From: Candidatus Hadarchaeum sp.
Lineage (GTDB): Archaea > Hadarchaeota > Hadarchaeia > Hadarchaeales > Hadarchaeaceae
Assembly (NCBI GenBank): GCA_020725895.1
Contig: DYTO01000001.1
Location: 30,894 to 94,893 of the forward strand
DNA length: 64,000 bases
Direction of reading: 5' to 3'
Part shown: positions 1 to 64,000 of the stretch, in pieces
Numbering within the stretch: the first letter of the stretch is position 1
Layout of the letters: the number at the start of each line of letters is the position of its first letter
Made by a program: the position numbers and the translations under genes
Notes under the pieces: generated by a model
What the model was told of the DNA's origin: nothing
Databases searched by the model: none
Seen by the model: the letters and a program-made list of their open reading frames with translations, nothing else

Positions 1-822
1 CCCTTTCTTCGCTGCGCCGACCAATTTTATCGCCTGCCCTGCATCCCTGGCAAGCTTGATCGCCTCGGGAGTTATCTTTCTTATGCCGGCGATCTTCACG
101 TCTTTCAATTTCGCATTGATGGCGAGGAGAGAATTCGTGAGAATGACAAGCTTGGCTGCGGTGTCGAAGCCGTCTATGTCCAAGCTGGGATCCTTCTCCG
201 CCATGCCGAGCTCCTGCGCCTCCTTAAGGACCATGTCGAAGGGCGCGCCCTCTTCACCCATCCTCGTGAGAATGTAGTTTGTAGTTCCGTTCAGGACTCC
301 TTTTATCTCCTGGACTTCGTTGCCCGCCAACAGCTTTCTCGCAAGCTCTATGACTGGTATCGCCCCGCCCACGGACGCAGAGTACCTGAACTCAACGCCC
401 TGGCTTTTTGCCAACGCGTCCAGTTCCTTGAAGGCGACGACGAGTGGGCCCTTGTTAGAAGTTATAACGTGCTTATTGGATTTCATCGCTGTTTTTATGT
501 GGCCCAGGCCAGGTTCCCCCGTCTTTATGTTGGTCGGAGTGAGTTCCAAAACCACGTCGGCGGCTACTTTCTCTATCGTGTCGTGGACGATCTCTCCCTT
601 TTTTGCGCCAGCTAACTTTTCGACCTTCTTACCGCTCCTCGCCATTGCCACAAATTTCGCGGATGGAATTCCGTCATCATTTACCAGTGCGCCCGTCTCA
701 TCCACTATTGCGACAACTTTAGGGACCAGCCCTTGCCTCTTTTTCAAGAACTCCTGCTTTTCGGCGAGAGTTATGCCCAGACCTCGCCCAAGATTCCCGA
801 ACCCGACAAGAATCAACCTCAT
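1..822 (-). CDS. hom: homoserine dehydrogenase, C-terminus cut off by window start
   Basis: Absent from the ORF track because no stop lies inside the window. Hand translation of the minus strand from ATG 822..820 gives MRLILVGFGNLGRGLG (GxGxxG dinucleotide site) ... RYSASVGGAIPVIE ... LNGTTNYIL ... DPSLDIDGFDTAAKLVIL, the hallmark Hom motifs. The start overlaps the stop of the upstream ACT gene by ATGA. Confidence 0.8.
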   Translation of the reverse strand, partial: MRLILVGFGNLGRGLGITLAEKQEFLKKRQGLVPKVVAIVDETGALVNDDGIPSAKFVAMARSGKKVEKLAGAKKGEIVHDTIEKVAADVVLELTPTNIKTGEPGLGHIKTAMKSNKHVITSNKGPLVVAFKELDALAKSQGVEFRYSASVGGAIPVIELARKLLAGNEVQEIKGVLNGTTNYILTRMGEEGAPFDMVLKEAQELGMAEKDPSLDIDGFDTAAKLVILTNSLLAINAKLKDVKIAGIRKITPEAIKLARDAGQAIKLVGAAKKG

Positions 823-1385
823 TCTTCGCCCTCCAAAGAAGTTATCAGGAGCAGGTCTTTTTGTTCCGAAATCTGGCGGAGCTTCTTGATTGCAAGGTTG
901 GATGATCCCTCAGAATCTGCCGTGATTGTCATGCGCGCCGATGAATCCTTTCCGAGCTCGCTCATGGCAAGGCTCATGTCGGAGACTCGCACGCCTGGAA
1001 TGCCGTTCAGCCTGTCTATCGTGTCGCGGATGTCCGTGTGGATTATGTGACCGATCAATATCGTTGTGCGCTTTACGCCGCGTATGCTTTCTCCTATCTG
1101 CGTGACGGCGATCCCATTCTTTTTCAGTTCCGCAAGGAGCTTTTCGAGCGTCTTTTTGTCCTTGATCTCAAAAACCAGCATTACGGGTATTCTGCCGAGG
1201 GGAGTTTTTCTCTCGCGCTGATGCATGATGCCTTGTATGTTTCCGCCGAGTCTCGCCACTGGCTCGATCGCCTTTGTGAGCTGGCCAGGGACATCCCTTA
1301 ATTCCATCACGATCTTTACTCTCAATTTTTCTCCTCCTATGCATCGAATAATCGTGGAGATTGATATAGTTTTTTTTGGGGCCAA
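819..1385 (-). CDS. ACT-domain (amino-acid-binding regulatory) protein, probably co-transcribed with hom
   Basis: The 188 aa ORF has two ACT-like beta-alpha-beta-beta-alpha-beta segments (RVKIVMELRDVPGQLTKAIEPVARLGGNIQGI and ILIGHIIHTDIRDTIDRLNGIPGVRV). Its stop overlaps the hom start (ATGA). Separate ACT proteins next to hom are common in archaea. Confidence 0.5.
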   Translation of the reverse strand: MAPKKTISISTIIRCIGGEKLRVKIVMELRDVPGQLTKAIEPVARLGGNIQGIMHQRERKTPLGRIPVMLVFEIKDKKTLEKLLAELKKNGIAVTQIGESIRGVKRTTILIGHIIHTDIRDTIDRLNGIPGVRVSDMSLAMSELGKDSSARMTITADSEGSSNLAIKKLRQISEQKDLLLITSLEGEE

Positions 1386-1400
1386 ATTGTGCGTTCTGCG

Positions 1401-1985
1401 TCACATCGTCGCTTTTGGTCCGGAAAATCTCCTCGGGATATTGATGATTACTTTGTCTTTTTCAACTTCTACCGTTGATTCGCGCGTATCTGCTGAGTCA
1501 GGTAGCGCCACGGTGCAGAAGTAGCCTTTTTTCAATTTCCTTGAAACGGCGTAAATCTCTACCGAGCCCGGATAGAATCTCAGGCGGACGTTTTCTTTGT
1601 TCTCGACACCTTCCGCATCCAAGGAAATCGTCAGTTTACTCACGTCCATCAGAACTTTGTACTCTGGAATCACCTTTTCCTTAACTTCCGCGATTTCGGC
1701 GATTCTCGGTTTTGCTGCGGCCTCTTTTTGTGGTATGGCCCTTTCCTTCTCAAGGGGGACTTTTTCCCAATTTCCGCCCGGCCCGAACCTTTTAACTTCT
1801 ATTTTAGGTGGATTTTTTCCGTTGCTGGTAATCGAAATGCTGAAGCCGCCGCGCTCAACGTGCGCCGGTTTTTTTATTTTGAATTCTGGGATTTTTTTAA
1901 TCTTGAAATCTTTTTCGAATTCCTCCATATCTTTGAAAAATTGTTTCATTATTTTTTTGAAATGTTCGTCGATCGGGTCTGGCAT
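1401..1985 (-). CDS. Hsp20/alpha-crystallin-like small heat-shock protein (tentative)
   Basis: 194 aa. The C-terminal half (VRLRFYPGSVEIYAVSRKLKKGYFCTVALPDSADTRESTVEVEKDKVIINIPRR) fits the alpha-crystallin domain pattern, including the I-x-I tail. The N-terminus is lysine-rich and low-complexity. Confidence 0.4.
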   Translation of the reverse strand: MPDPIDEHFKKIMKQFFKDMEEFEKDFKIKKIPEFKIKKPAHVERGGFSISITSNGKNPPKIEVKRFGPGGNWEKVPLEKERAIPQKEAAAKPRIAEIAEVKEKVIPEYKVLMDVSKLTISLDAEGVENKENVRLRFYPGSVEIYAVSRKLKKGYFCTVALPDSADTRESTVEVEKDKVIINIPRRFSGPKATM

Positions 1986-2218
1986 TCTCTCACGTTTAAA
2001 ACTTCGGTGTTAATGTTGATAAATTTTCTTGAGTAAAAATTTTTTATCTAACAAGGCACAGAAGAGTTTATTTTTTAGATTTTATTTTCATGCTGCGTTT
2101 AAAAAAGAAATGCGCAAGCGATGTTTGCTGTTTTGCCATGTTAATCTAAAAAATAGGATTATAATTGAGTATACATCCGTCGACGGTCCAAATCTTGAAT
2201 TAATAGGAAAACAGACCC

Positions 2219-2227
2219 CTATTTAAA
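2219..2227 (+). promoter_or_regulatory. TATA-box-like element (tatttaaaa) upstream of the candidate ncRNA
   Basis: AT-rich octamer about 25-30 bp upstream of the first GC-rich structured nucleotides; archaeal BRE/TATA spacing. Confidence 0.3.
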
Positions 2228-2249
2228 ATTTTGGGGCATTAGAAAGGCT

Positions 2250-2565
2250 TTTATTACCATGTTTCTAAGTTTAAATTGCACCGGGAAGGTCACACCGGAA
2301 TGGTCTCTAGAGTTGACTGCGGTGGATCCCACTAGTCAGGAGCTTTCGCAGGTACGGCCTATCTGTGATTGTTTCTGCTAGCAGGCTGACATGGTTGACT
2401 CGAAGATCTGTAGTGAACGTGGCGTGGAGTAACCGAAAGGCAAATCCGCACAATCCGTGATGGGTTGGAGCGGCGTGGTTTGAGAGCTCCCGAAAGGGGG
2501 TTTGACCGAGCTACGTCGACCATGGACGCGAAAGAAGAGGGACCTATTTCTCGGTGCATTTTTAA
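2250..2565 (+). ncRNA. candidate structured non-coding RNA, family unassigned (RNase P / SRP RNA considered, not confirmed)
   Basis: About 750 bp between genes contains no credible ORF; the only track ORFs are R/S-rich antisense junk. The region is GC-rich, follows an AT-rich promoter-like stretch and ends in a T-run (2558-2564). The 5' segment GCACCGGGAAGGUC (2278-2291) is complementary to the 3' segment GACCUAUUUCUCGGUGC (2541-2557), giving a closing helix. There are two C-C[GAAA]G-G GNRA hairpins (ACCGAAAGG at about 2431-2439, CUCCCGAAAGGGGG at about 2486-2499) and several local stems. Strand is uncertain. Confidence 0.3.
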
Positions 2566-2593
2566 ACTCTGATGTATATTTTGCTTTGGTGGC

Positions 2594-2704
2594 ATGAACA
2601 AACCTAGAAAAAAGCTTCCGCCGGAAAAACGATTGAGGCTCGTTCGGCAACAGATTTTGGGGCCGCAGGATATCGCAAGACGCCTTCGTAAGAAGAAGAA
2701 ATAA
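2594..2704 (+). CDS. small basic ORF (36 aa) MNKPRKKLPPEKRLRLVRQQILGPQDIARRLRKKKK, speculative
   Basis: ATG 2594 to TAA 2702-2704, below the track's size cutoff. Very basic, resembling a ribosomal-protein or zinc-less basic peptide. No recognised family. Confidence 0.2.
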   Translation: MNKPRKKLPPEKRLRLVRQQILGPQDIARRLRKKKK

Positions 2705-2732
2705 CGCTTCAAGCTCAATTTTTATAACACGT

Positions 2733-3599
2733 TTATAAAACTGTCTTCAATTCTGACTCTGACGTTGTCTGCTGCCACTGCTGTGCGTATTTCAAAAGCC
2801 CGAGCGCGGGCTCCGCGGGAAGGGACCAATGGATTGGTCTGGCAAGTTCGGGCGTTGCGTCAAAAACTTTGAAATCTCCTATGCGCTCCGGATCCACCGG
2901 GACGGAGACGAGGCCAGTTTCCGGGTTCAGGCTCATCGGTGCCAATAATAGACCTCGCCTGACCCGAAGCTCGGAGAGGAGGCAAATGTCTGTCTCAATT
3001 CTTATGATTGTATAATTTCCAGTGGCCTTGGTCTCAGCTTCAGGCATGCGATCGTTCACGTTGCCAACAATGTGTGTCGTAAGCTCACGGTGTAGTCTGT
3101 CGAGGGCTCCGAGGTCGCCCAACCAAACTTCGTACGGGATTGCCTGCAGTGGTATAACCAAATCAAACCCGAGGTTTCCCGAAAACTTAACCCATGGTTT
3201 GACTCCGACTTCATCCAACGCTTCCACCACTAGCTTCGTGACAAATTTTGCCGTTGCCATTCCGCCCCGCTTCGCTCGGATTGTCCAGACCAGATCTGAT
3301 CCAACCGGGTTGTTGAAATCGCCGACGTAATGCCAATAGGAGCAATAAAAGGCCGAGGCATCCGTCCCTGCGATCTGGTCAAGGCCTGAATTCAGGTCTA
3401 TTGGTCTGTGAGAGTCGGACTCGTATCTCTGCACGCTCTTTGATTCCCTGTTGTAGATTGCACACTCTCGAACTGCGCTGCCCACTCTGTTATTCTTGAA
3501 GCTCAAGATCGCTTCCTTCACGTCAAGGCGCTGGTAGTACATGACCTCTCCAAACAATCCAGAGCGCTTGCGCTTTAGCGGGTTCTGGAGAGGGGTCAC
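2733..3599 (-). CDS. hypothetical protein with weak archaeo-eukaryotic primase (LigD-Pol/PrimPol-like) motif spacing, possibly degenerate
   Basis: 288 aa. KFSGNLGFDLVIPL resembles AEP motif II (SGxxGxH-xxxPL) with H replaced by D. VGDFNNP sits about 50 aa upstream where motif I (DxD) belongs. RIETDICLL sits about 50 aa downstream where motif III belongs. Spacing fits the AEP fold but the catalytic residues are substituted. Confidence 0.45.
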   Translation of the reverse strand: MTPLQNPLKRKRSGLFGEVMYYQRLDVKEAILSFKNNRVGSAVRECAIYNRESKSVQRYESDSHRPIDLNSGLDQIAGTDASAFYCSYWHYVGDFNNPVGSDLVWTIRAKRGGMATAKFVTKLVVEALDEVGVKPWVKFSGNLGFDLVIPLQAIPYEVWLGDLGALDRLHRELTTHIVGNVNDRMPEAETKATGNYTIIRIETDICLLSELRVRRGLLLAPMSLNPETGLVSVPVDPERIGDFKVFDATPELARPIHWSLPAEPALGLLKYAQQWQQTTSESELKTVL

Positions 3600-3686
3600 C
3601 GGAAGTATTCTGCTACCCCTTTGTTTCCACTGGAACGTTATTATTATAAATCAAGAAAAAGTTATGATATATTACATATATAAATA

Positions 3687-4076
3687 GTGAAAGATATGAA
3701 AGAAAATGAGTTCAATTATGGCTGGATTGTTGGATTTATAGAGAGCGAAGGTTTTTTTACGCAAAACACGATAAAAATAACCCGAAAATCCAAAAAGAGG
3801 CTCTTAAAATACAAATATATAAATCCCGCCTTTTTCCTCGTAAGCAAGGACATTTCTGCACTTGAAGCGGCGAAAGGCATTTTGGGAATGGGAAAAATCA
3901 AAGAGCACGGCTCGATTTTCCACCTCGAGATTAGGAGGAAAGACGATCTCCTGCGGCTGGTCAACTTTTTGGATGGGAAATTGAAGTCGAGCGCGCGCAC
4001 CCAACAGTTTGAACGCTGGAAGCAAATGGTTCTGCAGTGGAAATCAAGGAGTTGGGGAGAGGGGTCTTTTATTTAA
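3687..4076 (+). CDS. free-standing LAGLIDADG-family homing endonuclease-like protein (single-motif, homodimer type)
   Basis: 129 aa. NYGWIVGFIESEGFF matches the LAGLIDADG consensus (G-F-I-[DE]-[GS]-[DE]-G-x-F). KGILGMGKIKEHGSIFHLEIRRKDDLLRLVNFLDGKLKS is the typical downstream core. The local sequence (about 3600-4080) is markedly AT-rich against a genome of about 55% GC. Confidence 0.6.
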   Translation: MKDMKENEFNYGWIVGFIESEGFFTQNTIKITRKSKKRLLKYKYINPAFFLVSKDISALEAAKGILGMGKIKEHGSIFHLEIRRKDDLLRLVNFLDGKLKSSARTQQFERWKQMVLQWKSRSWGEGSFI

Positions 4077-4102
4077 CAAAAGACGTAGTTTTGTGTGTTC
4101 AC

Positions 4103-5098
4103 ATGGAAAAATTCGAAACCGTGATGAGAGGAGTGAGCGAAGCCGTGACGGAGGAGGAGCTGCGCGAGATAATCTCACGCGAAAATTTCTCTGTTTATTG
4201 CGGTTACGAGCCATCCGGAAAAATACACTTCGGCCATATGCTCACAGTCAACAAGCTAATCGATTTCCAAAAGATAGGCGCGCGAACGGTGGTTTTGCTC
4301 GCGAACATGCACGCGTACCTGAATGACAAGGGATCTTTAGAGGAAATAAGAAAAATCGCGGAATACAACAAGAGCTGCTTCATCGCACTCGGTCTAGACC
4401 CCAAAAAGACCGAGTTTTTGCTCGGCTCCGACTTCCAGCTCAAGCCAGATTACACCACAGATGTCATGCGGATGGCCCTGAGGACGACGTTGCTGAGGGC
4501 CAAGCGCTCCATGACTGAAATCGCGAGGCACATGGACGATCCAGACGTTGCGCAGGTCATCTACCCTTTGATGCAGGCGGTCGATATCGCGCATCTCAAG
4601 GCGGACGTGGCGGTAGGCGGCACAGACCAGCGAAAGGTCCACATGATCGCGCGCGAAAACCTACCTCTCCTGGGGTACAGAAAGCCAGTCTGCGTTCACA
4701 CGCCGCTTCTCCACGGGTTGGACGGGTCCGATAAAATGTCTTCCAGCAAGGCTAACTTCATATCAGTCGACGACGCGCCAGAAGTCATCCGAGACAAGCT
4801 GATGAAGGCTTTTTGCCCGCCAAAGCAGACGGACGATAACCCTGTTATAGAATATGCCGAACACATGGTGTTCCCGAAATTCGAGCGGCTAGAGATTGAC
4901 AGGCCGCTGAAGTACGGCGGGCACCTGGACGTCGAAAGCCCGAAAAAGCTGAAGGAAATGTACCGCGCGGGGGAGCTGCACCCGATGGACTTGAAAAAGG
5001 CAGTTTCCGAGGCCGTTGTCAGAGCCCTTGATCCAGTCAGGAAATACTTCGACAAACATCCAAAAACCGCGCGAAGCCTTTTCACGAATCTCTTTTAA
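4103..5098 (+). CDS. tyrS: tyrosyl-tRNA synthetase, archaeal type
   Basis: The track ORF 4037..5098 contains MEKFETVMRGVSEAVTEEELREI ... CGYEPSGKIHFGH (HIGH-class motif) ... KMSSSKANFI (KMSKS-like). I prefer the start at ATG 4103 because the 4037 start overlaps the LAGLIDADG ORF. Length is about 332 aa, typical of archaeal TyrRS. Confidence 0.9.
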   Translation: MEKFETVMRGVSEAVTEEELREIISRENFSVYCGYEPSGKIHFGHMLTVNKLIDFQKIGARTVVLLANMHAYLNDKGSLEEIRKIAEYNKSCFIALGLDPKKTEFLLGSDFQLKPDYTTDVMRMALRTTLLRAKRSMTEIARHMDDPDVAQVIYPLMQAVDIAHLKADVAVGGTDQRKVHMIARENLPLLGYRKPVCVHTPLLHGLDGSDKMSSSKANFISVDDAPEVIRDKLMKAFCPPKQTDDNPVIEYAEHMVFPKFERLEIDRPLKYGGHLDVESPKKLKEMYRAGELHPMDLKKAVSEAVVRALDPVRKYFDKHPKTARSLFTNLF

Positions 5099-5113
5099 AC
5101 TGGAACATTCAGT

Positions 5114-5953
5114 ATGTTGGGGGTTGAGATGCGCTCAAGACCTAGATCGATTTCGATAACGTCCGGGAAGGGCGGCACAGGCAAGACCACGGTAACAGCA
5201 AACTTGGGCATCGCACTTGGGATACTCGGCAAGAGGGTCACGATTCTTGATGCCGATTTGACGATGGCGAACTTGTCCATTGTCATGGGAATGCACCAGG
5301 TAAAGACAAGTTTTCTCGACGTGTTGGCGGGGAAGGCCGATTTGAGCGCAGCCATTTACGAAAACCACGGCATCAAAATCGTTCCGACGGGGTTCCGTTT
5401 CGAGGACTCGCACGAGGCGCTTTCAAAGGCGAAGCGGCAGCGCGTGGAAGAGGCCATAAATAAGCTGATCCAGGACACGGATTTCCTTCTAATAGACGCC
5501 CCGGCAGGCATACAGGACGCGACAATAGTTTCAATAGCCGCGGCGAACGAGATGCTGGCGGTCTGCAACCCAACATACACAAGCCTCGTCGACGCTTACA
5601 AAGTCATTCGCTATGCGAACGTGATTGGCGCGTGGACCCGTGGAGTCGTGGCAAACCGCGTTGGCAAAAGAGCCGAACTGCCGAGCAGCGAGATTGAGCA
5701 GTTCATGGGGAAGACCCTAGGAAGCATGCCGGTTCTGGCGGAGATCCCCGAGGACTCGAGAGTCCAAGAGGCAGAGCTTGAGGGGGTACCCGTGGTCGTT
5801 TACGAGCCGAACTGCGCTGCCTCGGTTGCCATCAATCGCTTGGCGAAGGTCATTTCAAGCGAAGCCGCTCTGCCACAAATCTCTGACAGGAAAGAAAGCT
5901 TGGCAGAGACGACAAGGCGCCTTGCGCGTGCCCTGACGGCCAGAAATGTATAA
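5114..5953 (+). CDS. minD: MinD/ParA-family P-loop ATPase, paralog 1 of 3
   Basis: Deviant Walker A ITSGKGGTGKTT, ILDADL, LLIDAPAG (Walker B); overall MinD architecture. An alternative start at M 5129 is possible. Confidence 0.8.
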   Translation: MLGVEMRSRPRSISITSGKGGTGKTTVTANLGIALGILGKRVTILDADLTMANLSIVMGMHQVKTSFLDVLAGKADLSAAIYENHGIKIVPTGFRFEDSHEALSKAKRQRVEEAINKLIQDTDFLLIDAPAGIQDATIVSIAAANEMLAVCNPTYTSLVDAYKVIRYANVIGAWTRGVVANRVGKRAELPSSEIEQFMGKTLGSMPVLAEIPEDSRVQEAELEGVPVVVYEPNCAASVAINRLAKVISSEAALPQISDRKESLAETTRRLARALTARNV

Positions 5954-6023
5954 CGGAGATATATAACAGGCTAATTATTTCGGCCGCAACATGGCAGCAA
6001 GCTCATTTTTGCGCTGTTTTGCT

Positions 6024-6347
6024 TCAGATTATTGATCCGATTCGTTCGAACACCAGGGCCGAGACAACGAACACCGTCGTGGCCGCAATGAATCCTTCAA
6101 CGAATCCCCATTGCGGCAGTGCCAGATACAGCGTGGTTGCGAACAGTATGTTTGGTATCATGGCAATCACGATGCCGCGCACCGTTTCAGTCAATGCGGC
6201 AACGTCTTTGTTGTGTGAATAGTGCAATAGGATTACTGCACTTGTTCGAATTGGCGCGCCGGCAAGAACCCCTCCAGCAATCGGGCTGAAGAGGCTCGCA
6301 AGCAAAAGTGCCGCGGCGACCAAGGCCCCGCCCAAGACAAGTCCCAA
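6024..6347 (-). CDS. small membrane protein (3 predicted TM helices), hypothetical
   Basis: 107 aa, hydrophobic throughout. Sits between minD paralog 1 and the acidic-repeat surface protein gene. Confidence 0.4.
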   Translation of the reverse strand: MGLVLGGALVAAALLLASLFSPIAGGVLAGAPIRTSAVILLHYSHNKDVAALTETVRGIVIAMIPNILFATTLYLALPQWGFVEGFIAATTVFVVSALVFERIGSII

Positions 6348-6633
6348 GGAACCGATCTAACCACATATCTCATTTTTTCGACCACATTGATTATTCGAGT
6401 TAACAGAAAAATCATTTTTGTTTAATCGTAGTTATACAATAGTTTAATTGTATTGACACAGCATATAAACAATTCTACTTTATTTAAATACATATCGTAA
6501 AAATACGAAAACCTGTGTAGTTTCTACCGGCCCTGCCGGCTTTATACTCGTTTCGAAAAACATCGGAATGGCACCCTTCGGCATCCGCTTTAAACACCGC
6601 CAAAGTCGCTACCCGGTATTGGAAGTGTAACAA

Positions 6634-8292
6634 ATGAAACGCAGAACGGAAGGGAGCATTCGAGTGGTTGCGGCGATATCATTGCTGTTTGTAATGTTTT
6701 TAATTACTTCTTCATTTGCTGCGGCGGCAAAGGGTGATCAAAAGACAAATGATAAAGAAGAGAAGAACACGCCGAAAAACACATTGAAGAGCAATCCCGG
6801 AAAATGGGCCGAAGTTTCCACACAGAAAGCAAATGATCAATCTTCAGTAGACGATAAAAAAGACAAAGGCAGTTCGACGCCAGCGCCACCTGTAGAAGAA
6901 CCAGAGGTAGAAGTCGATCTTCGACAGCAGGAGTTTCCTCAACTGGGGCGTCATCGACTGGCGTCTCAACTACTGGTTCCTCAACTGGGGCGTCATCGAC
7001 TGGCGTCTCAACTACTGGTTCCTCAACTGGCTCTTCTGCTGCAGGTTCCTACAGTTGAGGAAACCCCAGTTATCGAGGAGCCGGCAATTGAAACCCCTGT
7101 TGTGGAAGAGCCGGCCGCCCCCGCAGAGGAAATAGTGGTGGAAGTACCAACAGAGGCACCAATAGTTGAGGAGGCGCCGATTGAAGAAGAGCCAATTGTT
7201 GAGGCGACAGTAGAGGATCAGCCCGAAGTTCCAGAAGTTCAAGAACAATTTCCAGAAGAACCAGATGTAGAAACTCCAAGTTCCGAAGCCGAAGAAGTTA
7301 ATGTTGAGGAGCAAACAGTTGAAGAGCCAATAGGCGAAGAGCCAATTTCTGAAGATACAGTTGAGGAAACCCCAGTTATCGAGGAGCCGGCAATTGAAAC
7401 CCCTGTTGTGGAAGAGCCGGCCGAAATAGTTGAAGATGCCGCAGTAGAAACACCAGCAGAAGAAACTACTGTTGAGACGGCTGCCGAGGAACAAGTTGTT
7501 GAAGGACAGGATATCGAGGAACCTGTTGTAGAATCTCCGGTAGAGGAGACTAATGTCGATGATCAGATTACAGAAGAGCAAGTGGTCGAAGAACCCGTTG
7601 CTGAGGATGATATTGAGGAGACTGTCGAGGAGACAGCCGCCGTGGAAGAAATAGCGGTTGAGCAGCCTGTTGTTGAAGAGCAGGTAGCAACGACCGAAGT
7701 CGCAGCAACTCAAATAGTGAGCCAGAGCACGGTCAGCGTAGTTTCGTACAATCAACCAAGTGTTGCCACATCTGTGCAATCGACAGTGGCGGTCTCTGCA
7801 ATGAATTTGACAAAGGCAGAGGTCGTAACAGTAGAAAGAGTTTACCGCCAACCAGTTGTGATAACACAGACGGAAGCCGCACCTCAACCAGCGCCGTCAA
7901 CATCCCCGGCGGTACAGATAGCACAGGTTTCAACGCCGGAATTGGTGAGCGGGAGTTCTGATCAAGCGCCGTCACTGCAAACAAATACAATAAACCCGGC
8001 CGGATTGTCGACGGTTAATGCCGCTCCAACCGACATGACCATCACGGGTGCCGGACTCGGGTTTTTGGTGTTACTATTATTCGTCGCGGGCGGGCTGCTG
8101 AGACCGAAACTTTTGCCCCCCTCCATCGGTCTTAAAAAATTGCAGCCCGCCAACATAATCAAGATCAGGGTCTACAAGAGAGTCGGGCCGATACCGATTG
8201 AGCCAGCACCGGAAAGGCCGAACAGGTTGAAGGTTCTCGATAACAAGAAAATTTTGGCGCTTCTGGAAACGCCACGGATGGTAAGGGGGTGA
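6634..8292 (+). CDS. cell-surface acidic repeat protein (signal peptide, E/V/P-rich repeats, C-terminal TM anchor and basic tail)
   Basis: 552 aa. N-terminal VVAAISLLFVMFLITSSFAAAA signal, then many PxVEEP/ETPV-type acidic repeats, then ITGAGLGFLVLLLFVAGGLLRPK TM anchor. The long antisense ORF 7012..7887 is a repeat artifact. Confidence 0.7.
   Translation: MKRRTEGSIRVVAAISLLFVMFLITSSFAAAAKGDQKTNDKEEKNTPKNTLKSNPGKWAEVSTQKANDQSSVDDKKDKGSSTPAPPVEEPEVEVDLRQQEFPQLGRHRLASQLLVPQLGRHRLASQLLVPQLALLLQVPTVEETPVIEEPAIETPVVEEPAAPAEEIVVEVPTEAPIVEEAPIEEEPIVEATVEDQPEVPEVQEQFPEEPDVETPSSEAEEVNVEEQTVEEPIGEEPISEDTVEETPVIEEPAIETPVVEEPAEIVEDAAVETPAEETTVETAAEEQVVEGQDIEEPVVESPVEETNVDDQITEEQVVEEPVAEDDIEETVEETAAVEEIAVEQPVVEEQVATTEVAATQIVSQSTVSVVSYNQPSVATSVQSTVAVSAMNLTKAEVVTVERVYRQPVVITQTEAAPQPAPSTSPAVQIAQVSTPELVSGSSDQAPSLQTNTINPAGLSTVNAAPTDMTITGAGLGFLVLLLFVAGGLLRPKLLPPSIGLKKLQPANIIKIRVYKRVGPIPIEPAPERPNRLKVLDNKKILALLETPRMVRG
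6937..7030 (+). repeat. 42-bp tandem repeat (2.2 copies) in inverted orientation relative to the gene's other repeats
   Basis: The unit cctcaactggggcgtcatcgactggcgtctcaactactggtt occurs at 6937-6978 and 6979-7020, plus a partial third copy. Its reverse complement reads PVVETPVDDAPVEE in an open frame, which matches the protein's acidic repeat style. The forward strand instead encodes the odd QLGRHRLASQLLVP x2. It is flanked by the 9-bp inverted pair cctcaactg / cagttgagg. Confidence 0.6.
7051..7116 (+). repeat. 66-bp perfect direct repeat, copy 1 (copy 2 at 7357-7422)
   Basis: acagttgaggaaaccccagttatcgaggagccggcaattgaaacccctgttgtggaagagccggcc is identical at both sites, 306 bp (102 codons) apart and in frame. 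Confidence 0.8.
7357..7422 (+). repeat. 66-bp perfect direct repeat, copy 2
   Basis: Identical to 7051-7116. Confidence 0.8.
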
Positions 8293-8416
8293 AAAGAGTG
8301 ACATACAGAGCAAGAGTCGCGTCAAGCAAGAGAGTCGCGAGCAAGATAAACGAGACGGGGCCGGATGTTCTCCTGGCGATAATACGAATGATTGAAAATT
8401 GAGGAGGGTGTGAAAA

Positions 8417-8554
8417 ATGTCGGCAGCTTTACCTGAGGCGACGCCCACTGTTTGCGGGAGTTGCGGCCTTTACTACATCTACCCCGCGTACATGGACTAT
8501 GCCCAAAACCCCTGCCCACAATGCGGGCGGCACAACCACAACGGGCACGGCTGA
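8417..8554 (+). CDS. small zinc-ribbon protein (45 aa), hypothetical
   Basis: MSAALPEATPTVCGSCGLYYIYPAYMDYAQNPCPQCGRHNHNGHG has two CxxC pairs. A gaggagggtg purine-rich stretch lies 8 nt upstream. Below the track cutoff. Confidence 0.35.
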   Translation: MSAALPEATPTVCGSCGLYYIYPAYMDYAQNPCPQCGRHNHNGHG

Positions 8555-8665
8555 AATTCCTGAAATTCAGTTCGCGATCAATCGACCAAAAAAGCACAAA
8601 TTTGTGCATAGCGGTTCAGTTTTGAAAAGGCGTTTAAAGTAGCTTGAAATCAGTATAATGATGAA

Positions 8666-8941
8666 ATGAAGTTTGCTGAGTTCAAGGCACCGAAAGGCGT
8701 TATAAAAATCGAGCTTGATCTCGCGGGAGATAAAATTTCAAAAATTTCGATAAGCGGGGATTTCTTCATGTACCCGGAAGACTCGATCGAAAAACTGGAG
8801 CAGATGCTGAAAGGCACAAAAGCGGATAGGGAATCCTTGCTCGAGACGGTTGGAAAGTTTTACGATTCAACAGGGACAAAGACGCCGATGGTCGAGCCAG
8901 AGCACTGGGTGGAAGCGATTTTGCGGGCGGTTGGTGGCTAG
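8666..8941 (+). CDS. lplB: lipoate-protein ligase C-terminal domain protein (LplB of split LplA/LplB)
   Basis: 91 aa beginning MKFAEFKAPKGVIKIELDL..., the standalone LplA C-terminal domain. It lies immediately upstream of, and abuts, the catalytic lplA gene, as in Thermoplasma. Confidence 0.65.
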   Translation: MKFAEFKAPKGVIKIELDLAGDKISKISISGDFFMYPEDSIEKLEQMLKGTKADRESLLETVGKFYDSTGTKTPMVEPEHWVEAILRAVGG

Positions 8942-9697
8942 ATGGAGTGGCGTTTACTTCCGATGCGTATTGACGATGCGTTCACGAGCATGGCCATCGA
9001 CGAGGCGCTACTTAAGCTGAACGCGGAGGGCGAGTCACCAAACACAGTCAGATTTTGGCGATGGCTGCCGTCCACAGTTTCGATAGGATGCTTTCAAAGC
9101 TTGGAAAAAGAAGTGGATCTCTCCGTCGCTAAGAAATACGGGGTCGACATCGTCAGGCGCATCACCGGCGGTGGAGCCGTTTTCCACGATCATGACGGGG
9201 AATTGACTTACAGCGTCGTGTGTAGGCAGAGCGAAGTCCCGGCCGACATCATAGATTCGTACAAAATAATATGCGGAGGCCTAGTCAAAGGGTTCGAAAA
9301 TTTGGGGCTTAAAGCTGAATTCAGGCCCGTGAACGATGTCCAGGTCAATGGCAAGAAAATATCCGGGAGCGCCCAGACAAGACGATGGGGCTCGGTTCTC
9401 CAGCACGGCACAGTTCTGATTTCACCGGACGTTAGGCGGATGTTCGAGCTTTTGAGGGTGAGTCCGGAAAAGATTTCTGACAAGTTCATCGCCTCCGTTT
9501 TCGAGAGAGTCACAACAATGGAAAGAGAGCTCGGAAAAAAACCAAGTTTTGAGGAAGTCAGAGAAGCGATGAGCAATGGATTCGAAAATTCTTTGAAAGT
9601 CAAACTCCAAGAAGGAGCCCTCGCTGGAGAAGAGCTTGAGCTAGCGAATGAAATAAAGCCAAAATACGCTTCCGAAGAATGGTCAAGGAAAAGATGA
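8942..9697 (+). CDS. lplA: lipoate-protein ligase A catalytic (BPL/LPL) domain protein
   Basis: RFWRWLPSTVSIGCFQS, RRITGGGAVFHDHDGELTYSVV, VNGKKISGSAQTRRWGSVLQHGTVLI: canonical LplA catalytic motifs, including the lysine in GKKISGSAQ. Confidence 0.8.
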   Translation: MEWRLLPMRIDDAFTSMAIDEALLKLNAEGESPNTVRFWRWLPSTVSIGCFQSLEKEVDLSVAKKYGVDIVRRITGGGAVFHDHDGELTYSVVCRQSEVPADIIDSYKIICGGLVKGFENLGLKAEFRPVNDVQVNGKKISGSAQTRRWGSVLQHGTVLISPDVRRMFELLRVSPEKISDKFIASVFERVTTMERELGKKPSFEEVREAMSNGFENSLKVKLQEGALAGEELELANEIKPKYASEEWSRKR

Positions 9698-9742
9698 ATG
9701 GAAAGTGATAAATTTTTTTCTGCGCACGTAATGTGATAATTC

Positions 9743-10624
9743 ATGAAAGCCAAAGATAGTGGAGTCATATTTGCTTGTTACCCGCACCCTGCTTTTCCAA
9801 CCATTTCCATTACTGCCGGCGGCTGTGCGCTGAGCTGCAAGCATTGCAACAGACAATATTTGAAACAAATGATCCCCTGCCCATTTCCGGATTTGTTGTA
9901 CAAGACATGTTTGAAGTTCGCCGAAAAAGGCATCAAAGGGGTCTTGCTGAGCGGAGGCTACAACAAGGAAGGTTACGTCCCTTACGAGGATTTCATAGGC
10001 GCGATTGAATCCATCAAAAAGGAAACTGGGATTTTCATAAGCGCACACACGGGTTTGATCCCGGATGGGCTGGCGAAGGAGCTGGGCCGCGCCGGGGTAG
10101 GTCTGGCGGACTTCGATTTGATTGGGGACGACGAGACGATAAAGTCTATTATCGGCATAGACAAGAAAGCTAGCGATTATCTAAAAACAATGAAATCTCT
10201 GAAGAAATCATTGCCGGATGTAACGCCACACATTTGCATAGGTTTGCAGGGCGGAAAGTTGAAGGGCGAGTTCAGGGCAGTTGAAATGGCCGCGGAAATC
10301 GACCCGAGTCTCCTTGTCTTTCTGACTTTGATACCCACTCGCGGCACGCCACTCGAGAGACATTCCCCCCCGTCAGTCCAAGATGTCGAAAAAGTGATTT
10401 CATTCGCGAAGAAAAAAATCCCGAGAGCTGAGTTCGCGCTCGGCTGCATGCGCTCCAGGGACGACGGCAGGGGGGAGCTGGAAAGAGTCGCGATAAATGC
10501 CGGAGTCAGGAGGGTGGTCATGCCAACGAGAGAAACGATCGAGTGGGCCGAAAAATCAGGTTTTCAAGTAAAAAAAATTGACGCTTGTTGCGCGGCGCCG
10601 ATTGGCGATGCACGTGAAAGTTAG
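9743..10624 (+). CDS. radical SAM protein, candidate archaeal two-component lipoyl synthase subunit (LipS1/LipS2 family)
   Basis: 293 aa with a CALSCKHC CX3CX2C motif near the N-terminus and no classical LipA auxiliary-cluster motifs. It lies directly downstream of lplB-lplA and overlaps the next radical SAM gene. Confidence 0.5.
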   Translation: MKAKDSGVIFACYPHPAFPTISITAGGCALSCKHCNRQYLKQMIPCPFPDLLYKTCLKFAEKGIKGVLLSGGYNKEGYVPYEDFIGAIESIKKETGIFISAHTGLIPDGLAKELGRAGVGLADFDLIGDDETIKSIIGIDKKASDYLKTMKSLKKSLPDVTPHICIGLQGGKLKGEFRAVEMAAEIDPSLLVFLTLIPTRGTPLERHSPPSVQDVEKVISFAKKKIPRAEFALGCMRSRDDGRGELERVAINAGVRRVVMPTRETIEWAEKSGFQVKKIDACCAAPIGDARES

Positions 10625-11567
10625 GGTTGCTTTTGGTACCGGGGCCGTTCTAGGCCTGTGGGACGGACGCATTGAGGTTGCGCCAACCACGGCTCATTTC
10701 CTGATATATCAAGAAAAACGCTGCCGGGCAAACTGCACATTTTGCCCCCAGGCAAGCGGAAGTTCGGCGGACTTGAGGATGCTTTCCCGCGTCGTCTGGC
10801 CGGTTTACGACCTTGACAGAGTCGTTCAATCTCTTTCTTCAAATCCAGAGAAGTTTCAAAGGATTTGCATCCAATCGGTAAATTATCCGAAATCATTGGA
10901 TGATGTTTGCACAATAGTCAAGAAAATAAAAGAGGTCAGCAAAGCCCCCATTTCCGTGTCTTCCAACCCGATTTCAGTTGGAGAAATAGACAAGTTGAAG
11001 TCGGCGGGAGTGGACCGTCTCTGCATACCGCTGGACGCATGCACACCAGAGATATTCTCGCGTACTAAGGAAGGGTACGATTGGGAAAAACACATTGACG
11101 CGCTGGAGCACGCAGGACGAGTTTTCGACGGTGTAACAACGCACCTGATAATCGGTCTTGGCGAAACCGAAGAGGAAGCGGTTCGGGCGCTCCAAATTCT
11201 CGCCGACAAAGGCATCACGGTGGGTCTGTTCGCATTAACGCCGATCCGCGGGACACAGCTAGAAAAACAAAAACAGCCCGAACTTTCAAGCTATCGCAGG
11301 ATACAGCTCGCACGTTACCTGATGCAGAAAAAAATAACGTCCGCGGACAAAATGCGCTTCACGAATGGAGTCTTGAATGATTTTGGCGTTGGCAGCGAGG
11401 TGCTGAACGAAGTCGTCAGTTCGGGGGCGCCATTCAAGACTTCCGGATGCGATGGGTGCAACCGTCCATTTTACAACGAGTCGCCCCGAGGCCCAATCTA
11501 CAATTTTCCGAGGGAGCCGACAATTATGGAAATCGAGGAGATAAAGAAGACCCTCGCCCTGGAATGA
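10608..11567 (+). CDS. radical SAM protein, second candidate lipoyl synthase subunit (LipS1/LipS2 family)
   Basis: CRANCTFC CX3CX2C motif. The start at ATG 10608 overlaps the upstream gene stop by 17 nt; the track's alternative start at 10578 overlaps by 47 nt. It abuts the convergent AMMECR1 gene. Confidence 0.5.
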   Translation: MHVKVRVAFGTGAVLGLWDGRIEVAPTTAHFLIYQEKRCRANCTFCPQASGSSADLRMLSRVVWPVYDLDRVVQSLSSNPEKFQRICIQSVNYPKSLDDVCTIVKKIKEVSKAPISVSSNPISVGEIDKLKSAGVDRLCIPLDACTPEIFSRTKEGYDWEKHIDALEHAGRVFDGVTTHLIIGLGETEEEAVRALQILADKGITVGLFALTPIRGTQLEKQKQPELSSYRRIQLARYLMQKKITSADKMRFTNGVLNDFGVGSEVLNEVVSSGAPFKTSGCDGCNRPFYNESPRGPIYNFPREPTIMEIEEIKKTLALE

Positions 11568-12167
11568 TCACGGAACGAGGTTTCTTTCCTCTATCTCGCC
11601 GCCCGGTTTTTTCTCCCTGAAGAGCTGGGCAGAGAACGTCTGTATTCTCGTGCTTTTGTCCAGCCATTTGTCTGGCGGCAGCCCGGCTTTCATGCACGCG
11701 CATGCGAGGTATTCCTCCACGCCCCAGTTTTGCTCGACCGGAACTTGTGGAAGGAGCAAGCCGGCAGAGTTGTGGCACTCCACGATCAAACCGTCCTTGC
11801 CAACCTCAACGTGCTTCGGGTAGTCTCTCGGGTCCTTTGCCCTGATCTCTTCTGGAACTGACAGGACGCTCAATTCTATCTCGATTTCTTTCAGTTCTTC
11901 CGCCCTCACCGGGGGGAAGCGCGGGTCCCTTGTCGCCGAACTGATCGCGGAGTCTATAACGGCTTCGACCAGCGGCATCGTAGGGAAAGGCTGCCCGATG
12001 CAGCCGCGCAATTTACCGTATTTGGTCAAAGTCACGAAAACTCCGCGGGGTTCGCTCAGTTTTTTTGGAACCTCCCCCGCCGCCAAGACTTTCTTTTCGC
12101 AGATATACATCTCCATCGATTTCCTCGCCAGTCTGACGAGCATTTTGCCTTCTTCAATCTTCAACAT
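11568..12167 (-). CDS. AMMECR1-domain protein
   Basis: RGVFVTLTKYGKLRGCIGQPFP is the diagnostic AMMECR1 motif. 199 aa. Confidence 0.8.
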   Translation of the reverse strand: MLKIEEGKMLVRLARKSMEMYICEKKVLAAGEVPKKLSEPRGVFVTLTKYGKLRGCIGQPFPTMPLVEAVIDSAISSATRDPRFPPVRAEELKEIEIELSVLSVPEEIRAKDPRDYPKHVEVGKDGLIVECHNSAGLLLPQVPVEQNWGVEEYLACACMKAGLPPDKWLDKSTRIQTFSAQLFREKKPGGEIEERNLVP

Positions 12168-12660
12168 CCGATCCCACCTTTTTTTCGTACTCTGAAGCCA
12201 TATCTATTATCGTTTTCCAATGTTTGCCCTCCCAGTACGCTTTGCCGCATTTTTTGCACAGCCAGAAAACTTCATGAGATTTCAACACCTTTTCTGGGAC
12301 CGAGCCGCCAACTTCTTTTTTACCAACCACTTTCAAATTTCCGTTGCATACTGGGCACCTTGATTTTTCGAAGTCTATTTTTATTTTTTGCCCCATGAAG
12401 CGCGAGATTTCCAACAATTGGTTTATAACGCCGTTATTCCTTATCAGAAAGCTCTTAACTCCGTATTTTTTTGACCTTTTGTAGAGTTCAAAGTCCGAGG
12501 TCAGCAAGGATCTTTTTTTGGCGTTCGCGTACTCTATCAATTTTTTGTCTTCGCCCCCCGCGCCAAAATCAAGTTCCCCGACGTAAACGACGTCGTGTCC
12601 GGCCAGGCGAAGCCACCTCGCCAGTTTCCCGAGCATCCCATCCGCAACGAACTTCATCAA
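12154..12660 (-). CDS. Mut7-C/DUF82 PIN-like domain protein with C-terminal zinc ribbon
   Basis: N-terminal MKFVADGMLGKLARWLRLAGHDV is the DUF82 signature. C-terminal CPVCNG...CKKCGK zinc ribbon. Overlaps the AMMECR1 gene by 14 nt on the same strand. Confidence 0.65.
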   Translation of the reverse strand: MMKFVADGMLGKLARWLRLAGHDVVYVGELDFGAGGEDKKLIEYANAKKRSLLTSDFELYKRSKKYGVKSFLIRNNGVINQLLEISRFMGQKIKIDFEKSRCPVCNGNLKVVGKKEVGGSVPEKVLKSHEVFWLCKKCGKAYWEGKHWKTIIDMASEYEKKVGSDVED

Positions 12661-12727
12661 ATATCATTCTTCGGCGCGGTAAAAATTCCAACTGCTATTA
12701 AAAGGGGCCGCGGATTATTAGTGGGAT

Positions 12728-13096
12728 TTGATGCGACACAGGCTCCAAGTGACGTGCCCAATATGCGGGAAGCCGTTCACGCTTGAAGTGGACGTAGGGA
12801 CATATGTTACTGCAGAGACGGCGCCGGCGCCATCCAAAAGAGGTGCCACCGCCCTGGTTCTGCGGGGCCACGACGCAAAGGTGGACTTCGTCAGGCGCGC
12901 GATGACGGCGCTTGCAAGCAAGGATTCAAGCGGGATGATGGAAGTCAACGAGATAATCGAGCTTGCGGAAAAGGTTGGACTCGCGCGCGAGGAAGTCAAT
13001 GAGATATTGGCCACGGAAAAGAGCGCTGGCCACGTCTACGAGCACAAGCCAGGAGTCCTCAGCTTCACGGAGCCGCCCGAGCGTTCGAAGGGCTAG
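12728..13096 (+). CDS. hypothetical protein with N-terminal CPICG zinc-binding motif
   Basis: 122 aa; no recognised family. Confidence 0.4.
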   Translation: MMRHRLQVTCPICGKPFTLEVDVGTYVTAETAPAPSKRGATALVLRGHDAKVDFVRRAMTALASKDSSGMMEVNEIIELAEKVGLAREEVNEILATEKSAGHVYEHKPGVLSFTEPPERSKG

Positions 13097-13294
13097 GTCT
13101 CTTCCTCTTCCTCGGGCTCGTCGATATCCTCTTTTTTCTCCAAAATCTCCAAAACGTCCTTCTCTTCCCTGGTCCTGGACTTTTCCGAACCTTTCTTCTC
13201 CTTTTTCCTTCGTTTGAAGTATTTCAGGTTAACCCCGATATACTGCCTATCCAGTGGGTTTAAAATTCTTGTGAATCGGTCGTAGGCACCGAGT

Positions 13295-13615
13295 TCAAAC
13301 GAGGATCTTCTTTAACATGCGATTGTATTCTTCGCGGGTGATTGGCGAGTAGACGCCGGCACGGCGCCCGCTGCCAGATGCGATGCAGTTCAGGAGGCCG
13401 GCCTCGCACATGCGCCGCAATGTCGAAGATGCCGACCAAACCTGGTTTTTTCTCGACCCCCGGTAGCTCACCACTTCTAGGTCCAGCAGTTCGCGGTGGG
13501 TGAACTCTTCCGCTCCGTTTTCCCAGGCCCAATCGAGGATTTCTCGCCAAGTTCTGTCGCACGGTCTTTTCATGGCAATCAACGATGTTTTCGTAGTTGG
13601 GAATGTCACTCCCAA
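13295..13615 (-). CDS. small winged-helix (wHTH) DNA-binding protein, putative regulator
   Basis: FTHRELLDL...RKNQVWSASSTLRRMCEAGLLNCIASGSGRRAGVYSPI shows a helix-turn-helix-wing pattern. The true start is probably MKRPCDRTW at about 13573. Divergent from the surface-protein pair. Confidence 0.4.
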   Translation of the reverse strand: MGVTFPTTKTSLIAMKRPCDRTWREILDWAWENGAEEFTHRELLDLEVVSYRGSRKNQVWSASSTLRRMCEAGLLNCIASGSGRRAGVYSPITREEYNRMLKKILV

Positions 13616-13696
13616 CTATAAAAATCTTTCGTTTTTTGAAGTAACCTTTAACTATAAAAGAGTTATTTTAAAGCCCCGGAAATCAATGTTTACCCG

Positions 13697-14545
13697 ATGA
13701 TGCAAAAAGCCGCGCCAACAGCCGCAATGCTTTTCCTTTTGCTGTCTTTAGCAATGCCCTTGGTCGGCGCAGACACATACACGATAGCGCCTGGAGGCAC
13801 ATACATAGTTAATTTCAACGTGAAGAAACCCGCGTTTGTAAACCTGAACGAAGGCAAGTGGCAAGTAAGGGTATATTTTTACACAAGCACGAGCTGCTAC
13901 AACGACGGTTCATGGTGGCAGGCGAGCGGCGACTGGATATACAGCGGCTGGTATGAGGACCGGTACATCGGGGAGGCATGGGGGGGGTCTCCAGAGACAA
14001 AAGAGCACAACGTGTCCACGAAAATCGTTAGCTACCCAAGGCCAGCAGCGGACATAGATCACGGGATGACAGAGCTACCGCTCGGGAGCACTGTGAATTT
14101 CAGGTTAAGAGTACTGCTCGAGCTTGACAAGGAGCCGGTCTTTTCGGGAGGAGGCGAGACTGAGTCGGGGGTAGTGTCCTTCATGATTGGAGGAACGGCG
14201 TACCAATACCAGTACACAGTTGACTTTTACGGGGATACTGAATTGGTCACGAGCAATCCGGAAAAGATGAAGATAAGCCAGAGTTCTTCCGGGGTGTGGC
14301 AGTTGACGATCGACCGGACACTTTCGGCATCCACCAGCGAGTCGGCGTCAAAGAGCGGGATATTTATACTCCCGGACCCCTTGGAAATCGATCTTGCATC
14401 CAGCGCATCTCCCGAGCAGTCGTTAGAACTCCCCTTGGAAGTGAAGATCGTCTCCGGGATAACGGTGTCATTGGTGGTCGCCGGTCTCGTGGCATACATT
14501 GCAATGAAAAAACACGGTGGGGGTGAAATTTTTGTCGAACACTAG
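13697..14545 (+). CDS. secreted, membrane-anchored protein, paralog A (signal peptide, beta-rich ectodomain, C-terminal TM)
   Basis: 282 aa. Signal MLFLLLSLAMPLVGA; ectodomain motifs VRVYFYTS and KIVSYPRPA are shared with the downstream paralog; C-terminal TM ITVSLVVAGLVAYIAM. Confidence 0.65.
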   Translation: MMQKAAPTAAMLFLLLSLAMPLVGADTYTIAPGGTYIVNFNVKKPAFVNLNEGKWQVRVYFYTSTSCYNDGSWWQASGDWIYSGWYEDRYIGEAWGGSPETKEHNVSTKIVSYPRPAADIDHGMTELPLGSTVNFRLRVLLELDKEPVFSGGGETESGVVSFMIGGTAYQYQYTVDFYGDTELVTSNPEKMKISQSSSGVWQLTIDRTLSASTSESASKSGIFILPDPLEIDLASSASPEQSLELPLEVKIVSGITVSLVVAGLVAYIAMKKHGGGEIFVEH

Positions 14546-14579
14546 AAGCTTTTTATGCAGCCATTTTGATAAGCAAAGG

Positions 14580-15689
14580 ATGCCGAAAATGAAGCGCCGG
14601 ATAGGGCTGCTGGCCGCTTTCGCGGTCGCGTTTGTAGTTCTAGCGTCAATTCAAACCTCACCTGTCGCGGCCGACGTCCAGTCAGTCCCCTCATTTGGGG
14701 TAGAGGTCACAGATTATCCGACGACGATTTCTCCGGGCGCATCATACACGATCGCGGTTAGCGTTTCTCGGCCAGAAGGCATGCCGCTTCCCAGTTGGGC
14801 TTCAGGTGATTCGCCCCCGAAATGGGAGATCAGGACGTATTTTTATGACGGCTTGAACGCTTACAGCGAAGGCGAAATGACCGACATCGGCGGTACAAAA
14901 CTATATACTGGATGGTGGGACCATCGCGTTCAGGGCGATTCTTGGACGGCCACAATGACGGACACACGGAATTTCGACATCCCAAACAAAATCGTCTCTT
15001 ACCCGCGTGCCGCAGATGAGATAACCGATGGAAAAATGAACGAGATTCCATTCGGGGAGGAGGTCAAACTAAAAGTAAAGTTGAGATTGAGGTGGGGGGA
15101 TTCGCAACTTCAGTTCAAAAACATCGATAATGACGAGGAGAACGAGTTGACTTTCACATACTACGGCGTGGAGTACGGTGGAGATTACACGGAAATAAAA
15201 GCCAATGTTAAATATCGAGTTGGAAGCGTTTATCTTGAAAAGAGCGAGGGCAACTACTGGCAAATAGATTACGAAACGATAAAGCAGGGAATCCTAGTTT
15301 CTGGCTCAGCGGGAGGCCTGCCGATAGAATTGATCGGGGGCGGAGTGGTCGCTCTTGTCGCCGTTGGAGCGATAATCGGTTTCATGAAGAAGCGCGGCGG
15401 CGGGGAAGCAAAGTACGAGGAATATTCTCAGCCTGCGCAGGCGCCATCGATGGCACTGCCACCAACCACATATCAAATGCCGACCCAAGCGCCCACACCG
15501 ACTTATCAGCAGGCGCCAACACAAGCGTATCCGCAAGTGCCTGCGCAAGCCACGCCACAAGCACCTCCACAAACATATCAGGTCCCGACACAAGCGCCTC
15601 CGCAGGCGCCACAGCAAGCGCAACAGAGCGCACAACCTCAGCAGCCCGAAGCGAAGAAGAAGAAAGAGAAAGACGACTTTGATTTCTAG
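14580..15689 (+). CDS. secreted, membrane-anchored protein, paralog B, with P/Q/T-rich cytoplasmic tail
   Basis: Shares EIRTYFYDG and KIVSYPRAA with paralog A. Signal peptide, TM GGGVVALVAVGAIIGFM, then an APTQ-rich low-complexity tail ending KKKKEKDDFDF. Start taken at MPKMKRR; the track starts at 14517. Confidence 0.65.
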   Translation: MPKMKRRIGLLAAFAVAFVVLASIQTSPVAADVQSVPSFGVEVTDYPTTISPGASYTIAVSVSRPEGMPLPSWASGDSPPKWEIRTYFYDGLNAYSEGEMTDIGGTKLYTGWWDHRVQGDSWTATMTDTRNFDIPNKIVSYPRAADEITDGKMNEIPFGEEVKLKVKLRLRWGDSQLQFKNIDNDEENELTFTYYGVEYGGDYTEIKANVKYRVGSVYLEKSEGNYWQIDYETIKQGILVSGSAGGLPIELIGGGVVALVAVGAIIGFMKKRGGGEAKYEEYSQPAQAPSMALPPTTYQMPTQAPTPTYQQAPTQAYPQVPAQATPQAPPQTYQVPTQAPPQAPQQAQQSAQPQQPEAKKKKEKDDFDF

Positions 15690-16390
15690 GTGCGCAGGAG
15701 TTTCCTGGCCAAGTTAGTTATCGCAGAGTACGCCGAGGACTTTGGTGACGACACCATTAGCGGGACCCCTTCTTTCAGAGCCTTCATCACGGCGTCGTCT
15801 TCAGGAACAGTCCCAAGCAACGGCACATTCATGATCTCTTTTATCTCATCCTTGTCAAGCTCGAATTCCTCGCCCCTGACGCGGTTGAGAACGAACCCGA
15901 TTGGCCGAGACCCCAAAAATTCCGCGACAAGGCGGGTTTTCATGCAGTCGGAAACAGCAACCATGTCGGGTGTTGTCACAAGCAAAGTCTCGCTGGAGGA
16001 CCTGAGCGCAGCCACGGTTTCTCTCCTCAGACCCCCCGAGGTGTCAATCAAGACGAAATCCGCCTTCACAGCAAGATTTTTCATTATCTCTGGCAGCTGC
16101 TCAGGGCGCGTCCTCTTTATCTGTTGCAGGGTCACCGCCGCCGGAGCGATTTTAACCCCCATCGGCCCCGTGTAAAGGACGTTGTCGAACACAGTTTCGC
16201 CTACTATGGCGTCGTTTATTGTGTAGATCGCCTTCTCAAGCTTGAAAAGGAGCGCGAGATCAGGCGTTGTGAAACACGCGTCGATTATTATCGTCTCCTT
16301 GCCCATCTTGGCAAGCGCGAGGCCTAGGTTCGCAACTAGCGTGGTGCGCCCAACTCCTCCCTTCCCTGATGCAACAGCGATAACCCGCAT
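15686..16390 (-). CDS. minD: MinD/ParA-family ATPase, paralog 2 of 3
   Basis: MRVIAVASGKGGVGRTT deviant Walker A, then FVLIDTSGG. Start taken at internal ATG 16390; the track ORF extends to 16483. The 3' end overlaps the paralog B stop by 4 nt, convergent. Confidence 0.8.
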   Translation of the reverse strand: MRVIAVASGKGGVGRTTLVANLGLALAKMGKETIIIDACFTTPDLALLFKLEKAIYTINDAIVGETVFDNVLYTGPMGVKIAPAAVTLQQIKRTRPEQLPEIMKNLAVKADFVLIDTSGGLRRETVAALRSSSETLLVTTPDMVAVSDCMKTRLVAEFLGSRPIGFVLNRVRGEEFELDKDEIKEIMNVPLLGTVPEDDAVMKALKEGVPLMVSSPKSSAYSAITNLARKLLRT

Positions 16391-16476
16391 ATAACCACCA
16401 GACCTCTTTAACAGGTTTGTAAATTGATATCCTTTTTCGCTTTTAAATAGGGCCCGACTAAATAAGGAGGGGGAGA

Positions 16477-17670
16477 ATGCCACAAAAATACGATGTAGTA
16501 GTCGTGGGGGCGGGGCCAGCAGGACTGGCGGCAGCGAGTTCGGCTGCGGCGGAAGGCGCGAAGACCCTAGTGCTGGAAATGCGAGCGCAGGTCGGCGGAC
16601 AGTTGAATTTTGAAAGCTTGGTGTCTCAGGAGTTGGCGAAGGACTTCAAAGGCGCCGCTGTCGGCGAAATCAGAGAATTGAGGCTGATCTCTCCCAAAGA
16701 AAAACTTGCGGTCAGGGGAAAAGTAGGAAAGATTCTCGACAGGGAAGAAGTTTCCAGGATTTTGGCCAACAAGGCGGTGTCTTCTGGAGCCGAGATATGG
16801 ATCAACTCGCCCGTGAAGCACCTTTTGGCAAACGATGGGATTGTCCGCGGCGTGAAAGCCGAGTCCGGCAGTTGGTCCGAGATCGTGAACTCTGAAGTGC
16901 TAATAGACGCCACAGGAAGCGCGGGTCAATTTTCGAGCATTTTCTTGAGGAAATTCTTGAAAAAAGAATGGGCATTCGAGGAACTGGCTTTTTCAAACGA
17001 ATATCTGATGGCCAATTCAAACGTCACCGCGCCTGAAATTTACTTCAACTCATACGTTGCGCCGGGCGGCCGGGCCTGGATATACCCGTTCGGGGCTGGG
17101 AACTCCTTGGCCGGAATCTACGGCATAAGGATCCATCCGGACACGGCGTTGGACGAGTTCATAGGAAGGGTTTCCCCTAGCTCGCTCACAAAAGCCTCCC
17201 CGATAGTTTCAACAAGAGGCCAAATCCCGCTTCAGGGCCCGCTGGATCAAACTTGCGGCAATGGGATAATTTCAGTGGGGGCGGCAGCAGGCCAAATTAA
17301 CCCCCTCACAGGCAACGGCTTACGGTACGCGCTAGCGTGCGGGGAAATCGCCGGGAGGGCCGCCGTCGAGGCGGTCACGGAAGGCGAAGTTTCGGAGTCC
17401 AGACTTTCTGAAGCCGACAAGAATTGGAAATCCATATTCTCCTCGGAATTCGAAGCGTGCAAAGCCGTTCATTCTTTCCTGAAAGTTTCGCAGGACAAAA
17501 AGATGGACAGCATTTTGAAAGTACTGAAAGGCAGTCCGAATGCAAGGAGATCTTTCACAAACGTTTTCACAGACTCAAAACTGAATCACTCTCTAAAGAC
17601 GCTGGTGAAGAGCGAAGTTGGCAAAATCCTCGGGCAAGAAGTCTCAGACAGGGTTTTGAATCTTGTCTAG
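16477..17670 (+). CDS. geranylgeranyl reductase-family FAD-dependent oxidoreductase
   Basis: MPQKYDVVVVGAGPAGL (GxGxxG FAD site). The 397 aa length and overall similarity fit archaeal digeranylgeranylglycerophospholipid reductase. Confidence 0.8.
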   Translation: MPQKYDVVVVGAGPAGLAAASSAAAEGAKTLVLEMRAQVGGQLNFESLVSQELAKDFKGAAVGEIRELRLISPKEKLAVRGKVGKILDREEVSRILANKAVSSGAEIWINSPVKHLLANDGIVRGVKAESGSWSEIVNSEVLIDATGSAGQFSSIFLRKFLKKEWAFEELAFSNEYLMANSNVTAPEIYFNSYVAPGGRAWIYPFGAGNSLAGIYGIRIHPDTALDEFIGRVSPSSLTKASPIVSTRGQIPLQGPLDQTCGNGIISVGAAAGQINPLTGNGLRYALACGEIAGRAAVEAVTEGEVSESRLSEADKNWKSIFSSEFEACKAVHSFLKVSQDKKMDSILKVLKGSPNARRSFTNVFTDSKLNHSLKTLVKSEVGKILGQEVSDRVLNLV

Positions 17671-17679
17671 ATCAGGTGG

Positions 17680-18609
17680 TTGGGGATGCGCTGTTATTCA
17701 TGCAACAGCGAATCAGTTTTCTACGACCATTACAGGGGCGAGTTCTCGTGCACGAGATGCGGGTTGGTCATTTTCGACCGTGCACTTGAGTCCGGGCCGG
17801 AGTGGCGGACGAAAGTTGGTGAGAGCGGAGAGAGGGCGGACGTTGGTTCAGGGATAGATTACACGCTGCATGACTTGGGGATGGGTTCAAGTTTCAACTT
17901 GCCCAACGACGTCTCGCCCGCGAACAGGGCTAGGCTCCGAAGAATGCGCGAGATTCAAAAGCGCTCGAAGACCATCGGATGGCAGGAAAGGAGCCTTCGC
18001 GAGGCCATGATTGAACTTGACAAAATCTGCGAGGACCTGTCGATACCAAAGGGCATCAAGACGGAGGCGAGCATGATATACCGCCGCGCAAAGTCCAAAG
18101 GGCTCACAGGGGGCAGGAACATGAGCCAGGTTTTGGCAGCCGCGATTTTCCTGTCATGCAGGCTCAGGGGAATCGCGCGAACGGAGGGAGAGGTGTCGGA
18201 TTCGATTGCCGCGAGGTACGGTTTTGAAAGTAAAAAATGCGAAAGAACAATCAGAAGAATAGTAAGGGCGCTGAAATGCGCTTTGCAACTTGATGTTAGA
18301 AGGATCTCTCCCGACGAGTACATAGACAAATATTCAACCAAGTTGGGCATTTCCAGGGCGTCCATTGAAAAAGCGCACCAAATCCATCAAAAGTTTCCTA
18401 GGAAATTCTTGCAGTCGAAATCACCGCTATTCTTGGCCGCAATCATGATATATTTGGGGGTCAAAGAAACCGGCGAGTTGGTGACGCTGAAGCAAGTCGC
18501 GGATGGCGTGGGTGTCGGCGTTTCGAGCCTTTCCCAAAACGCCACGCAGTTCAAAAAGATTATTCAGAAAGACCTAAACGAGCCCACTTCTCTCAAAAAG
18601 CGTATTTAA
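17680..18609 (+). CDS. tfb: transcription initiation factor IIB (TFB)
   Basis: N-terminal zinc ribbon CYSCNS...CTRCG followed by two cyclin-fold repeats. About 307 aa. Likely start at M 17686. Confidence 0.85.
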   Translation: MGMRCYSCNSESVFYDHYRGEFSCTRCGLVIFDRALESGPEWRTKVGESGERADVGSGIDYTLHDLGMGSSFNLPNDVSPANRARLRRMREIQKRSKTIGWQERSLREAMIELDKICEDLSIPKGIKTEASMIYRRAKSKGLTGGRNMSQVLAAAIFLSCRLRGIARTEGEVSDSIAARYGFESKKCERTIRRIVRALKCALQLDVRRISPDEYIDKYSTKLGISRASIEKAHQIHQKFPRKFLQSKSPLFLAAIMIYLGVKETGELVTLKQVADGVGVGVSSLSQNATQFKKIIQKDLNEPTSLKKRI

Positions 18610-18655
18610 GTAAAAAGGGTTAATACCTCTCGTAAGTTAAGTTTGGTGTTGCCTC

Positions 18656-19507
18656 ATGAAATCGACTGGAGCTGAGTCAGAAGTATTTTGCCCGAAATGC
18701 AGGCGATACGTTGGGACGTTTGAGCGTTGTCCTTATTGCAGATCTAAAGTTCCGACAAGATTCTCATACCGTTTTCTGAAGTGGGGTGGGCTCACCGTTG
18801 CCGTCCTTGGCGTGATTTTCCTTTATGTCGACCTTCACGGCCCTCGCTTGGTCGTACGTCCGGTCCCGACTGTCGGGATAAGTGAGATCGGCCCGACGAT
18901 GAATTACGCTCAAGTCTACATCACCGGAAAGGCCACGTTCGTGAAATACGACGAAGAGACTAGGGCATTGGGAATGTTTTTATCCGACGAAAACGGCGTT
19001 GAACTCTTTATCAGGGCCTATGATACGGAAACCCTGCGTTTGCTGAAGTTTGAGAATAAAAGATTAATGGAAAATGACAACACTCCGAGGTTCCCAGGGA
19101 CCGGAGATATAATCACCGTGCGAGGAAACCTACGCATCCGCCCGGACTTCAACATGATGATTGTTTCATTCGCGGAGGGCGTAACCATCGACCGTCCCGA
19201 GGCATCCATCGTCACGATAGAAAACATGGTTGAAAATTCCACGGCGTTCGGCATCTACGAGAGGTTGCAAATAGAAGGAAAAATAATAGACATCGCGACG
19301 TACGACTGGTCAACAATCCTGACAGTCTACGAGATCAGTTCCGGTGCCGAGGCATCTGTTCTGATTCCCAACATTTTGACAGACTTTCTAAGACCATTTG
19401 ATGCAAGTATGGGGGACATGATTAGGGTTAGGGGCGCTTTCGGAATGTATTACGGGTCCCCGCAGCTCTGGCTTGCTTCCTGGGATGATTTTGAGGTGAT
19501 CGGTTGA
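18656..19507 (+). CDS. membrane protein: N-terminal zinc ribbon, single TM, two extracytoplasmic OB-fold-like repeats (paralog of next gene)
   Basis: CPKCRRY...CPYCRS; TM LTVAVLGVIFLYV; two roughly 105-aa repeats of the pattern V-hydrophobic-G-K/T ... F-L-D ... G-D-x-V-x-V-x-G, the second ending YGSPQLWLASWDDFEVIG. The pattern resembles the bacterial OB fold (BOF/YgiW, tRNA_anti-like). The stop overlaps the next start (ATGA). Confidence 0.55.
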   Translation: MKSTGAESEVFCPKCRRYVGTFERCPYCRSKVPTRFSYRFLKWGGLTVAVLGVIFLYVDLHGPRLVVRPVPTVGISEIGPTMNYAQVYITGKATFVKYDEETRALGMFLSDENGVELFIRAYDTETLRLLKFENKRLMENDNTPRFPGTGDIITVRGNLRIRPDFNMMIVSFAEGVTIDRPEASIVTIENMVENSTAFGIYERLQIEGKIIDIATYDWSTILTVYEISSGAEASVLIPNILTDFLRPFDASMGDMIRVRGAFGMYYGSPQLWLASWDDFEVIG

Positions 19508-20961
19508 CCGAGGAGAACATCTGTCCAGCATGCGGCAAGCCAACGGCCGGATACGTCCCGTGCCCCCACTGCGGCGCAGATACGCGGATAAAGTTGAACA
19601 AGAAAGTGGTGCCAATTTTGATTTTGATTGTCTTTGTGGTCGGGATTGCCTTTTTCGGCGCGCATCTGGCCACGATAAGAGCAGACACGATGTCGATATC
19701 GAGCATAGACAGCTGGCAGAACTACGCCAGCGTTTGGGTTTCGGGGATTGTTACTTCCGGGCCGCAGATGGATGAACGCGGAATTTCTTTCGATATCCAG
19801 GATTCGAGCGGCGGGACCATGGAGATTGAAATTTACGTGCCCCCGACGACGCTAAAATCCCAGGGTCTGATGCCGAGCGTCGGGGACAACGTCAAAGCGT
19901 TCGGCCTGTTGCGGGTTTACGTCGACGGGAGCATAACGATGAGACCCTCCAAGCTTGGCGAGGATAAGTTCACAAAGGAGAACAAGTTCCAGCTCTATCG
20001 CGCCGAACCCGTTGAAACGAACATAACGAATTTGCTTTTGAACTGGCACAGCTCGAACTCGCTGAGATTCAAGCGGGTGTCTTTGGAAGGAACCATCGTT
20101 GGGATGAGGGCCCTGTCCTCGGCGAAAATTTACACGCTGCGCGACAGCGACAACAGCACGGTCGACATGTACGTCCACAACGGCGTCGTCAACGCGGAGA
20201 ACGGTGAGCTGGATTTGAAGTTGCTACAAACGGTGAGAGCGACCGTCGGGGCATCGCAATACGGGAACAGCCCACAGCTTGTTCTTTCAAGCTATGATCA
20301 GATCGAGGTTTTGGAAAGCGGCGCCGCAACCCCAGTCCCGATCGAGAGCGTTGACGAAAGCATGAGGGGCGAGTTCATCACTACTGGCGGGAAGATAATT
20401 TTCGTCCTGATGTCGGGCGAGACGAGCAGCCTAGAAGTCGAGAAGTATTACCTGGTAATCGATAATGAATCCAATGCGACGACATGGATGTGGAACAGCG
20501 TTTACCAGCTATTGCCAGATTCCACTCGAGAGCTGCTGAAGCGCGGGTCGGACCTGCAGTTCACAGGAAAAGTCTCTCAGTCCGGAGAACTATCAATCGA
20601 GTTTCTCCTGCCGCCAGATTATACGATAGATAACGGCACTTTCGAGCCGGACTTGATTGAAAACGTGATGTCTCTCGAAGGGGAAAACGTAGGAAAGGTA
20701 GTGGCGATCGAGGGAACGGTCACTTCCGTGGAAAATGTCGCAGCCTTTGACAACAAATTACCTCCAAACCGCCTATTCACGATCCAAGACAATTTCGGAG
20801 GAAACGTCAAGCTTTTGGTGACGAACACGGTTTATGAGAGAATTTTGAGCCCGCCGGTGGTCGGGGACAAAGTTAACGTTGTAGGGACGTACTTCTTGCT
20901 GGAATCAAACGCCGTCTGGATAACGCCGGGATTGCCGAGCGACATAGTGAGGGTGAGCTGA
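19504..20961 (+). CDS. membrane protein: N-terminal zinc ribbon, single TM, four extracytoplasmic OB-fold-like repeats
   Basis: CPACGK...CPHCG; TM VVPILILIVFVVGIAFFGA; four roughly 105-aa repeats. Examples: NYASVWVSGIVTS...FDIQDSSG...VGDNVKAFGLL and NVGKVVAIEGTVTSVEN...FTIQDNFGGNVKLLV...VGDKVNVVGTYFLLESN. One repeat ends GNSPQLVLSSYDQIEVLE as in the upstream paralog. Confidence 0.55.
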   Translation: MTEENICPACGKPTAGYVPCPHCGADTRIKLNKKVVPILILIVFVVGIAFFGAHLATIRADTMSISSIDSWQNYASVWVSGIVTSGPQMDERGISFDIQDSSGGTMEIEIYVPPTTLKSQGLMPSVGDNVKAFGLLRVYVDGSITMRPSKLGEDKFTKENKFQLYRAEPVETNITNLLLNWHSSNSLRFKRVSLEGTIVGMRALSSAKIYTLRDSDNSTVDMYVHNGVVNAENGELDLKLLQTVRATVGASQYGNSPQLVLSSYDQIEVLESGAATPVPIESVDESMRGEFITTGGKIIFVLMSGETSSLEVEKYYLVIDNESNATTWMWNSVYQLLPDSTRELLKRGSDLQFTGKVSQSGELSIEFLLPPDYTIDNGTFEPDLIENVMSLEGENVGKVVAIEGTVTSVENVAAFDNKLPPNRLFTIQDNFGGNVKLLVTNTVYERILSPPVVGDKVNVVGTYFLLESNAVWITPGLPSDIVRVS

Positions 20962-22487
20962 TGGAAACTCTGATTTATCTCATTTACTCGATGATTGGAG
21001 TTTTGGTGGGCGGGCTATTCTCGGTCCTGCCAGGTATGCACGTTCTCAATTTCGTCGGGATAGGGGTTTTCATCTACCTGGCCCTGCCCCTGGATGTTCT
21101 GGCGCTGACAATGATCTTCCTCGGGATGTTGATCGGGTACATCGTGGTCGGCTTGATCCAGACGACTTACATGGGATTACCGGACGACAGCACGCGATAC
21201 TTCGCATTCCCCAACCAGAAATTGCTGATGTACGGGCGGGGTCACGAGGCCGTCGTGGTCGCCGGGATAGGCGCGGTCAGCGCGGCGCTGATGCTCATGA
21301 TGCTGGCACCTCTTTCCAGCACCATATTCCCCATTTTCAGGAGATTGACAACTCCCCACCTCCACTGGATACTGATAGGAACTGTCACCTACCTGCTGCA
21401 GTCGGAGTGGCCCAAGGACTGGGGAAGCAGGGCGAAGACGAGGTTTGGCAGGCTGAAGGACGGCTGGGCGAGCCTGAGCGCCGGCTGGGCAGTTTTCTTC
21501 CTTTCGATGATGATGGGTTTCATAATAATGAACATCTCTATCCTTGCGCCGCAGAGAGCGTTCCAGAACCTGATGCCGGTCGTGGTCGGTTTCTTCGGAG
21601 TTTCATACATGCTGATGAACCTCATATCGCGCGCCAAGATTCCTGAACAGAAAGTTGGAAACGATATTTACATGAAGAAGATGGACTTCCTGCGCGGCTC
21701 CTCTTCAGGTTTCCTGGGCGGGATGTTCGCGGCGTTCGAGCCCGTGGTGACTGCAGGGCCAGGGATGAAGTTGTCGGCCCACGCGACCGGCACGAGCGGC
21801 GACAGCCAGTTCATGATTTCGGGAGGCGCCGGCAGGTTCGCATACTACGTCGGCGGCTTCTTCTTTCTCTGGGTTCCGCTGCTTCACCTGACCCGCAAGG
21901 CGCTTGGGATGATCACGAGCCTGATGTACCAGCCAACCGTCGAATCGGAGTTCTGGCTTTTCATGGCGGCCATAGCGATGGGGACCGCGTTCTCGTTCAT
22001 TTTACTCGTATTTCTTTCAAAGAGGATAGCAAAGGTGATCACGAAGATCAATTTCCAGATGCTGTCATTGATTCTCCTTTCAGTGATAATCGGACTCGTG
22101 TGGGGATTCTCGGCGACATCGGATTATAACCCGCTGCTTCTCGTCGCGACGATTCTGATCACCGCCGGGCTGCTTTTCGTCGGCTTCAACGCATTGCTCA
22201 GGTTGATCGATCATCTCAGGAGAAGGTCCGGATGGCCGATTTACCTTCTAGCGGTCATTGGCATGGTCTTACTTTTCTTCGCAGTGGAAACGCTGCTCCT
22301 TCAACCTGGCGGGGTAATCGAAGGAATAAGGGCGATGATAATCCTCACGATTGCGACCGGAATAGGCCTCATGCCGCTGACTTTCAGGACCATGTGGACG
22401 AACACACTTCTTGGTTACTTCTTCCCTCTGATGCTGAACATGGCCGGGTTGAGCGCAGGGATAGTCGTTACGCTGGGGGTGTACTAG
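20961..22487 (+). CDS. polytopic integral membrane protein (roughly 10-12 TM), possibly a TctA/DUF112-like permease
   Basis: 508 aa, hydrophobic throughout, with G/P-rich helix breaks (LPGMHVLNFVGIGVF). The start overlaps the upstream stop by 1 nt (TGATG). The next gene follows after 0 nt. Confidence 0.5.
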   Translation: METLIYLIYSMIGVLVGGLFSVLPGMHVLNFVGIGVFIYLALPLDVLALTMIFLGMLIGYIVVGLIQTTYMGLPDDSTRYFAFPNQKLLMYGRGHEAVVVAGIGAVSAALMLMMLAPLSSTIFPIFRRLTTPHLHWILIGTVTYLLQSEWPKDWGSRAKTRFGRLKDGWASLSAGWAVFFLSMMMGFIIMNISILAPQRAFQNLMPVVVGFFGVSYMLMNLISRAKIPEQKVGNDIYMKKMDFLRGSSSGFLGGMFAAFEPVVTAGPGMKLSAHATGTSGDSQFMISGGAGRFAYYVGGFFFLWVPLLHLTRKALGMITSLMYQPTVESEFWLFMAAIAMGTAFSFILLVFLSKRIAKVITKINFQMLSLILLSVIIGLVWGFSATSDYNPLLLVATILITAGLLFVGFNALLRLIDHLRRRSGWPIYLLAVIGMVLLFFAVETLLLQPGGVIEGIRAMIILTIATGIGLMPLTFRTMWTNTLLGYFFPLMLNMAGLSAGIVVTLGVY

Positions 22488-23669
22488 ATGAGGGGCTTGA
22501 CTCACTTCATGATGGGGATGATGGTTGCCACGTTCTTCAAGAGCCTTATGGTGGGCGCGGCCATGCAGGACTCGCTCCTGATAATATTGGGCGGAGTGTT
22601 TGGCCTGCTTCCGGACACTTTGGACTTTAAGTTCCTCGTGTACGTGGAGCCGCAGGACGCTGTCATCGACCCCGACCCGCACAACATGAACCCGCAAGAC
22701 ATCGCGGAAAAAATCGCGGCCGAGATAAACCACACGGACCAGATGGAGCCGGGCAAGATGAGGCGGCTGCAAACGCACACATTGAAGCTCGGTCCCGACC
22801 TCTGGCAGTCGTACAGCATAAATTTCAACAAGGCGAAGCGGCAGGTCGAGGTGAAGGTCGGTCCGCACGTCACGATGAGCGGAATGCCGGCATTCGGGAC
22901 GGAGCCGCCGACGGACAAGGCTTTCGGGGTGGCGAGGTACAATCCTAAGCTCATTGATGTGTACGGAAGGGCGACCGAGGTTAAAGGTTTCAGCGGGCCT
23001 TCGTTCGGTTTCCTGAAGAGGAAGGATGGGGCGGTCGAAGTCGTTTTCATCCCGTTCCACAGGCGCTCCGGTCACAGCATGACTATGGGTTTCGTTTTCG
23101 CGCTTATCGGTTGGTTGCTCACCGGGGTCTGGCAGGTCGGAGGCGTCATACTCGCCGGATGGACGATGCACATCGCACTCGACTCTTTCGGCCACCTCGG
23201 GAACAACCTTTTCTGGCCTGTGATGAAGCAGAGGACAAGCGGGCTTTACCTAGTCAGCGCGTCAAACCCGTACTGGAACGCGTTCGCGATATACTCCTGC
23301 ATCGCGCTAATATTCTGGAACATGAACATGTACAACGCTTCTGTCAGCCCGGCGTACACGGTTGCCTGGATGACTTCGCTCGGACCCGCGCTTTACATTT
23401 TGTCGGTCATACTCATCCCATGGTCGATACTCGGCGCGATCTATTTCACATACCGCAAGAAAACGAAGGGGCAGAGGTCATACGAGCTATTCGCTTCGAC
23501 GACAGAGGTTGCGGGAGCGGCCGAGCCAGAGTCGGCGGGAATCGTCGAGCAGGAGCACTACTACGAGGTAGACGAGAAGCAGAAGCCATCCATGTTCTGG
23601 AGGGCGCTGGGAATCGGCATACTCATTGTGATTATGGTCATCCTGTTCGCGTACGGGCCGACCTGGTGA
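22488..23669 (+). CDS. membrane-bound metal-dependent hydrolase-like protein (DUF457/YdjM-like N-terminal domain) with extended C-terminal TM region
   Basis: MRGLTHFMMGMMVATFF N-terminus, HSMTMG and HIALDSFGH histidine motifs as in DUF457. 393 aa with additional TM helices and a charged tail. Confidence 0.45.
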   Translation: MRGLTHFMMGMMVATFFKSLMVGAAMQDSLLIILGGVFGLLPDTLDFKFLVYVEPQDAVIDPDPHNMNPQDIAEKIAAEINHTDQMEPGKMRRLQTHTLKLGPDLWQSYSINFNKAKRQVEVKVGPHVTMSGMPAFGTEPPTDKAFGVARYNPKLIDVYGRATEVKGFSGPSFGFLKRKDGAVEVVFIPFHRRSGHSMTMGFVFALIGWLLTGVWQVGGVILAGWTMHIALDSFGHLGNNLFWPVMKQRTSGLYLVSASNPYWNAFAIYSCIALIFWNMNMYNASVSPAYTVAWMTSLGPALYILSVILIPWSILGAIYFTYRKKTKGQRSYELFASTTEVAGAAEPESAGIVEQEHYYEVDEKQKPSMFWRALGIGILIVIMVILFAYGPTW

Positions 23670-23671
23670 AG

Positions 23672-23680
23672 TTTTTTAAA
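23672..23680 (+). promoter_or_regulatory. TATA-box-like element (ttttttaaa) about 28 bp upstream of tRNA-Trp
   Basis: Position and composition typical of archaeal tRNA promoters. Confidence 0.35.
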
Positions 23681-23704
23681 GTTGGTTTCTTAGATTACTC
23701 TGGC

Positions 23705-23852
23705 GGGGTCGTAGTGTAGCTTGGCAGCACACCGGCCCAGAACCGGGCTGAAGGCAGGCTCCAGTGGATGCTTGTAGGTCTGCTGACGAAAGGATGATGA
23801 CCTATTGGAGCGGTGAGACCTGCAAATCCGGGTTCAAATCCTGGCGACCCCA
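23705..23852 (+). tRNA. tRNA-Trp(CCA) with 53-nt intron between positions 37/38, plus a possible second roughly 20-nt insertion 5' of the anticodon stem
   Basis: Acceptor GGGGTCG (23705-11) pairs CGACCCC (23845-51), discriminator A 23852. D-arm GTGT/ACAC. Anticodon stem GCAGG (23754-58) pairs CCTGC (23819-23). Anticodon loop CT-CCA-G, anticodon 23761-63. T-arm CCGGG-TTCAAAT-CCTGG (23828-44). Intron 23765-23817. An extra CGGCCCAGAACCGGGCTGAA (about 23733-23752) between D-arm and anticodon stem is unexplained. Confidence 0.6.
23765..23817 (+). ncRNA. tRNA-Trp intron with box C/D-like guide RNA motifs
   Basis: Canonical C' box ATGATGA (23794-800) and D' box CTGA (23783-86); degenerate terminal boxes (TGGATGC 5', GTGAG 3'). 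Guide TGTAGGT (23773-79) pairs exon ACCTGCA, placing the N+5 nucleotide opposite tRNA position 39. Guide TTGGAGC (23805-11) pairs exon GCTCCA, with G23808 opposite C34. Confidence 0.45.
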
Positions 23853-24010
23853 CCTCGATTCAAACGACAATATTTGACAACCTTTTTACAAGGCAGATAA
23901 CAGAGTTATTAATGATGTCGTTCAACATAAGCGCGATGTCAATTTCGAAAGGACGTTTTTGCATGACTAAATTATTTCCAAACCCGGAGCTTGCGTGGGG
24001 GGGGCAATAG

Positions 24011-24298
24011 ATGGTTTTAGATACGATCATATTTGGCGTACTTGGATTGATGGCCGTACTAGTTGGCATAAAACTAGTTTCATATTCAATTAGAAACTCA
24101 AGAATACTGAAGGGCGCGAACGCGCGATACCTGATATCAATGGGTGTGCTGCTTCTAGTTATGGGTGCGGCAACCCATGCTGTTCATCACCTCTTTCCAG
24201 AAGAATTTGATATTGGTGCGGAAGAGGTTACACTTGCAGCTTATTCCGTTGGTACATTACTTATGATGATCGGAACAACGCGCGCTATTGGTTGTTAA
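24011..24298 (+). CDS. small membrane protein (2-3 TM), possibly the detached membrane anchor of the downstream PAS sensor
   Basis: 95 aa, hydrophobic. In the same reading frame as the 24350 ORF, separated only by a single TAA at 24296-98. Confidence 0.4.
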   Translation: MVLDTIIFGVLGLMAVLVGIKLVSYSIRNSRILKGANARYLISMGVLLLVMGAATHAVHHLFPEEFDIGAEEVTLAAYSVGTLLMMIGTTRAIGC

Positions 24299-24349
24299 AA
24301 AAGCATCCGGAAAGTTACCATTGCGAAAATTGCTGAAGACCACCCAGGG

Positions 24350-25689
24350 ATGGCACCTTTTGATCAGCTCATTTATTTTGTTACCAATTTTACTTCCGGT
24401 TTCGGCGCTTGCTTTCACCATCAATCCAGAAGTGGAACTTTTTCATGCGGCAATCATGGTTTTTTGATTGTCATGTTCTCGATTTTCGCAATGGGGGAAA
24501 GGATGGTTCGGTCGGCCATTCATCCGGTGCTGATTTCTGCGAGGCGAGGCCCAGAAGGTGAGGTGCTCAGGGCAGACATTCACACCGTTGTAGCATACTC
24601 TGACCTCATATCGCGATTTTCCGCCGCCACCACTTTGTCAACTGGTATTGATCTCCCGAGAGAAGTGTTATCACAGTGCATCACTAGACACGATGTTCTC
24701 AAGGGCTGCGAGTTCGATGACAAGGGATTTTTCAAGTCTGAATGTGCGGTAGAAAATATAACTAAGATGAATCAGACAAAATCTTTACCAATGATTCGCA
24801 ACGCTTATTCTGAACTCGCCACACGTTTGATAACTCTTTATGGTGCCGCGACATCTCCATGCATCGCCAAGGAAACCTTCGAAAAGGCATACAAAGCGGT
24901 TAAGAACGAATACCCAACATTGCAAAACTTCGTGGAGATTACGCGGGGATTGCCACCCGGGATTCTGGACGATGAGAAGTTGGCATTTTCAAAAAAGGAG
25001 GAGCTTGAGCAGATGGTAAAGCAGAAGACGGTCGAATTGCAGAAGAAGGTCGAAGAACTGGAGCGCACGCAATATGGACTTTCGGTTAGCGAGAAACGTT
25101 TTGGAAACTTGATTAGCATGCTTCCAGAACCGATTTTTGAGGCCAATGAAGAGGGTGAAATCACTTTCCTGAACTTGTCAGCGCACGATAGTTTTGGCTA
25201 TACTCCGAAAGATTTCGACAAGGGAATAAACGTGTACCAACTTTTGTCCACGGAGATCGCGAGAAGGCAAAGTCATGCATCGATGAAGCGATTAAAGAAA
25301 AAAAGGTTTGTAGCGAGGAGCTAAATGCCGTTAAAAAAGACGGAGAAAACTTCCCTGTCTTGATGAGGGTAAGCCCAATAATTTACGCGGACAGACCGGT
25401 CGGCCTGAGAGGCATCTTCGTTAACATCTCGGATCGAAAGCAAATCGAGCAGGTGAAACGCGAAGGCTTGATTCAGACTATCAAAAAATTGCAGATGGCG
25501 CGGAAGACAGTTCTGCCGGAACCAACGTTGGATAAACTAAGGAGAACACAAATCGAGGCGATTGATACAATCAAAAAACATCTTGAGGTCGGTAGGCCAT
25601 CGCCCGTAGTCGAGGCGTACAAAGAGTTACTCGCAAAACCGTTGGAAGGAACTAAAGCACGCAAAAAGCAACGTCGAAAAAAGACTTGA
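24350..25689 (+). pseudogene. PAS-domain sensor protein gene interrupted by a 1-nt frameshift (or sequencing error) near 25241-25250
   Basis: ORF 24350..25324 ends ...EEGEITFLNLSAHDSFGYTPKDFDKGINVYQLL, the first half of a PAS fold, then reads out of frame to a stop. The -1 frame continues VHGDREKAKSCIDEAIKEKKVCSEELNAVKKDGENFPVLMRVSPIIYADRPVGLRGIFVNISDRKQ, the second half of the PAS domain, into ORF 25360..25689. The shift occurs at the cttttg T4 run. Confidence 0.5.
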
Positions 25690-25800
25690 TTTTTGATAAA
25701 ATGCGTAGATTAAATCCGAGATTAAAATTCAAGTGATTCCACCAGAATTTCCCAGAATTTCATAACTTTATTAAACAATACAATCAACTAAGGTGAAATC

Positions 25801-26279
25801 ATGGACCGAAAAGGAATCTCTCCGGCGATAATAATCGTGGTGGTCGTTGCAGTCGTTGGAGTTGCCGGAGGCGCGATATTGCTAACGCGCGGAGGCACAG
25901 GCGGAGTCGTGCGGGGTCTCTTCAGCTTCAAGTTTACAGTACAGCATGGAACTGAGCGGCGGGGGGGACGTCGCTGACGGGCACTGTTTACATGAAAAAC
26001 ATCGGGCAGAGCAATTTCAAGATCAGATACGACACGATATATGAGAACATTGAATCAAAAGTAATCGGTGACGTGGCATAAAACAAGGTGTGGGTCTGGA
26101 CCTCATCAACTGATTGGGTGGAGACTCAAGATGCCGACATCTCATCTTACAATTTCTCAAGTCAACTTTCGGGCTGGACTGGAGGAGACTACACAGCCAC
26201 CGTCGGCGGCACCACGATAAGACTTTATGATGTCCAAGTGAACCCGACTCTTGCAGATTCGATGTTCACTCCAGCTTGA
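25801..26279 (+). pseudogene. archaeal type IV pilin-like (class III signal peptide) gene disrupted at a G7 homopolymer and by an in-frame TAA
   Basis: MDRKGISPAIIIVVVVAVVGVAGGAILL is a prepilin-peptidase-type signal (KG|ISP). The frame terminates at 25975-77 just after the G7 run (25961-67). With 8 Gs the frame stays open to TAA 26079-81, reading ...GTSLTGTVYMKNIGQSNFKIRYDTIYENIESKVIGDVA. The same frame then continues as ORF 26088..26279. Local GC is low. Confidence 0.45.
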
Positions 26280-26309
26280 GTCAATTCAAAAAATATTCTG
26301 GGATTCAAC

Positions 26310-27479
26310 TCACTTGTTTATGTGCACAACCTTCGCTGGCGGGAAGCCGTTGAAGTAAGTCGACGAAGCAATCGAATAAGCCCCGATGTTCTCGGCGTAA
26401 ACCAAATCATCTATTTCAAGATCAGGCAGTTCGTCCGAAAGTGAAATAGTGTCGAACGCGTCGCACGTCGGCCCGAACGTCGCGCTGATTTTCTTCTCGC
26501 CTTCCTTGAATGCTTTCAACGGGTAAAGGCAGTGGTCGAAAACTTGGCCGGAAAAGGTGTGGTAGACTCCGTCGTTCAGGTAGTAGCAAGGCTTCCCCTC
26601 CCTGAACGCCTTCCCGATGACCTTAGCCACGAGCGTGCATGCGTCAGCAACGATGAACCTCCCAGGCTCGGCGATTATCTGCGTGCCCGGCGGGAACAGC
26701 CTCTTAAACTCGGAATTTATTTTTCTAGCCAAAGTCTTGAACGATTTCACATGCGGATCGTACTTGACCGGGAATCCACCGCCGATGTCCAATATCTGAA
26801 TTTTCCTCCCCCTCAACTCGACCTCCTTGAAGATCGACGATGCGAGGTGAAGCGCCTGCACGTAGTTGTCAAAGTTCGTGCACTGGCTCCCAACGTGGAA
26901 ACTCAACCCTTCGACCACAAACCCAACCTTGTACGCTTCCTCGATCAGGTCGACCGCCTCGCCCGGGTGTGCCCCGAATTTCGAAGAAAGCTCTACCATC
27001 GACCCGGTGTTAGGCACCCTTATCCTGAGGACAAGCCCCGCGCTCGGGCAATGTTTCTTTATCTTTTTTATCTCCTCGATGTTGTCGTAAGTCACGAGCG
27101 GCTTGTAGGGTTCGAGCGCCTCCAGCGTCTCGGCCGGCTTTATCGTGTTCGCGTATATTATCTTGTCCCAGATGAAATCCTGCCTCTCCTTCCCGGGTAG
27201 GTGCTTGATGTTGTCATAAACGAGCATGAACTCCGGGAAGGAAGCGACGTCGAAACTCGCGCCCATCGCATATAACGTCCTTATGATTTCCGGGTTCGAG
27301 TTGGCCTTCACAGCGTAGTAAGCTTGGACATTGGGCAAATGCTCTTTGAACTCGCGGTAATTCTGCCTTATTTTTTCATGGTCAATCACGAAGACCGGCG
27401 TGCCGTGCTCTTTCGCTATCAGCCTGTACAATTCCTTGTCTATTCCTTCTTCCTCTTTTTTCATTGCAGACCCAACCAT
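26310..27479 (-). CDS. PLP-dependent group IV decarboxylase, ornithine decarboxylase-like (Orn/Lys/Arg/DAP family)
   Basis: YAVKAN PLP-lysine motif, GGGFPV, FHVGSQ (ODC-type), CYYLNDGVYH. 389 aa. Confidence 0.8.
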   Translation of the reverse strand: MVGSAMKKEEEGIDKELYRLIAKEHGTPVFVIDHEKIRQNYREFKEHLPNVQAYYAVKANSNPEIIRTLYAMGASFDVASFPEFMLVYDNIKHLPGKERQDFIWDKIIYANTIKPAETLEALEPYKPLVTYDNIEEIKKIKKHCPSAGLVLRIRVPNTGSMVELSSKFGAHPGEAVDLIEEAYKVGFVVEGLSFHVGSQCTNFDNYVQALHLASSIFKEVELRGRKIQILDIGGGFPVKYDPHVKSFKTLARKINSEFKRLFPPGTQIIAEPGRFIVADACTLVAKVIGKAFREGKPCYYLNDGVYHTFSGQVFDHCLYPLKAFKEGEKKISATFGPTCDAFDTISLSDELPDLEIDDLVYAENIGAYSIASSTYFNGFPPAKVVHINK

Positions 27480-27494
27480 GGTAATTAGATGATC

Positions 27495-28955
27495 TCACGG
27501 TATAAATAGGAAATTTTTGAATTGCCAAGGATCATCATCGTTTTTCGCGTCGGGGTTTTCCTTGAAGAAGACTTTCCTGTTTTTCAGCGGCGTCCAGTCA
27601 TAAGGTTTCGAAACGATTTTTCCGAGGTAAGGCCCGGCAACTTTCAAAATGTATTCGTGTGGGAGGTCGTCAGGCAGGCAGACGCCCATTCTCGGGTTCT
27701 CCAACATCCAGCAGACGGCAGAAACAACGCCCGCCGCCACTTGAAGCGTTGTCGCGTTTTCCCCCGGCGCAAGCATTCTAGCCCCCTCGATGCTCAGGAC
27801 GCTCCCAGTCCACCACGAGTTGTACCTGTGACCCATCAGCAGTGCCCCTAGTATATCGTCGCCCTTCGTTATCTCGTCGTTCATTATCCTGATTTTCGGC
27901 TGCATCTGGTAGTTCCTCGACCGCAGCTCGTGAAGAGATGAAAGAGTTTCGTGGCAGGCGTGGTACGCGTAGTGGACGGTCGGGCGATAGGCGGCCTCAC
28001 CGTTGTTCCACACAGTCAACCGATCAGAAATCCCGAATGCCTCACCGTGTCTGATCATCATCCCGACGATTTCCTCCCCAGGTATCCAAGATCTCACCCA
28101 GGTGTTGATTCCCATCTGGGCGAGGAATATCTGGTTCTTGGGCCCGTAAGGTGGCACATGAGCGAGCTTCGGCAGTTGCGTTTCGTGCGTGCCCCAGCCC
28201 ATCTCAGCAGGCGCAGTCCCCTCCTCCCTTAGCCCCTCTATGCTCCAAGTCCCGACGAACTCGTTGACCTCCTTTGGCCTCTTTGTGATCTGGGTGTCGC
28301 GCTCGCTGCAGTGTATGACCTTCACGCCTAGGTTCATCGAAAGCTCAGCGAAGTTCCTTTCCTTTATCAGTCGCGATAGCTTTTCCGCCGCCCCTTTCGA
28401 AACTTTTTTGTCGGAAATCAATTTTTTCGCGATATCGATAAGCCCCAATTTCGTGAAGTGGGAGATCAAACCGGGGTTTGCGCCGTGGTCCAGCACAGCT
28501 GTCGGGGAATCCTTCCAGTCCTTGATCAACTCCCTTATCTTCATCTGCCTGTAGTAGAGCGATTTTTCGAAAGGCGATTTCTTGTCCATGTCCTTTTCAG
28601 GATCCCACTGCTCGACGGAAGTGTTGACGTAGAGGACGTCGTGGTCGTGGCACCACTTCAGCAGCGACTGGCACTCGATGTTCCAGGCGAGGTCGACGAT
28701 CAGCCCGCCGCTGCCGACATACTTCGATAGCGTTTTTTCGAGATTTTGTCTTGTTATTTTCATGTGGACGAATTTTACCCCCCTGTCCGTCCATTTCTTC
28801 AGTATTTTCGACTTGTCTTCGAAATCGATTATCGTGATGTTCTTGCAAGGGATTTTGACATGCTTCAGGAGTATGGGCAGCGTGCACTTCGCAACCGCGC
28901 CATAACCGAGCATCAGAACCTTTTTTTCAAACTTCAACTTTTTCGCGACTTTCAT
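27495..28955 (-). CDS. homospermidine synthase-like / saccharopine dehydrogenase-family NAD-dependent enzyme
   Basis: 486 aa. N-terminal Rossmann LMLGYGAVAKCTLPILLKH closely resembles the bacterial HSS N-terminus (G-F/Y-G-x-I/V-x-x-x-TLP-L/I-x-x-H). The size fits bacterial HSS (about 480 aa) rather than CANSDH (about 400 aa). Directly upstream of the decarboxylase gene on the same strand. Confidence 0.55.
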   Translation of the reverse strand: MKVAKKLKFEKKVLMLGYGAVAKCTLPILLKHVKIPCKNITIIDFEDKSKILKKWTDRGVKFVHMKITRQNLEKTLSKYVGSGGLIVDLAWNIECQSLLKWCHDHDVLYVNTSVEQWDPEKDMDKKSPFEKSLYYRQMKIRELIKDWKDSPTAVLDHGANPGLISHFTKLGLIDIAKKLISDKKVSKGAAEKLSRLIKERNFAELSMNLGVKVIHCSERDTQITKRPKEVNEFVGTWSIEGLREEGTAPAEMGWGTHETQLPKLAHVPPYGPKNQIFLAQMGINTWVRSWIPGEEIVGMMIRHGEAFGISDRLTVWNNGEAAYRPTVHYAYHACHETLSSLHELRSRNYQMQPKIRIMNDEITKGDDILGALLMGHRYNSWWTGSVLSIEGARMLAPGENATTLQVAAGVVSAVCWMLENPRMGVCLPDDLPHEYILKVAGPYLGKIVSKPYDWTPLKNRKVFFKENPDAKNDDDPWQFKNFLFIP

Positions 28956-29048
28956 TTTATCTACAAAATAATCTAGACTCAGGATTTATAGTTTTCTGAA
29001 AACTCGCCGCGACCCGAGTCGCTACTTTATTATCCCGGCTGGACGAAT

Positions 29049-31472
29049 TTGGGTGATAACATGCAGCAAAGGGTCGTGTTCCCATTCTCAGCGATCGTCG
29101 GCATGGACAAGCTCAAGCTGGCTATTTTGATAAACGCGATAAACCCGAAAGTAGGTGGTTTGCTGATTCGTGGCCCGAAAGGCTCCGGAAAGACCACGGC
29201 CGTTCGTGGACTGTCGGAAATTCTTCCGAACATAAAAGTTGTTAAAGATTGCCCTTTCAAGTGCAACCCAAGCGACCCATCCAACATGTGTTCGAAGTGC
29301 ACTGAGCGTCAGGGCCGAGGAGAGCAGCTTCCCGTTGAAGAGAGGAAAATGGCAGTGGTCAATCTCCCGCTCGGAGCCACCGAGGACCGCGTTATCGGGA
29401 GCTTGGACGTCGAGAAGGTGATCAAGCAGGGGATCGAAGCTCTCGAACCCGGGATACTGGCGGACGCGAACCAGAACATCCTTTACGTCGACGAGATCAA
29501 CCTCCTTCCTGACCACATTTCGGACGATCTCTTGGACGCCGCCGCGACGGGATGGAACGTCGTCGAGCGCGAAGGAATTTCCGTGAGCCATCCGTCACGT
29601 TTCGTTTTCATCGGGACCATGAACCCTGAGGAGGGGGAGTTGAGGCCGCAGCTCCTCGACAGGTTCCCGCTATCTGTGGGCGTCGATAAAGTCGCATCGG
29701 CCGCTGAGAGAATCGAAATCGTCAAGAGGAACATAGATTTCGAGAAGAACCCGGCAGCGCTGCATGAGAAGTACAAGGCAGTTCAGGAGGAACTCAAGAA
29801 GAGGATAGGCCAGGCCCAAGAGACCCTACCGAAAGTAAAAATTTCTGAGAAGCTTTTGATTTTGATAAGCAAGGTATGTCTCGATTTGAAAGTTGACGGG
29901 GTCCGGCCGGACATAGTGATCGCGAAAGCAGCCGCTACTCTGGCAGCTTACGAAAACAGGAAGAACGTTATACTGAAGGATGTCGTCCTTGCCACCGAAC
30001 TTGCGCTGGGCCACAGGACTAGGGAGGGTGGATTTTTGGAGCCAGCAACGCCGGACGACATCAGACAGGCGATTGAGAAAAAGGCGCAAGAAACGCAATA
30101 TTCTGATGAGGACTTTTCAAAGGAATCCCCGCCGTCAGGTACGGAAGAAAGGGAAGATGAAACAGATGTGGTGGACGAGCCGGAGCCCCGTATTCGCGAC
30201 AAGCCCTCGTTTAAATCCGATAAAGATTCCAAAACGAGCTACAAGGACCAATCTTTCAAGGGCACAATGGAGAAGAAGCAATCAATTTTCTCATCTGCAA
30301 TCGGAAAACTCGTTTACGCCCTAAGAGGGAAATCGAAGGACGAGCAGGAGAAGATTGACTCCCCGAAAGGCGGGGAGGCGGGAGGAGAAGGCGGCGCAGA
30401 AAGGATTTTCGACGACATCGGAGAAGTCGGTGACGCCATTCCATCGGTGAGCGCAGCTTTGACCGCGCTGGACGTGACTAGTGGTGCGCTGATTTTAGAA
30501 AAGATAGAAAGAAGCACCCTGCCGGCCACAAGTCTCTCTTTCAAGATAAAAAAGAAGACGCGAGGCATCAAAAGCAGCAGTGCCGGGAAGCGGGCCGAGG
30601 CCGTCTCGACCCTCCATCGCGGGCGCGCATACGGCTGGAGATTCCCAAAGGGAAAGCCAAGGGACATTCATTTTCCAGCGACGATCAGAGTGGCCGCGCG
30701 AAGGCAAAAGTTCAGGGAAAAACCGGCCGCCGCCGCGCTGAAGATATGCATGGAGGACGTCAGGGAGAAATCCAGGCTCTACAGGGCGCCGATGACGATA
30801 GTATTCGTGATCGACCTGAGCGGCTCGATGAGGTTTAGCGTAACCGAGGCGAAGCAGGCGATATTGAAGCTCCACGGAGACGCCTATCGCGGGAGGGACA
30901 AGGTCGGTATCGTCGGATTCAAGGGGACTGGCGCGGTCGTCGTCCAGCACCCGATCTCCAACCTTAGAGTCGTCGCAAACAAGCTCTCAACACTGAGGGT
31001 TAGTGGCTTCACGCCGCTCGCGGCAGGGATGCTGAAGGCTTGTGAGGTCCTGAAGGCTTGCAAGAAGAGAGACATGTCGACTATTCCTGTGATGGCCGTG
31101 ATAACCGACGGATGCGCGAACGTCCCTCTCAACAGGAGCCTTGACACGGATGAGGTAAGGTTGTTCAACGAGATGGGCGTAGACAATGGCGCGTATGATT
31201 ATTTGGCGACTAAGGATGTGCTCGACGTTTGTAAGATTATAAAGAAGGAGGGAATCTACACGATTTCAGTCAACACTAACCAGTACCTAACGGGCCGCAA
31301 CACGTACGGCTACTGGGTGACGAGGCAGATTGCACTGCGGACGAACGGCGCACACCACGAGCTTGGCAGGTTCGAGGGGAAGCTCCTGGCGAGCAAGATG
31401 TTTTCGAGCATGAACGAGGATCGAAGGATGATTGGGCTGGATGCTTCGACGAATCGCAATTTACACGGTTGA
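29049..31472 (+). CDS. Mg-chelatase ChlI/ChlD-family AAA+ ATPase fused to a C-terminal vWA domain
   Basis: Walker [10 protein letters not shown], Walker [11 protein letters not shown], sensor/arginine-finger region, then a Cys4 insertion [17 protein letters not shown]. An acidic/Pro-rich linker follows, and then a vWA domain with [15 protein letters not shown] ... GFT. 807 aa. Confidence 0.8.
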
Positions 31473-31528
31473 TTTATTCGCGAAAGATAACCCTTAAATG
31501 TGGGAGCATAAGTGTAGTAGGCGATTGA

Positions 31529-32788
31529 ATGACAGCAGTTATCTCATCTCTCAAGGCACGGAAAATTCTCGACAGCCGGGGAAAGCCTACGATAGAGGCG
31601 GAAGTCGGGGTCAAGTTCGAAGGTAAGACTTTCGTCGGAAGAGCGGCCGCACCGAGCGGCGCCAGCAGGGGAAAATACGAGGTGGCGGACTTTCCGGAAG
31701 GCGGAGTCGATGCCGCGCTCAAGAAAATACCTAAAATACTTTCAGGAATCACAGGCGGCGACGCCTTTGACCAGGAAAAGGTAGACAGAACCCTTCACGA
31801 GATCGACGGCACCCCGAACCTTTCGGAACTCGGAGGGAACACCACTGTCGCGATATCAATGGCGGCCGCGAAGGCGGCAGCCGCGGCGAAAGGGAAGCCG
31901 CTATTCGAGTACATCGGGGGAGGCCGCGAGTTGCCCTACCCGATAGGGAACGTCATCGGAGGGGGAAAGCACGCCGGCTCGATGGCCCCGGACATCCAGG
32001 AGCTCATAGCAGTGTCAGTCGGGGCGAAGAAAGTGAGCGAGGCAGTTTTCTCAAACGCCAGAGTTCACAAAAAGATCAGGGAACTGATAGAAAAGGCGGA
32101 CAAGACGTTCACGGGAGGGAAAGGCGACGAGGGCGCCTGGGCGCCGAACCTCGACAATTACAAGGTCCTGGATATTCTGAGCAAGGCATGCAAGGAGACG
32201 AGCGACGAGACCGGTATAGCGGTCAGGCCATCGATGGACGTCGCCGCAAGCAGCCTTTACGACGAGAAGAAAGGTGTTTACAACTACAAGCGCGAGGGCA
32301 AGATCAGGGACGCGGGAGAGCAGCTCGATTTCATCGTGGAACTGGTCAACAATTACAAGATTTTCTTCCTGGAAGACCCGCTCCACGAGGAGGACTTTGA
32401 GGGATTCGCGGAGCTCACGCGCAAGGTCGGCAAAAAATGCCTTGTTTGCGGGGACGATCTATTCGTCACGAACGTCGAGCTGATAAAGAAGGGAATCGAG
32501 GTCGGCGCGGCGAACTCTGTCCTGATAAAACCAAACCAGATAGGCACGCTCACGGACACCCTGAACGCCGTCAAGCTTTCCAAAGAGAGCGGGCGCGCCC
32601 CCGTGGTTTCCCACCGCTCAGGGGAAACGACGGACGAGACAATCGCCCACCTCGCCGTGGCCTGGGGAGCGACTTTGATAAAGACGGGGACGGTCGGCGG
32701 GGAAAGGATAGCGAAATTGAACGAATTGATAAGGATAGAAGAGACGCTGGGCTCCAAAGCAAGAATGGTGAAGCTGCCTTTCATGTGA
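31529..32788 (+). CDS. eno: enolase
   Basis: ILDSRGKPTIEAEV, SHRSGETTDETIAHLAVA, IKPNQIGTLT: canonical enolase motifs. 419 aa. Confidence 0.95.
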   Translation: MTAVISSLKARKILDSRGKPTIEAEVGVKFEGKTFVGRAAAPSGASRGKYEVADFPEGGVDAALKKIPKILSGITGGDAFDQEKVDRTLHEIDGTPNLSELGGNTTVAISMAAAKAAAAAKGKPLFEYIGGGRELPYPIGNVIGGGKHAGSMAPDIQELIAVSVGAKKVSEAVFSNARVHKKIRELIEKADKTFTGGKGDEGAWAPNLDNYKVLDILSKACKETSDETGIAVRPSMDVAASSLYDEKKGVYNYKREGKIRDAGEQLDFIVELVNNYKIFFLEDPLHEEDFEGFAELTRKVGKKCLVCGDDLFVTNVELIKKGIEVGAANSVLIKPNQIGTLTDTLNAVKLSKESGRAPVVSHRSGETTDETIAHLAVAWGATLIKTGTVGGERIAKLNELIRIEETLGSKARMVKLPFM

Positions 32789-32871
32789 TTTCAGGGCCAA
32801 AAATGGCCCCCAACAGCGTTTATTTATGAGTCAAATTCAATAAATGAAGGGTTTGAAACAGGAGGAAAAAC

Positions 32872-33549
32872 ATGGCAACACCGGAATTTGCGGAAGTGAA
32901 GCTGGTAGACTTCACGACATACCTGTCGAACGGAGTCCACATAGGGACAAGGCAGAAGACAGGCAGCATGAGGCCGTTCATATACAGGGTCAGGCCCGAC
33001 GGGCTCTACGTGCTCGACGTGAGGAAGACGGACGAGAGGATAACCACTGTTGGGAAGTTCCTGGCGAGATTCGACCCCGACCAGATCGTCGCGGTCTCGG
33101 CGAGGCAGTACGGCCAGTATCCGGTCAAAAAGTTCGGCGAAGTCACCGGAATCAAAACAATCGTGGGGAGGTTCATCCCGGGCACTTTCACAAATCCAAA
33201 ATTCAAGGGCTTCTTCGAGCCATCAGTCGTCATAATCACGGACCCGTTTGCGGACGAGCAAACTTTGAAAGAGGCGGCACAGCGCGGCATCCCAACGATA
33301 GGTTTTTGCGACTCGGACAACGAGACCGCGGACATAGACCTCGTTATTCCGACGAACAACAAGGGGCGGCGCGCACTCGCCCTCGTCTACTGGTTGCTAG
33401 CGCGCGAGATACTTAGGGCGCGCGGTGATCTGGCGCCAGACCAGCAGTTCGAGGTCCAGCTCCAGGACTTTGAGATGTGGCCGGGCGGCGAAGGCGAAGT
33501 TGGCGAGGCCGAAGCAGGCGAGTCCGAAGATTTCGGTGGTATCGAGTGA
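32872..33549 (+). CDS. rps2: 30S ribosomal protein S2 (uS2), archaeal type
   Basis: [27 protein letters not shown], acidic C-terminal tail. Conserved position next to eno. Confidence 0.9.
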
Positions 33550-34385
33550 GAATTCCGGCAGTGGCTGGACAATTTTATGACGCTAATAAGGAGGACCTTA
33601 TTTCCCAGCTCAATTGGTGTTACAAGCACAAGCAGGGGCCAGGCAAGTTGCCGAAAGTGGCGCAGGGTCACAGGAAGATATTGGGGCTTGTCTCGCCGCA
33701 CGCAGGCTACATGTATTCCGGGCCGGTCGCCGCGCACGGCTATTCTCTTTTGGCGAGAGACGGAAAACCAGAGTCCGTGATCATTCTCGGGCCGAACCAC
33801 ACCGGATATGGCTCTGGAATCTCGACGATGAACTCTGGGAGCTGGAAGACCCCTCTCGGCGAGGTGAAGGTAAACGAAAACTTGGCCAACGCTATCCTGA
33901 AGTCAGCCAACATCATAGACGTCGATGAAAAAGCACACCTCTACGAGCACTCGATAGAAGTCCAACTGCCGTTCCTGCAGCACCTCTTCGGTTCGGGTTT
34001 CGATTTCGTCCCGATTGCCATGATGCTCCAGGACGCGAAGACGAGTCTGGAGGTCGGCGAGGCGATAGGCAAGGCGTCAGAAGGCAAGGATGTCTTGATA
34101 ATAGCTTCAACGGATTTCACACACTACGAGTCGCAGGACTCGGCGGCTAGAAAGGACAAAAAGGCGATTGAAAAAATATTGTCGTTGGATGGGTTGGGTT
34201 TGGTTAAAACCGTCGAAGGTGAAGTGATAACAATGTGCGGATACGGGCCTGTGGTCGCGATGCTGCACGCGGCGAAAATGCTCGGGGCCAATGATGCCAA
34301 GCTCCTGAAATATGCTACAAGCGGCGAAACAGCGGAACCGATGGCGCAGGTCGTCGGCTACGGATCGATCGCCGTTCTGAGGTGA
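33546..34385 (+). CDS. MEMO1-family protein (AmmeMemoRadiSam system protein B-like)
   Basis: [50 protein letters not shown] place the start at GTG 33546, overlapping the rps2 stop (GTGA); the track ORF 33477 has an arginine-rich spurious N-terminus. Confidence 0.75.
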
Positions 34386-34389
34386 TAGG

Positions 34390-35178
34390 ATGAAACCATA
34401 CGTTGTGAAGCTCGGCGGGAGCGTGATCACGGACAAGAAAAAGCCGTTCAGCGTCAGGCGCCAGAATTTGAACCGGTTGGCGCGCGAGTTGTCAAAGTCA
34501 AAACGTCCGCTCGTCATTGTCCACGGCGGCGGGTCTTTCGGCCATCCCCTCGCTTCCAAGTACAAGATTAGCGGCGGCTACAGAGAAGAGAGGCAGTTGA
34601 TGGGGTTCGCTTTGACGCACAGGGCCATGGAGCAGCTTAACGCCGAAGTCGTAGGCGCCATGAGGTCGGCAGGAGTCCCGGCGGTTGCAGTCCAGACTTC
34701 CGCTTGCGCCGTCGTTAAGAACGGCAATATCCTGACACTCGAAAAGCGCCCGATAAAAAAGTTGCTCGATTTAGGCTTGGTCCCGGTGCTCTACGGCGAC
34801 ACAGTCCCTGATTTGCAAAAGGGGATGGGAATCCTCTCGGGCGACCAGCTTGCGGCGCGCCTGGCCAAGGACATTGGTGCGTCAAGGATAATTTTCGGCG
34901 TCGACGTCGATGGAGTCTACACCTCCGATCCGAGAAAAAACCGCGGCGCGGAAATACTAAAAAACATAACCCAGAAGGACTGGAACCAGCTTTCATTCTC
35001 AGGTGACAGCAGGATTAAAGACGTGACAGGCGGAATGAAAAACAAAGTAGGAGAGCTGTTGAAATTGGCGAAATCGGGAATAGAATCCGAGATAGCTAAC
35101 GCCGCAAAGCCGGGAACGATTGAAAGGCTGGTAAACGGCGAGAGAGGGCTTGGAACGATAATAGGTGGGAGAAAATGA
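34390..35178 (+). CDS. ipk: isopentenyl phosphate kinase (amino-acid-kinase family)
   Basis: MKPYVVKLGGSVITDKK, LVIVHGGGSFGH. 262 aa. Position next to fni as in archaeal alternative mevalonate pathway clusters. Confidence 0.8.
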   Translation: MKPYVVKLGGSVITDKKKPFSVRRQNLNRLARELSKSKRPLVIVHGGGSFGHPLASKYKISGGYREERQLMGFALTHRAMEQLNAEVVGAMRSAGVPAVAVQTSACAVVKNGNILTLEKRPIKKLLDLGLVPVLYGDTVPDLQKGMGILSGDQLAARLAKDIGASRIIFGVDVDGVYTSDPRKNRGAEILKNITQKDWNQLSFSGDSRIKDVTGGMKNKVGELLKLAKSGIESEIANAAKPGTIERLVNGERGLGTIIGGRK

Positions 35179-36254
35179 GCAAAAAAACCGAGAACAGGAA
35201 GCTAGAGCACTTGAACATATGCCTGAAGGGCGATGTTGAGTCAATCCTGAAAAGCACGGGGTTCGAGGACATCGATTTCATCCACAAGGCGCTTCCGGAG
35301 ATCGATTTGGAAGAGGCCGACCTGAAGACAAAATTCTTAGGCAAGAGTTTGGAAGCCCCGGTGATGATCCTTCCGATGACAGGCGGACATCAGCGCGGGA
35401 AGAACTTCAACCTGATTTTGGCCGCTGCAGCCCAGGAGTTTGGTTTGGCGTTCGGCGTAGGCAGTCAGAGGGCGGCGATTGAAAATCCAAAGTTGGCGCA
35501 CACTTACCAAGTCAGGAAAGTCGCGCCAGACGTCTTTCTCATGGGAAACTTGGGCGCGCCCCAGTTCGTCCAGGGTTACGGAATCAAGGAGGCGAGACAA
35601 GCGGTCGAGATGATAGACGCCGACGCTCTCTCGATCCACATGAACTCCCTCCAGGAGATAGTGCAGCCAGAAGGTGAGCCGAAGTACAACGGAGTCTTGC
35701 AGAGCATTTCAAAGATTTGCCGAGGTTTGAAAGTCCCTGTCGTCGCGAAGGAGACCGGCGGCGGGATAAGCAAGGAAGTCGCGCTCAAGCTGGCCAGGGC
35801 CGGCGCGGCTGCAATAGACGTTAGCGGGGCTGGCGGCACTTCTTGGGCAGGGGTCGAGGTTCAACGGGCTGAGACAAGCGTAGGCTACACATTGTGGGAT
35901 TGGGGGATACCAACTGCGGTATGCACGGCAGATGTCGTGGATTCAGTGAGCGTCCCTGTCATCTCTAGCGGAGGTATAAGGTCCGGGCTCGACGCCGCGA
36001 AAGCGTTGGCTCTCGGCGCGGATATCGTGGGGATAGCCCTTCCTGCGCTCCAGGCCGCGGCTGAGGGGGAGGCGGGAATAAGAAATTATCTTCAGAACTT
36101 TTTGTCGGAATTGAAGGCGGTAATGTTCCTGACCGGAAGCAAGAATCCGAAAGAGCTGCGCGGAGCCGGCCTCGTCATATACGGGTTGACGAGGGAAAAA
36201 TTGTTCAGCATCGGATTGGACCCGGATAGACTCTCAAAAGGTAGAAAAAGATGA
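35175..36254 (+). CDS. fni: isopentenyl-diphosphate delta-isomerase, type 2 (FMN-dependent)
   Basis: RKLEHLNICL N-terminus, VPVVAKETGGGIS, GGIRSGLDAAKALALGAD: TIM-barrel FMN enzyme motifs. 359 aa. Confidence 0.85.
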   Translation: MSKKTENRKLEHLNICLKGDVESILKSTGFEDIDFIHKALPEIDLEEADLKTKFLGKSLEAPVMILPMTGGHQRGKNFNLILAAAAQEFGLAFGVGSQRAAIENPKLAHTYQVRKVAPDVFLMGNLGAPQFVQGYGIKEARQAVEMIDADALSIHMNSLQEIVQPEGEPKYNGVLQSISKICRGLKVPVVAKETGGGISKEVALKLARAGAAAIDVSGAGGTSWAGVEVQRAETSVGYTLWDWGIPTAVCTADVVDSVSVPVISSGGIRSGLDAAKALALGADIVGIALPALQAAAEGEAGIRNYLQNFLSELKAVMFLTGSKNPKELRGAGLVIYGLTREKLFSIGLDPDRLSKGRKR

Positions 36255-37576
36255 TTGAAGTTCTACCGCTCGGCGGGATGAACGAAATAGGCAAGAACAT
36301 GACGGCGATCGGGTTCGACGGCAAATACATCATCGTTGACATGGGGATCCGGCTAGACAGCATCCTCGCTTTCGAGGATGTCGAGATAGGGAAGATGACA
36401 AAGGAGGAGCTCGTCAACATCAACGCCATCCCCGACGACTCCATGCTGCACGGGAAGAAGGTCGAAGCGATAGTATTGACCCACGGCCACCTGGACCACG
36501 TCGGCGCCGTCGGGAAGCTGGCGGCCACGTACAACGCGCCGATTTACGGGACTCCCTTCACTTCCGAGATAACGAAGCATATAATCAAGGAAGAGTCCGG
36601 GCCGACTCCTCGCCTGGATTTGCGAAGGCACATCCCACCCGGAGACACAGTGGACGTTGGGAAAATATCGGTGGAGTTCATCCCCATAACCCACAGCATA
36701 CTCCAGACGAGCGCGATACTGATCAGAAAAGGGGAGGAATCGATTCTTGTCGCGAGCGATTTCAAGCTTGACGATGAGCCTCTCCTCGGTTACAAGACGG
36801 ATACGAAAAGGCTGGAGGAAATCGGTAAGGAAGGACTTCTGGCGGCGATGGTTGGCTCGGTGAGGTTGGATGAGGAGGGCCCAACGGGTTCAGAGGCGCA
36901 GGCAAAGGAGATGCTGAGAGACGCGATGAACGATGCCTTCACGACCAGAGGCCTCGTTTTCGTCACTACTTTCTCTTCACACATAACTCGGCTGAAGTCC
37001 ATCGTGGACCTTGCGTTTGAACTCGGGAGGACGCCGGTGATGATAGGAAGGTCGATGAGAAGTTACACGAAAATCGCGATGCACCTTGACCTTGTGGATT
37101 TCCCGGCAGAACTACAAATCCTCGGCAGGCCGAACGCCGTGAGGAACATCCTGAAAAAAATCGAGCAGTCCCGCAGCGATTACGTTTTGATCTGCACGGG
37201 GCACCAGGGTGAACCCACCTCCGTTTTGACGAGGATTGCGGACGGGAGGATACCGCCGAGCATCAAGAATGGAGACGAGGTCATATACTCCGCGAGCGTC
37301 ATCCCGAACCCGATAAACCAGTCCAACCGGGCAATCCAAGAGACGAAGCTCGAGGCCCAGGGCGCCCATATTCACCGAAACGTCCACGTTTCAGGGCACG
37401 CCGGAAGGGTCGACACAGCCGAGTTCCTGAGTATGATCAAACCGGAGCACATCATCCCCTGCCACGGAACTCCGGAAAAACTTAGGACGATGGCCGAGCT
37501 TTCCCGGCAGATCGGCTATTCAGGCAAACAAGTACATATTTTTGGGAATGGGATTTCTCTTAAATTGGGTGGCTAG
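36251..37576 (+). CDS. rnj: RNase J-like beta-CASP metallo-beta-lactamase ribonuclease
   Basis: VLPLGGMNEIGKNM, LTHGHLDHVGA (HxHxDH), beta-CASP region. About 441 aa. Confidence 0.8.
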   Translation: MIEVLPLGGMNEIGKNMTAIGFDGKYIIVDMGIRLDSILAFEDVEIGKMTKEELVNINAIPDDSMLHGKKVEAIVLTHGHLDHVGAVGKLAATYNAPIYGTPFTSEITKHIIKEESGPTPRLDLRRHIPPGDTVDVGKISVEFIPITHSILQTSAILIRKGEESILVASDFKLDDEPLLGYKTDTKRLEEIGKEGLLAAMVGSVRLDEEGPTGSEAQAKEMLRDAMNDAFTTRGLVFVTTFSSHITRLKSIVDLAFELGRTPVMIGRSMRSYTKIAMHLDLVDFPAELQILGRPNAVRNILKKIEQSRSDYVLICTGHQGEPTSVLTRIADGRIPPSIKNGDEVIYSASVIPNPINQSNRAIQETKLEAQGAHIHRNVHVSGHAGRVDTAEFLSMIKPEHIIPCHGTPEKLRTMAELSRQIGYSGKQVHIFGNGISLKLGG

Positions 37577-37577
37577 G

Positions 37578-38576
37578 ATGGACGTCATGAAATACCTCTC
37601 GGAAAGAATCGCCGTGGTCGAGAAGGAGCTGAACAGTTGGGTCCCGCCGGGCACTCAGCCAGCCGAGTTGACGAAGGCGGCACGCCATCTGCTAGACGCT
37701 GGAGGCAAGAGACTCCGCCCATGCCTGGTTATGGTATCTTGCGAAGCTGTTGGAGGGAAAAGCAAGGACGCGATCGAGGCCGCCGCAGCTTTGGAATTGC
37801 TGCACAATTTCACGCTGATCCACGACGACATAATGGACCACGATGAGTTCAGGAGAAACGTCAAGACCGTCCACATGATCTGGGGCGAGCCAATCGCGAT
37901 AATCGCCGGCGATGCCCTCTTCGCCAAAGTATTCGAGGCCCTGACAGGGAACGTTAGGCGGCTGAAACTCGACAAGGCGTCCGCGGTTGAAGTTTTTGAC
38001 ACTGTCAGCAAGGCGAGTTTCGAGGTCTGCAGCGGGCAGGCAAAGGACATGCTCCTCGCGAAAAGCAAGAGCGTGAAAGAGGCGGAATTCCTGGACATGA
38101 TAAGCGGAAAGACCGGTGCATTGACCGAGGCCTCTACGAAGATAGGGGCAATTCTTGGGAAAGGCACAGCAAGGCAGGTGAAAGCGCTGGCTAACTACGG
38201 GAGGCTCCTGGGTGTGGCGTTCCAAATCAGGGACGATGTCCTCGGCGTAACCGGCCAGAAAAGCAAGTTCGGAAAACCGATCGGCAGCGACATCAGGGAG
38301 GGAAAAAGGACGCTGATAGCGATAAGAGCACTCTCGATAGTGAAGGGTCTGGAAAAGAAAACTCTTCTGCGCGTACTAGGAAATGAAAATTCATCGGGTT
38401 CTGAAATCAAAGCCGCAATAGAAATATTGAGAAAGTCGGGAAGCATCGATTACGCGTCGCGGAAGTCCGAGGAATTGGTTTCAAAGGCGAAATCTCAATT
38501 GAATGTATTGCCCGACTCCGATGCAAAGGAAGTTCTCGTGAAGATCGCCGATTTCGTGGTCAAGAGGGAGTTTTAA
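37578..38576 (+). CDS. idsA: geranylgeranyl diphosphate synthase (short-chain trans-prenyltransferase)
   Basis: First DDxxD LIHDDIMDHDEFRR; second aspartate-rich motif region RDDVLGV. Start ATG 37578, 1 nt after the rnj stop. Confidence 0.85.
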   Translation: MDVMKYLSERIAVVEKELNSWVPPGTQPAELTKAARHLLDAGGKRLRPCLVMVSCEAVGGKSKDAIEAAAALELLHNFTLIHDDIMDHDEFRRNVKTVHMIWGEPIAIIAGDALFAKVFEALTGNVRRLKLDKASAVEVFDTVSKASFEVCSGQAKDMLLAKSKSVKEAEFLDMISGKTGALTEASTKIGAILGKGTARQVKALANYGRLLGVAFQIRDDVLGVTGQKSKFGKPIGSDIREGKRTLIAIRALSIVKGLEKKTLLRVLGNENSSGSEIKAAIEILRKSGSIDYASRKSEELVSKAKSQLNVLPDSDAKEVLVKIADFVVKREF

Positions 38577-38604
38577 TAAATGAAGGCTTCAGAGAGGTCT
38601 GAAA

Positions 38605-40296
38605 ATGGAAGAAATCAGGAATGAAGTTTTGAAGTGGGTCTTGACGAACGCCGTTGAGCACAATGGAAAAGCCGACGCGAAATCAGTCATGGGAAAACTC
38701 ATCGCGGAGCTTCCGGGATGGAAGTCCAAGATAGGGGAACTTTCCCTGATCGTCAAGGAAGTCGTGGACGAGGTCAATTCGATGAGTTCCGAGGAGCAAA
38801 ATTTCCAGCTTAAAAAAGTCGGCGCCCCAAAAAAGGCCGAGCACGCCGAGAAGAAAGGCTTGCAGGAACTTCCAGAGCTAGACAGGTTCCCGCTCGTGGT
38901 AACGCGATTCGCTCCAAATCCAAACGGACCACTGCACCTCGGGAACGCCCGCGCAGCGATTCTAAGCCACGAGTATGCGAGAAAGTACAAGGGAAAATTC
39001 ATCCTGCGTTTCGAGGACACCAATCCGGAAAAGGTTCTTCTGGAGATGTACGAGTTCATAAAACGCGACTTGCGCTGGCTGGGAATGAGCTGGGACGAGG
39101 AATATGCACAGTCCGACAGGATAGAAAAGTACTACACTTGTGCCGAGCAGCTTCTGGGCGAGGGAAAGGCATACGTTTGCACATGCGACGTTGAAAAGTT
39201 CCGCTTGATGCGCGACGCGGGAGAGCCATGCCCATGCAGAGACAAGTCCACCGAAGAAAATTTGGCTGGTTGGAGCAAGATGCTGTCCGGTGATGTGGAG
39301 CAAGGGGCCGCGGTCGTCAGAATCAAAACGGATCTCAGACACCCGAACCCGGCCGTCAGGGACTGGCCCGCCCTCAGGGTCGTGAAAACCCCGCACCCAA
39401 AGACAGGTGAAAAGTTCAAAATCTGGCCGCTATACAATTTCTCCGTTTCCATAGACGACCACGAGATGGGGGTATCCCACGTCTTCAGAGGCAAGGAGCA
39501 CGAGGGGAACGAGCAGTGCCAGCGAACTTTGTTCATGCACCTGGGCTGGGATTATCCGGTCGCGATCCAGTACGGGCGGCTTGCAATCCCCGGCGCGCCG
39601 CTAAGCAAGACGCAAACGATCCAGGCGATCAGCGGAGGCAAGCTCACGGGTTTCGACGATGTCCGGCTGGCCACACTCACTGCTTTGAAAAGGCGCGGGA
39701 TATTGCCAGAAACAGTAAGGCAGGTGATATTGGGCGTGGGGTTGACTCTTGTCGACTCTTCTTTGAGCTGGGAGACCCTGTACGCACAGAACAGGAAGAT
39801 GGTGGACGAAATCGCGAGCAGGTACTTCTTCGTCCAAAACCCCGTGAAACTCATGGTCAAAAACGCGCCTGATTTGAAAGAGGTGAGCCTGCGAGCCCAC
39901 CCGAGCCGCCCAGAGGCTGGTGAAAGGATACTGCCACTTGAGAGAGATAACGGCGGCATGGGATTTTACATTTCGAGGGAAGATTGCGACAAGATCCAGG
40001 AGAACGGGACTTTCAGGCTCAAGGACCTCATGAACGTGAAGATGGTCAAGAAGGGAAAAGTTTGCGAGGCCGAGTTCGAGAGCCTGGGAATAATAAACGT
40101 CCCGAAAATCCACTGGGTTTCGAAGGGGGCTTTGCAGGTCGAGGTCTTGACCCCCGAGAATGAGGCGGTCAAAGGACTGGCGGAGCCCGCGGTTGCCTCG
40201 TTAGAGCCTGGCGCGATAGTCCAGTTTGAAAGGTACGGTTTTGTGAGGATAGAATCGATCAGTCCGAAAATTTTGGCGGCATACAGTCACAGGTGA
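38605..40296 (+). CDS. gltX: glutamyl-tRNA synthetase, archaeal/eukaryal type
   Basis: RFAPNPNGPLHLGNARAA (HIGH-class motif), class I catalytic core, C-terminal anticodon-binding beta-barrels. 563 aa. Confidence 0.85.
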   Translation: MEEIRNEVLKWVLTNAVEHNGKADAKSVMGKLIAELPGWKSKIGELSLIVKEVVDEVNSMSSEEQNFQLKKVGAPKKAEHAEKKGLQELPELDRFPLVVTRFAPNPNGPLHLGNARAAILSHEYARKYKGKFILRFEDTNPEKVLLEMYEFIKRDLRWLGMSWDEEYAQSDRIEKYYTCAEQLLGEGKAYVCTCDVEKFRLMRDAGEPCPCRDKSTEENLAGWSKMLSGDVEQGAAVVRIKTDLRHPNPAVRDWPALRVVKTPHPKTGEKFKIWPLYNFSVSIDDHEMGVSHVFRGKEHEGNEQCQRTLFMHLGWDYPVAIQYGRLAIPGAPLSKTQTIQAISGGKLTGFDDVRLATLTALKRRGILPETVRQVILGVGLTLVDSSLSWETLYAQNRKMVDEIASRYFFVQNPVKLMVKNAPDLKEVSLRAHPSRPEAGERILPLERDNGGMGFYISREDCDKIQENGTFRLKDLMNVKMVKKGKVCEAEFESLGIINVPKIHWVSKGALQVEVLTPENEAVKGLAEPAVASLEPGAIVQFERYGFVRIESISPKILAAYSHR

Positions 40297-40352
40297 GCTA
40301 GGAAAACATAAAAGGAAAGAGTGAGAAGAATTGCCAAGTTGAGGGGTCTGGT

Positions 40353-40793
40353 TTGGATAGTGTCGATCTAAAGCTGCTGAGAATATTGGAGAAGGATGCG
40401 CGCACGCCTCTAAGGAAAATGGCGCGCGAAGTCGGGCTGAGCACGTCCGGCGTCAGGAGGAGGGTGCAGCAGATGGAAAAGGTCGGGATAATAAAGGGGC
40501 AATCAGTCGTAATAGACCCGAAGAAGTACGGGTTCGATATTTTGGCAATAATAACGATAGCCGCCGACCCGAGGAGCCTGAAGGAGATGGTCCGCGCAAT
40601 ACGCGGGAAGCACGAGGTTTGCGAGTTGCACCTGGTCAGCGGGGGCGACCACCTCGTGGCAAAGATAAGGTCAAAGAGCATCGACGATTTGAACAAATTC
40701 GTGAAGGAAAATATAACCTCATTCGAGTCGGTCAAGCAGGTTTCGACAATGATCGCGATGGAAACTTTCAAGGAGACTCTTCTAAACCTCTAG
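40353..40793 (+). CDS. Lrp/AsnC-family transcriptional regulator
   Basis: LDLKLLRILEKDARTPLRKMAREVGLSTSGVRRRVQQMEKVGII HTH, then a RAM domain. 146 aa. Confidence 0.85.
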   Translation: MDSVDLKLLRILEKDARTPLRKMAREVGLSTSGVRRRVQQMEKVGIIKGQSVVIDPKKYGFDILAIITIAADPRSLKEMVRAIRGKHEVCELHLVSGGDHLVAKIRSKSIDDLNKFVKENITSFESVKQVSTMIAMETFKETLLNL

Positions 40794-40796
40794 GTG

Positions 40797-41038
40797 CAAT
40801 GATGATTGAAGAGGAATCCAAAATCGCAAGAAGCACCATTGAGTTCGTCCTGCCGAACATAGTCTATCTGGGAGAGCTCAAGGATTTGGTCGAGCGCGAG
40901 ATCGGGAGGAGCGATAGCGCCCAAGCCCTTGTCGACAACATCAAGAAGGCGATTTCAGAGGAAACCGACAACACGAAAAAGACAGACTGGAGGATTTTTC
41001 TGGGAGAGTTCCGGAGGAGGACTTCCAGCAAGTCTTAA
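40797..41038 (+). CDS. small hypothetical protein (79 aa)
   Basis: MIEEESKIARSTIEFVLPNIVYLGELKDLVEREIGRS..., the in-frame tail of track ORF 40619..41038 after the Lrp stop. No recognised family. Confidence 0.3.
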
Positions 41039-41069
41039 TTTACCCATTCAGAATGTAGAGGGGTCGTGA

Positions 41070-42002
41070 ATGATTACGAACGAAGTCAAGAAAATCGCGC
41101 ACGGCATAAAAACTATGGAAATCCGCGGGGCAGGAAAAATAGCCAGGGCCGCCGCGCTGGCGATGAAGATCGCCGCTGAAAATTCAAAGGCGAAGAACGC
41201 GGAAGATTTTTTGGCCGAGATGGAGAAGGCTTCAAATTTCATAGAATCCACGAGGCCGTCGGCAGTTTCCCTTCCAAACGCTTTGAGATACGTCATGAGG
41301 GGCGCACGCAAAGCTGAGGGCGGAGTGGACGAGATTCGCGAGGGCATCGTTTCGAGAGCCGACGAATTCATAAAGAGTTCGGAGGAGGCCGTGAAGAAAA
41401 TCGGAGAAATAGGCGCCAACAGGATATCGGACGGCGACACCGTGATGACCCACTGCAACAGCCAGAGCGCCCTTTCTGTTATAAAGACGGCTTTCAAGCA
41501 AGGCAAAAAAATACAAGTTTACCTGACGGAGGCGCGGCCTTTCTACCAGGGCCACATAAGCGCCAGAGAAATCCTGAAAGCCGGGATTCCAACCACGATG
41601 TTCGTCGATTCGGCGGTCAGGCACTTGATCAGGGATGTTGACAAGGTAGTTGTCGGCGCGGACAGCGTCGCCGCCAACGGGGCAGTCGTTAACAAGATAG
41701 GCACTTCCCAGATAGCCTTGGCGGCCCATGAAGCGAGAGTCCCGTTTTTCGTCGCCGCTGAGACTTACAAATTCCACCCCGGTACTTTGGTTGGACGGCT
41801 TGTCGAAATCGAGGAGAGGGACCCGAAGGAGGTGGCCGACCCAAAGAACTTCCCCGGCATCAAGATCAGGAACCCTTCATTCGACGTCACCCCGGCGGAA
41901 TACGTTGACCTGATAATAACTGAGCGGGGCATAATTCCTCCGTCCGCGGCTTACGCAATAATCAGCGATCTTTTCGGATGGGAATTCGGGGAAAAAACCT
42001 GA
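41070..42002 (+). CDS. eIF-2B alpha/beta/delta-family protein (ribose-1,5-bisphosphate isomerase or aIF-2B subunit)
   Basis: IRGAGKIARAAALAM, MTHCNSQSAL, VVGADSVAANGAVVNKIGTSQIALAAHEARVPFFVAAETYKF: e2b2 family signatures. 310 aa. Confidence 0.75.
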   Translation: MITNEVKKIAHGIKTMEIRGAGKIARAAALAMKIAAENSKAKNAEDFLAEMEKASNFIESTRPSAVSLPNALRYVMRGARKAEGGVDEIREGIVSRADEFIKSSEEAVKKIGEIGANRISDGDTVMTHCNSQSALSVIKTAFKQGKKIQVYLTEARPFYQGHISAREILKAGIPTTMFVDSAVRHLIRDVDKVVVGADSVAANGAVVNKIGTSQIALAAHEARVPFFVAAETYKFHPGTLVGRLVEIEERDPKEVADPKNFPGIKIRNPSFDVTPAEYVDLIITERGIIPPSAAYAIISDLFGWEFGEKT

Positions 42003-42635
42003 TCAGGTCCTTTCACGCGTCCTGTGTATAACTCCCTTCAGAGTACCCATTTCTATTACCTTGAGCTTCGCGTTCAAGTAATCGACGAAGGTTTTTGCAG
42101 GAACGCCGAGTTGCCAAAGATCGACGTAGACCTGCCCTACTGGGACGACGCCCTTGCCGCTTATTTTCGAAAGATGTTCGTCCTGCTTCAAAACAACTAT
42201 GGTGTTTGTCCCGTGATGCGCCTCAAATTTTTTCTTAATCTCAACCGCGTCTCCGTAGACGTGTACTTCCCGATACCTCTCGACGGTTTCACCGAACTTT
42301 ATCTTGAATGCTGAGTAAGCAGTGAGCAAAGAGCCGGCGGGGACGTTTTTCTCTATCTTATCTATTGTCGTGCTAGTGCTGATTCTTGAAACGACATCCT
42401 CGTCAAGGTCCCTGTTGTTGGCCCAGAAAAGCAAGATTCGACCAACGTCAATAACTCTGAAGCCAAGCGGTTTTTTCTCTATTGCACCGATCCTGTCTAA
42501 TTTTTGCATTACCGGGTTCACAGTACCCAAAGAGACCCCGCACGACTCCGCCACCGATTTTTGGTTCATGAAGCGGATATTCTCTTCGTAGAACAGGTAC
42601 AGTATTTGCCGCAGAACTCTTTCCCACCTCTTCAC
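42003..42635 (-). CDS. wHTH transcriptional regulator with conserved C-terminal domain (paralog of 61411..62034)
   Basis: N-terminal HTH (SVAESCGVSLGTVNPVMQKLDRIGAIE); C-terminal VVPVGQVYVDLWQLG matches APVPQVYVDIYSVGG in the paralog. Divergent from the 42737 operon. Confidence 0.5.
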   Translation of the reverse strand: MKRWERVLRQILYLFYEENIRFMNQKSVAESCGVSLGTVNPVMQKLDRIGAIEKKPLGFRVIDVGRILLFWANNRDLDEDVVSRISTSTTIDKIEKNVPAGSLLTAYSAFKIKFGETVERYREVHVYGDAVEIKKKFEAHHGTNTIVVLKQDEHLSKISGKGVVPVGQVYVDLWQLGVPAKTFVDYLNAKLKVIEMGTLKGVIHRTRERT

Positions 42636-42736
42636 AAAAACTCCTTTATTTCCGACGTATTAAAATGTTTCGAAAAAATTTGAAAACGTTATTTTGCTTA
42701 AAAGCCGATAAATGCCGCGCGTGTTGAGATTAGATA

Positions 42737-43519
42737 GTGGGAGAAATGGGGAAAAAATCCCAGGCGGCAGCAGCGTTGGCAGCGATAATGCTGATTTGCT
42801 TAGGTCTCGGCACAACTCTTGCGATTGATAACGAGAATTACTACTCTTATACCTATCAAGAGTTCGGCGACCAATTCTTGAAGTTTTTCACAGTATGGTC
42901 GGAAAATACAGTAGATAACTCGTCGGTCGTTTATGGTTACTTGTACGACAAAAAACCAAGCTGGGCTTCTTCACCACCGATGACCGTGAGCTGCTATTTC
43001 AGCATCGAGAACACGGTTGAAATAAAAACGATGGATATTGAATTCAGAGTCACGAAAAGTTGGTTGGACACAATCAAGATTTCTGAAAACGACGTGGTAT
43101 TGTTGGAATACGCGGGCAGCTGGGTCGAGCATCCAACTTCCTTGAAAGAAGCCGGTGAGACATATTACACGTACTCCTCGTCGTCGTCCGGGCTTTCGCT
43201 GTTCGCTGTCGGCGGGAGATCGGCGGAGTTACAGAGCCCACTGCTGCCAGTAATGCTCTTCGTAGCCGCCGTATTGGCAATTTCTATTGTTTACTGGTTC
43301 GTCGTCAGGCCGCGCAGATTTTTCGTGTCTCTCAAGAAATTGGAGAGGGATACTGGCGAAGAGATAGTCAGAGGAAGCGGAGGCAAAATCGAAGAGGAGT
43401 CGGAACAGATAGCCAAAATGAAGAGACGTACAAAGCCTCAAACGAAAAACATTAAATCAGGGAAAGATGCAGAAATTCTGAGGGAATTGAAGAAAAAAGC
43501 TGGAAAGAGGCGGGAGTGA
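42737..43519 (+). CDS. secreted, membrane-anchored protein (signal peptide, ectodomain, C-terminal TM and charged tail)
   Basis: Signal AALAAIMLICLGLGTTLA; TM LLPVMLFVAAVLAISIVYWFVV near the C-terminus; lysine-rich tail. Confidence 0.55.
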   Translation: MGEMGKKSQAAAALAAIMLICLGLGTTLAIDNENYYSYTYQEFGDQFLKFFTVWSENTVDNSSVVYGYLYDKKPSWASSPPMTVSCYFSIENTVEIKTMDIEFRVTKSWLDTIKISENDVVLLEYAGSWVEHPTSLKEAGETYYTYSSSSSGLSLFAVGGRSAELQSPLLPVMLFVAAVLAISIVYWFVVRPRRFFVSLKKLERDTGEEIVRGSGGKIEEESEQIAKMKRRTKPQTKNIKSGKDAEILRELKKKAGKRRE

Positions 43520-43818
43520 TGGATAGTCTAAGAGACGTCGATATAAAATACGTAGAGGCGGCTAAGAACAATCTTGACAAGCTTATTCTATGGATTCTCA
43601 GGACTCGCGGACCGTTGAGCCGGCACGAAATAGTCCAACACATATTCGCCTCCCACGGGTTTTTGCCTCGTCAAGAAAAGGTAGATGAAATGCTGGATAA
43701 TTTCATTCAAAAAAGCATAATCGAAAAGCAGGCAAACGGGTTGACGTCCGTTTTCATTTTAACTAAAAATGGAGTAAAGATCGCGTCCGATTCAAGCGAA
43801 GCTATTCGTATTTTATAA
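43516..43818 (+). CDS. small winged-helix protein (100 aa)
   Basis: LILWILRTRGPLSRHEIVQHIF...LTSVFILTKNG is wHTH-like. ATGA overlap with the upstream gene. Confidence 0.5.
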   Translation: MMDSLRDVDIKYVEAAKNNLDKLILWILRTRGPLSRHEIVQHIFASHGFLPRQEKVDEMLDNFIQKSIIEKQANGLTSVFILTKNGVKIASDSSEAIRIL

Positions 43819-43824
43819 AAAGAA

Positions 43825-44637
43825 ATGGTGGAGACCTTGGACCCCTCGAATCAAAAGCCTTTGAAAAAAATCCTGAGCGGGTTCGAGCGGGGGCGAAGAC
43901 CAAAGATAACCGCAAGACGGGCGTACATCTTGGGAGTTTTTTCATGTAAAGGCGGCGTCGGGAAGACAACGACCGCGGCCAACATCGGAACCGCGCTGGC
44001 GGAAAAATTGGGAGAAGGAATCCTCCTCGTCGAGGCAAATCTCTCCGCGCCAAACTTGGGGCTTCATCTGGGAATACTGGACGTAGAGACTAGCATGCAC
44101 GACGTCATGGCCGGAGCGGCCCCGATAGACAAAGCCATACACACCGTTGGAGGGAATTTGCAGGCCATACCTGGATCGCTCGCTTACGAGGAAGAAATCC
44201 ATTACGTGGATTTCAAAGCGAAGATCGAGCCGCTGAGAAGCAAATATAAGTTAATTATATTGGATGCGGGGCCAGGGCTCGGCGCAGAGGCGATTTCTTC
44301 GATAAAAGCAAGCGACGAGATGCTGATAGTCACGAATCCCGAAATCCCGACGATTGCGAGCACTCTCAGGACATTCAGGGCGGCCGAGCGATACAGGGTC
44401 CCGATAATGGGGACGGTGGTCAACAAGGTGCGCGGGAAGAATTACGAGGTTCCTCTTTCGGAGGTGAAAAAGAGCCTAGGCTGGCCGATTCTGATGTCTA
44501 TTCCGGACGATGAAAAGGTGAGGGAAAGTTTGACCGCCGGGGTGCCAGTAGTCAAATTCGCTCCTAAATCTTCTGCGGCGCGCGCCTTCAACGAACTAGC
44601 TGAGCGGATTTACGAGAAGCTAGGTTCCAAACTTTAA
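43825..44637 (+). CDS. minD: MinD/ParA-family ATPase, paralog 3 of 3
   Basis: ILGVFSCKGGVGKTTT deviant Walker A, ILDAGPG Walker B. 270 aa. Confidence 0.8.
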   Translation: MVETLDPSNQKPLKKILSGFERGRRPKITARRAYILGVFSCKGGVGKTTTAANIGTALAEKLGEGILLVEANLSAPNLGLHLGILDVETSMHDVMAGAAPIDKAIHTVGGNLQAIPGSLAYEEEIHYVDFKAKIEPLRSKYKLIILDAGPGLGAEAISSIKASDEMLIVTNPEIPTIASTLRTFRAAERYRVPIMGTVVNKVRGKNYEVPLSEVKKSLGWPILMSIPDDEKVRESLTAGVPVVKFAPKSSAARAFNELAERIYEKLGSKL

Positions 44638-44897
44638 CCCACTTTGTAGACTAGGTCCCCTTGTCGGCAGCGCTGCTCCGATTTCATCCCCACAGCCTGC
44701 CCCGGGCCCGCGTTTTGCACGTTCGCATGCTCAATCTGCATGGATTCGACTTTCTGCGCGTAATTGGAAGTCGGCCCCTCGACAGAGATCTTGTCGCCAA
44801 CTTTCAACTCGTCAGACAACTCTATCACGCAAACCCCGATCTTCGTGAAATAGTGGGTTATTTTTCCAACCAGCTTCTTTTCACCCTGTGTTTGCAC
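44634..44897 (-). CDS. small beta-barrel protein resembling EF-Tu domain 2
   Basis: GKITHYFTKIGVCVIELSDELKVGDKISVEG...ESMQIEHANVQNAGPGQAVGMK...QGDLVYK follows the EF-Tu/EF-1A domain-2 pattern. 87 aa. Confidence 0.45.
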   Translation of the reverse strand: MQTQGEKKLVGKITHYFTKIGVCVIELSDELKVGDKISVEGPTSNYAQKVESMQIEHANVQNAGPGQAVGMKSEQRCRQGDLVYKVG

Positions 44898-45035
44898 TCA
44901 CTTCACCGATTAACATTGAACTTTCAAGTTAAAAAATCTCTCGAATGTCACTACCGAGGCGCTCAATCAGTGCATCGACCATCAAGGGAAGTATTCTGGT
45001 TTGTCATTCAATTGAAAAAATTATCTGACGGAGCA

Positions 45036-45986
45036 TCAAAGTCTTTCAAGCAAAGAAAGCAACATGAGAGGTAAAGTAACTGTAGCATCCCCCTCAACAA
45101 CAACATGTTTTGCTTTCTCCTTTATTTTCCCCCAAGATATCGCCTCTCTTGTTTGAGCACCAGATAGGCTACCATCAAATTCTTGTGCGGAAGTTAAGTA
45201 AACAGCATAATCAAGCCCATTTTTGAAAGCGTTCCACCAGATAACATGGTGTTTGCTGATGCCGCCACCAATTATCAGTGCACCAGATTTTTTCGCGCCG
45301 AAAACTATGTCGGCGAGACCCTGCTGATCCTTGAACTGGTCGAGCTTGAGATCCTTGTGCTCCTGCCAGAAAAGCCACAGCTGGCTTCCGAAAGCGCCGT
45401 CGAATATCCCGGGGACGTAGACCGGGATCTTGTTTTTCCAGCACCAGTAGAGGATCGTGTCCTTGTTCGCCCGCTTCCCGAACTCCCAAATCAGATCAAC
45501 GCCAGAGAACTCTCGCTTCCCCTCATCCCAAAGCTCCTGCAGAATAGGCTGCATTTTTTCCTCAAGGATTAGCCCATAGCTCTCGTTCGGCACGAGCACG
45601 TTCCCCAGCCTGTTTATCCCATCGCGCCTCAGCTTGGCGTCGTCCAGCATGAAGTCGCCGTGATAGTAATCTTTCCATGAGCGGGCAAGGTCGTGGTCGA
45701 GCGTCCCGCACGTCGTCACAATCACGTCTGCGAGTTTTTCTTTCACGATGTCTCTGACGACTCCCCTGCATCCGGTCGCGATTATGCAAGCGGGGAAAGA
45801 CATGAATTTCACGCATTCCTTGTCGCGCGCCATCGATTCCAAGATATCGACGCCGATTCCAACTTTCTTCGCGACGAAGCCCCCGCCAGCGGTCATCTGG
45901 CGGACCAACTCGTCTGCGCCCATCCCTTTTCTGAGAGAGATATCCTTTACTGGAGTTTTCGCGGTTTTTTTCGGCATTCGCACCAA
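45036..45986 (-). CDS. dys: deoxyhypusine synthase
   Basis: GGGISKHHVIWWN active-site lysine motif, TSAQEFDGS. 316 aa. Confidence 0.85.
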   Translation of the reverse strand: MVRMPKKTAKTPVKDISLRKGMGADELVRQMTAGGGFVAKKVGIGVDILESMARDKECVKFMSFPACIIATGCRGVVRDIVKEKLADVIVTTCGTLDHDLARSWKDYYHGDFMLDDAKLRRDGINRLGNVLVPNESYGLILEEKMQPILQELWDEGKREFSGVDLIWEFGKRANKDTILYWCWKNKIPVYVPGIFDGAFGSQLWLFWQEHKDLKLDQFKDQQGLADIVFGAKKSGALIIGGGISKHHVIWWNAFKNGLDYAVYLTSAQEFDGSLSGAQTREAISWGKIKEKAKHVVVEGDATVTLPLMLLSLLERL

Positions 45987-46020
45987 TCAGCTTTGGCCTA
46001 CACCATAAAAGCTTCAGCGT

Positions 46021-46668
46021 TTGGCCAAAACAGAAATTTCAAAAGTCGTGGCAGAGATTGTTATTGAAGGTGAAATTGTGAAACTGGACGAACTGCTGGA
46101 AAAGCTGAACGACCTCAAACACTTGCCGAGAACGGGATGGCTTTTCGCTGGGGAATCCCTAAAAACGGTCGAGGACGTCGCCCAGCACTCTTTCGAAGTC
46201 GCAACAGTCACTCTATTGCTCTCTGACGAAATCGAACGCGCCGGAATTAGGATAGACAAGGGCCGCGCAATATCGATGGCGGTGATGCACGACTGGGCGG
46301 AGTCTCTTGTCACGGATTTTCCCTATCCAGCAGTCAAGTACCTCGAGTCGGCGAGGGTAAAGACTTCGATGGAGGACAAGGCATTCATTGCGCTTTTGGG
46401 CAAGAACAAAATTTTCCTTGAACTCTGGGATGAGTATCGCGGCAAAAAGACATTGGAATCCAAGCTCGTGCACGCGGCAGACTACATCTCGCTTCTCGTG
46501 CAGGCGGTCAAATATCGTGAAAAGGGAAACAGGTCGCATGAGCTAGAAAATCTCTGGCGAGCGGTGAAAAGGGATCTTGGGCCGTACGTCCGGGAGTTCC
46601 CTGTCGTGAAGAAGTTGGTCGCGGATCTGAACAAAAGATATCAAAAACTGACTTCTAGGCGAGGCTGA
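46021..46668 (+). CDS. HD-domain phosphohydrolase (YfbR-like 5'-nucleotidase family)
   Basis: LPRTGW, HSFEVATV, MAVMHDWAE, HAADY: H...HD...D metal ligands. Confidence 0.7.
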   Translation: MAKTEISKVVAEIVIEGEIVKLDELLEKLNDLKHLPRTGWLFAGESLKTVEDVAQHSFEVATVTLLLSDEIERAGIRIDKGRAISMAVMHDWAESLVTDFPYPAVKYLESARVKTSMEDKAFIALLGKNKIFLELWDEYRGKKTLESKLVHAADYISLLVQAVKYREKGNRSHELENLWRAVKRDLGPYVREFPVVKKLVADLNKRYQKLTSRRG

Positions 46669-46811
46669 TTTTTCTCAGAGTCGTGCCGCGAGACACCAGG
46701 GCGCCCATCGCACGGACCGCCCTGTTCGGTTCAGGATAGCAGGGTACGTGTTAAGTAGACGTAACTGAAACAGACGGCAAAATAAGAATAAACGTGATGA
46801 GCTGAGCGAAG

Positions 46812-48761
46812 CTATTTCGCCCTTTTGATTTCTTCCACGGCCTCGGGGTTCGCCAGTGTCGAGATGTCACCCGGAACCTCACCGATTGCCACGGCCTTTA
46901 TGATCCTTCGCATGATCTTCCCGCTCCTTGTCTTTGGAACGTCCGGCACGAACAGGATTTCGTCGGGCCGCGCGATTTTGCCGATTTCCCTTGACACGTG
47001 CTCCTTGAGCTCCTTTTTCAGTGCCTCGTCCGCCGCAATCCCCTGCTTCGTTACCACGAACGCGACGATGGACTCCCCCTTGACTTCATGCGGTTTCCCG
47101 ATCACGGCCGCTTCGGCGACTTTGGCATGGCTGACGAGCGCCGATTCGATTTCAGAATTGCCGATCCTGTGGCCGGCGACCTTGAGGATGTCGTCCGCCC
47201 TTCCCTGGACCCAGAAGTAGCCGTCCTCGTCCTTGCGCCCCATGTCGCCAGTTAGGTATATCGCCGGGTACTTGCCCCAGTATGTGTTCTGGTACCTCTC
47301 CGGGTCCTTGTAGATGCCGCGAAGCATCGCAGGCCATGGTGAAAGCAAGACTACGGAGCCGCCGGCGTTCGTGAGAGAATTTCCCCTATCGTCGAAGACG
47401 TCGGCCGAGTATCCCGGCAGGGGTTTCGTCGCCGAGCCGGGCTTGAGCGGAGTTATCGGCAGAGGCGAGATGCAGAAAGAACCCGTCTCGGTCTGCCACC
47501 ACGTGTCCATTATCGGGCATCGCTCCGCGCCGATGTTCTTGTAGTACCAGACCCAGGCCTCCGGGTTTATCGGTTCCCCGACGGAGCCGAGAAGCCTCAG
47601 GGTGCTCATGTTCCTCTTTTTCGGCCATTCGTCTCCCATCCTCATGTGCGCCCTTATGGACGTTGGTGACGTGTAGAAAACAGAGACATTGTATTTCTCG
47701 ATTATCTCCCACCACCTGTCTGGTTCTGGGAATGCCGGAGCGCCCTCGTACATCACCGATGTGACCCCGAGCATCAGCGGCGCGTAAACGATGTAGCTGT
47801 GCCCGGTGACCCAGCCGATGTCAGCGGCGCACCACCAGACATCATCGTCCTTCAGGTCGAAGACCGTCTTGAGAGTCCAGTATGTCGCGACGGCATAGCC
47901 TCCGTGAACGTGCAGGATTCCTTTTGGTTTACCCGTGGTGCCGGAAGTGTAGAGGATGTAGATGAGGTCTTCCGGGTCCAACTCTTCCGTCTTCGCCTCC
48001 GTTGGCTGCGTTTTTGTTATCTCGCCCCACCAGATGTCGCGCCCCGGCTTCATCGCGACGTTCCCGCCAGTCCTCCTGACGACTATCATTTTTTCCACGG
48101 TCGGGGCATTCTCAAGAGCCTCGTCCGCGTTCTTCTTTATTGGGACTATTCCTCCGCGCCTGTATGTCTCGTCGCAGGTTATCAGGATCTTCGCGCCAGC
48201 ATCGTTTATCCTATCCTGCAAGCCCTTGACGCTGAACCCAGAGAAGACGACGCTGTGGACGGCGCCCATCTTCGCGCAGGCGAGCATCGCGATTGGCAGT
48301 TCGGGTATCATCGGCAGATAGATCCCGACGCGGTCCCCCCTCTTGACCCCGAGACTCTTCAAGGCGTTGGCTAGCCTGTTCACCTCCTCGTAGAGTTGAG
48401 CGTAAGTTATATTCCTGACGTCCCCGGGTTCGCCTTCCCAGATGTACGCGATTTTGTCTTTATTCTTCGTCTTCATGTGCCGGTCAACGGCGTTGTAGGT
48501 TATGTTGAACTTGCCGCCGACGAACCACTTGGCATATGGCGGCGCCCATTCGAGGACCTTGCTCCACGGCCTGAACCATTCGAGCTCTTTTGCCACCTCG
48601 TCCCAGTACCAGTCAAGATCCTGGGACTTTTCTAGCAGCTCCTCGTAGCTCCCTATCCCGTGCTTATCCATCCACTGCTTTATGTTGCTCTTTTCAACTA
48701 GCCCCTTGGGCGGGTTGAACACCCTTTGCTCCTTGAGCAGAACGTCGAGAGTTGTAGCCAT
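46812..48761 (-). CDS. acs: acetyl-CoA synthetase (AMP-forming)
   Basis: [28 protein letters not shown]. 649 aa. Confidence 0.9.
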
Positions 48762-48796
48762 TGTTTCACTAAACCTTCAAACAGGGGGAAATAAAA

Positions 48797-49117
48797 CTAT
48801 TTTTTCTTGTTTTTAGCTAGCCCCTTGAAGCCTTTTTTCTTCAACGTCTGTTTTATCTCTTCGTCTGTTATCGGTTTTGGCATGGGGACGGGTGATGTCT
48901 TCACTAGCTCCGGTTTTATCGCCGCGATTATCTTTCCCGCGGCAGTCGTCAACAGAAGCACGATGGCCACGACATATATCGCTTCCAGGCCAAGAAGGGT
49001 CCCGATCACGATGGAGACCATGACAACCCAAAGCCCCAGAGTCGTCGCGAGCCCCATCGTGTACCATGGCCGCCGCCTGAATAGCGAGATGAACCTTCCG
49101 CCGAAACCCACGAGCAT
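48797..49117 (-). CDS. small membrane protein with basic C-terminal tail, hypothetical
   Basis: 106 aa; 2 TM helices; KKKGFKGLAKNKKK tail. Confidence 0.4.
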   Translation of the reverse strand: MLVGFGGRFISLFRRRPWYTMGLATTLGLWVVMVSIVIGTLLGLEAIYVVAIVLLLTTAAGKIIAAIKPELVKTSPVPMPKPITDEEIKQTLKKKGFKGLAKNKKK

Positions 49118-49197
49118 GGCCTCGAGCCCAAACGCGATAGATCCGATGAGGAGGATTAAGTAAAGTATCAGGTTCGCCGTTTTTCCACCATTCCAAA

Positions 49198-49848
49198 TCA
49201 GGCTCTTTTATTAAGTGCTTGTCGCCCGAATTTGCAGAATTCGTTCAGCTCGCAAATCCCGCATTTCGGGTTTCTCGGGAGGCATTTTTCGCGCCCGAAG
49301 AGGACCAATCCTCTGTTAACGATTCTCCAATCTTTTCTGCCGAAAATTTTCTGGAGCAATCCTCCGACTTCCTCGAGTTTCACCGGGCCGTCAACCAGGC
49401 CGATCCTCCTGCTTATCCTGTTCACGTGGACGTCCACCGGGATGCAAGGTATTCCAAAACCATAGCAGAGCGTTATGTCGGCAGTCTTGGGGCCGACGCC
49501 AGGCAATTTCATCAACTCCTCTCGATTGGAAGGGACGTTGTCGCCGTTCTCCAAAATCGCCCCGCATATCTGCAAAATGTTTTTCGCCTTTTGCTTGGCG
49601 AGCCCCGCGGCCTTTATCAGCCTTTGCAGCTCTTCAAGAGGTATTTTCGATATCCCTTCCGGTGTCGATGCCACCGAGAAGAGTGATTTTGACGCAATCG
49701 CAGTATTTTCCTCTCGCGTGCGCTGGGAGAGAACGCAGCTTATCAGGACCTTGAACGGGTTTTCAGGAATACCCTTTTCAATTTCGTGGCCGTACCTCCC
49801 GTGCAAAAAAAGCGCCGTTTTTTCGGCTGCAGAGATTCTTGAGTTCAT
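49198..49848 (-). CDS. nth: endonuclease III (HhH-GPD DNA glycosylase with 4Fe-4S cluster)
   Basis: HhH LPGVGPKTAD, catalytic lysine/aspartate region, C-terminal CLPRNPKCGICELNEFC. Confidence 0.85.
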   Translation of the reverse strand: MNSRISAAEKTALFLHGRYGHEIEKGIPENPFKVLISCVLSQRTREENTAIASKSLFSVASTPEGISKIPLEELQRLIKAAGLAKQKAKNILQICGAILENGDNVPSNREELMKLPGVGPKTADITLCYGFGIPCIPVDVHVNRISRRIGLVDGPVKLEEVGGLLQKIFGRKDWRIVNRGLVLFGREKCLPRNPKCGICELNEFCKFGRQALNKRA

Positions 49849-49859
49849 GTTTTACCCGG

Positions 49860-50234
49860 TCAACCCTCTTCGGGTTCTATGACGTAGTATGCACCGAGGG
49901 TCTCGCTGATCGTCTTCGCAAGGGCGTGGTAGCACATGTCCACGTCTGCCTTTTCCGTCGTTATGTTCATGACATAGTCACGGCACGTGCAGAAGTATTT
50001 CACAACCTCGTACTCATCGCCCTTCCCCCTCACGTACCAGCGCTTCCCCCTCTTGATTACGCGCCTCCCCTTCACGGCCTCCAGCGCTCTCTTCCCCCGA
50101 CCGCCATAAACGTCGTCTATCATGTGTTCCAGCTCCGGGGTGATTATCTCCCCTGGCTTGAGCATCTTGAAGAGCTCGGCCCTGCCTCGCAAAAACGCGT
50201 TCGAAACCATCCATACACCATATTTTTCTCGCAA
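49860..50234 (-). CDS. small SWIM-type zinc-finger protein, hypothetical
   Basis: CTCRDYV...CYHAL is a CxC...CxH SWIM motif. 124 aa; the track uses a TTG start. Confidence 0.4.
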   Translation of the reverse strand: MREKYGVWMVSNAFLRGRAELFKMLKPGEIITPELEHMIDDVYGGRGKRALEAVKGRRVIKRGKRWYVRGKGDEYEVVKYFCTCRDYVMNITTEKADVDMCYHALAKTISETLGAYYVIEPEEG

Positions 50235-50258
50235 CGGGGGATATTAGAGCTTGATGGT

Positions 50259-51083
50259 ATGGGAATCCAGAAAACTTTGGAAGGCTACGGCGTGCGGTTG
50301 AACAAGAGGGCGGGGCAGTATCTGGTCATCGACGACGCGCTTCTCGACAGGCTCGCGGGGTACGCGGATGTCTCGAAAGAGGACACAGTCCTTGAAGTAG
50401 GGACCGGGGTCGGGAACCTCACGGAGAGGCTTGCGACGCGCGCGAAAAAAGTGATATCGATCGAACGCGACGAGAGGCTCTTGAAGGTCGCCAAGGAAAA
50501 CCTCGCGAAATGTACGAACGTGACTCTCATCCACGGGGACGCCACAAGCGTCAGGCTCCCGGTTTTCAACAAGGTCGTGGCGAACCTTCCGTACGGGATC
50601 TCCTCTGAGATAACTTTCAGGCTTCTGGAGAAGAAATTCGATGTCGCCGTCCTGATGTACCAGAAAGAGTTCGCCGAAAGGCTGGTGGCAAAGCCCGGGA
50701 CTGCGGATTACGGGCGACTGACTGTGACGCTCCAATACCGCGCCGAGGCCGAGATACTTGAGAAAATCCCACCTGAAGTTTTCATCCCCCGGCCTGAGGT
50801 TTTTTCAGCGGTCGTGAGGCTCAGACCGAGGGAGCCGCCATTCAAGGTCAAAAACGAGCGCTTCTTCCTCAAAGTCGTCCGGGCGCTCTTCCAGCACAGG
50901 AGGCAGAGGGTGAGGAATTCCCTGCTGCGTTCTTTTGAACAGGTCTTCAGGGAAAAGAATCTTACCAAACCCGAGAAGAGGAAAAAAATCGACGAAAGGC
51001 TCCCAAAGGAAATTTTAGAATCGAAAGTTTTCGAACTCACTCCGGAAAAATTCGGTGAGATCGCCGACCTTGTTATGGATTGA
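50259..51083 (+). CDS. ksgA: 16S rRNA (adenine1518/1519-N6)-dimethyltransferase KsgA/Dim1
   Basis: GQYLVID, LEVGTGVGNLT (SAM motif I), NLPYGISSEI. Starts at internal ATG 50259; the N-terminal 140 codons of the track ORF are antisense to the SWIM ORF. Confidence 0.85.
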   Translation: MGIQKTLEGYGVRLNKRAGQYLVIDDALLDRLAGYADVSKEDTVLEVGTGVGNLTERLATRAKKVISIERDERLLKVAKENLAKCTNVTLIHGDATSVRLPVFNKVVANLPYGISSEITFRLLEKKFDVAVLMYQKEFAERLVAKPGTADYGRLTVTLQYRAEAEILEKIPPEVFIPRPEVFSAVVRLRPREPPFKVKNERFFLKVVRALFQHRRQRVRNSLLRSFEQVFREKNLTKPEKRKKIDERLPKEILESKVFELTPEKFGEIADLVMD

Positions 51084-53273
51084 TCAAGGCTCGAAGAACT
51101 CGCTCGGCTGCGGGACCTCAAGCTTCAGACCCTTGCGCTTGCGGGTGTCTCGCACGACTTGGTCCTGAAGTTCCCTTGGCAACCTGTCGAACTTTTCGAA
51201 CTCCGTCGCCCATATCGCGCGCCCCTCCGTCTCGGACCTGAGCTCGGCAGCGAGACCGAATGAGTTTGCGACAGGCATGTTAGCTTTCAGGATTGCTATG
51301 TCCTCGTCGGTCTCCATGTTGACGATCTTCCCGCGCCTGCCCTGGATGACCTTCGTTGCCCCGCCCATGAACTCCTGCGGGACCCTGACTTCAAGCTTCA
51401 GGATAGGCTCCAGTATCATCGGCTCCGCAAGCAAGAAGCTCGCTTGTATCGGGCGCCTGACCGCCGGCAATATCTGCGCAGGCCCTCTGTGGACCGAGTC
51501 CTCGTGAAGCACAGCGTCCTCAAGCATGATTTTCATCCCCCTGCTCGGCTCTCTCATCAGCGGCCCCTCGTCAACAACGTTCTGGAATGCTTCCACCAAG
51601 TGGTCCTCGATCTCCCTCAGGTACTGGACACCTTTCGTCATGTCCACGAGCATGTTCGGCCCGCTTATCGTGATTATGTTTCTGGCGGCGTGGGTTTCCC
51701 ATCCCAAGTCCCTGAGCACGGCTGCGCGCTCCTTCCTCTCCTGGTCGTTTGTTATCTTCTTCTCCTCGATTGCGGCGACCACTTCCGGCGCCAATGGCTC
51801 CACGGAAATCTGGAACCGGTTGTGGCGGTTCGGTGACTTTCCTTCCACCGGCCCACCTTTCTTGGTGATAGTTTCCCTGTACACGACGAGCGGCGGGGAA
51901 GTCTTGACCTCGAGCCCCGCCTCTTTCAGCTTGTACTCTACAATCTCCAGGTGGACCTCGCCCATTCCGGAAACCAAATATTCCCCAGTCTCCTCGTTTA
52001 TCTTGACGCGGATGTTCGGGTCCTCCCTCGCGATCTTTTTGAGCCTGTCTATGAGTTTCGGAAGCTCCTGGAAGTTCTTCGGCTCGACGGCCACCGTGAC
52101 CACAGGCTCGCTGATGTACCGGATGTCCTCGAAGCCCTTCGCCTCTATTCCCTCGCTGACGATCGTCTCGCCGACCTGCGCCCCCTTCATGCCTATGAGC
52201 GCGGCTATGTTGCCAGCAGGTATCTTTTCGACAATCACCCTGTCGGCACCCATGTAGACTGAGACCTGCTGGATTTTCGAGTCCTGCTTTGCGTTAAGCA
52301 GCCTGACAGACTTCCCTTTCTCAACAGTCCCCGAGAAGACTCTCCCCGTGGAAATGACACCCGCCTGTTCGTCGACTATTATATCGGTTATCACCATGCA
52401 AATCGGGCCACTCTGGTCCGATTTTAACATCGATTGGCCGAGCGGGCTTGTTATGTCTCCTTTCCAGATTGTCGATATCCTTGCCTCCTGCGCCTGCTTC
52501 GGGTTGGGCAGGTGCCTTATGACCATGTCGAGGATGACCTCATACACTGGGCTTTTCTTAGCCAAGTCCTCCGGCTTGCCCGTCGTGTAAGCGTCGATTA
52601 TGTCCTTGAAAGTCATGTTCTTCTTCTTCATCTGCGGGACGGAGAGCGCCCACTTCTCCTTCGCCGAGCCGAATACAACTGAGCCGTTCTCGACGTTGAC
52701 GGCCCACTTCTCCCCGACGTCCTTCGGGGCGAACCTCCTGATCAGCTCGTTGAATTTCATGATTAGCTTTATGAACTTTTGCTGCATCCCTTCCGGCGTC
52801 AGCCTGAGCTCACTGATGAGCCTGTCTACCTTGTTTATGTAGAGGACCGGGCGCGTCCTCTCCGAGAGAGCCTGTCTGACCACGGTCTCCGTCTGCGGCA
52901 TCACACCTTCAACTGCGTCCACGACAACGACGGCGCCGTCGATCGCGCGGAGCGCCCTAGCCACGTCTCCGCTGAAGTCGACGTGCCCCGGAGTGTCAAG
53001 GAGGTTGACGAGGTAGTCCTTCCCCTCGAGATGGTGGAGAAGGCTGACGGCCGACGTCTGGACGGTTATGCCGCGCTGCTGCTCGATCTCCAGGTAGTCC
53101 GTGAAAAGCTGGTCTCCCGCGAGTTCGAAGCTTATGATCCCCGACGCCGCGACGAGAGAGTCCGAAAGAGTTGTCTTGCCGTGGTCGACGTGGGCGATTA
53201 TTCCAATATTTCTGATGAAGTCCTGCTGCCACATCAGCTTCTGCACATCGTCAACGTGCTTGTATCTTCGCAT
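51084..53273 (-). CDS. fusA: translation elongation factor 2 (aEF-2)
   Basis: IAHVDHGKTTLSD G1 motif, DTPGHVDF, GTPase plus domains II-V. 729 aa. Confidence 0.95.
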   Translation of the reverse strand: MRRYKHVDDVQKLMWQQDFIRNIGIIAHVDHGKTTLSDSLVAASGIISFELAGDQLFTDYLEIEQQRGITVQTSAVSLLHHLEGKDYLVNLLDTPGHVDFSGDVARALRAIDGAVVVVDAVEGVMPQTETVVRQALSERTRPVLYINKVDRLISELRLTPEGMQQKFIKLIMKFNELIRRFAPKDVGEKWAVNVENGSVVFGSAKEKWALSVPQMKKKNMTFKDIIDAYTTGKPEDLAKKSPVYEVILDMVIRHLPNPKQAQEARISTIWKGDITSPLGQSMLKSDQSGPICMVITDIIVDEQAGVISTGRVFSGTVEKGKSVRLLNAKQDSKIQQVSVYMGADRVIVEKIPAGNIAALIGMKGAQVGETIVSEGIEAKGFEDIRYISEPVVTVAVEPKNFQELPKLIDRLKKIAREDPNIRVKINEETGEYLVSGMGEVHLEIVEYKLKEAGLEVKTSPPLVVYRETITKKGGPVEGKSPNRHNRFQISVEPLAPEVVAAIEEKKITNDQERKERAAVLRDLGWETHAARNIITISGPNMLVDMTKGVQYLREIEDHLVEAFQNVVDEGPLMREPSRGMKIMLEDAVLHEDSVHRGPAQILPAVRRPIQASFLLAEPMILEPILKLEVRVPQEFMGGATKVIQGRRGKIVNMETDEDIAILKANMPVANSFGLAAELRSETEGRAIWATEFEKFDRLPRELQDQVVRDTRKRKGLKLEVPQPSEFFEP

Positions 53274-53326
53274 CGTATCCCTTGATGTTACTACTTATGG
53301 TATAAAAACGGGCATGTGCGGCAATA

Positions 53327-54547
53327 TCAGGGCGAATTCAATCTCTCCTTTCTCGCCAATGTGTACGAGGATATCGAGGTGATGCCCGGCATCAGGGCCG
53401 ATTCGTTCTCACCTTTTTCCTTCTTGGTGGCCTGGAACTCCTCAGGGATGTCCTTAGGCAGCTGCCCGACGCCTATCGTGTTGCCTATTCCGGCGACTAT
53501 CACGGTTTCGCCCGGCTTGATGCGCTCCAGTATCGACTGCTTGACCATCTCGGACGCGCGCTTGGCCCCCTTGGCGAGGTCGCTGTGCATCGGTTTTATC
53601 GCCTCCGTGAATGATTCCTTGATCACCATCGCGTCGACGGGGATTTTCATCTTCGTCGCGATCTCCTCGATCTTGTACTTCTCCGTCGGCGGGCCGCCTA
53701 TCGCCGCGCCAACTCCTTCTATAACGTCGCCGCTCCTCTCGCCCTCTAGCTTCCCTGCGGCGTCGATCATGAGAATGCGGTTGATCTTCCTCCTCTTCGC
53801 GAGGTACTGAATGAGCTCACCCGGCTTCCCCACGCGGCCACCAGGACCCTTCGCCTTAACGACGATCACCTTGCGCCTGTCGATGACGGTCTCGGCGTAG
53901 ACCGTGTCCTCGACCGGTTCCTTCCACCCGTCCTTCTGGACCAGGTAGGCTGCGACGAGCGGGCCCACGCCATCGCCTATTGGCTTGCCATCCGCGAATG
54001 CCTTTGTCGCCTCAACGAAGCTCTTCGCCATCTCCCGGATGAACGGGAGGTTCATCTGGATGACCATAGTGAGTTGTATGTTCTTCGTCTTGTCGGCGAG
54101 AATCATGAAGTGACGCATCAGCCTGTGAAGCATGTGGCTTGCCATCGCCCCCTCTATCGCCATCTCTATGTTGGCGGCGGCCTCGGGGTCGGCGTTCGGG
54201 ACCAGCCTCTCCACGGCCTTTTCGAATCTCTTGTTCCTGACGTCGATGATGTGTTCGAGGCGGTTGATCACTCCTGCGGGGTCGGCGCTGACCGGTTCTA
54301 TCGCGAAGAATTCCAGGAAGTTGTCGAACTCCTTCTCCACGTCCCGCTTGGTTTTCCCGTGCTTTGTGATCGCCTTCAGAGCGATGCCCCGGCTCTCCTT
54401 GGCCCAGGTCTCTAGCTCGTTCACGGATTTCCTGAGCTGGCCCATCCCCATCCTGGCAATCATCTTCGTCTGGTAAGGGATGAGGAAGAAACTTATCACA
54501 AATATCAGGACGTATATCAAGGGGAATATGAAATCGGGTTCCGCCAT
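53327..54547 (-). CDS. conserved archaeal membrane-anchored protein of unknown function (possibly DUF1512-like)
   Basis: 406 aa. N-terminal TM IFPLIYVLIFVISFFLI, then a soluble alpha/beta region with glycine-rich VIVVKAKGPGGRVGKPG. No catalytic motif recognised. Confidence 0.45.
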   Translation of the reverse strand: MAEPDFIFPLIYVLIFVISFFLIPYQTKMIARMGMGQLRKSVNELETWAKESRGIALKAITKHGKTKRDVEKEFDNFLEFFAIEPVSADPAGVINRLEHIIDVRNKRFEKAVERLVPNADPEAAANIEMAIEGAMASHMLHRLMRHFMILADKTKNIQLTMVIQMNLPFIREMAKSFVEATKAFADGKPIGDGVGPLVAAYLVQKDGWKEPVEDTVYAETVIDRRKVIVVKAKGPGGRVGKPGELIQYLAKRRKINRILMIDAAGKLEGERSGDVIEGVGAAIGGPPTEKYKIEEIATKMKIPVDAMVIKESFTEAIKPMHSDLAKGAKRASEMVKQSILERIKPGETVIVAGIGNTIGVGQLPKDIPEEFQATKKEKGENESALMPGITSISSYTLARKERLNSP

Positions 54548-54592
54548 GTTATCGAATACACTATTTTTGGTGTCTTAAAAGTATCTCGCAAG

Positions 54593-54600
54593 GGTTTAAG
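54593..54600 (+). promoter_or_regulatory. TATA-box-like element (tttaagat) about 26 bp upstream of tRNA-Leu
   Basis: Spacing and composition typical of archaeal tRNA promoters. Confidence 0.3.
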
Positions 54601-54625
54601 ATTGAGCGAGGATAATTTTTCCGTT

Positions 54626-54710
54626 GCAGGGGTAGCCAAGCCAGGTCTACGGCGCTGGATTCAGGGTCCAGTCCTTTAGGGGTTCGGGGGTTCGAATCCC
54701 CTCCCCTGCA
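54626..54710 (+). tRNA. tRNA-Leu(CAG), class II with long variable arm; CCA encoded (54711-54713)
   Basis: Acceptor GCAGGGG pairs CCCCTGC. Anticodon stem CTGGA/TCCAG with loop TT-CAG-GG (anticodon 54662-64). 13-nt variable arm. T-arm GGGGG-TTCGAAT-CCCC(T). Discriminator A. Confidence 0.85.
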
Positions 54711-54913
54711 CCATAGGTTGAGAAGGCGAAATAGGGCTTCTTTCAGGATTTCCGTATGACAGGCGTCCTGCTTTTGTCAGGACAAATGAAAGTTGCTCCA
54801 GCTCGGGTTTAGAACCCCTGAGCCGGTAGGGAATAGATATTTTACACGACCAACGCATAATTCTCTTTGTAGATATACACGGTGAAGGTGAGATAAAAAG
54901 AGAGGATGAAAAG

Positions 54914-55969
54914 ATGAGTGCATTAGAAAGTTTGACCGAAACAAAAGTAAAGAAAATGGCAGGCGATAAGGTCTTCTCGAGAGGTTATGATTATTTTGTC
55001 GGGGGGCATGTCGGAGAGATAACAAAAACAGAAAAGGATGTCAGGGCAAGGGTGCTTGGAAGGGGTGGAACACTCTATTCGGTGCACATCGAGGGGAAAG
55101 GTAAAAGATTGGAGTCCAATTGCACATGCCCGTTCGGCGGGTTCTGCAAGCACATCGTTGCAGTTCTCCTCTCGTTGGTGAAGAAGAGCGGCGGTATCAC
55201 GCAGATAAACACGAAAGAGGTGGAAAACAACTTGCGCTCAAAAAGCAAGGATGAACTCGTTGGTATAATCTTAGATCATGCTTACTCTGATACGGACTTC
55301 ATGAAGTCTCTTCTCGTCGAAACGCACATAAAAGTGAAAAAGGCGGTCGACGTTTCCTTTTTCAAGAGAGAAATAGACAGACGTTTGGCCGAGGCTAACT
55401 ACGTCCAATACCCGAACGTTTATGAATACGTGAGCGGATTGGAACAGTTCGCGGAGCAGATACAAAGACTGGCGAAGTCGGGGTTCGCGAGGGAGGCCTC
55501 TGAACTGCTTTTTTACTTCATCAAACAAAGCGTGGATGCTCTTGAAAACAGCGGGATAGACGATTCAGATGGCAATTTTGGGGAGTTCATAATTTCTTTG
55601 GGGGAGCCCTACGCAAAAGCCTTGAAGGCCTCAAGGGACAAGAGCGCAATTTCAGCGGAAGACATCGTAGACTTGTACCTCAAAGCACGCGATTATGGTG
55701 TTGATGATGGTCTTGATCTTATCCTTAGCGTGCTGTCAGAAGAAACTCTGCTGCGAGCGGAAGAGCTGGCTCGAGAGAGGGTCGAAAGGGTAAAGGATAA
55801 AGCTGAATCTTGGCAGTCGACTGACGAAAGGTTCCTATTAGTGACCATTCTCGCGTTGTTGAGCAAGAGGGAGGAGTACACAAGACTCTGCAAAGAATGG
55901 GACGAAAAGGAATGGATAACCGAGCTGAAAGAGATCGAAAAGGAGAGGAAAAGGTGGGCCCTTGGCTGA
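54914..55969 (+). CDS. SWIM zinc-finger domain protein
   Basis: CTCPFGGFCKHIVAVLL (CxC...CxH SWIM) near the N-terminus. 351 aa, helical and acidic C-terminal region. Lower GC than its surroundings. Confidence 0.55.
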   Translation: MSALESLTETKVKKMAGDKVFSRGYDYFVGGHVGEITKTEKDVRARVLGRGGTLYSVHIEGKGKRLESNCTCPFGGFCKHIVAVLLSLVKKSGGITQINTKEVENNLRSKSKDELVGIILDHAYSDTDFMKSLLVETHIKVKKAVDVSFFKREIDRRLAEANYVQYPNVYEYVSGLEQFAEQIQRLAKSGFAREASELLFYFIKQSVDALENSGIDDSDGNFGEFIISLGEPYAKALKASRDKSAISAEDIVDLYLKARDYGVDDGLDLILSVLSEETLLRAEELARERVERVKDKAESWQSTDERFLLVTILALLSKREEYTRLCKEWDEKEWITELKEIEKERKRWALG

Positions 55970-56825
55970 GCCTGAAAAATTCCGCACCTGCCAGTTCTGT
56001 GGCGCGAAGGTGAAACTGGAAAACATACTTGAGCACAAAATTGAGGTTCACCACAAGGATTTGTATCTTAGCGAAACTGGGGCGATGGCCGAGGACGAGG
56101 TGCACGCCGCATGCGATAAGGCAGCTGAACTAATGATGGCCAATGATCCCAAAAAGGCGTTGAAGCTTTTTGAGAAGGTGTTGAAAGTTGACCCTAGAAA
56201 TTTCGGAGCGTGGCATGACATGGGATTGGCGCTCACAGACCTTGGGAGAGACAAAGAAGCCCTGAACTCGTTCGACAAGTGCATCGAGCTCAACCCAAAC
56301 TTCGCGAGAGCGTGGCTGAGCAAAGGGAACTTTTTGCATCGCGTGGAAGAGAAGGAAGACGAAGCCGTGAAGTGTTATGAAGAGGCAATCAAGCGCGACC
56401 CGGGCATCCCCCAAGCGTGGTACAACCTAGGCGTCATTTCTGCGGCAAAGGAGAACTACGATGAAGCCTTGATGTGTTTTGACGAGTCGATAAAGCTGGA
56501 TGAGAAGTACTGCTTACCGTGGGCGGCCAAGGCAGTAGTTTTGATGCGGCGTGGGAAGAAGGAGGAGGGCGAAGCGTGCCTCCGGAAAGCATACGAGCTG
56601 GATCCGGAACTCACAGAAGACCTTACCATGATGCCCCCGACACCAAAAATCCCAGATGGAGTCAAACAAATTATGGCCGAAAACCCAGAACTCAAGTCCT
56701 TCATCGACTGCTTGTGTGAACGGGTTACACTTCTGCACGAGAATTTCATCCTACTGAAGAAGCTCGCCGAACTGGTCGAGGAGGAACGGGAGCTCAAGAA
56801 GCGTCTTAGTTGCTACGAGAGATGA
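55962..56825 (+). CDS. TPR-repeat protein with N-terminal zinc ribbon
   Basis: CQFCGAKVKL...HH, then at least five TPR units (WHDMGLALTDLGRDKEALNSFDKCIELNPN, ARAWLSKGNFL..., AWYNLGVISAAKENYDEALMCFDESIKLD...). Confidence 0.7.
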   Translation: MAEPEKFRTCQFCGAKVKLENILEHKIEVHHKDLYLSETGAMAEDEVHAACDKAAELMMANDPKKALKLFEKVLKVDPRNFGAWHDMGLALTDLGRDKEALNSFDKCIELNPNFARAWLSKGNFLHRVEEKEDEAVKCYEEAIKRDPGIPQAWYNLGVISAAKENYDEALMCFDESIKLDEKYCLPWAAKAVVLMRRGKKEEGEACLRKAYELDPELTEDLTMMPPTPKIPDGVKQIMAENPELKSFIDCLCERVTLLHENFILLKKLAELVEEERELKKRLSCYER

Positions 56826-57086
56826 CGGCGAGCTTCGTCCTATGGCTGAAATTTGACGCTTCCCTTGAAACCCCAAATTTCGAGGTTTTGCGGGAGTTGT
56901 GCCTACATGGCGCAGGCATAGCCACACTCCGGAGCGTCCTTATTAGGGATTTGGAAGCCGAGGCCTCCATTGGTCCGCCGTGGGCTTTCATCCGGTTCGC
57001 CCGCTGTTTCCCACGCGGTTACCTGCGCCGATCATTCTTCTATGTGGCTTGATAAGAAGCTAGTTGTTTTGACTGGTATGCGCAAG

Positions 57087-57278
57087 TCAACGCTTTAGCG
57101 CGAATTCAGTAAGATAGCTTGTAAACTCTCCGTGCCTCTCTGGATCCGAATACCACTCTCCAAACACCCTCTGAAAGCTCACTCTTCTGCCCAGCTTCTC
57201 CTTTAGATAACGCTCCAGCTCCCCCGTGTAAATCACGATCCCGCCCTGCATCTGCACGTATTGCGCGAAGTTCACCAT
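57087..57278 (-). CDS. small hypothetical protein (63 aa)
   Basis: Overlaps the rhomboid gene end by 7 nt on the same strand. No motif. Confidence 0.3.
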   Translation of the reverse strand: MVNFAQYVQMQGGIVIYTGELERYLKEKLGRRVSFQRVFGEWYSDPERHGEFTSYLTEFALKR

Positions 57279-57940
57279 TTTACCTGATACTTCGATCTCA
57301 TCCCTACACCTCTATGTGGCGACGTATCCTGTTTTGATTTGTTGCGACGTTTCCAAACGCCAAGTACAATCCCAATCATTAACCCTGCAATATGATCTCC
57401 ATAACCAACTTCTGCTGTCGACGTAAAGAGGAAGGCGACGTTTAAAATCCCATAAAATAGCCCAACGGTGGATGCCGGAATGTATCTTATCCCAAATGGG
57501 AATCGAACTGGATAATCTGGCTCACTCACGGCAAGGAATCCCAAGACACCGAAGATGGCGCCAGAAGCCCCCAAAGCGCCTATCGTTGGCTGGACGGTCA
57601 GAATTGTTCCGATGTTGGCGAGAACCCCCGTCAGCAAAAATACCAGCAAGAGGTATTTTTTTCCGGCCACGGTTTCAACGTAGTATCCAAAAATTGAAAG
57701 CCCAATCAAATTCAATGCCAAATGTTCAATATTTGCGTGCAAAAATATGGATGTCAAGAATGTCCAGGGTTTTGCTAAAGCATCAGCCGACACAAATTTG
57801 AGTTCGTTTAAAACTTGCAAATTCGCAAAGGATTGAGCAACGAAGATGGCGATCAAAATAAATATGAGAGCAATTGTCAAAATCGGAAATTTTTGCCAAC
57901 GGTTTGAAATTTTTCCTAGTTTACTCATTCGTCCACCCAT
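57272..57940 (-). CDS. rhomboid-family intramembrane serine protease
   Basis: IFLHANIEHLALN, GALGASGAIFGVLG (GxSG), AHLMIGIVLG (catalytic His); 6 TM. 222 aa. Confidence 0.75.
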   Translation of the reverse strand: MGGRMSKLGKISNRWQKFPILTIALIFILIAIFVAQSFANLQVLNELKFVSADALAKPWTFLTSIFLHANIEHLALNLIGLSIFGYYVETVAGKKYLLLVFLLTGVLANIGTILTVQPTIGALGASGAIFGVLGFLAVSEPDYPVRFPFGIRYIPASTVGLFYGILNVAFLFTSTAEVGYGDHIAGLMIGIVLGVWKRRNKSKQDTSPHRGVGMRSKYQVKW

Positions 57941-58000
57941 TCAATCACGTCAAAAATTCGTAAAAGTGTGTTTTAAATCTCGTGCACCACTTCAAAACGA

Positions 58001-58795
58001 TTATTTCAGTTCAGCCCTTTTCTCCCGGATGACGTCGTAAGCCGAACCCGCGATCAGCCCGGCGATGACGGAAAACAGGAAGAAACCCGTTATCGCTTCG
58101 ATCGAGGCGATGAACCTCGTGTTCCCTACCGGATAGAACTCGCCCGTGCCGAGCGTCGTCAGGGTCGTCACGCTGAAGTACCAGGATTCCATCCCGTTGA
58201 CGCGATCGAAGTTCTCACCTATGCTCGATTCGATCCCGTCCATGTTGGGACTGGAGTATATCGTGGCGAACCACGAGACGTAGATGAAGAGAACGATTAT
58301 CGAGGCAGCGATCTGGACCCACCTCTTGTGCGTTATCAGGTTTATCGCCCGCGCGATGATTATGTCCTTAAGGATCATTATGAAGACCGAGAGCTGGAGG
58401 TTCAGCCCGACGAGCGAGCTGAGGTTGAACGCGTCCGTTTCCCTCGCGGGCCCGGACGTGGCCAGGAATGCTGAAAAGGAGATGAAGAACGAGATCATGA
58501 AAAGTATCATGCTTATCCGACAGTAGCGCACAGCCAGGGACCTGCTCTTCGTCGACATCAGGAAGAAAAACGTCACAACAAGCGTAAGCAAGAATATCAC
58601 GCTCTTCCACGGCGGGGACTGAACGAGCCATGTCCTCGCGACGATGAAGAACGCTATGAAGAAGATCACGTAGACCCACCATCGCCGGTGGATTGATTCG
58701 CCGAAAGCCTTCGAGTAGTCCTCGAGTATCTTCATTTTGGCATCCTTGACTGGATTTCCGGCGGCGCCAATAATGCTGCTGGTGCGGATTTGCAA
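58001..58795 (-). CDS. pore-loop cation channel-like membrane protein with atypical selectivity-filter sequence
   Basis: Six hydrophobic helices, then the pore-helix/filter-like WYFSVTTLTTLGTGEFYP and the inner helix IASIEAITGFFLFSVIAG. The filter reads TLGTGE where K+ channels have TVGYGD. Confidence 0.5.
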   Translation of the reverse strand: MQIRTSSIIGAAGNPVKDAKMKILEDYSKAFGESIHRRWWVYVIFFIAFFIVARTWLVQSPPWKSVIFLLTLVVTFFFLMSTKSRSLAVRYCRISMILFMISFFISFSAFLATSGPARETDAFNLSSLVGLNLQLSVFIMILKDIIIARAINLITHKRWVQIAASIIVLFIYVSWFATIYSSPNMDGIESSIGENFDRVNGMESWYFSVTTLTTLGTGEFYPVGNTRFIASIEAITGFFLFSVIAGLIAGSAYDVIREKRAELK

Positions 58796-58838
58796 AACGC
58801 CACCCCGCTTGATTATTTTAGCTTAGGCGCAATAGTTT

Positions 58839-60419
58839 TTGGGCATCATGATTGCAAAAACAGGGAAGGATTTCGACGTCGTGCTCGTGACGGCCGACTA
58901 CTACGACGACCACCCGTTCTCGCCTGCCGGGGTGATTGCGCGCGTTCTGGACGCGAAGGGTTTCCGCGTCGGGATAATCGAGAAGCCGGAAAATGCGGAG
59001 GACTTCAAGAGGCTGGGCGCGCCAAAGCTATGCTTCTGCGTGACGACCGGCGCCGTGGACAGCATGGTCAACAACTACACGCCGCTGAAGAAGAGGCGGA
59101 CGGGGATCCTCACGGAGATGCCGGACCGCGCGATGATAGTCTACTGCAACGCCCTGAGGCGGCACTTCAAGTCGAGCAAGATCGTCATCGGCGGAATCGA
59201 GGCCTCGCTAAGGCGCTTCGCCCACTACGACTACTGGGACAACGACGTCAGGCGCAGCATCCTCCTCGACTCGCGCGCGGACATCCTCGTCTACGGGAGC
59301 GGGGAGAAGCAGGTCATCGAGATCGCGGAGAGGCTGAGGGAAGGGAAGGGCCTGCGTGGGATTCTCGGCACGTGCATCCTCTCGAAGGAGGCCGGCGCCG
59401 GGTTCGAAATCCTGCCTTCTTTCAGGGAGGCGAAGGGGGACAAGAAAAAGTTCTGCCGCATGCAGATGGCGTTCTCCAACTGCAAGGACCAGGCCCAGGA
59501 GTACGACAACAACTTCGTCCTGCAGTTCAAATCGCCGAAGTACACGCCCGCAGACCTGGACCGGGTATATTCGCTCGGTTTCACGAGGAACCTCCACCCG
59601 AAATCGCTGCTCAAGATGGCGCAGTTTTCCGTGGTCACCCACCGCGGCTGCATCGGTGGCTGCAACTTCTGCTCGATCTCGCTCCACCACGGCGATAACA
59701 TAGTCTCGCGCTCCGAGGCGAACATCCTCGACGAGATAAGGCGCCTCACGAAGCACCCCGACTTCAAGGGGTACATTGACGACCTCGGCGGGCCGTCCGC
59801 GAACATGTACGGGATGGACTGCGAGAAGGCTTGCGGGGAGGGCTGCATCAGTTGCCCGACGATCGACAGGAGCCACGGGAGGCTAATCTCGCTGCTGAGG
59901 AAGGCGCGCGCGGCCCCCGGCGTGAAGAAGGTCTTCGTCAGGAGCGGCATCAGGTACGACCTCGCGCTCGAGAGCAGGGAGTACCTCAAGGAGATTTCCG
60001 AGCACCACGTATCCGGGACTCTGAAGATAGCGCCGGAGCACTTCTCCGAGGAGGTTCTCAGGCTGATGAACAAGGACAACGCGCGGTTCGAGGACTTCGT
60101 GGATCTCTTTCGCGCGCTCAACAAGGGGAGGAGGCAGGCCTTGAGGTTCTACATAATGATCGGGCACCCTGGCGACGACAAGATCCAGGTGAAGTTCCTT
60201 AGCGAGAAGCTCTCGATGTTCAGGAACATAGAGCAGTTCCAGCTCTTCACTCCGACGCCGATGACGGTCTCCTCATGCATGTACTGGACTGGCCTGAACC
60301 CGCTGACGCTCGAGGAGGTCAAGGTGGTGCACGACTACCGGACGAAGAAGCGCATGAAGAGGATTTTGCTCAAGTCGATCAAGGAGTCTCACTCGGAGGA
60401 CGCGCTCTCGTGGGAATAG
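58839..60419 (+). CDS. YgiQ-family radical SAM protein (UPF0313)
   Basis: N-terminal B12-binding-like domain, CIGGCNFC CX3CX2C, C-terminal DUF3362-like region. 526 aa. The overlapping Arg-rich ORF 58790..59698 is rejected. Confidence 0.75.
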   Translation: MGIMIAKTGKDFDVVLVTADYYDDHPFSPAGVIARVLDAKGFRVGIIEKPENAEDFKRLGAPKLCFCVTTGAVDSMVNNYTPLKKRRTGILTEMPDRAMIVYCNALRRHFKSSKIVIGGIEASLRRFAHYDYWDNDVRRSILLDSRADILVYGSGEKQVIEIAERLREGKGLRGILGTCILSKEAGAGFEILPSFREAKGDKKKFCRMQMAFSNCKDQAQEYDNNFVLQFKSPKYTPADLDRVYSLGFTRNLHPKSLLKMAQFSVVTHRGCIGGCNFCSISLHHGDNIVSRSEANILDEIRRLTKHPDFKGYIDDLGGPSANMYGMDCEKACGEGCISCPTIDRSHGRLISLLRKARAAPGVKKVFVRSGIRYDLALESREYLKEISEHHVSGTLKIAPEHFSEEVLRLMNKDNARFEDFVDLFRALNKGRRQALRFYIMIGHPGDDKIQVKFLSEKLSMFRNIEQFQLFTPTPMTVSSCMYWTGLNPLTLEEVKVVHDYRTKKRMKRILLKSIKESHSEDALSWE

Positions 60420-60482
60420 GAAATTTTCGGCAGTATAACAGACTTGTATAACAACCTGATATAACGGCCAAATATAACACGC

Positions 60483-61301
60483 TTATTCCACGTACTTGAC
60501 CTGTTTGGCCTCGGCAACGATTTTTTCCAGAACGCCTTTTTGCAGCCCGGTTCTCTGCCGCAGCTTCTCGATGTCCGTCTCCACGAGGTCCTTCGTCAGC
60601 ATGAGCCCCGCCTGGAATAACCTCTCCCTCGTGAAGGATTTCAGAGACTGCAGGACCGTCACCGGGTAAAGCTCCTTGTCCTCGATCAGGCGCTCAAGGC
60701 TCTCTTTTTTCGGGTATCCCCAGCAGGTGACCTTTAGCCCCACGCAGTCCGCGAATTTTATAGCATCCTGCGTCAGCTTCGTGTTGCATGTGATCCACCC
60801 GTAGTCGAAGTTATTTCCCAGGTCGAGGAAACGCGCGTGGGTGTACATCGCCACCTTCACGTCCGTGTGGATGCCGGGCATGTTGTGGTACTTGCACTCG
60901 ATCATGTACTTCTTCCCCTCCTTCTCGGCGGCGATATCGACTTCGTGGTTGATGCACTTCCCGCGGATTATCTGGCCGACCTTGGTAGCGTATCCGTAGT
61001 TCTGCAGTACCTCGGCCATGTACTTCTCGAACTGGAAGCCGGCCGGGCCGAGCGCCATTATCGCGCGCTTGAGGCTGTACCTGGTCGCGGCGCCGGGCTG
61101 CCTCCCGAGGAGCCTGAGCGTTATTTTGAGTATCTCGTGCGTGGAAATGCCGTCGTAGACCTGCTTACCGACCTCCGCCGCGATTTTCTCGGCGAGATCC
61201 TCCGGAGCGCCGGCCTTGATGCACGTGCGCCTGACCTTCCTGGCGTCGAACTCCTCCCTCTCTCCCGAGGCCTTCAGGACGTACATTTTCCACCAGTCCA
61301 A
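60483..61301 (-). CDS. ATP-cone domain protein fused to a restriction-endonuclease-like (Mrr-cat/PD-(D/E)xK) domain
   Basis: N-terminal MYVLKASGEREEFDARKVRRTCIKAG ATP-cone, as in the NrdR/RNR regulatory domain. C-terminal EVDIAAEKEGKKYMIECKY resembles a PD-(D/E)xK core. Confidence 0.5.
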   Translation of the reverse strand: MDWWKMYVLKASGEREEFDARKVRRTCIKAGAPEDLAEKIAAEVGKQVYDGISTHEILKITLRLLGRQPGAATRYSLKRAIMALGPAGFQFEKYMAEVLQNYGYATKVGQIIRGKCINHEVDIAAEKEGKKYMIECKYHNMPGIHTDVKVAMYTHARFLDLGNNFDYGWITCNTKLTQDAIKFADCVGLKVTCWGYPKKESLERLIEDKELYPVTVLQSLKSFTRERLFQAGLMLTKDLVETDIEKLRQRTGLQKGVLEKIVAEAKQVKYVE

Positions 61302-61410
61302 ATCGGCTTGCGCGAGGATAAGTTTTTCGTTGGGGATTGGGAGGATTCGAGCCTTATTAGACCTTGTTTCACTAAATGGTGAAAAATATATATACTAACG
61401 AAATTAAAAA

Positions 61411-62034
61411 GTGAAACTGATGCACATGAAAATCGAGCGAATTTACCGTGAGCTCCTGTTGCGCAGCCTATCCAAGGAGTTTCTCACAAAACAGGAGGAC
61501 CTCGCCAGCCGCTGCCAGACTTCCATCGGCCTTGTAAGCAAGGCTGTGAAAAAGTTGGAAGATGCGCACGCGGTGGAGGCCACGAGGCAGGGCGTCCGGG
61601 TACTTTCCTCGGCGCGGGTCTTGAACATTTGGGCAACCGAACGCAAGCTTTCAAGGGACATTTTCGCGGCTTTTCGCCTGGATTCACTGGACAAGGTTGA
61701 AAAGGAATTGCCGCGTGCCGCGATAATCACCGCGTTCTCCGCATGGCGCGCATTGACCGGCAGGCGCCCGGCCGACTATTCGCGCATATACTTCTACGTA
61801 CGGGAAAGCGTGGATTTCGAACGCTGGTTCAGGTTTCGGGAGACCGGCGCAAGGAAGACCAATCCAAACGTTTTCGTCCTGAAAGCCGACGACCCGCACT
61901 TGTTGTCGACATCGGAGAGAGGGATTGCCCCCGTCCCGCAGGTATATGTCGACATATATTCGGTCGGTGGGCCCGAGGCGGCGCCATATCTTCGGGACAT
62001 CGCCGAGAGATATCCGGAGTTGAGCCCGTGGTAG
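61411..62034 (+). CDS. wHTH transcriptional regulator with conserved C-terminal domain (paralog of 42003..42635)
   Basis: HTH TKQEDLASRCQTSIGLVSKAVKKLEDAHAVE. C-terminal motifs shared with the paralog. Confidence 0.5.
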   Translation: MKLMHMKIERIYRELLLRSLSKEFLTKQEDLASRCQTSIGLVSKAVKKLEDAHAVEATRQGVRVLSSARVLNIWATERKLSRDIFAAFRLDSLDKVEKELPRAAIITAFSAWRALTGRRPADYSRIYFYVRESVDFERWFRFRETGARKTNPNVFVLKADDPHLLSTSERGIAPVPQVYVDIYSVGGPEAAPYLRDIAERYPELSPW

Positions 62035-62672
62035 AGTTTTGGCGCGACGAGACGGTCGAGCAGTCATGGCGGATTCTCGAGAAGCTGAACAAGATGGCAG
62101 ATTTTGTTGTAATAGGGGGCTGGGGGGTTTACCTCTGGACACGCAAGCTCAAGAGCCGCGACATCGACATATACATCGACCAGGAAAACTTCTACAAGCT
62201 GCAGGCAAGGGCGCTCAAGGATGGCATCGCGATCAAGCGCAACCCCCGGCTGAAAAAGTTCGAGATCGTGCTCGAGGGCACCGAGGTGGATATATACACG
62301 CCATTCATGTGCGGCCTCGCCATACCATGCGTCGACGTTTTCAGAAGTGGCATGATATCGAACGTCGAGGGTTTTAGGGTGGTCGCCCCCGAGCCGTTGC
62401 TTTTGCTAAAGGCCCAGGCGGCAAGGGAGAGGTGGGGCTCGGAGAAGGGGATGAAGGACAGGGTGGACATCATCTCCATGCTGGCTTTCGTGGACCTGAA
62501 ATACCCGGTCTTGAACGACCTCCTGAAAAAGCACGATGCCGAAAAGTCGCTGCGAAAGACGATCGTGAGGACTTTGAGGGATAGCAGGGCCGAATACAGG
62601 GCGATTGGGCTCAGGTACGAGAAGGAAGGCGTCAAGCTGGCAAGGGCCGTTGAAAAGAACCTTGCCGTTTAG
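62029..62672 (+). CDS. minimal nucleotidyltransferase-fold protein, hypothetical
   Basis: FVVIGGWGVYLWTRKLKSRDIDIYI is the hG[GS]...DhD NTase signature. I place the start at GTG 62029, overlapping the upstream stop (GTGGTAG); the track ORF 61743 carries a spurious N-terminus. Confidence 0.45.
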
Positions 62673-62783
62673 CTCACACGGCGATTTGTTGATATCAGGG
62701 CGTTGAATACTGTCTCGTTCAGGCATGGAGCATTGTTGCGAACGTTTTTTATACCTCCTCAGCCGAGCGTGATTTGGGAAGGG

Positions 62784-62954
62784 CATGGTGCAGTGCTCTG
62801 TTTGCAGGCGGGAATATCCCAGGGAGCATCTGACGGGGTGCAGCGAGTGCGGGGACCTGTTCTGCACGATATGCATGGATAAGGACGAGACTATGGAGGC
62901 GCTCGGGATCTGCTCAGACTGCGAGGAGGTCCACGGGGCGGAAGAGGAGCTTGA
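62784..62954 (+). CDS. small cysteine-rich zinc-finger protein (56 aa), hypothetical
   Basis: MVQCSVCRREYPREHLTGCSECGDLFCTICMDKDETMEALGICSDCEEVHGAGRGA has four CxxC pairs. Below the track cutoff. Confidence 0.3.
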
Positions 62955-62977
62955 ATAATTACTGAACTTTGGCAAAT

Positions 62978-64000
62978 CTAGGTTTTTAAACCTCCGATGA
63001 GAGCTTTCATACTTCCCCTCATTCTCCTGAGCTGCTTCCTCGACGAGGACAACAGCCTCAGGATTTTCCCCGCATCCTTCACTTCCCTTCCGATCTCCAA
63101 CACGGCCCGGATGAAAAACTGGAGGACCTCCGCGAACGCACGCCTGCACAGCGCGCCTATCGTCTCCAGATAGACGTTCGCCCTCTCAGCAGCGCGGCCC
63201 ACAGAACCAAAAGAGAGGAGGGTATGCGCAGCGAGAATCATCTGGAGGTGTCGACTAACACCCCTGATCTTCCGCAGCTCGTACGCCTCCATACCCAAGT
63301 TCTGCTTCGCGTCCTTATAGAAGGCATCTATCTCGAAGCGCCTGGCGTATGTCCGCATCGTCCTGTTAGTCTCCCAGTCCAAGCGGTTGGTACAGTAAAA
63401 GTGGGGATCTTCCATTTTCTCGAATTTCTCTTCAGGATAAGAGACAATCACGCGCACTTTTCTCTCGAATCCCTTCAGCCGCACGGTCCTCGAGCACGCG
63501 CAGTAGACCTCCTTCGACCCGTCCTTGTGTTTGAGCACGACCAGCTCGAAGTCCTTCCTTGACAGGTCCTTGGCCCACTCAGATATGGGGCGGCCCCCTC
63601 CCGAAATCACGATCCTGTTCGACTTGCACCGGGTCACCCAGTCCTTCCCCAGCCCCTCCACGAGGCGCACGAACTCCACGTTGAAGTACCACGCGTCGAA
63701 GACGACGCACGAGAAAGGTATTCCGTGCCCAACCGCTTCCTCGACGAGTTCTGTGGCGAACTCGCACTTCGTCTTGAAGTTCTCCCCCGCCTGCCCATTC
63801 TTGATGTATATCCTGAAACCCAAGGGGAGGCTCAACCACTGTCTCGCGTAGTGGCTCGTGACGAGCTGGTGCCCCCACACGGGCTTTCCCTCGCTGGCGT
63901 CGTAGTGCCACCCCGTGCCTTCCATGTGCTTGCCCACATGGTGGGAGATGGTGTCGTCGATGATGAGGAGGCCACCCCCGAGTCCCCTTTCCTCCAGCCC
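62978..64000 (-). mobile_element. DDE transposase gene (IS4/IS701-like), N-terminus beyond window end
   Basis: The 319 aa visible include YARRFEIDAFYKDAKQNLGMEAYELRK, a Y-x2-R-x3-E/D-x6-K-like signature. The frame is still open at position 64000 in the upstream direction. Confidence 0.6.

Follow-up and report, generated by a model that had tools for sequence, protein, structure and literature searches.

A structured noncoding RNA gene of about 280 nt in Hadarchaeota that may represent a new kind of cellular RNA

An intergenic region near the start of the window (the whole 64,000-nt stretch of Candidatus Hadarchaeum sp. DNA that was analysed) carries a GC-rich segment that raises a simple question: does it encode an RNA and, if so, of which kind? 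The original prediction proposed a structured noncoding RNA of about 280 nt on the + strand, downstream of a gene labelled Hsp20-like, a label for which no profile support was obtained. The + strand of the segment folds with a z-score of -4.96, none of 100 shuffled sequences being equally stable, versus -0.55 for the - strand. On the opposite strand, many of the conserved G-U pairs would turn into C-A mismatches, which also places the RNA on the + strand. The antisense ORFs, regarded from the outset as artifacts, have no conserved frame. In the homologue alignment the variable columns are distributed as 51/50/40 over the three codon phases, so that the codon periodicity named beforehand as the contrary signal is not found, and 608 of the 688 gap runs are not a multiple of 3. 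Relatives of the RNA are 272-296 nt long. Together with the promoter and the covariation described below, these results demonstrated that positions 2278-2557 are a real gene for a discrete noncoding RNA of about 280 nt on the + strand, with ends as proposed.

The gene has a promoter of its own, as expected, although not the one first put forward. Instead of tatttaaaa (2221-2229), the conserved BRE/TATA element (GAAAGG followed by CTTTTATTA) lies about 25 nt away, 22-36 nt 5' of the RNA. An (A)GAAAG-TTTTTAT(G) element is present at equal distance in 25 of the 25 homologues aligned upstream, and in every homologue a T-rich promoter core is found at about -30 to -24 relative to the first G of the terminal helix. 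In archaeal promoters the TATA box is centred near -27, with which the geometry of 2242-2256 agrees, and this position would put the transcription start at, or adjoining, G2278. At the other end, the anticipated T-run is present, but as five Ts at 2559-2563 rather than at 2558-2564. Most homologues have a run of at least three Ts within a few bases of the closing helix, and the orientation of promoter and T-run is identical across all members. What is said here of the expression, ends and abundance of the RNA is read solely from these promoter and terminator signals and is to be taken as provisional.

The secondary structure was evaluated on 43 distinct homologue sequences, over 14 helices and 95 base pairs, which are 94.3% paired. 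Both sides change in 53 of the 95 pairs, against 27.9±3.0 in shuffled alignments (0 of 500 reach 53) and 16-28 in slid controls. The 14 supported helices are without exception nested; a pseudoknot search returned only spurious G/U-rich matches and no conserved complementary unpaired segments. As shown by this covariation, a three-part terminal rod leads to a three-way junction, whose arms are hairpin A and a stem running to a four-way junction. The latter carries hairpins B (GNRA loop), C (GUGA-type loop) and D (long). The coordinates are given in Table 1.

Table 1. Features of the RNA gene and of the adjoining small ORF in the window.
Feature	Position	Strand	Remarks
Archaeal promoter	2242-2256	+	BRE GAAAGG at 2242-2247, purine-rich; then TATA box TTTTATTA at 2249-2256
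Mature RNA	2278-2557	+	About 280 nt; nhmmer full-length conservation, fold z-score, compensatory changes
Terminal rod, 5' strands	2278-2291	+	H1a 2278-2286 with 2549-2557; H1b 2288-2291 with 2541-2544
Conserved asymmetric internal loop	2292-2303	+	ACACCGGAAUGG in the window; family consensus AAACCGGAAG
H2, 5' strand	2304-2308	+	Pairs with 2536-2540; closes three-way junction; window coordinates read by eye from the sequence
Hairpin A	2310-2401	+	12-bp base stem, 2310-2321 with 2390-2401; helices 4-7
Junction strand GAAGA	2402-2406	+	GAAAG in the family
H3, 5' strand	2407-2409	+	Pairs with 2533-2535; window pairs from MFE fold
H4, 5' strand	2413-2422	+	Pairs with 2520-2529; window pairs from MFE fold; leads to four-way junction
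Hairpin B	2424-2449	+	Loop GAAA 2435-2438 in the window
Hairpin C	2451-2467	+	17 nt; 6-bp stem; pentaloop GUGAU 2457-2461
Hairpin D	2471-2518	+	Long arm; invariant G-U wobbles; variable apical loop; helices 13 and 14
Oligo-T tract (T5)	2559-2563	+	One base past closing helix; likely archaeal termination signal
36-aa ORF, very basic, conserved	2594-2704	+	Not part of the RNA

The terminal helix pairs as had been claimed, and the several internal stems announced with it correspond to 13 further covariation-backed helices. GCACCGGGAAGGTC (2278-2291) pairs with GACCTATTTCTCGGTGC (2541-2557) as 9 bp and 4 bp with a bulge of 3-4 nt between them; pairing reaches 99.7% in helix 1 and 98.2% in helix 2, and columns 14/302 form A-U in 21 sequences and G-C in 21. 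The adjoining internal loop contains a CCG that is invariant in the first 25-sequence alignment. This loop is missing from the divergent member L018, and a search for a conserved pairing partner of 2292-2303 found none. Helix H2 was missed by RNAalifold and recovered by duplex analysis, which yielded the covarying forms GGGC/GCCC, GAGCC/GGCUC, AAGCCU/AGGCUU and GAGUCU/AGGCUU; its column count of only 73% paired is due to the misalignment of three rows.

Hairpin A contains a near-invariant irregular helix, GGAUCCCAC (2324-2332) opposite CAGCAGGCUG (about 2379-2388), with an AU bulge and a CA/CA 2x2 loop. Its distal stem is variable and its apical loop holds GGCC (2356-2359). In the base stem, both sides change in 8 of the 12 pairs, 98% of the internal pairs are kept, and the CC:GG and CU:AG steps (pairs 56/125, 57/124, 60/121 and 61/120) are near-invariant. 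Short likenesses of this hairpin to 5S rRNA and to the 3' end of 16S rRNA were judged to be due to chance because Rfam gave no 5S or SSU match. The junction strand that follows ranks with the best-conserved unpaired stretches and persists in L018 and L020 despite their divergence. Beyond it, both sides change in 4 of 4 pairs of helix 8 and 6 of 8 pairs of helix 9. The hairpin B loop is mostly GNRA in the family (mostly GUAA, also GCAA and GAAA), with the variants GUGA, GAGA, GUCA and GUUA, while that of hairpin C is mostly GUGAA or GUGAU, other A-rich variants being found as well. The hairpin C stem (helix 12) is 98% paired, with changes on both sides in 4 of 6 pairs. In hairpin D the only internal loop is small (2/3 nt), and conserved A-rich modules are absent. 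The two GAAA hairpins reported initially were located at 2433-2440 (loop 2435-2438) and about 2487-2500.

To follow the RNA through the phylum, 40 Hadarchaeota genome loci were fetched via a neighbouring marker gene and the 4 kb around it were examined. Full-length homologues are present in 24 of the 40, in each case at one and the same syntenic site. The RNA is also carried by 26 metagenome contigs; the metagenome pattern scan gave 32 matches, 6 of them by chance. Two of these chance matches (L058 and L062) lie in GC-rich sequence and have what looks like a start codon directly 5' of them. Two members are divergent, L018 scoring 62 bits and L020 20 bits. The H. yellowstonense copy lacks the 5' third of the RNA. 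Within 4 kb of the marker gene, the RNA was not found in 14 of the 40 loci, and a covariance model of the 3' domain (R1) detected no extra copies in them. Four of the 14 (L004, L012, L029 and L040) are possibly too short on the relevant side; in the others, Hadarchaeum sp. among them, the RNA may be located elsewhere or be absent. The RNA is single-copy in the window. Searches of phage and plasmid sequences and of IMG/VR gave no true match, L074 and L075 being chance pattern matches. As far as can be seen, the family is restricted to the archaeal phylum Hadarchaeota, and the gene appears to have been vertically inherited across it.

The 36-aa ORF noted downstream of the RNA exists and is moreover conserved. 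In 12 or more loci, a homologue of 36-41 aa starts 16-39 nt past the RNA and in its orientation. The product was assigned to no Pfam or NCBIfam family and had only six database matches; it is a possible partner, or simply a neighbour, of the RNA. Overall, the gene 3' of the RNA is variable: it may be this small ORF, a radical-SAM gene (about 37 ORF entries) or a convergent gene. A free-standing LAGLIDADG gene and a primase-polymerase-like gene are also located nearby. A link of the RNA to the PrimPol-like, LAGLIDADG or TyrRS gene, by analogy with group I introns and maturases, was considered and rejected, spacing and orientation being variable and no intron signature being present.

This variable context bears on two alternative explanations. 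One is a cis-acting leader, either riboswitch-like or a protein-responsive attenuator, whose closing helix and T-run would govern read-through into the small basic ORF or the radical-SAM gene. A same-strand gene does begin 14-170 nt past the T-run in most loci, and a helix followed by a T-run has the form of an attenuator, but 10 loci or more have a convergent gene next and nothing that follows on the strand of the RNA. Furthermore, the window has retained the RNA although the radical-SAM gene was lost, locus L030 has the small ORF without the RNA, and 280 nt with 14 helices far exceeds known leaders for such genes. No constant same-strand gene family follows the RNA, as would be seen with a cis leader, and a leader function is distinctly improbable; the inconstancy of the downstream gene speaks for an RNA that acts in trans. 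The other explanation, that the segment is a GC-rich remnant without function or an RNA belonging to some mobile or viral element, could appeal to the LAGLIDADG and primase-polymerase-like genes. It is hardly credible for a single-copy gene at a fixed syntenic site, with apparent vertical inheritance, strong compensatory changes and no matches in the phage, plasmid and viral collections.

Could the RNA then be a divergent form of a known one? The scan of Rfam 15, the check proposed with the original prediction, found no family that reaches its gathering score, whether in the window or across 58 related loci. At E<=10, the 2000-2800 region of the window gave only chance matches (mir-725, Lnt and isrK) and the divergent L020 copy (4790-5110) no match whatever. 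The archaeal SRP family (RF01857) and the RNase P models (RF00373, RF02357 and the bacterial and nuclear ones) were absent at both levels, and the literature on Hadesarchaea/Hadarchaeota yielded nothing relevant on RNase P, SRP RNA or noncoding RNA. The missing P4 and helix-8 signatures, already noticed at the start, agree with both the Rfam covariance models and the covariation-backed structure. A by-hand mapping of RNase P P4, J3/4 and J2/4 and of SRP helix 8 gave only short resemblances (GGAAGGUC vs GGAAAGUC, AUAGAG vs ACAGAA, and AGCAGG), which were rejected because the segments sit in covariation-backed nested helices.

Archaeal SRP RNA is about 280-300 nt long and its ends pair as helix 1 (PMC2905702). 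The Hadarchaeota RNA is similar in length and in its paired ends (H1a of 9 bp, 99.7% paired), has its own promoter and oligo-T terminator in a single-copy, housekeeping-style gene, and bears two neighbouring hairpins with GNAR/GNRA-type loops. It could be read as a divergent SRP (7S) RNA in which the rod is helix 1/5, hairpins B and C are helices 6 and 8, and hairpin A, with its AGCAGG string, replaces the Alu domain. However, helix 8 of archaeal SRP RNA combines a GRRA (mostly GGAA) tetraloop with SRP54-binding internal loops (PMC2905702), and no hairpin of the Hadarchaeota RNA has such loops under a GRRA tetraloop. Hairpin C has just 17 nt, and the CAG of AGCAGG takes part in Watson-Crick pairs, of which 61/120 and 62/119 covary. 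The archaeal RNA also has a long central helix 5 (5a-5f) that bears the 5e motif, as well as a small domain comprising helices 3/4 and UGUNR (PMC2905702), all absent here: about 18 + 12 bp make up the stems between ends and junctions, hairpin A covaries as a single uninterrupted hairpin, and neither a UGUNR motif nor a helix 3/4 pair was seen in the aligned sequences. The large domain is built on a four-way rather than a three-way junction. In most members the hairpin B loop fits the GNAR of SRP helix 6, the variants listed above occurring besides, but this likeness carries little weight since there is no helix 8. An SRP RNA is therefore very unlikely. An RNase P RNA peculiar to Hadarchaeota, strongly remodelled, with the four-way junction as the P7-P8-P9-P10/12 cruciform and a rebuilt catalytic core, remains unlikely too, although more can be said for it. 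Size (similar to archaeal types A, M and T), a P1-like terminal helix, an own promoter and a single syntenic copy fit, as does the A-rich GAAAG junction before H3, much like J3/4 before P4. A stem, two short adjacent GNRA-type hairpins and a long arm also reproduce the cruciform topology of the S-domain (P7-P10), in which L9 is a GNRA loop. Moreover, there is a precedent for a lineage-specific RNase P RNA that the Rfam model failed to recognise: RF00373 scores other archaea at 53-228 bits, and type T ranged from "not detected" to 10 bits with the Rfam archaeal model until it received a model of its own (PMC3579882). Nevertheless, the universal P4, J2/4 and J15/2 nucleotides, kept even in type T (PMC3579882), were not found. 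Every helix is nested, whereas the long-range P4 helix is non-nested with P2 (PMC3579882); there are no conserved unpaired complementary segments that could form P4, and no compatible run of at least 3 bp exists between the conserved unpaired segments. GGAAAGUCC and ACAGAA-type strings of the RNase P consensus are absent. No P15/L15 follows the cruciform, the large conserved hairpin A lying 5' of it instead, hairpin D is without large conserved internal loops such as CR-II/CR-III in P10-12, and a copy without its 5' third, as in H. yellowstonense, would be odd for an essential ribozyme. Between the divergent SRP or RNase P RNA and the different RNA that the original prediction had left side by side, the evidence favours a different RNA.

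With OLE, GOLLD, ROOL and raiA, large structured RNAs of bacteria whose functions are obscure or only now coming to light, the Hadarchaeota RNA shares a long multi-junction fold with heavy covariation and invariant internal loops, clade restriction, independent transcription and a gene context that does not reveal function. Unlike them, it is archaeal and smaller (about 280 nt), and it has neither sequence similarity nor an Rfam match to these families. Self-association has been reported for some RNAs of this type; for the Hadarchaeota RNA it is a guess. The gene came to light as a GC-rich island within AT-rich archaeal intergenic DNA, as did the Hgc RNAs, reportedly described by Klein, Misulovin and Eddy in 2002 as GC-rich noncoding RNA genes in AT-rich hyperthermophile genomes. 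The Hgc families are shorter, are included in Rfam, and several proved to be H/ACA guide RNAs, whereas the Hadarchaeota RNA has no Rfam match, and no ACA box or pseudouridylation pocket was seen in it.

As no described family matched, the RNA is probably a new kind of cellular RNA. More specifically, the balance tips slightly towards a new, phylum-restricted, trans-acting structured RNA that serves as an RNP scaffold or a ribozyme. Its BRE/TATA promoter would drive transcription, which would end at the oligo-T tract just past the closing helix. Jaeger, Michel and Westhof, and Costa and Michel, are said to have found that GUAA loops prefer CC:GG and GUGA loops CU:AG. In hairpin A, the invariant CC:GG and CU:AG steps could serve as docking sites for the loops of hairpins B and C, which would give a compact globular RNA. 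The conserved surfaces would then be the junction strands, the ACCGG loop and the apical GGCC loop, which may bind a protein partner or another RNA; a second copy of the RNA might be bound via the self-complementary GGCC loop. The ideas of docking and dimerisation draw on the invariant nucleotides and on two GGCC-to-AGCU changes. The RNA would act as an RNP scaffold or ribozyme of the housekeeping type rather than regulate neighbouring genes. Going one step further, we regard as an evenly balanced proposition that it is a third "housekeeping-size" RNA besides SRP and RNase P RNA, of a complex-folded archaeal class not described before, with its own biochemical role as RNP scaffold or ribozyme, which may self-associate through the palindromic GGCC loop and may have the 36-aa peptide as a partner.

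Apart from rRNA, RNase P RNA and SRP RNA, the number of large RNAs with several junctions described from Archaea is, to our knowledge, very small. Historically, RNAs of such size and conservation have proved to be ribozymes or the cores of essential particles. The homologue alignment provides annotators with a model for a gene that is currently invisible in Hadarchaeota MAGs. Should the RNA turn out to be RNase P RNA or SRP RNA in a rebuilt form that lacks the universal core, this would be equally surprising, or more so. If it is a new class, it would give biochemistry and cryo-EM a concrete target of 280 nt that can be cloned, and would point to an unknown RNA-based function across an uncultured phylum of the subsurface and hot springs.

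The candidate RNA (window 2278-2557, + strand) lies in a gap, AT-rich and then GC-rich, between a 194-aa gene and a primase-polymerase-like (PrimPol-like) gene. The source of the window is a Hadarchaeota (Hadesarchaea) archaeon; homologues of the neighbouring PrimPol-like protein are so named by their sources. With this protein as marker, 40 genomic loci were fetched, 39 from Hadarchaeota and one labelled Bathyarchaeota. Using the window RNA as nhmmer query, full-length matches were obtained in 24 of the 40, all oriented opposite to the marker gene and 0.2-2.5 kb past its 3' end. Most loci with the RNA share the order TyrRS, LAGLIDADG, PrimPol-like, RNA, 194-aa gene and ACT-domain gene, and some miss individual genes. 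Profile searching extended the set by two divergent members, L018 and L020. The latter is Candidatus Hadarchaeum yellowstonense, where the RNA is recognisable over its 3' two-thirds only (20 bits), which suggests that it has been decayed or remodelled in that lineage. This partial copy argues mildly against the RNA being essential and universal; a functional copy could lie elsewhere in that genome. In 14 of the 40 loci, even a 3'-domain covariance model detected no RNA within 4 kb of the marker; four of the 14 may be too short on the relevant side. Scanning metagenomes for the two most conserved strings of the RNA (TGGATCCCACTG, 35-65 bases, CAGCAGGCTG) yielded 32 contigs, 26 with the full RNA and six chance matches. 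Removal of duplicates left 43 distinct sequences (alignment A3). The RNA is shown to be vertically inherited; the window holds one copy, and no match was found in phage, plasmid and IMG/VR collections.

The neighbouring genes have features of their own. The 194-aa gene, labelled Hsp20-like in the original prediction, had no Pfam or NCBIfam match to support that label; it is transcribed divergently from the RNA and adjoins it in many, not all, relatives (26-54% identity). The PrimPol-like family has about 134 members, the named ones nearly all labelled Hadarchaeota, and shows several invariant motifs (KYSGxLGFD and RGLLLAPMSLNPETG). Its LigD primase-polymerase match is weak and sub-threshold (21.8 bits, cut-off 27.4), and the family may represent AEP-type primase-polymerases that have escaped recognition. 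The free-standing LAGLIDADG gene occupies an AT-rich pocket immediately upstream of the TyrRS ORF, which it overlaps; many relatives retain it there at 43-66% identity, which suggests a domesticated protein, not an active homing element. Most relatives (e.g. L035 and L008) carry, between the RNA and the PrimPol-like gene, a radical-SAM gene on the RNA's strand (Radical_SAM match, weak DUF1848 match) and, beyond it, an 8-oxoguanine glycosylase (Ogg-HhH) gene in convergent orientation. The window lacks both genes, and its RNA and small ORF directly abut the PrimPol-like gene. Elsewhere in the window, a tRNA (Rfam, 35.6 bits) unreported by ARAGORN is interrupted at its anticodon loop by about 83 extra nt, presumably an archaeal intron.

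Features of the window, of two related loci and of the RNA structure
Feature	Position	Strand	Description
194-aa gene	1401-1985	-	flanks RNA gap
BRE	2242-2247	+	conserved promoter element
TATA box	2249-2256	+	conserved promoter element
T5 tract	2559-2563	+	after terminal helix
36-aa basic ORF	2594-2704	+	MNKPRKKLPPEKRLRLVRQQILGPQDIARRLRKKKK; conserved small protein
PrimPol-like gene	2733-3599	-	269/288 aa; flanks RNA gap on other side
LAGLIDADG endonuclease-like gene	3687-4076	+	129 aa, single-motif; Pfam E = 6.7e-9
tRNA	23705-23852	+
Inserted GC-rich element	L004 6725-6975	-
Inserted GC-rich element	L059 9145-9389	+
Terminal rod			H1a 9 bp; 3-nt bulge; H1b 4 bp; asymmetric loop AAACCGGAA vs ~3 nt; H2 4-6 bp
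Three-way junction			strands (C)UCUA, GAAAG, AU
Hairpin A, base			12 bp, covarying
Hairpin A, above base			near-invariant irregular helix GG(AU)CC(CA)CUG opposite CAG(CA)GGCU
Hairpin A, 3x3 loop			GUA/GAA, above irregular helix in most members, not in window
Hairpin A, distal end			variable stem; GGCC in apical loop
H3			3-4 bp; with H4 leads to four-way junction
H4			8 bp; leads to four-way junction
Hairpin B			on four-way junction; loop mostly GNRA
Hairpin C			on four-way junction; 6 bp; loop mostly GUGAA or GUGAU
Hairpin D			on four-way junction; long

The closing helix originally proposed was confirmed, GCACCGGGAAGGTC (2278-2291) pairing with GACCTATTTCTCGGTGC (2541-2557), as were the GAAA-capped hairpins, the downstream T-run and the 36-aa ORF. 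The + strand folds to -125 kcal/mol (z = -4.96; 0/100 shuffles), and the reverse complement gives z = -0.55. No protein-coding signal was detected across the region: variable alignment columns are distributed 51/50/40 by codon phase, without three-base periodicity, and most gap runs (608 of 688) have lengths not divisible by three. The long antisense ORFs, already regarded as artifacts, are a by-product of G+C content. RNAalifold predicted 90 pairs from the first 25 sequences, with compensatory change in 49. This structure was refined by hand with addition of H2, which had been missed because of indels and which covaries as GGGC/GCCC, GAGCC/GGCUC, AAGCCU/AGGCUU and GAGUCU/AGGCUU. Over all 43 sequences, the refined structure comprises 14 helices and 95 pairs (94.3% paired). 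Both-sided changes occur at 53 pairs against 27.9±3.0 in shuffles, none of 500 reaching the observed value, while controls slid by seven positions gave both-sided changes at 16-28 pairs, with 34-47% pairing. Invariant G-U wobbles (e.g. alignment columns 220/259 and 222/257) fix the strand. These results show that the fold has multiple junctions and is subject to strong selection, purifying as well as compensatory. In the apical loop of hairpin A (window 2356-2359; A3 columns 91-95), 39 of the 43 sequences carry the palindromic GGCC; the likewise palindromic AGCU stands in L065 and L039/L069, which appear to belong to different alignment sub-groups.

All 25 sequences of the first alignment carry a purine-rich BRE followed by a T-rich TATA box, (A)GAAAG-TTTTTATG, at about -36 to -24 relative to the first G of the terminal helix. 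This conserved element is not the 'tatttaaaa' (2221-2229) originally taken as promoter. In most of the 25, a T run lies within a few nt of the last helix base. The RNA thus comes with its own promoter and terminator signals, probably used in the cell, and from their conserved positions the transcript is predicted to span ~2278 to ~2557-2563.

As for family identity, the Rfam scan proposed earlier (Rfam 15, 4227 families) detected no family at gathering score, whether in the window, in the 40 genome loci or in 18 metagenome loci. With the cut-off relaxed to E≤10, an 800-nt slice gave three chance matches only and the divergent L020 copy none. SRP RNA is defined by helices 3/4 (UGUNR), a long helix 5 (5e motif), helix 6 (GNAR loop) and helix 8 (GRRA loop and SRP54-binding loops) (PMC2905702). 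On the covariation-supported structure these features fail, save the shared terminal helix and, arguably, the GNAR-like loop of hairpin B, and an SRP RNA is very unlikely. An RNase P RNA is improbable, and is kept in view because the four-way junction resembles the P7-P10 cruciform in topology and the Rfam model has missed a lineage-specific RNase P RNA before (PMC3579882). However, universally conserved P4, J2/4 and J15/2 positions persist even in the minimal type T (PMC3579882), whereas here every supported helix is nested, the consensus strings are absent and no conserved unpaired segments are complementary enough for a P4-type long-range helix. The earlier failure to find P4 and SRP helix-8 signatures holds on the supported structure. 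Of the options in the original prediction, a structured RNA other than SRP or RNase P RNA is the one favoured.

A cis-regulatory leader is unlikely, as the gene downstream differs between loci (the small ORF, a radical-SAM gene, or a convergent Ogg or PrimPol-like gene) and the window retains the RNA despite loss of the radical-SAM and Ogg genes. In at least 12 loci, homologues of the small ORF (36-41 aa) begin 16-39 nt past the RNA and on its strand; they share the motif ..RLK.I.QRIL.P.DI.KRLRKK..; L030 has the ORF without the RNA. The ORF matches no Pfam or NCBIfam family and has only six database matches; under-annotation of such small ORFs is likely. In one sub-lineage, a GC-rich element of ~230-250 nt, containing GGGGGAAAGUCGCUUACGCC and GGUAGGCGGGAGC and folding to -88.7 kcal/mol, lies between the RNA terminator and the small ORF. 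It has no Rfam match at gathering score and could be either a further ncRNA or a small insertion element.

The RNA at 2278-2557 would act in trans as a compactly folded molecule. Following classical GNRA loop-helix preferences, the GUAA-type loop of hairpin B and the GUGA-type loop of hairpin C may dock into hairpin A at its near-invariant CC:GG and CU:AG steps; such docking would account for the frozen Watson-Crick pairs there. The conserved junction strands and loops could form a binding or active site. Loop-loop dimerisation through the self-complementary apical GGCC is a speculative addition, hinted at by the two changes to AGCU, in seemingly separate sub-groups, that keep self-complementarity. 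The conserved basic 36-41-aa product is, equally speculatively, a candidate protein partner. On balance we lean towards a new RNA class, which would be of considerable interest to RNA biologists.

Follow-up and report, generated by a model that had tools for sequence, protein, structure and literature searches.

A 132-nt inverted block in the acidic repeat array of an orphan archaeal membrane protein gene

Within a 552-aa open reading frame (6634..8292, plus strand), a block of 132 nt or 44 codons (6917..7048) was found to carry a piece of the gene's own acidic repeat array in reverse-complement orientation, the acidic repeat being readable there only on the minus strand. All positions are those of the window, the whole 64-kb stretch of archaeal DNA that was analysed. 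The orientation, extent and breakpoint windows of the block are read directly from the DNA, and the features described in an earlier note on it were all confirmed, a few with slightly corrected coordinates, and are not chance matches. The block was best explained, with confidence a little above even, by a single, recent, non-programmed in-place inversion of a piece of the array at an unstable repeat; the mechanism, the recency and the reality of the inversion in the organism itself are what we infer.

The product of the gene is a lineage-specific (orphan) type-I membrane protein, whose ectodomain is long, acidic and of low complexity. Judged from the translation, the N-terminus (6634..6729, plus strand) resembles a signal peptide (MKRR..., a hydrophobic core and AAAA) and would be cleaved. 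The forward-coded acidic repeat array, with a degenerate period of 15 nt or 5 aa, occupies 7051..7686 (plus strand); its 212 aa are rich in E, V, P and T (69 E, 38 V and 25 P) and carry a net charge of −78. A single transmembrane helix (aa 472–493, GLGFLVLLLFVAGGLL; 8047..8112, plus strand) is followed by a basic tail of 59 aa (8113–8289, plus strand). In an AF2 single-sequence model of the 552-aa protein (pLDDT 43.7), confident helices were confined to the N-terminus (residues 4–42, pLDDT 64–78) and the transmembrane segment, and no fold was usable as a search query. The ectodomain is probably a long, disordered acidic stalk made of the degenerate 15-nt repeat. The earlier description of the product as a typical archaeal surface protein held for its architecture (signal-like N-terminus, acidic low-complexity region and one transmembrane helix) but not for its family, as there was no Pfam or NCBIfam match, PGF-CTERM included, and no homologue. 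The archaeal origin of the contig was confirmed by aEF-2, an archaeal GltX and an apparently intron-containing tRNA.

Pfam and NCBIfam scans of the 552-aa protein assigned it to no family; NCBIfam returned 0 families at E ≤ 1, and the PGF-CTERM sorting signal was not matched. The C-terminal 201 aa gave 0 matches both in a word search of 5.8 billion proteins and in a full HMMER search of 1.84 billion proteins, and the N-terminal 139 aa gave 0 matches in the protein collections searched. The full-length query drew compositional matches only, for example to PF02095 extensin-like proteins, and the exact 552-aa protein is not on record in public assemblies. When GTDB genomes were scanned with the neighbouring MinD as query, nothing close was returned. 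The closest relatives were metagenome contigs: with the neighbouring LplA as query, 80 syntenic loci at 70–83% identity were identified in metagenomes, in which the slot of the gene is occupied by other genes and in which tblastn with all four parts of the protein gave 0 matches. Comparison with orthologues was therefore impossible, since no homologue was present in the collections searched and the 80 syntenic relatives lack the gene.

The reverse complement of 6917–7048 reads EPAAEEPVEEPVVETPVDDAPVEEPVVETPVDDAPVEETPAVED. This bears out the earlier claim that the reverse strand encodes the gene's repeat, over a longer stretch than had been proposed, and identifies the block as a piece of the gene's own array. 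In the frame of the gene the block reads (D)LRQQEFPQLGRHRLASQLLVPQLGRHRLASQLLVPQLALLLQV, in which the alien unit QLGRHRLASQLLVP occurs twice; this reading is basic and hydrophobic and includes the tryptic peptide LASQLLVPQLGR. In a six-frame scan of the 64 kb, acidic-repeat composition was confined to 7051–7725 on the plus strand and 6917–7048 on the minus strand. Purine content was 0.417 in the block versus 0.62–0.63 in its flanks. Codon models scored the reverse reading of the block at +0.19 (genome) and +1.42 (acid domain) bits per codon, and the reading in frame at −0.45 (genome) and −1.15 (acid domain); the acidic array scored +0.18 bits per codon, as against the −0.45 of the frame in use in the block. 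The reverse reading showed no decay across the 44 codons. The longest exact match of the array to the reverse complement of the block was 13 nt, and recent copying from elsewhere in the gene, with inversion, was rejected as the source of the block, identity to any other part being at most 67%. The forward reading of the block is stop-free, as had been noted, but this is not remarkable, all three forward frames being open, and for this reason openness was rejected as a sign of selection or design. The reading frame downstream is unaffected by any in-place inversion. The open reading frame survived because length was kept and because the block has no stop in any forward frame.

Flipping 6916–7048 in place gave an unbroken acidic reading without a stop (...EVEV/EPAAEE...PAVED/PTVEETPV..., with slashes at the junctions). 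The only flips that restored it had breakpoints within 6917–6920 on the left and 7042–7049 on the right, with 2 bp of microhomology, and the reverse complement of 6917–7048 fitted in frame into the array without extraneous sequence at either junction. The current left junction joins GAAGTCGA to TCTTCGACAG and the current right junction joins GCTGCAGGTTC to CTACAGTTGAGG; after the flip in silico, the left junction joins GTAGAAGTC to GAACCTGCAGCAG and the right junction GCTGTCGAAGAT to CCTACAGTTG. A quasi-palindrome, GTCGA-TCT-TCGAC (6913..6925), marks the left junction, where forward and inverted repeat meet, and the right junction (7039..7049) contains the CTGCAG palindrome described before, at 7039–7044. 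The restored reading of the block has no K or R and therefore yields no tryptic peptide.

Inside the block lies a perfect tandem repeat of a 42-nt unit (6935..7030; 2.3 copies, 100% identical, TRF score 192), which overlies the degenerate 15-nt period; CCTCAACTG occurs at 6937, 6979 and 7021. This duplication had been reported at 6937–7030, and its coordinates and copy number are corrected here. The perfect direct repeat, spaced by 102 codons as reported, proved to be 68 nt long and not 66. Its first copy (TVEETPVIEEPAIETPVVEEPA; 7050..7117, plus strand) starts 1–2 nt past the right breakpoint of the inversion and its second (7356..7423, plus strand) lies 306 nt downstream of the first, CAGTTGAGG occurring at 7052 and 7358. 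The edges of the 68-nt repeat are abrupt, with identity of 100% inside and ~50%, the background of the array, immediately outside, and the remainder of the array is 50–80% identical versus 100% for the 42-nt and 68-nt repeats. An origin as the remnant of a 306-nt tandem duplication was rejected, the flanks being at background identity in every register. The suggestion that the gene is prone to repeat expansion or contraction stands, as these perfect in-frame direct repeats could mediate a deletion or expansion of 102 codons.

The inverted repeats said to flank the block were given as 9 bp; they are 13 bp long and do not bound the inverted stretch. The left arm (GTTTCCTCAACTG, 6933..6945) lies inside the inverted block and the right arm (CAGTTGAGGAAAC, 7052..7064) in the forward-coded repeat, with the inverted stretch starting at 6917, 16 nt outside the left arm, and ending at 7042–7049, before the right arm. 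The perfect arms are the core of a 28-nt pair that is 82% complementary (6918–6945 and 7052–7079). Eleven inverted-repeat pairs were detected, and no long inverted repeats were found flanking the block. The segment 6900–7130 folds at −99.9 kcal/mol (z = −4.47). Much of this quasi-palindromic context was created by the inversion itself: the short inverted repeats and the junction palindromes are there because an inverted unit was placed beside forward units, and are not recombination sites, and the fold is strong because the inverted unit adjoins forward ones.

A one-off inversion may have come about by either of two routes. A replicating strand could have moved over to the complementary template and then returned (an inter-strand template switch or an MMBIR-like event), or a fragment could have been re-ligated after two breaks. 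The same event or fragile spot would plausibly also have given rise to the 42-nt tandem duplication and the 68-nt patch at the edge of the block, two other seemingly young features clustered within 200 nt. The event is taken to be recent because the reverse reading has not decayed and because the 42-nt and 68-nt repeats are each 100% identical. The outcome would be a basic, hydrophobic insert of 44 residues in a strongly acidic stalk, presumably tolerated. Three points weigh against a one-off inversion: with no homologue on record, neither an outgroup nor a second strain displays the un-inverted state; the template-switch inversions documented in coding DNA are far shorter, with spacers of 2–5 bp in yeast; and three perfect anomalies in 200 nt may also look like local misassembly.

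The rival reading with most weight, which we consider possible but unlikely, is that the block is an assembly or consensus artefact, as the earlier note also suggested, or a minority haplotype; the predominant gene would then have the block in the forward acidic orientation, and the local path of the contig would have the wrong orientation, a false number of tandem copies and an erroneous 68-nt repeat. The clustering of the inversion, the 2.3 copies of the 42-nt unit and the abutting 68-nt repeat in 6917–7117, a region of low complexity, is consistent with such an error, as is the provenance of the DNA, an apparently uncultured archaeon whose only public trace is a 1.4-kb Logan contig of SRR13164374. 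That contig differs from the window by 1 mismatch in 1382 nt and starts at 8314, past the gene; the Logan assembly of that run, an independent one, gave no called protein for any part of the gene, which leaves the junctions uncorroborated. A literature search found the accession SRR13164374 in no paper, and the exact 24-mer just upstream of the block was absent from JGI metagenome contigs. Against an artefact, the junctions share only 2 bp of microhomology, and nowhere else in the window does an exact match to the block exceed 13 nt. With no more than 13 nt shared between junction k-mers and the rest of the window, a de Bruijn assembler should not have been able to invent the junctions through confusion among repeats, and would have needed reads that carry both of them. 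An exact, length-preserving inversion with two junctions is not a typical product of chimera formation.

A genuine intragenic inverton, of the recoding or premature-stop kind, would vary a surface protein across the population; the flip would be the work of a recombinase whose gene lies elsewhere, or of homologous recombination acting on the 13/28-nt inverted repeats. The earlier note had raised an invertible or phase-variable segment as a possibility. Such a reading could draw on the inverted repeat (13 nt perfect, 28 nt at 82%) around a 106-nt segment in a predicted surface-exposed protein, on the existence of intragenic invertons, one of them reported in an archaeon (bioRxiv 10.1101/2023.03.11.532203), and on the premature stop at codon 105 that a flip between the arms (6946–7051) would bring (...EFPQL-TAG), an outcome that belongs to one of the two classes reported. 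The proposal went unsupported, and we regard it as highly improbable: the arms are no boundary, as the inverted stretch reaches 16 nt past the left one, and are explained by homology between repeat units; neither orientation between the arms is wholly native, the acidic reading lying behind the TAG while the alien reading is open; and there was no evidence, in the assembled sequence, of two orientations, nor of conservation, as there are no homologues. The ~45 ORFs scanned across the 64-kb window showed no domain of a tyrosine or serine recombinase. As an origin of the present sequence, a flip mediated by the inverted repeats was rejected, as it yields a stop and leaves 6918–6945 non-native. 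A recoding form of the element, in which 44 residues of the stalk toggle between acidic (EPAAEEPVEE...) and basic, hydrophobic (QLGRHRLASQLLVP twice) or the protein is switched off through the TAG of a flip between the arms, is given slightly less credence still. Equally little is given to a native and selected forward reading, with the block an inverted duplication of long standing, retained for some function; this might be a basic or amphipathic patch of the stalk, or a hairpin formed with the downstream repeat in mRNA or DNA. The open forward reading, two weakly predicted helices (aa 102–117 and 122–135, pLDDT ~50–57) and the unusually good folding of the region speak for it. The codon statistics of the forward reading are, however, non-coding-like beside those of the array, the reverse reading is undecayed, openness is expected with all three frames open, the strong fold is automatic wherever an inverted unit adjoins forward units, and there are no homologues to show conservation.

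The one-off inversion preferred here has its closest parallels in template-switch mutations. Template switching is known to make in-place or spacer inversions within coding DNA, as described in the four-point model (Löytynoja & Goldman 2017; PMC5453318) and for inverted-repeat spacers of 2–5 bp in yeast coding DNA (Abraham & Hazkani-Covo 2021; PMC8604942). In common with these events and with Ripley's quasi-palindrome model, a coding fragment appears to have been replaced by its own reverse complement, with length kept and residues recoded; the context is quasi-palindromic, with short inverted repeats and a strong hairpin afterwards, and enzyme-specific sites are not needed. The inversion differs in its size, 132 nt compared with the yeast spacers and with human–chimp events of tens of nt, in breakpoints that do not coincide with perfect inverted-repeat arms, and in having no ancestral sequence by which to polarise the event. 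It also differs in the accompanying perfect tandem duplication and adjacent 68-nt patch, which suggest several switches, as in an MMBIR-like process, and not one switch and return.

With the intragenic invertons of Chanin et al. ('Intragenic DNA inversions expand bacterial coding capacity'; bioRxiv 10.1101/2023.03.11.532203) the block shares a location wholly within one gene, the recoding of a stretch of a protein that is probably surface-exposed, nearby inverted repeats whose length is typical (13 nt perfect) and a premature stop on flipping between them. Here, in contrast, one orientation was observed, no invertase was found nearby among the ~45 ORFs scanned in the 64-kb window, the inverted stretch is not delimited by the arms, which are a by-product of homology between repeats, and it is the open orientation that carries the non-native reading. 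The protein resembles acidic or proline-rich stalks (PF02095 extensin-like proteins; archaeal PGF-CTERM surface glycoproteins) in its signal peptide, biased spacer and C-terminal anchor, and in a repeat array prone to in-frame expansion and contraction, but the database matches are compositional only, and neither an S-layer domain nor any other folded domain is present. Unlike the PGF-CTERM glycoproteins, it shows no sorting-signal match and has 59 aa after the transmembrane helix in place of a short basic tip.

The inversion opens no new biological question, and only the unlikely reading as a programmed switch would be of wider interest: a recoding inverton, if true, would rank among the first examples of an intragenic inverton in an archaeon, and would lie in a surface protein. 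If the inversion is real, it shows that the inverted repeats sought by inverton-finding programs can arise as by-products, which is a caution for inverton screens and for the annotation of metagenome-assembled genomes. It would also show cleanly, in a natural gene, that an in-place inversion of fairly large size (132 nt) can persist within coding sequence, here because the low-complexity repeat is open in every frame, and it would illustrate how repeat arrays may gain abruptly different sequence.

The block at 6917–7048, within the acidic repeat array of the 552-aa ORF at 6634–8292 (+), is on the wrong strand; six-frame scan, purine content and codon model agree. Its reverse complement encodes EPAAEEPVEEPVVETPVDDAPVEEPVVETPVDDAPVEETPAVED over 44 codons, the repeat type of the remainder of the gene, and this stretch exceeds the 6937–7030 for which the earlier note had claimed such coding. 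In the six-frame scan of the 64 kb, acidic P/V/T-rich reading was found solely at 7051–7725 (+) and at exactly 6917–7048 (−). The purine content of the block was 0.417, compared with 0.62–0.63 in both flanks. A codon model trained on 29 housekeeping genes in the window gave +0.19 bits/codon for the reverse frame and −0.45 for the frame in use, the acidic array having a mean of +0.18; a second model, trained on the acidic array, gave +1.42 and −1.15, respectively. Decay was absent from the reverse reading, and it is hardly credible that the forward reading is the native one. Tandem Repeats Finder located the 42-nt tandem unit, its coordinates slightly corrected, at 6935–7030 (2.3 copies, 100% identity), underlain by a degenerate 15-nt period running throughout the acidic region. 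The CTGCAG palindrome was present at 7039–7044.

All in-place flips with ends in 6900–6949 and 7025–7074 were tried, and the non-acidic residues were all removed only by breakpoints at 6917–6920 combined with 7042–7049. The flip of 6916–7048 gave ...PVEEPEVEV/EPAAEE...ETPAVED/PTVEETPVIEEP..., stop-free; this restoration and the strand tests bear out the proposal of an in-place inverted piece of the array. Read base by base, the two block ends had 2 bp of complementarity in common (GA/TC), so the inversion was not between long inverted repeats. The inverted repeats described as 9 bp were present as a perfect 13-nt pair, GTTTCCTCAACTG at 6933–6945 and CAGTTGAGGAAAC at 7052–7064, inside a 28-nt pair of 82% identity (6918–6945 and 7052–7079), but they do not bound the block as had been supposed: the block contains the left arm, and 6918–6932, to the left of the arm, is likewise reverse-coded (ETPAVED), this stretch and the arm together having 23/28 identity with the reverse complement of 7052–7079. 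Flipping between the arms, arms included or not, gave ...DLRQQEFPQL followed by TAG, a stop at codon 105. The arms, a quasi-palindrome at the left junction (GTCGA-TCT-TCGAC, 6913–6925) and a strong hairpin at 6900–7130 (−99.9 kcal/mol, z = −4.47) are all expected when one array unit is turned to face its neighbours. The open gene is unremarkable, since inverting a segment in place cannot alter the reading frame beyond it, and none of the block's three forward frames contains a stop. A 291-aa antisense ORF across the whole array (7012–7887, −; no TTA, CTA or TCA in frame) has the same compositional cause as these open frames, and is a by-product not to be annotated as a gene.

The direct repeat, given earlier as 66 bp, is real, perfect and in frame, with a corrected length of 68 nt (7050–7117 and 7356–7423, spacing 306 nt). 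Its edges are abrupt and its flanks matched no better than background in any in-frame register, which rules out a remnant of a 306-nt duplication; on alignment it is an isolated patch. A recent copy from elsewhere in the gene was rejected as the source of the block (identity ≤67%; longest exact match to the reverse complement, a 13-mer). The 42-nt and 68-nt repeats are perfect, and the remaining array is 50–80% identical. The left edge of the 68-nt repeat (7050) lies 1–2 nt from the right breakpoint of the block; by rough estimate, a repeat edge would fall by chance within ~5 nt of a breakpoint in a few percent of cases, for an array of ~800 nt. The three young rearrangements in 6917–7117 thus point to a single complex event, to a single fragile site or to a local problem in the assembly.

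On balance, we lean towards a real, non-programmed inversion. Replication template switching can convert a fragment to its own reverse complement with length unchanged, coding DNA included (PMC5453318; PMC8604942), and ten spacer inversions in yeast genes were all 2–5 bp (PMC8604942). The present block is far longer, its breakpoints lie away from the repeat arms, and it is accompanied by a tandem duplication and by a 66/68-nt patch that looks templated. One switch and return is therefore a poorer fit than either an event with several switches (MMBIR-like) or breakage and re-joining of the fragment.

An assembly artefact or a minority haplotype is rather unlikely. The clustering of perfect anomalies in one repeat is suspicious and the junctions are without independent corroboration, but the junction sequences share ≤13 nt with anything else, so that confusion between repeats would not by itself suffice to produce them, and an exact two-junction inversion would be an odd chimera. 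The phase-variable or invertible cassette raised in the earlier note, here a programmed inverton, is very improbable. In the reference study, intragenic invertons have inverted repeats at their bounds and occur in both orientations in reads, and only one came from Archaea (bioRxiv 10.1101/2023.03.11.532203); the present block is not so bounded, and no recombinase, resolvase or transposase domain was found in ~45 ORFs (housekeeping or unknown) spread over the window. The nearest nuclease-like gene, a LAGLIDADG ORF adjoining tyrS, is not an invertase.

The product has a signal-peptide-like N-terminus read from the sequence (MKRR, hydrophobic core, AAAA), followed by a Lys-rich stretch, an E/V/P/T/A/I-rich region (aa 140–351; 69 E, 38 V, 25 P; net charge −78), a Ser/Thr/Val/Gln-rich region, a single hydrophobic helix (aa 472–493, predicted TM) and a basic C-terminal tail of 59 aa. 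The single-sequence AlphaFold model was of low confidence (pLDDT 43.7), with N-terminal, TM and short C-terminal helices, two weak ones over the block, and coil elsewhere. The exact protein had no record in public collections, and the full-length search matched only extensin-like proteins of similar composition. The C-terminal 201 aa gave no match in a word-indexed set of 5.8 billion or when 1.84 billion representatives were searched in full with HMMER, nor did the N-terminal 139 aa, alien forward reading of the block included; no Pfam or NCBIfam family was hit, archaeal sorting signals being among those covered. By these searches the gene is an orphan: the signal-like N-terminus, acidic repeats and TM of a "typical archaeal surface protein" stand, membership of a known surface-protein family does not.

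The contig is archaeal, encoding aEF-2 and archaeal-type GltX and carrying a 148-nt Rfam tRNA match (23705–23852, +; full model 1–71 covered, no ARAGORN call), probably an intron-containing archaeal tRNA. Using the neighbouring LplA as query, 80 metagenome loci were recovered (70–83% identity), many keeping the order TyrRS-MinD-DUF3147(−)-[slot]-LplC-LplA-rSAM-rSAM. The slot (window 6348–8665; in loci L007–L060, between the DUF3147 and LplA-C genes) is a variable region amid otherwise conserved gene order, spanning 0.4–6.9 kb in relatives and holding a macro-domain protein, a ~300-aa protein bearing a TM segment at each terminus, an ABC transporter pair and others; the acidic-repeat gene was never among them (tblastn, all four protein parts, no matches). 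The same population occurs in SRR13164374 (Logan; 1 mismatch/1382 nt), whose contig L002 equals window 8314–9695 and starts 22 nt past the gene's stop codon; no protein was called from the gene in that assembly. L002 carries an identical copy of a 45-aa ORF with two CxxC pairs (8417–8554, +), weakly matching small archaeal zinc-ribbon and zinc-finger proteins (E ~0.01) and without a detected homologue in the syntenic relatives.

Elsewhere in the window, the free-standing LAGLIDADG endonuclease ORF (3687–4076, +; PF00961, E = 6.7e-9) lies directly upstream of tyrS (tyrosyl-tRNA synthetase, 4037–5098) and overlaps its start; it also adjoins tyrS in distant relatives (loci L020, L024, L049 and L050; ~60% identity), so that the pairing is conserved. 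The ORF at 2733–3599 (−), kept beside tyrS in several relatives (41–48% identity), matched the LigD primase-polymerase domain weakly, below threshold (E = 1.6e-4). There are also three genes for P-loop ATPases of the MinD/ParA type within 40 kb (5114–5953, +; 15686–16483, −; 43825–44637, +).

The inverted block is a fresh example of an already known kind of mutation, or an assembly flaw, and its interest is modest unless both orientations occur in reads.

Follow-up and report, generated by a model that had tools for sequence, protein, structure and literature searches.

The window, a 64,000-nucleotide stretch of contig DYTO01000001.1 from Candidatus Hadarchaeum sp., carries a tandem gene pair, here called A and B, whose products are best explained as type-I (bitopic) cell-surface proteins that are specific to Hadarchaeota and arose by an ancient duplication. 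The adjoining MinD-family gene, MinD2, would be a facultative neighbor and not an obligate partner of the pair. We give this explanation about an even chance of being right. The pair comprises the following features:

13697-14545, plus strand: paralog A (= P0006), 282 aa, with a signal-like N-terminus, a beta-sandwich ectodomain and a C-terminal transmembrane (TM) helix
14429-14509, plus strand: TM helix of A (aa 245-271), followed by the short acidic tail GGGEIFVEH
14580-15689, plus strand: paralog B (= P0001), 369 aa, with a signal-like N-terminus and a two-domain beta-sandwich ectodomain
15306-15389, plus strand: TM helix of B (aa 243-270)
15390-15686, plus strand: cytoplasmic tail of B, consisting of KKRGGGE, a P/Q/T-rich low-complexity stretch of ~90 aa, and KKKEKDDFDF at the end
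13650-13660, plus strand: TATA-like element AACTATAAAAG, read from the sequence, 37-47 nt 5' of the A ATG

The sequence-only reading had described two adjacent plus-strand paralogs, each with a signal peptide, a beta-rich ectodomain and a C-terminal TM segment, and this description stands. The two ORFs encode proteins that are 27% identical across ~290 columns (BLASTP, E=1e-24), and the motifs proposed to be common to them, VRVYFY/IRTYFY and KIVSYPR, are present in both. The B ORF spans 14517-15689 (+), with the start set at M22 (14580) in agreement with the orthologs and with P0001 in the database. In the hydropathy profiles of A and B, the N-terminal hydrophobic stretch precedes an AxA-like site, and the only C-terminal one precedes KK(R/H)GGGE. 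A signal, a single C-terminal TM segment and positive-inside residues are found by hydropathy in all family members, the signal peptides of A and B being assigned by hydropathy and inspection. [quoted passage not shown] The P/Q/T-rich tail claimed for the second paralog is likewise seen in B (~100 aa), and the tails of B orthologs reach 130 aa. Neither protein matches any Pfam or NCBIfam model, including PGF-CTERM, PGF-pre-PGF and CARDB, and with a TM segment followed by a tail of 9-130 aa they do not classify as PGF-CTERM/archaeosortase substrates.

The A/B family is tiny, with 35 matches among 1.84 billion representative proteins (A itself scores 328 bits against the family HMM), and the A and B proteins are small (26-40 kDa). 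All named members are from Hadarchaeota/Hadarchaeales with one exception, a partial protein from a 1-kb contig that was binned as Zixiibacteriota. Fusion to a Big_1 Ig-like domain occurs in one member, and a large CARDB/BatD-repeat protein matches the family profile weakly (E=1.3e-5) in 7 stretches. In an NJ tree A and B fall into separate clades, and they occur in tandem, A first, in 12 loci, the pair having been kept since before most of the sampled lineages diverged. A and B constitute a new lineage-specific surface-protein pair without a Pfam or NCBIfam model. The two genes adjoin each other in almost every lineage, and joint action is most likely. Both genes would be transcribed from a promoter of their own, putatively the TATA-like AACTATAAAAG, and each product is predicted to be exported through a Sec-type signal, to display a two-domain Ig-like beta-sandwich ectodomain and to be anchored by one C-terminal helix, with the basic residues and the tail on the cytoplasmic side. 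Together they would most likely form a cell-envelope hetero-oligomer whose role would be structural or adhesive/ligand-binding.

The pair belongs to a block that is deeply conserved and vertically inherited, sampled in 17 informative loci, with the order AMMECR1, Mut7-C, a 120-aa MCM-winged-helix-like protein, A, B, [MinD2], GGR and TFB, in which no pilus, secretion or polysaccharide genes were found. The genes of this region are:

12728-13096, plus strand: zn122, 122 aa, with a CPxCG motif at the N-terminal end and a putative MCM-like winged-helix domain at the C-terminal end
13295-13615, minus strand: ORF labelled "wHTH" in the sequence-only reading, 106 aa from a TTG, more likely 92 aa from the ATG at 13573
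15686-16390, minus strand: MinD2, archaeal MinD family, 234 aa, convergent with B and without a C-terminal extension past the fold
16391-16476: divergent intergenic region between MinD2 and GGR, 86 bp, with a TTTTAAATA/TATTTAAAA element read from the sequence
16477-17670, plus strand: GGR, an FAD-dependent geranylgeranyl-reductase-like oxidoreductase (Pfam FAD_oxidored, GGR_cat; synteny)
17680-18609, plus strand: transcription factor B (TFB), at the end of the block (Pfam Zn_Ribbon_TF/TFIIB on orthologs; synteny)

GGR always follows the A/B pair, with or without MinD2, and is inverted in one locus (L007). MinD2 is present in 10 of the 17 loci, always adjoining B and always convergent with it, and absent from the other seven, which represent at least 2-3 lineages. 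The absence is clean, with no remnant and a gap to GGR of 37-52 nt, or an overlap, and either A/B or one gene of the family is retained in these loci. The linkage between surface genes and MinD is partial in relatives, the B/MinD2 junction recurring in 10 loci and MinD2 missing between B and GGR in seven. Where the junction is kept, GGR and TFB have diverged to ~45-60% identity, and the CTAG stop-stop overlap, or a near-abutment of B and MinD2, recurs in diverged loci. Because the whole neighborhood is syntenic, unrelated housekeeping genes included, adjacency alone is weak evidence of a joint function.

The most constant neighbor of the pair is zn122, a conserved co-directional upstream gene. 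Its orthologs (54-96% identity, far above the conservation of A/B) lie just upstream of the pair and co-directionally with it in L001, L003, L005, L010, L013, L017, L019, L020, L021, L026 and L027, and zn122 precedes A in every informative locus, including all those lacking MinD2; in L005 its ORF overlaps that of A. This opens the alternative that zn122 is the actual partner of A/B, as a DNA-binding regulator of the pair or a cytoplasmic component of the same complex, and that MinD2 is unrelated to the pair. Repeated similarity to MCM winged-helix domains agrees with such a role, although it is weak: six of seven members match PF21120 (MCM_WH_arc) with a best E of 3.3e-5 and no score reaching the gathering threshold, the solved MCM domains 2m45 and 4fdg are matched with E=1.4e-4 and E=3.9e-3, respectively, and the C-terminus matches PHROG 10371 (DNA helicase; E=1.4e-4). 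AMMECR1, Mut7-C, GGR and TFB are kept as well, however, so the adjacency may reflect simple inheritance. Moreover, in the window and in L003 zn122 and A are separated by an inserted gene on the opposite strand, so the two need not be co-transcribed. On balance we regard zn122 as unlikely to be the partner. The inserted gene is the ORF at 13295-13615, with TTTTTATAG next to it at 13617-13625 on the minus strand. It had been read as a divergent winged-helix gene preceding the pair; its winged-helix label is at most putative, the ORF having no match in Pfam, NCBIfam, PHROG or the PDB. It is conserved only in the closest relative (L003, 91% amino acid identity), while L001, L005 and the remaining loci lack it, and the conserved upstream gene is zn122. 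A single-sequence AF2 model of the ORF is helical with a helix order compatible with a wHTH, at an unreliable pLDDT of 48.8. The ORF is best viewed as a recent lineage-specific insertion.

MinD2 is a genuine member of the archaeal MinD family (TIGR01969, minD_arch), scoring 245.3 bits against a cut-off of 201.75 and aligning end to end with PDB 1hyq (E=9e-52); its orthologs in the 10 loci are 60-97% identical. The ORF extends from 15686 to 16483 (-), with the real start at 16390. The opposite-strand MinD-like gene with a 4-nt overlap that the first reading proposed is thus borne out, as the palindrome CTAG is common to the stops of B (TAG, 15687-15689) and MinD2 (CTA, 15686-15688). Being convergent on the opposite strand, MinD2 is not co-transcribed with A/B. 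The window contains three MinD paralogs, as had been claimed, at 5114-5953, 15686-16390 and 43825-44637, with 29-34% pairwise identity. The features relevant here are:

16340-16366, minus strand: deviant Walker A of MinD2, GKGGVGRTT, with the signature Lys kept and the P-loop Lys replaced by Arg15
16274-16282, minus strand: switch I of MinD2, D37-A38-C39, where canonical MinD has D-x-D
5114-5953, plus strand: MinD1, a canonical archaeal MinD (GKGGTGKTT, DAD; TIGR01969, 251.0 bits)
6634-8292, plus strand: acidic protein of 552 aa, rich in repeats, with a signal-like N-terminus, a TM segment on the C-terminal side and a 57-aa tail
42737-44637, plus strand: third cluster, co-directional and tightly spaced, of 42737-43519, 43516-43818 (100 aa) and MinD3 (43825-44637)

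All 11 MinD2 orthologs carry KGGVGR[ST]T, as against GK[ST]T in MinD1, MinD3 and the structures 1hyq, 1ion and 1g3q, and so lack one of the two Lys of the ParA/MinD motif xKGGxGK[ST]. Switch I is D[AGS][CS] in the same 11 orthologs, compared to D[AG]D in the three structures and MinD1; MinD3, which reads V-E-A-N here, also departs from D-x-D and scores 189.6 bits against TIGR01969, below the cut-off. The second Asp of the D-x-D motif is catalytic and water-activating, as is D40 of E. coli MinD. Comparison with 1hyq and the orthologs reveals no C-terminal amphipathic membrane-targeting helix, the hallmark of membrane-patterning proteins such as bacterial MinD and H. volcanii MinD4, in MinD2, which ends 5 residues past the last aligned 1hyq helix, the orthologs adding at most ~12 basic residues, and no MinC/MinE-type Pfam domains occur on the called neighbors. 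The Arg in the Walker A motif, the Cys/Ser in switch I and the missing extension together make it unlikely that MinD2 would serve as a canonical cycling positioning ATPase. MinD1 has a basic C-terminal extension of ~30 aa, ETTRRLARALTARNV, which might be a membrane-targeting element.

The remaining MinD genes also have membrane proteins nearby. The 552-aa protein, which has no family match, is two genes downstream of MinD1, and the product of 42737-43519 is membrane-anchored with a PGF-pre-PGF domain (TIGR04213, E=1.7e-11) and unrelated to A/B; the order of this third cluster is the same in L028, a relative more than 90% identical. The earlier proposal that each MinD sits beside exported or anchored proteins is correct for the window, where each lies within two genes of one, and breaks down in L001, in which the MinD1 ortholog (68% identity) has no 552-aa protein beside it.

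A second alternative, which we likewise consider improbable, is that dimeric MinD2 attaches to the proline-rich cytoplasmic tail of B and thereby localizes, clusters or scaffolds A/B, with B acting as the membrane tether of MinD2. The absence of a membrane-targeting extension from MinD2 itself would fit such an arrangement, as would the persistence of the B/MinD2 junction in diverged loci and the bitopic proteins with long cytoplasmic tails next to MinD1 and MinD3. The tail is also associated with MinD2: a proline-rich B tail is found in 10/10 loci with MinD2 as opposed to 1/7 without it (Fisher p~6e-4 under an assumption of independent loci that these loci do not satisfy, the association going back to no more than 2-3 independent losses or gains). 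There is precedent in that ParA/MinD ATPases bind partners or cargo, the ATPase and cargo genes lying together in some cases (PMC11407121), and in that MinD4 and MinD2 of H. volcanii position envelope-associated machinery (bioRxiv 10.1101/2020.04.03.021790; PMC11588486). Against this stand the seven loci that keep family genes without MinD2, the poly-proline tail retained in L026 with no adjacent MinD2, and the convergent orientation. In addition, the terminal KKK(E/K)(K/S)DD(F/V)DF motif of the B tail, kept in P0002 and P0004, is not conserved outside close relatives, and the Walker A and switch-I substitutions oppose ATP-driven patterning.

The tail-MinD2 co-occurrence, the recurrent CTAG junction and the MinD-proximal bitopic proteins, taken together, fit functional coupling better than pure inheritance. 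These same observations count against the reading of MinD2 as a facultative neighbor. In our preferred explanation, that of an ancient surface pair, a functional link of MinD2 to A/B is possible and would be facultative; if MinD2 does act on A/B, it would not be as an oscillating positioning ATPase but as a slow or non-hydrolyzing dimeric adaptor docked on the proline-rich tail of B. A stronger version, to which we assign a slightly lower probability than to either alternative above, is that a degenerate MinD2 has been co-opted as a static cytoplasmic adaptor on this tail within an A/B surface heterodimer. If true, MinD2 and B would form a transmembrane link through which the cytoplasm organizes a cell-surface structure, MinD2 would exemplify a "pseudo-ATPase" MinD and become the first MinD of an archaeon for which an integral-membrane cargo other than the motility machinery is identified, and MinD1 and MinD3, each beside a tail-bearing bitopic protein, would represent parallel modules. 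Least probable of all is that everything here is incidental, A/B being fast-evolving orphan membrane proteins and the MinD neighborhoods reflecting the membrane-protein background of a compact genome (of the 68 rough gene calls in the window, 16, or 24%, have TM-like segments). The loss of the MinD1/552-aa adjacency in L001 and the mutual unrelatedness of the three MinD-neighboring membrane proteins speak for this reading. Against it stand the rarity of the signal plus C-terminal-TM architecture (4/68 rough gene calls, all four within two genes of a MinD), the covariation of tail and MinD2, and the ancient retention of the pair.

Compared to known systems, MinD2 shares the signature Lys with archaeal MinD (TIGR01969; 1hyq of A. 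fulgidus, 1ion of P. horikoshii, 1g3q of P. furiosus) and differs from it in the P-loop Lys, replaced by Arg, and the second switch-I Asp, replaced by Cys/Ser. The same Walker A variant, KGGVGR, defines the NCBIfam family NF047398 ("KGGVGR-motif variant AAA ATPase"); MinD2 matches this model over the N-terminal ~65 residues only, scoring 48 bits (cut-off 90), and was rejected as a member in favor of MinD_arch. In cargo-linked ParA/MinD systems (TadZ, BcsQ, McdA, ParC) the ATPase gene is kept beside the genes of its cargo or adaptor, usually in one transcription unit with them. TadZ/CpaE and BcsQ act through scaffolding and not oscillation, and the nucleotide-binding site of TadZ is atypical. 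Both are MinD-family localization factors or hubs for envelope-spanning cargo (Tad pilus secretion and cellulose synthase), TadZ/CpaE being encoded with its cargo genes in the tad locus (PMC11407121). The BcsQ and CpaE models match MinD2 weakly, far below their cut-offs, and their genes lie inside the cargo operon, whereas MinD2 is convergent with its putative cargo gene. H. volcanii MinD2 resembles the MinD2 of the window in having no obvious membrane-targeting sequence and in adjoining the gene of a potential partner (PMC11588486), although that neighbor is a co-transcribed small cytoplasmic protein and not an opposite-strand bitopic surface protein. With archaeal bitopic surface (glyco)proteins, such as PGF-CTERM substrates and S-layer stalk proteins, A and B have in common the signal-like N-terminus, the beta-sandwich and the C-terminal TM segment; they differ in that the TM segment is not the end of the protein but is followed by a cytoplasmic tail, and in being small proteins that form a fixed paralog pair at one conserved locus.

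The window is archaeal, with genes for transcription factor B (TFB), archaeal MinD, AMMECR1 and a geranylgeranyl-reductase-like protein (GGR), and the closest database proteins are named after Candidatus Hadarchaeales, Hodarchaeaceae or Hadarchaeota. The paralogous membrane-anchored surface proteins A and B lie in the following series of genes:

12728-13096, + strand: zn122, 122 aa
13295-13615, - strand: ORF labelled 'wHTH' in the sequence-only reading, 106 aa
13697-14545, + strand: A, 282 aa
14517-15689, + strand: ORF of B, whose start is M22 (14580) according to database homologs and orthologs, 369 aa
15686-16483, - strand: ORF of MinD2, one of the window's MinD paralogs, with its real start (MRVIAV) at 16390, 234 aa
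16274-16366, - strand: deviant Walker-A/switch-I stretch of MinD2, with orthologs in L001, L002, L003, L005, L007, L010, L011, L012 and L027
16477-17670, + strand: GGR-like FAD oxidoreductase
17680-18609, + strand: TFB

In total 28 loci were gathered and mapped, with an HMM for the family and with BLASTP for the window's neighbouring genes. The recurring block reads AMMECR1 (-), Mut7-C (-), zn122 (+), A (+), B (+), optionally MinD2 (-), GGR (+) and TFB (+). The A-B tandem is present at 12 loci, and in an NJ tree of the pair the first genes group in a single clade and the second genes are more heterogeneous, a separation indicating that the A/B duplication is older than most of the sampled lineages. 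MinD2 is placed between B and GGR at 10 loci (the window, L001, L002, L003, L005, L007, L010, L011, L012 and L027). It is absent from seven others, where B or a single family gene directly meets GGR:

L013 (contig Ga0315282_10000023, 352 kb), L014, L017, L022: group X, lacking MinD2
L019 (contig Ga0105163_1000046), L020: group Y, lacking MinD2 and carrying a single gene
L026 (contig Ga0326299_1000360): lacking MinD2, outside X and Y

The linkage of MinD2 with the surface-protein genes suggested by the sequence-only reading is thus kept in the former loci but missing in the latter. In the GGR and TFB NJ trees, Y is basal and X and L026 adjoin the MinD2-bearing L012, positions which require about 2-3 gain or loss events to account for the MinD2 pattern. 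The distant family member at L009 has PHP and HycI genes as its neighbours and no MinD in the vicinity. In L007 (822-2771) GGR is inverted, so that it precedes MinD2 in the same orientation, 36 nt away, and the 4-nt overlap of the MinD2 and B stops is kept. The conserved block is extended by two proteins with an N-terminal anchor (283 and 485 aa), found directly 3' of TFB in the window (18656-20961, +) and within a few genes of it in relatives (L001, 13421-15762; L005, 9594-12046); orthologs of the 485-aa protein give faint OB-fold matches.

The paralogy of A and B, read at first from shared motifs which are indeed present in both, is borne out by BLASTP (E=1e-24, 27% identity across ectodomain and TM). 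So is their topology, as hydropathy reveals an N-terminal hydrophobic stretch with an AxA-like site at its end and one C-terminal TM, and the KK(R/H)GGGE following the TM of both proteins is a positive-inside pattern. The tail of B comprises ~100 residues (271-369), is P/Q/T-rich as described and ends in KKKEKDDFDF. Pfam and NCBIfam models gave no match to A or B. An AF2 model of B from a 7-sequence alignment (mean pLDDT 74, core blocks 80-96) agrees with the beta-rich ectodomain proposed, predicting a pair of beta-sandwich domains and, after them, a long TM helix. The best Foldseek matches of this model are to cytochrome f (TM ~0.25), a resemblance that reflects common overall architecture and not homology. 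Searching 1.84 billion representative proteins with the A/B family profile yielded only 35 matches at E<=1e-3, one of them a false positive: P0032, a repetitive RPA-OB protein of 4022 aa matched over 16 stretches, which was rejected as a family member. Word-indexed searches of 5.8 billion clusters returned five B-like and two A-like proteins. Members are 250-330 aa long with a common signal/ectodomain/TM layout. Fusions occur as well: P0014 has a Big_1 Ig-like domain after the ectodomain and, ahead of the TM, a longer C-terminal region, which is also present in P0030, and P0020 (L015) has an N-terminal extension of ~180 aa. Judged by these matches, A and B constitute a small, lineage-restricted orphan family of predicted bitopic surface proteins. 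They are a new, Hadarchaeota-restricted pair of paralogs in a deeply conserved block.

The divergent gene at 13295-13615 falls outside the conserved unit. It occurs only in the window and the closest relative, L003, and its 'wHTH' label could not be upheld, with no Pfam, NCBIfam, PHROG or PDB match and an AF2 pLDDT of 48.8. As a conserved partner or regulator of A/B, zn122 is the better candidate; in all informative loci, those lacking MinD2 among them, an ortholog of it lies immediately upstream of the pair in the same orientation. The zn122 orthologs are 54-96% identical and have an invariant CPxCG close to the N-terminus, and their C-terminal half shows repeated sub-threshold similarity to archaeal MCM winged-helix domains (PF21120, matched by 6/7 members, best E 3.3e-5; PDB 2m45, E 1.4e-4; a PHROG helicase C-terminus, E 1.4e-4), none of which gives a family assignment for zn122. 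TATA-like elements, similar on both strands, are located at 13615-13660 and 16441-16452 (CTATAAAAA/TTTTTATAG and TTTTAAATA/TATTTAAAA), in the divergent intergenic regions between ORF 13295-13615 and A and between MinD2 and GGR, which suggests shared bidirectional promoter regions at both.

MinD2 reaches 245 bits against the archaeal MinD model TIGR01969 (minD_arch, cut-off 201.75), with altered catalytic motifs. All 11 orthologs carry KGGVGR[ST]T, in which the P-loop Lys is changed to Arg, and all 11 carry D[AGS][CS], compared with D[AG]D in MinD1 and the archaeal MinD crystal structures 1hyq, 1ion and 1g3q; the altered residues of the window's MinD2 are R15 and C39. The GGLRRET following Walker B is also conserved in the orthologs. 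ATP binding/dimerisation and hydrolysis by E. coli MinD depend on K16 and D40. Given these roles, the conserved double substitution predicts a very different nucleotide cycle, which is probably hydrolysis-poor, and the MinD2 orthologs look like a catalytically degenerate MinD lineage. MinD2 also has no C-terminal extension able to form an amphipathic membrane-targeting helix, which in combination with the degenerate motifs makes an oscillating or gradient-forming role unlikely. The dedicated positioning ATPase envisaged earlier is therefore disfavoured by the motifs of all 11 orthologs. If active at the envelope at all, MinD2 may act as a static adaptor, and the degenerate motifs shift its likely mechanism from positioning ATPase to adaptor at most. 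A literature search returned nothing on KGGVGR MinDs.

A functional tie between MinD2 and B, with the proline-rich tail as the candidate interaction, is possible. The two stop codons have the palindrome CTAG in common (15686-15689), confirming the overlap first noted, and this convergent junction is tight elsewhere too (the genes overlap by 4 nt in the window, L002 and L007 and abut in L005), persisting in non-trivial relatives with identities of 60-79% for MinD2, 50-57% for B and 40-44% for A. Moreover, the proline-rich cytoplasmic tail of B is found in 10/10 MinD2-bearing loci, and in the MinD2-less groups X and Y little of it is left (VKMKGAGGVSP and LLRKKKPAQA). However, L026 combines a PPPPPPPP tail with the lack of an adjacent MinD2, only close relatives keep the motif at the end of the tail, and few independent gain or loss events underlie the co-variation. 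Being convergent, B and MinD2 are not co-transcribed; the 86-bp region upstream of MinD2 is common to GGR, and the block also keeps clearly unrelated housekeeping genes. The MinD link to A/B is accordingly facultative, with partial co-variation of tail and MinD2 for it and the seven MinD2-less loci and the gene orientation against it.

The window does contain three MinD paralogs, as first read, at 29-34% identity to one another. The only fully canonical one is MinD1 (5114-5953, +; 251 bits against the TIGR01969 cut-off of 201.75). Its C-terminal extension of ~30 aa has a conserved basic stretch (ETTRRLARALTARNV; in L001 ETTSRLVRALTGRRA), which could be a membrane-targeting helix. MinD3 (43825-44637, +; 189.6 bits, just under the same cut-off) has a canonical Walker A but a switch I in which V-E-A-N replaces D-x-D. 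Its gene closes a tightly spaced, co-directional trio, whose other two members are:

42737-43519, + strand: PGF-pre-PGF-domain bitopic membrane protein, overlapping the next gene by 4 nt
43516-43818, + strand: 100-aa protein

Of the three clusters this one most resembles an operon. Its conservation is seen only in a relative >90% identical, which makes the comparison uninformative. B and the PGF-pre-PGF protein are unrelated, and the small proteins near MinD2 (13295-13615) and MinD3 (43516-43818) show no detectable relation to each other. Two paralogous ~210-aa proteins (42003-42635, -, and 61411-62034, +; 31% identity, E=3e-25), one of them divergently upstream of the MinD3 cluster, have a sub-threshold Crp/MarR-like N-terminal HTH, and that at 61411-62034 has a weak AbiEi_2-like match.

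Downstream of MinD1 come an opposite-strand gene for a small DUF3147-like membrane protein and then one for a 552-aa acidic repeat protein. The latter (6634-8292, +), secreted and anchored, contains an exact tandem duplication (PQLGRHRLASQLLV, twice), long E/V/P-rich acidic repeats and two copies of TPVIEEPAIETPVVEEPA, and has a homolog in L003 and none adjoining MinD1 in L001. In L001 the MinD1 ortholog (68% identity) precedes a Macro-domain gene, showing that this adjacency is not conserved. The placement of each MinD beside exported or anchored proteins thus holds within the window but, for MinD1, not in L001. A rough gene call gives a TM-like segment in 16/68 genes of the window, and the signal plus C-terminal-TM architecture in 4/68, 4/4 of which lie within two genes of a MinD, a clustering that is suggestive but comes from a test defined post hoc. 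Further upstream, a 129-aa ORF (3687-4076, +) in a low-GC stretch (0.46), just ahead of a tyrosyl-tRNA synthetase-like gene (4037-5098), has WIVGFIESEGFF, by eye resembling a LAGLIDADG homing-endonuclease motif.

The literature search also returned nothing on the A/B family or on the Hadarchaeota cell envelope, and the pair, as a new lineage-restricted bitopic family, may contribute to the envelope of a phylum with hardly any cultured members. The conserved loss of two catalytic residues in a MinD lineage predicts a scaffold and not a motor, and MinD2 with the proline-rich B tail forms a testable candidate interaction backed by partial phyletic co-variation. Should the link prove false, the orphan family and a conserved gene block of the Hadarchaeales are still cleanly annotated.

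The MinDs of archaea form a sister group of bacterial MinD. In H. volcanii, MinD4 positions archaella and chemosensory arrays, for which its membrane-targeting sequence is required (bioRxiv 10.1101/2020.04.03.021790). The MinD2 of H. volcanii has an effect on shape and motility, and HVO_0596, the neighbouring gene co-transcribed with it, shows no phenotype (PMC11588486). Hardly any cargos of archaeal MinD paralogs are known, phenotypes being available only for these two and tied to motility and cell shape. Dip divisome-positioning was discarded as a parallel, being a GTPase system (PMC13228585). ParA/MinD proteins bind partner proteins, and some of these ATPases are encoded with their cargo genes, for example TadZ/CpaE in the tad locus (PMC11407121). 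If the link to B is true, this rule of a ParA/MinD gene sitting next to its cargo would extend to archaeal membrane proteins.
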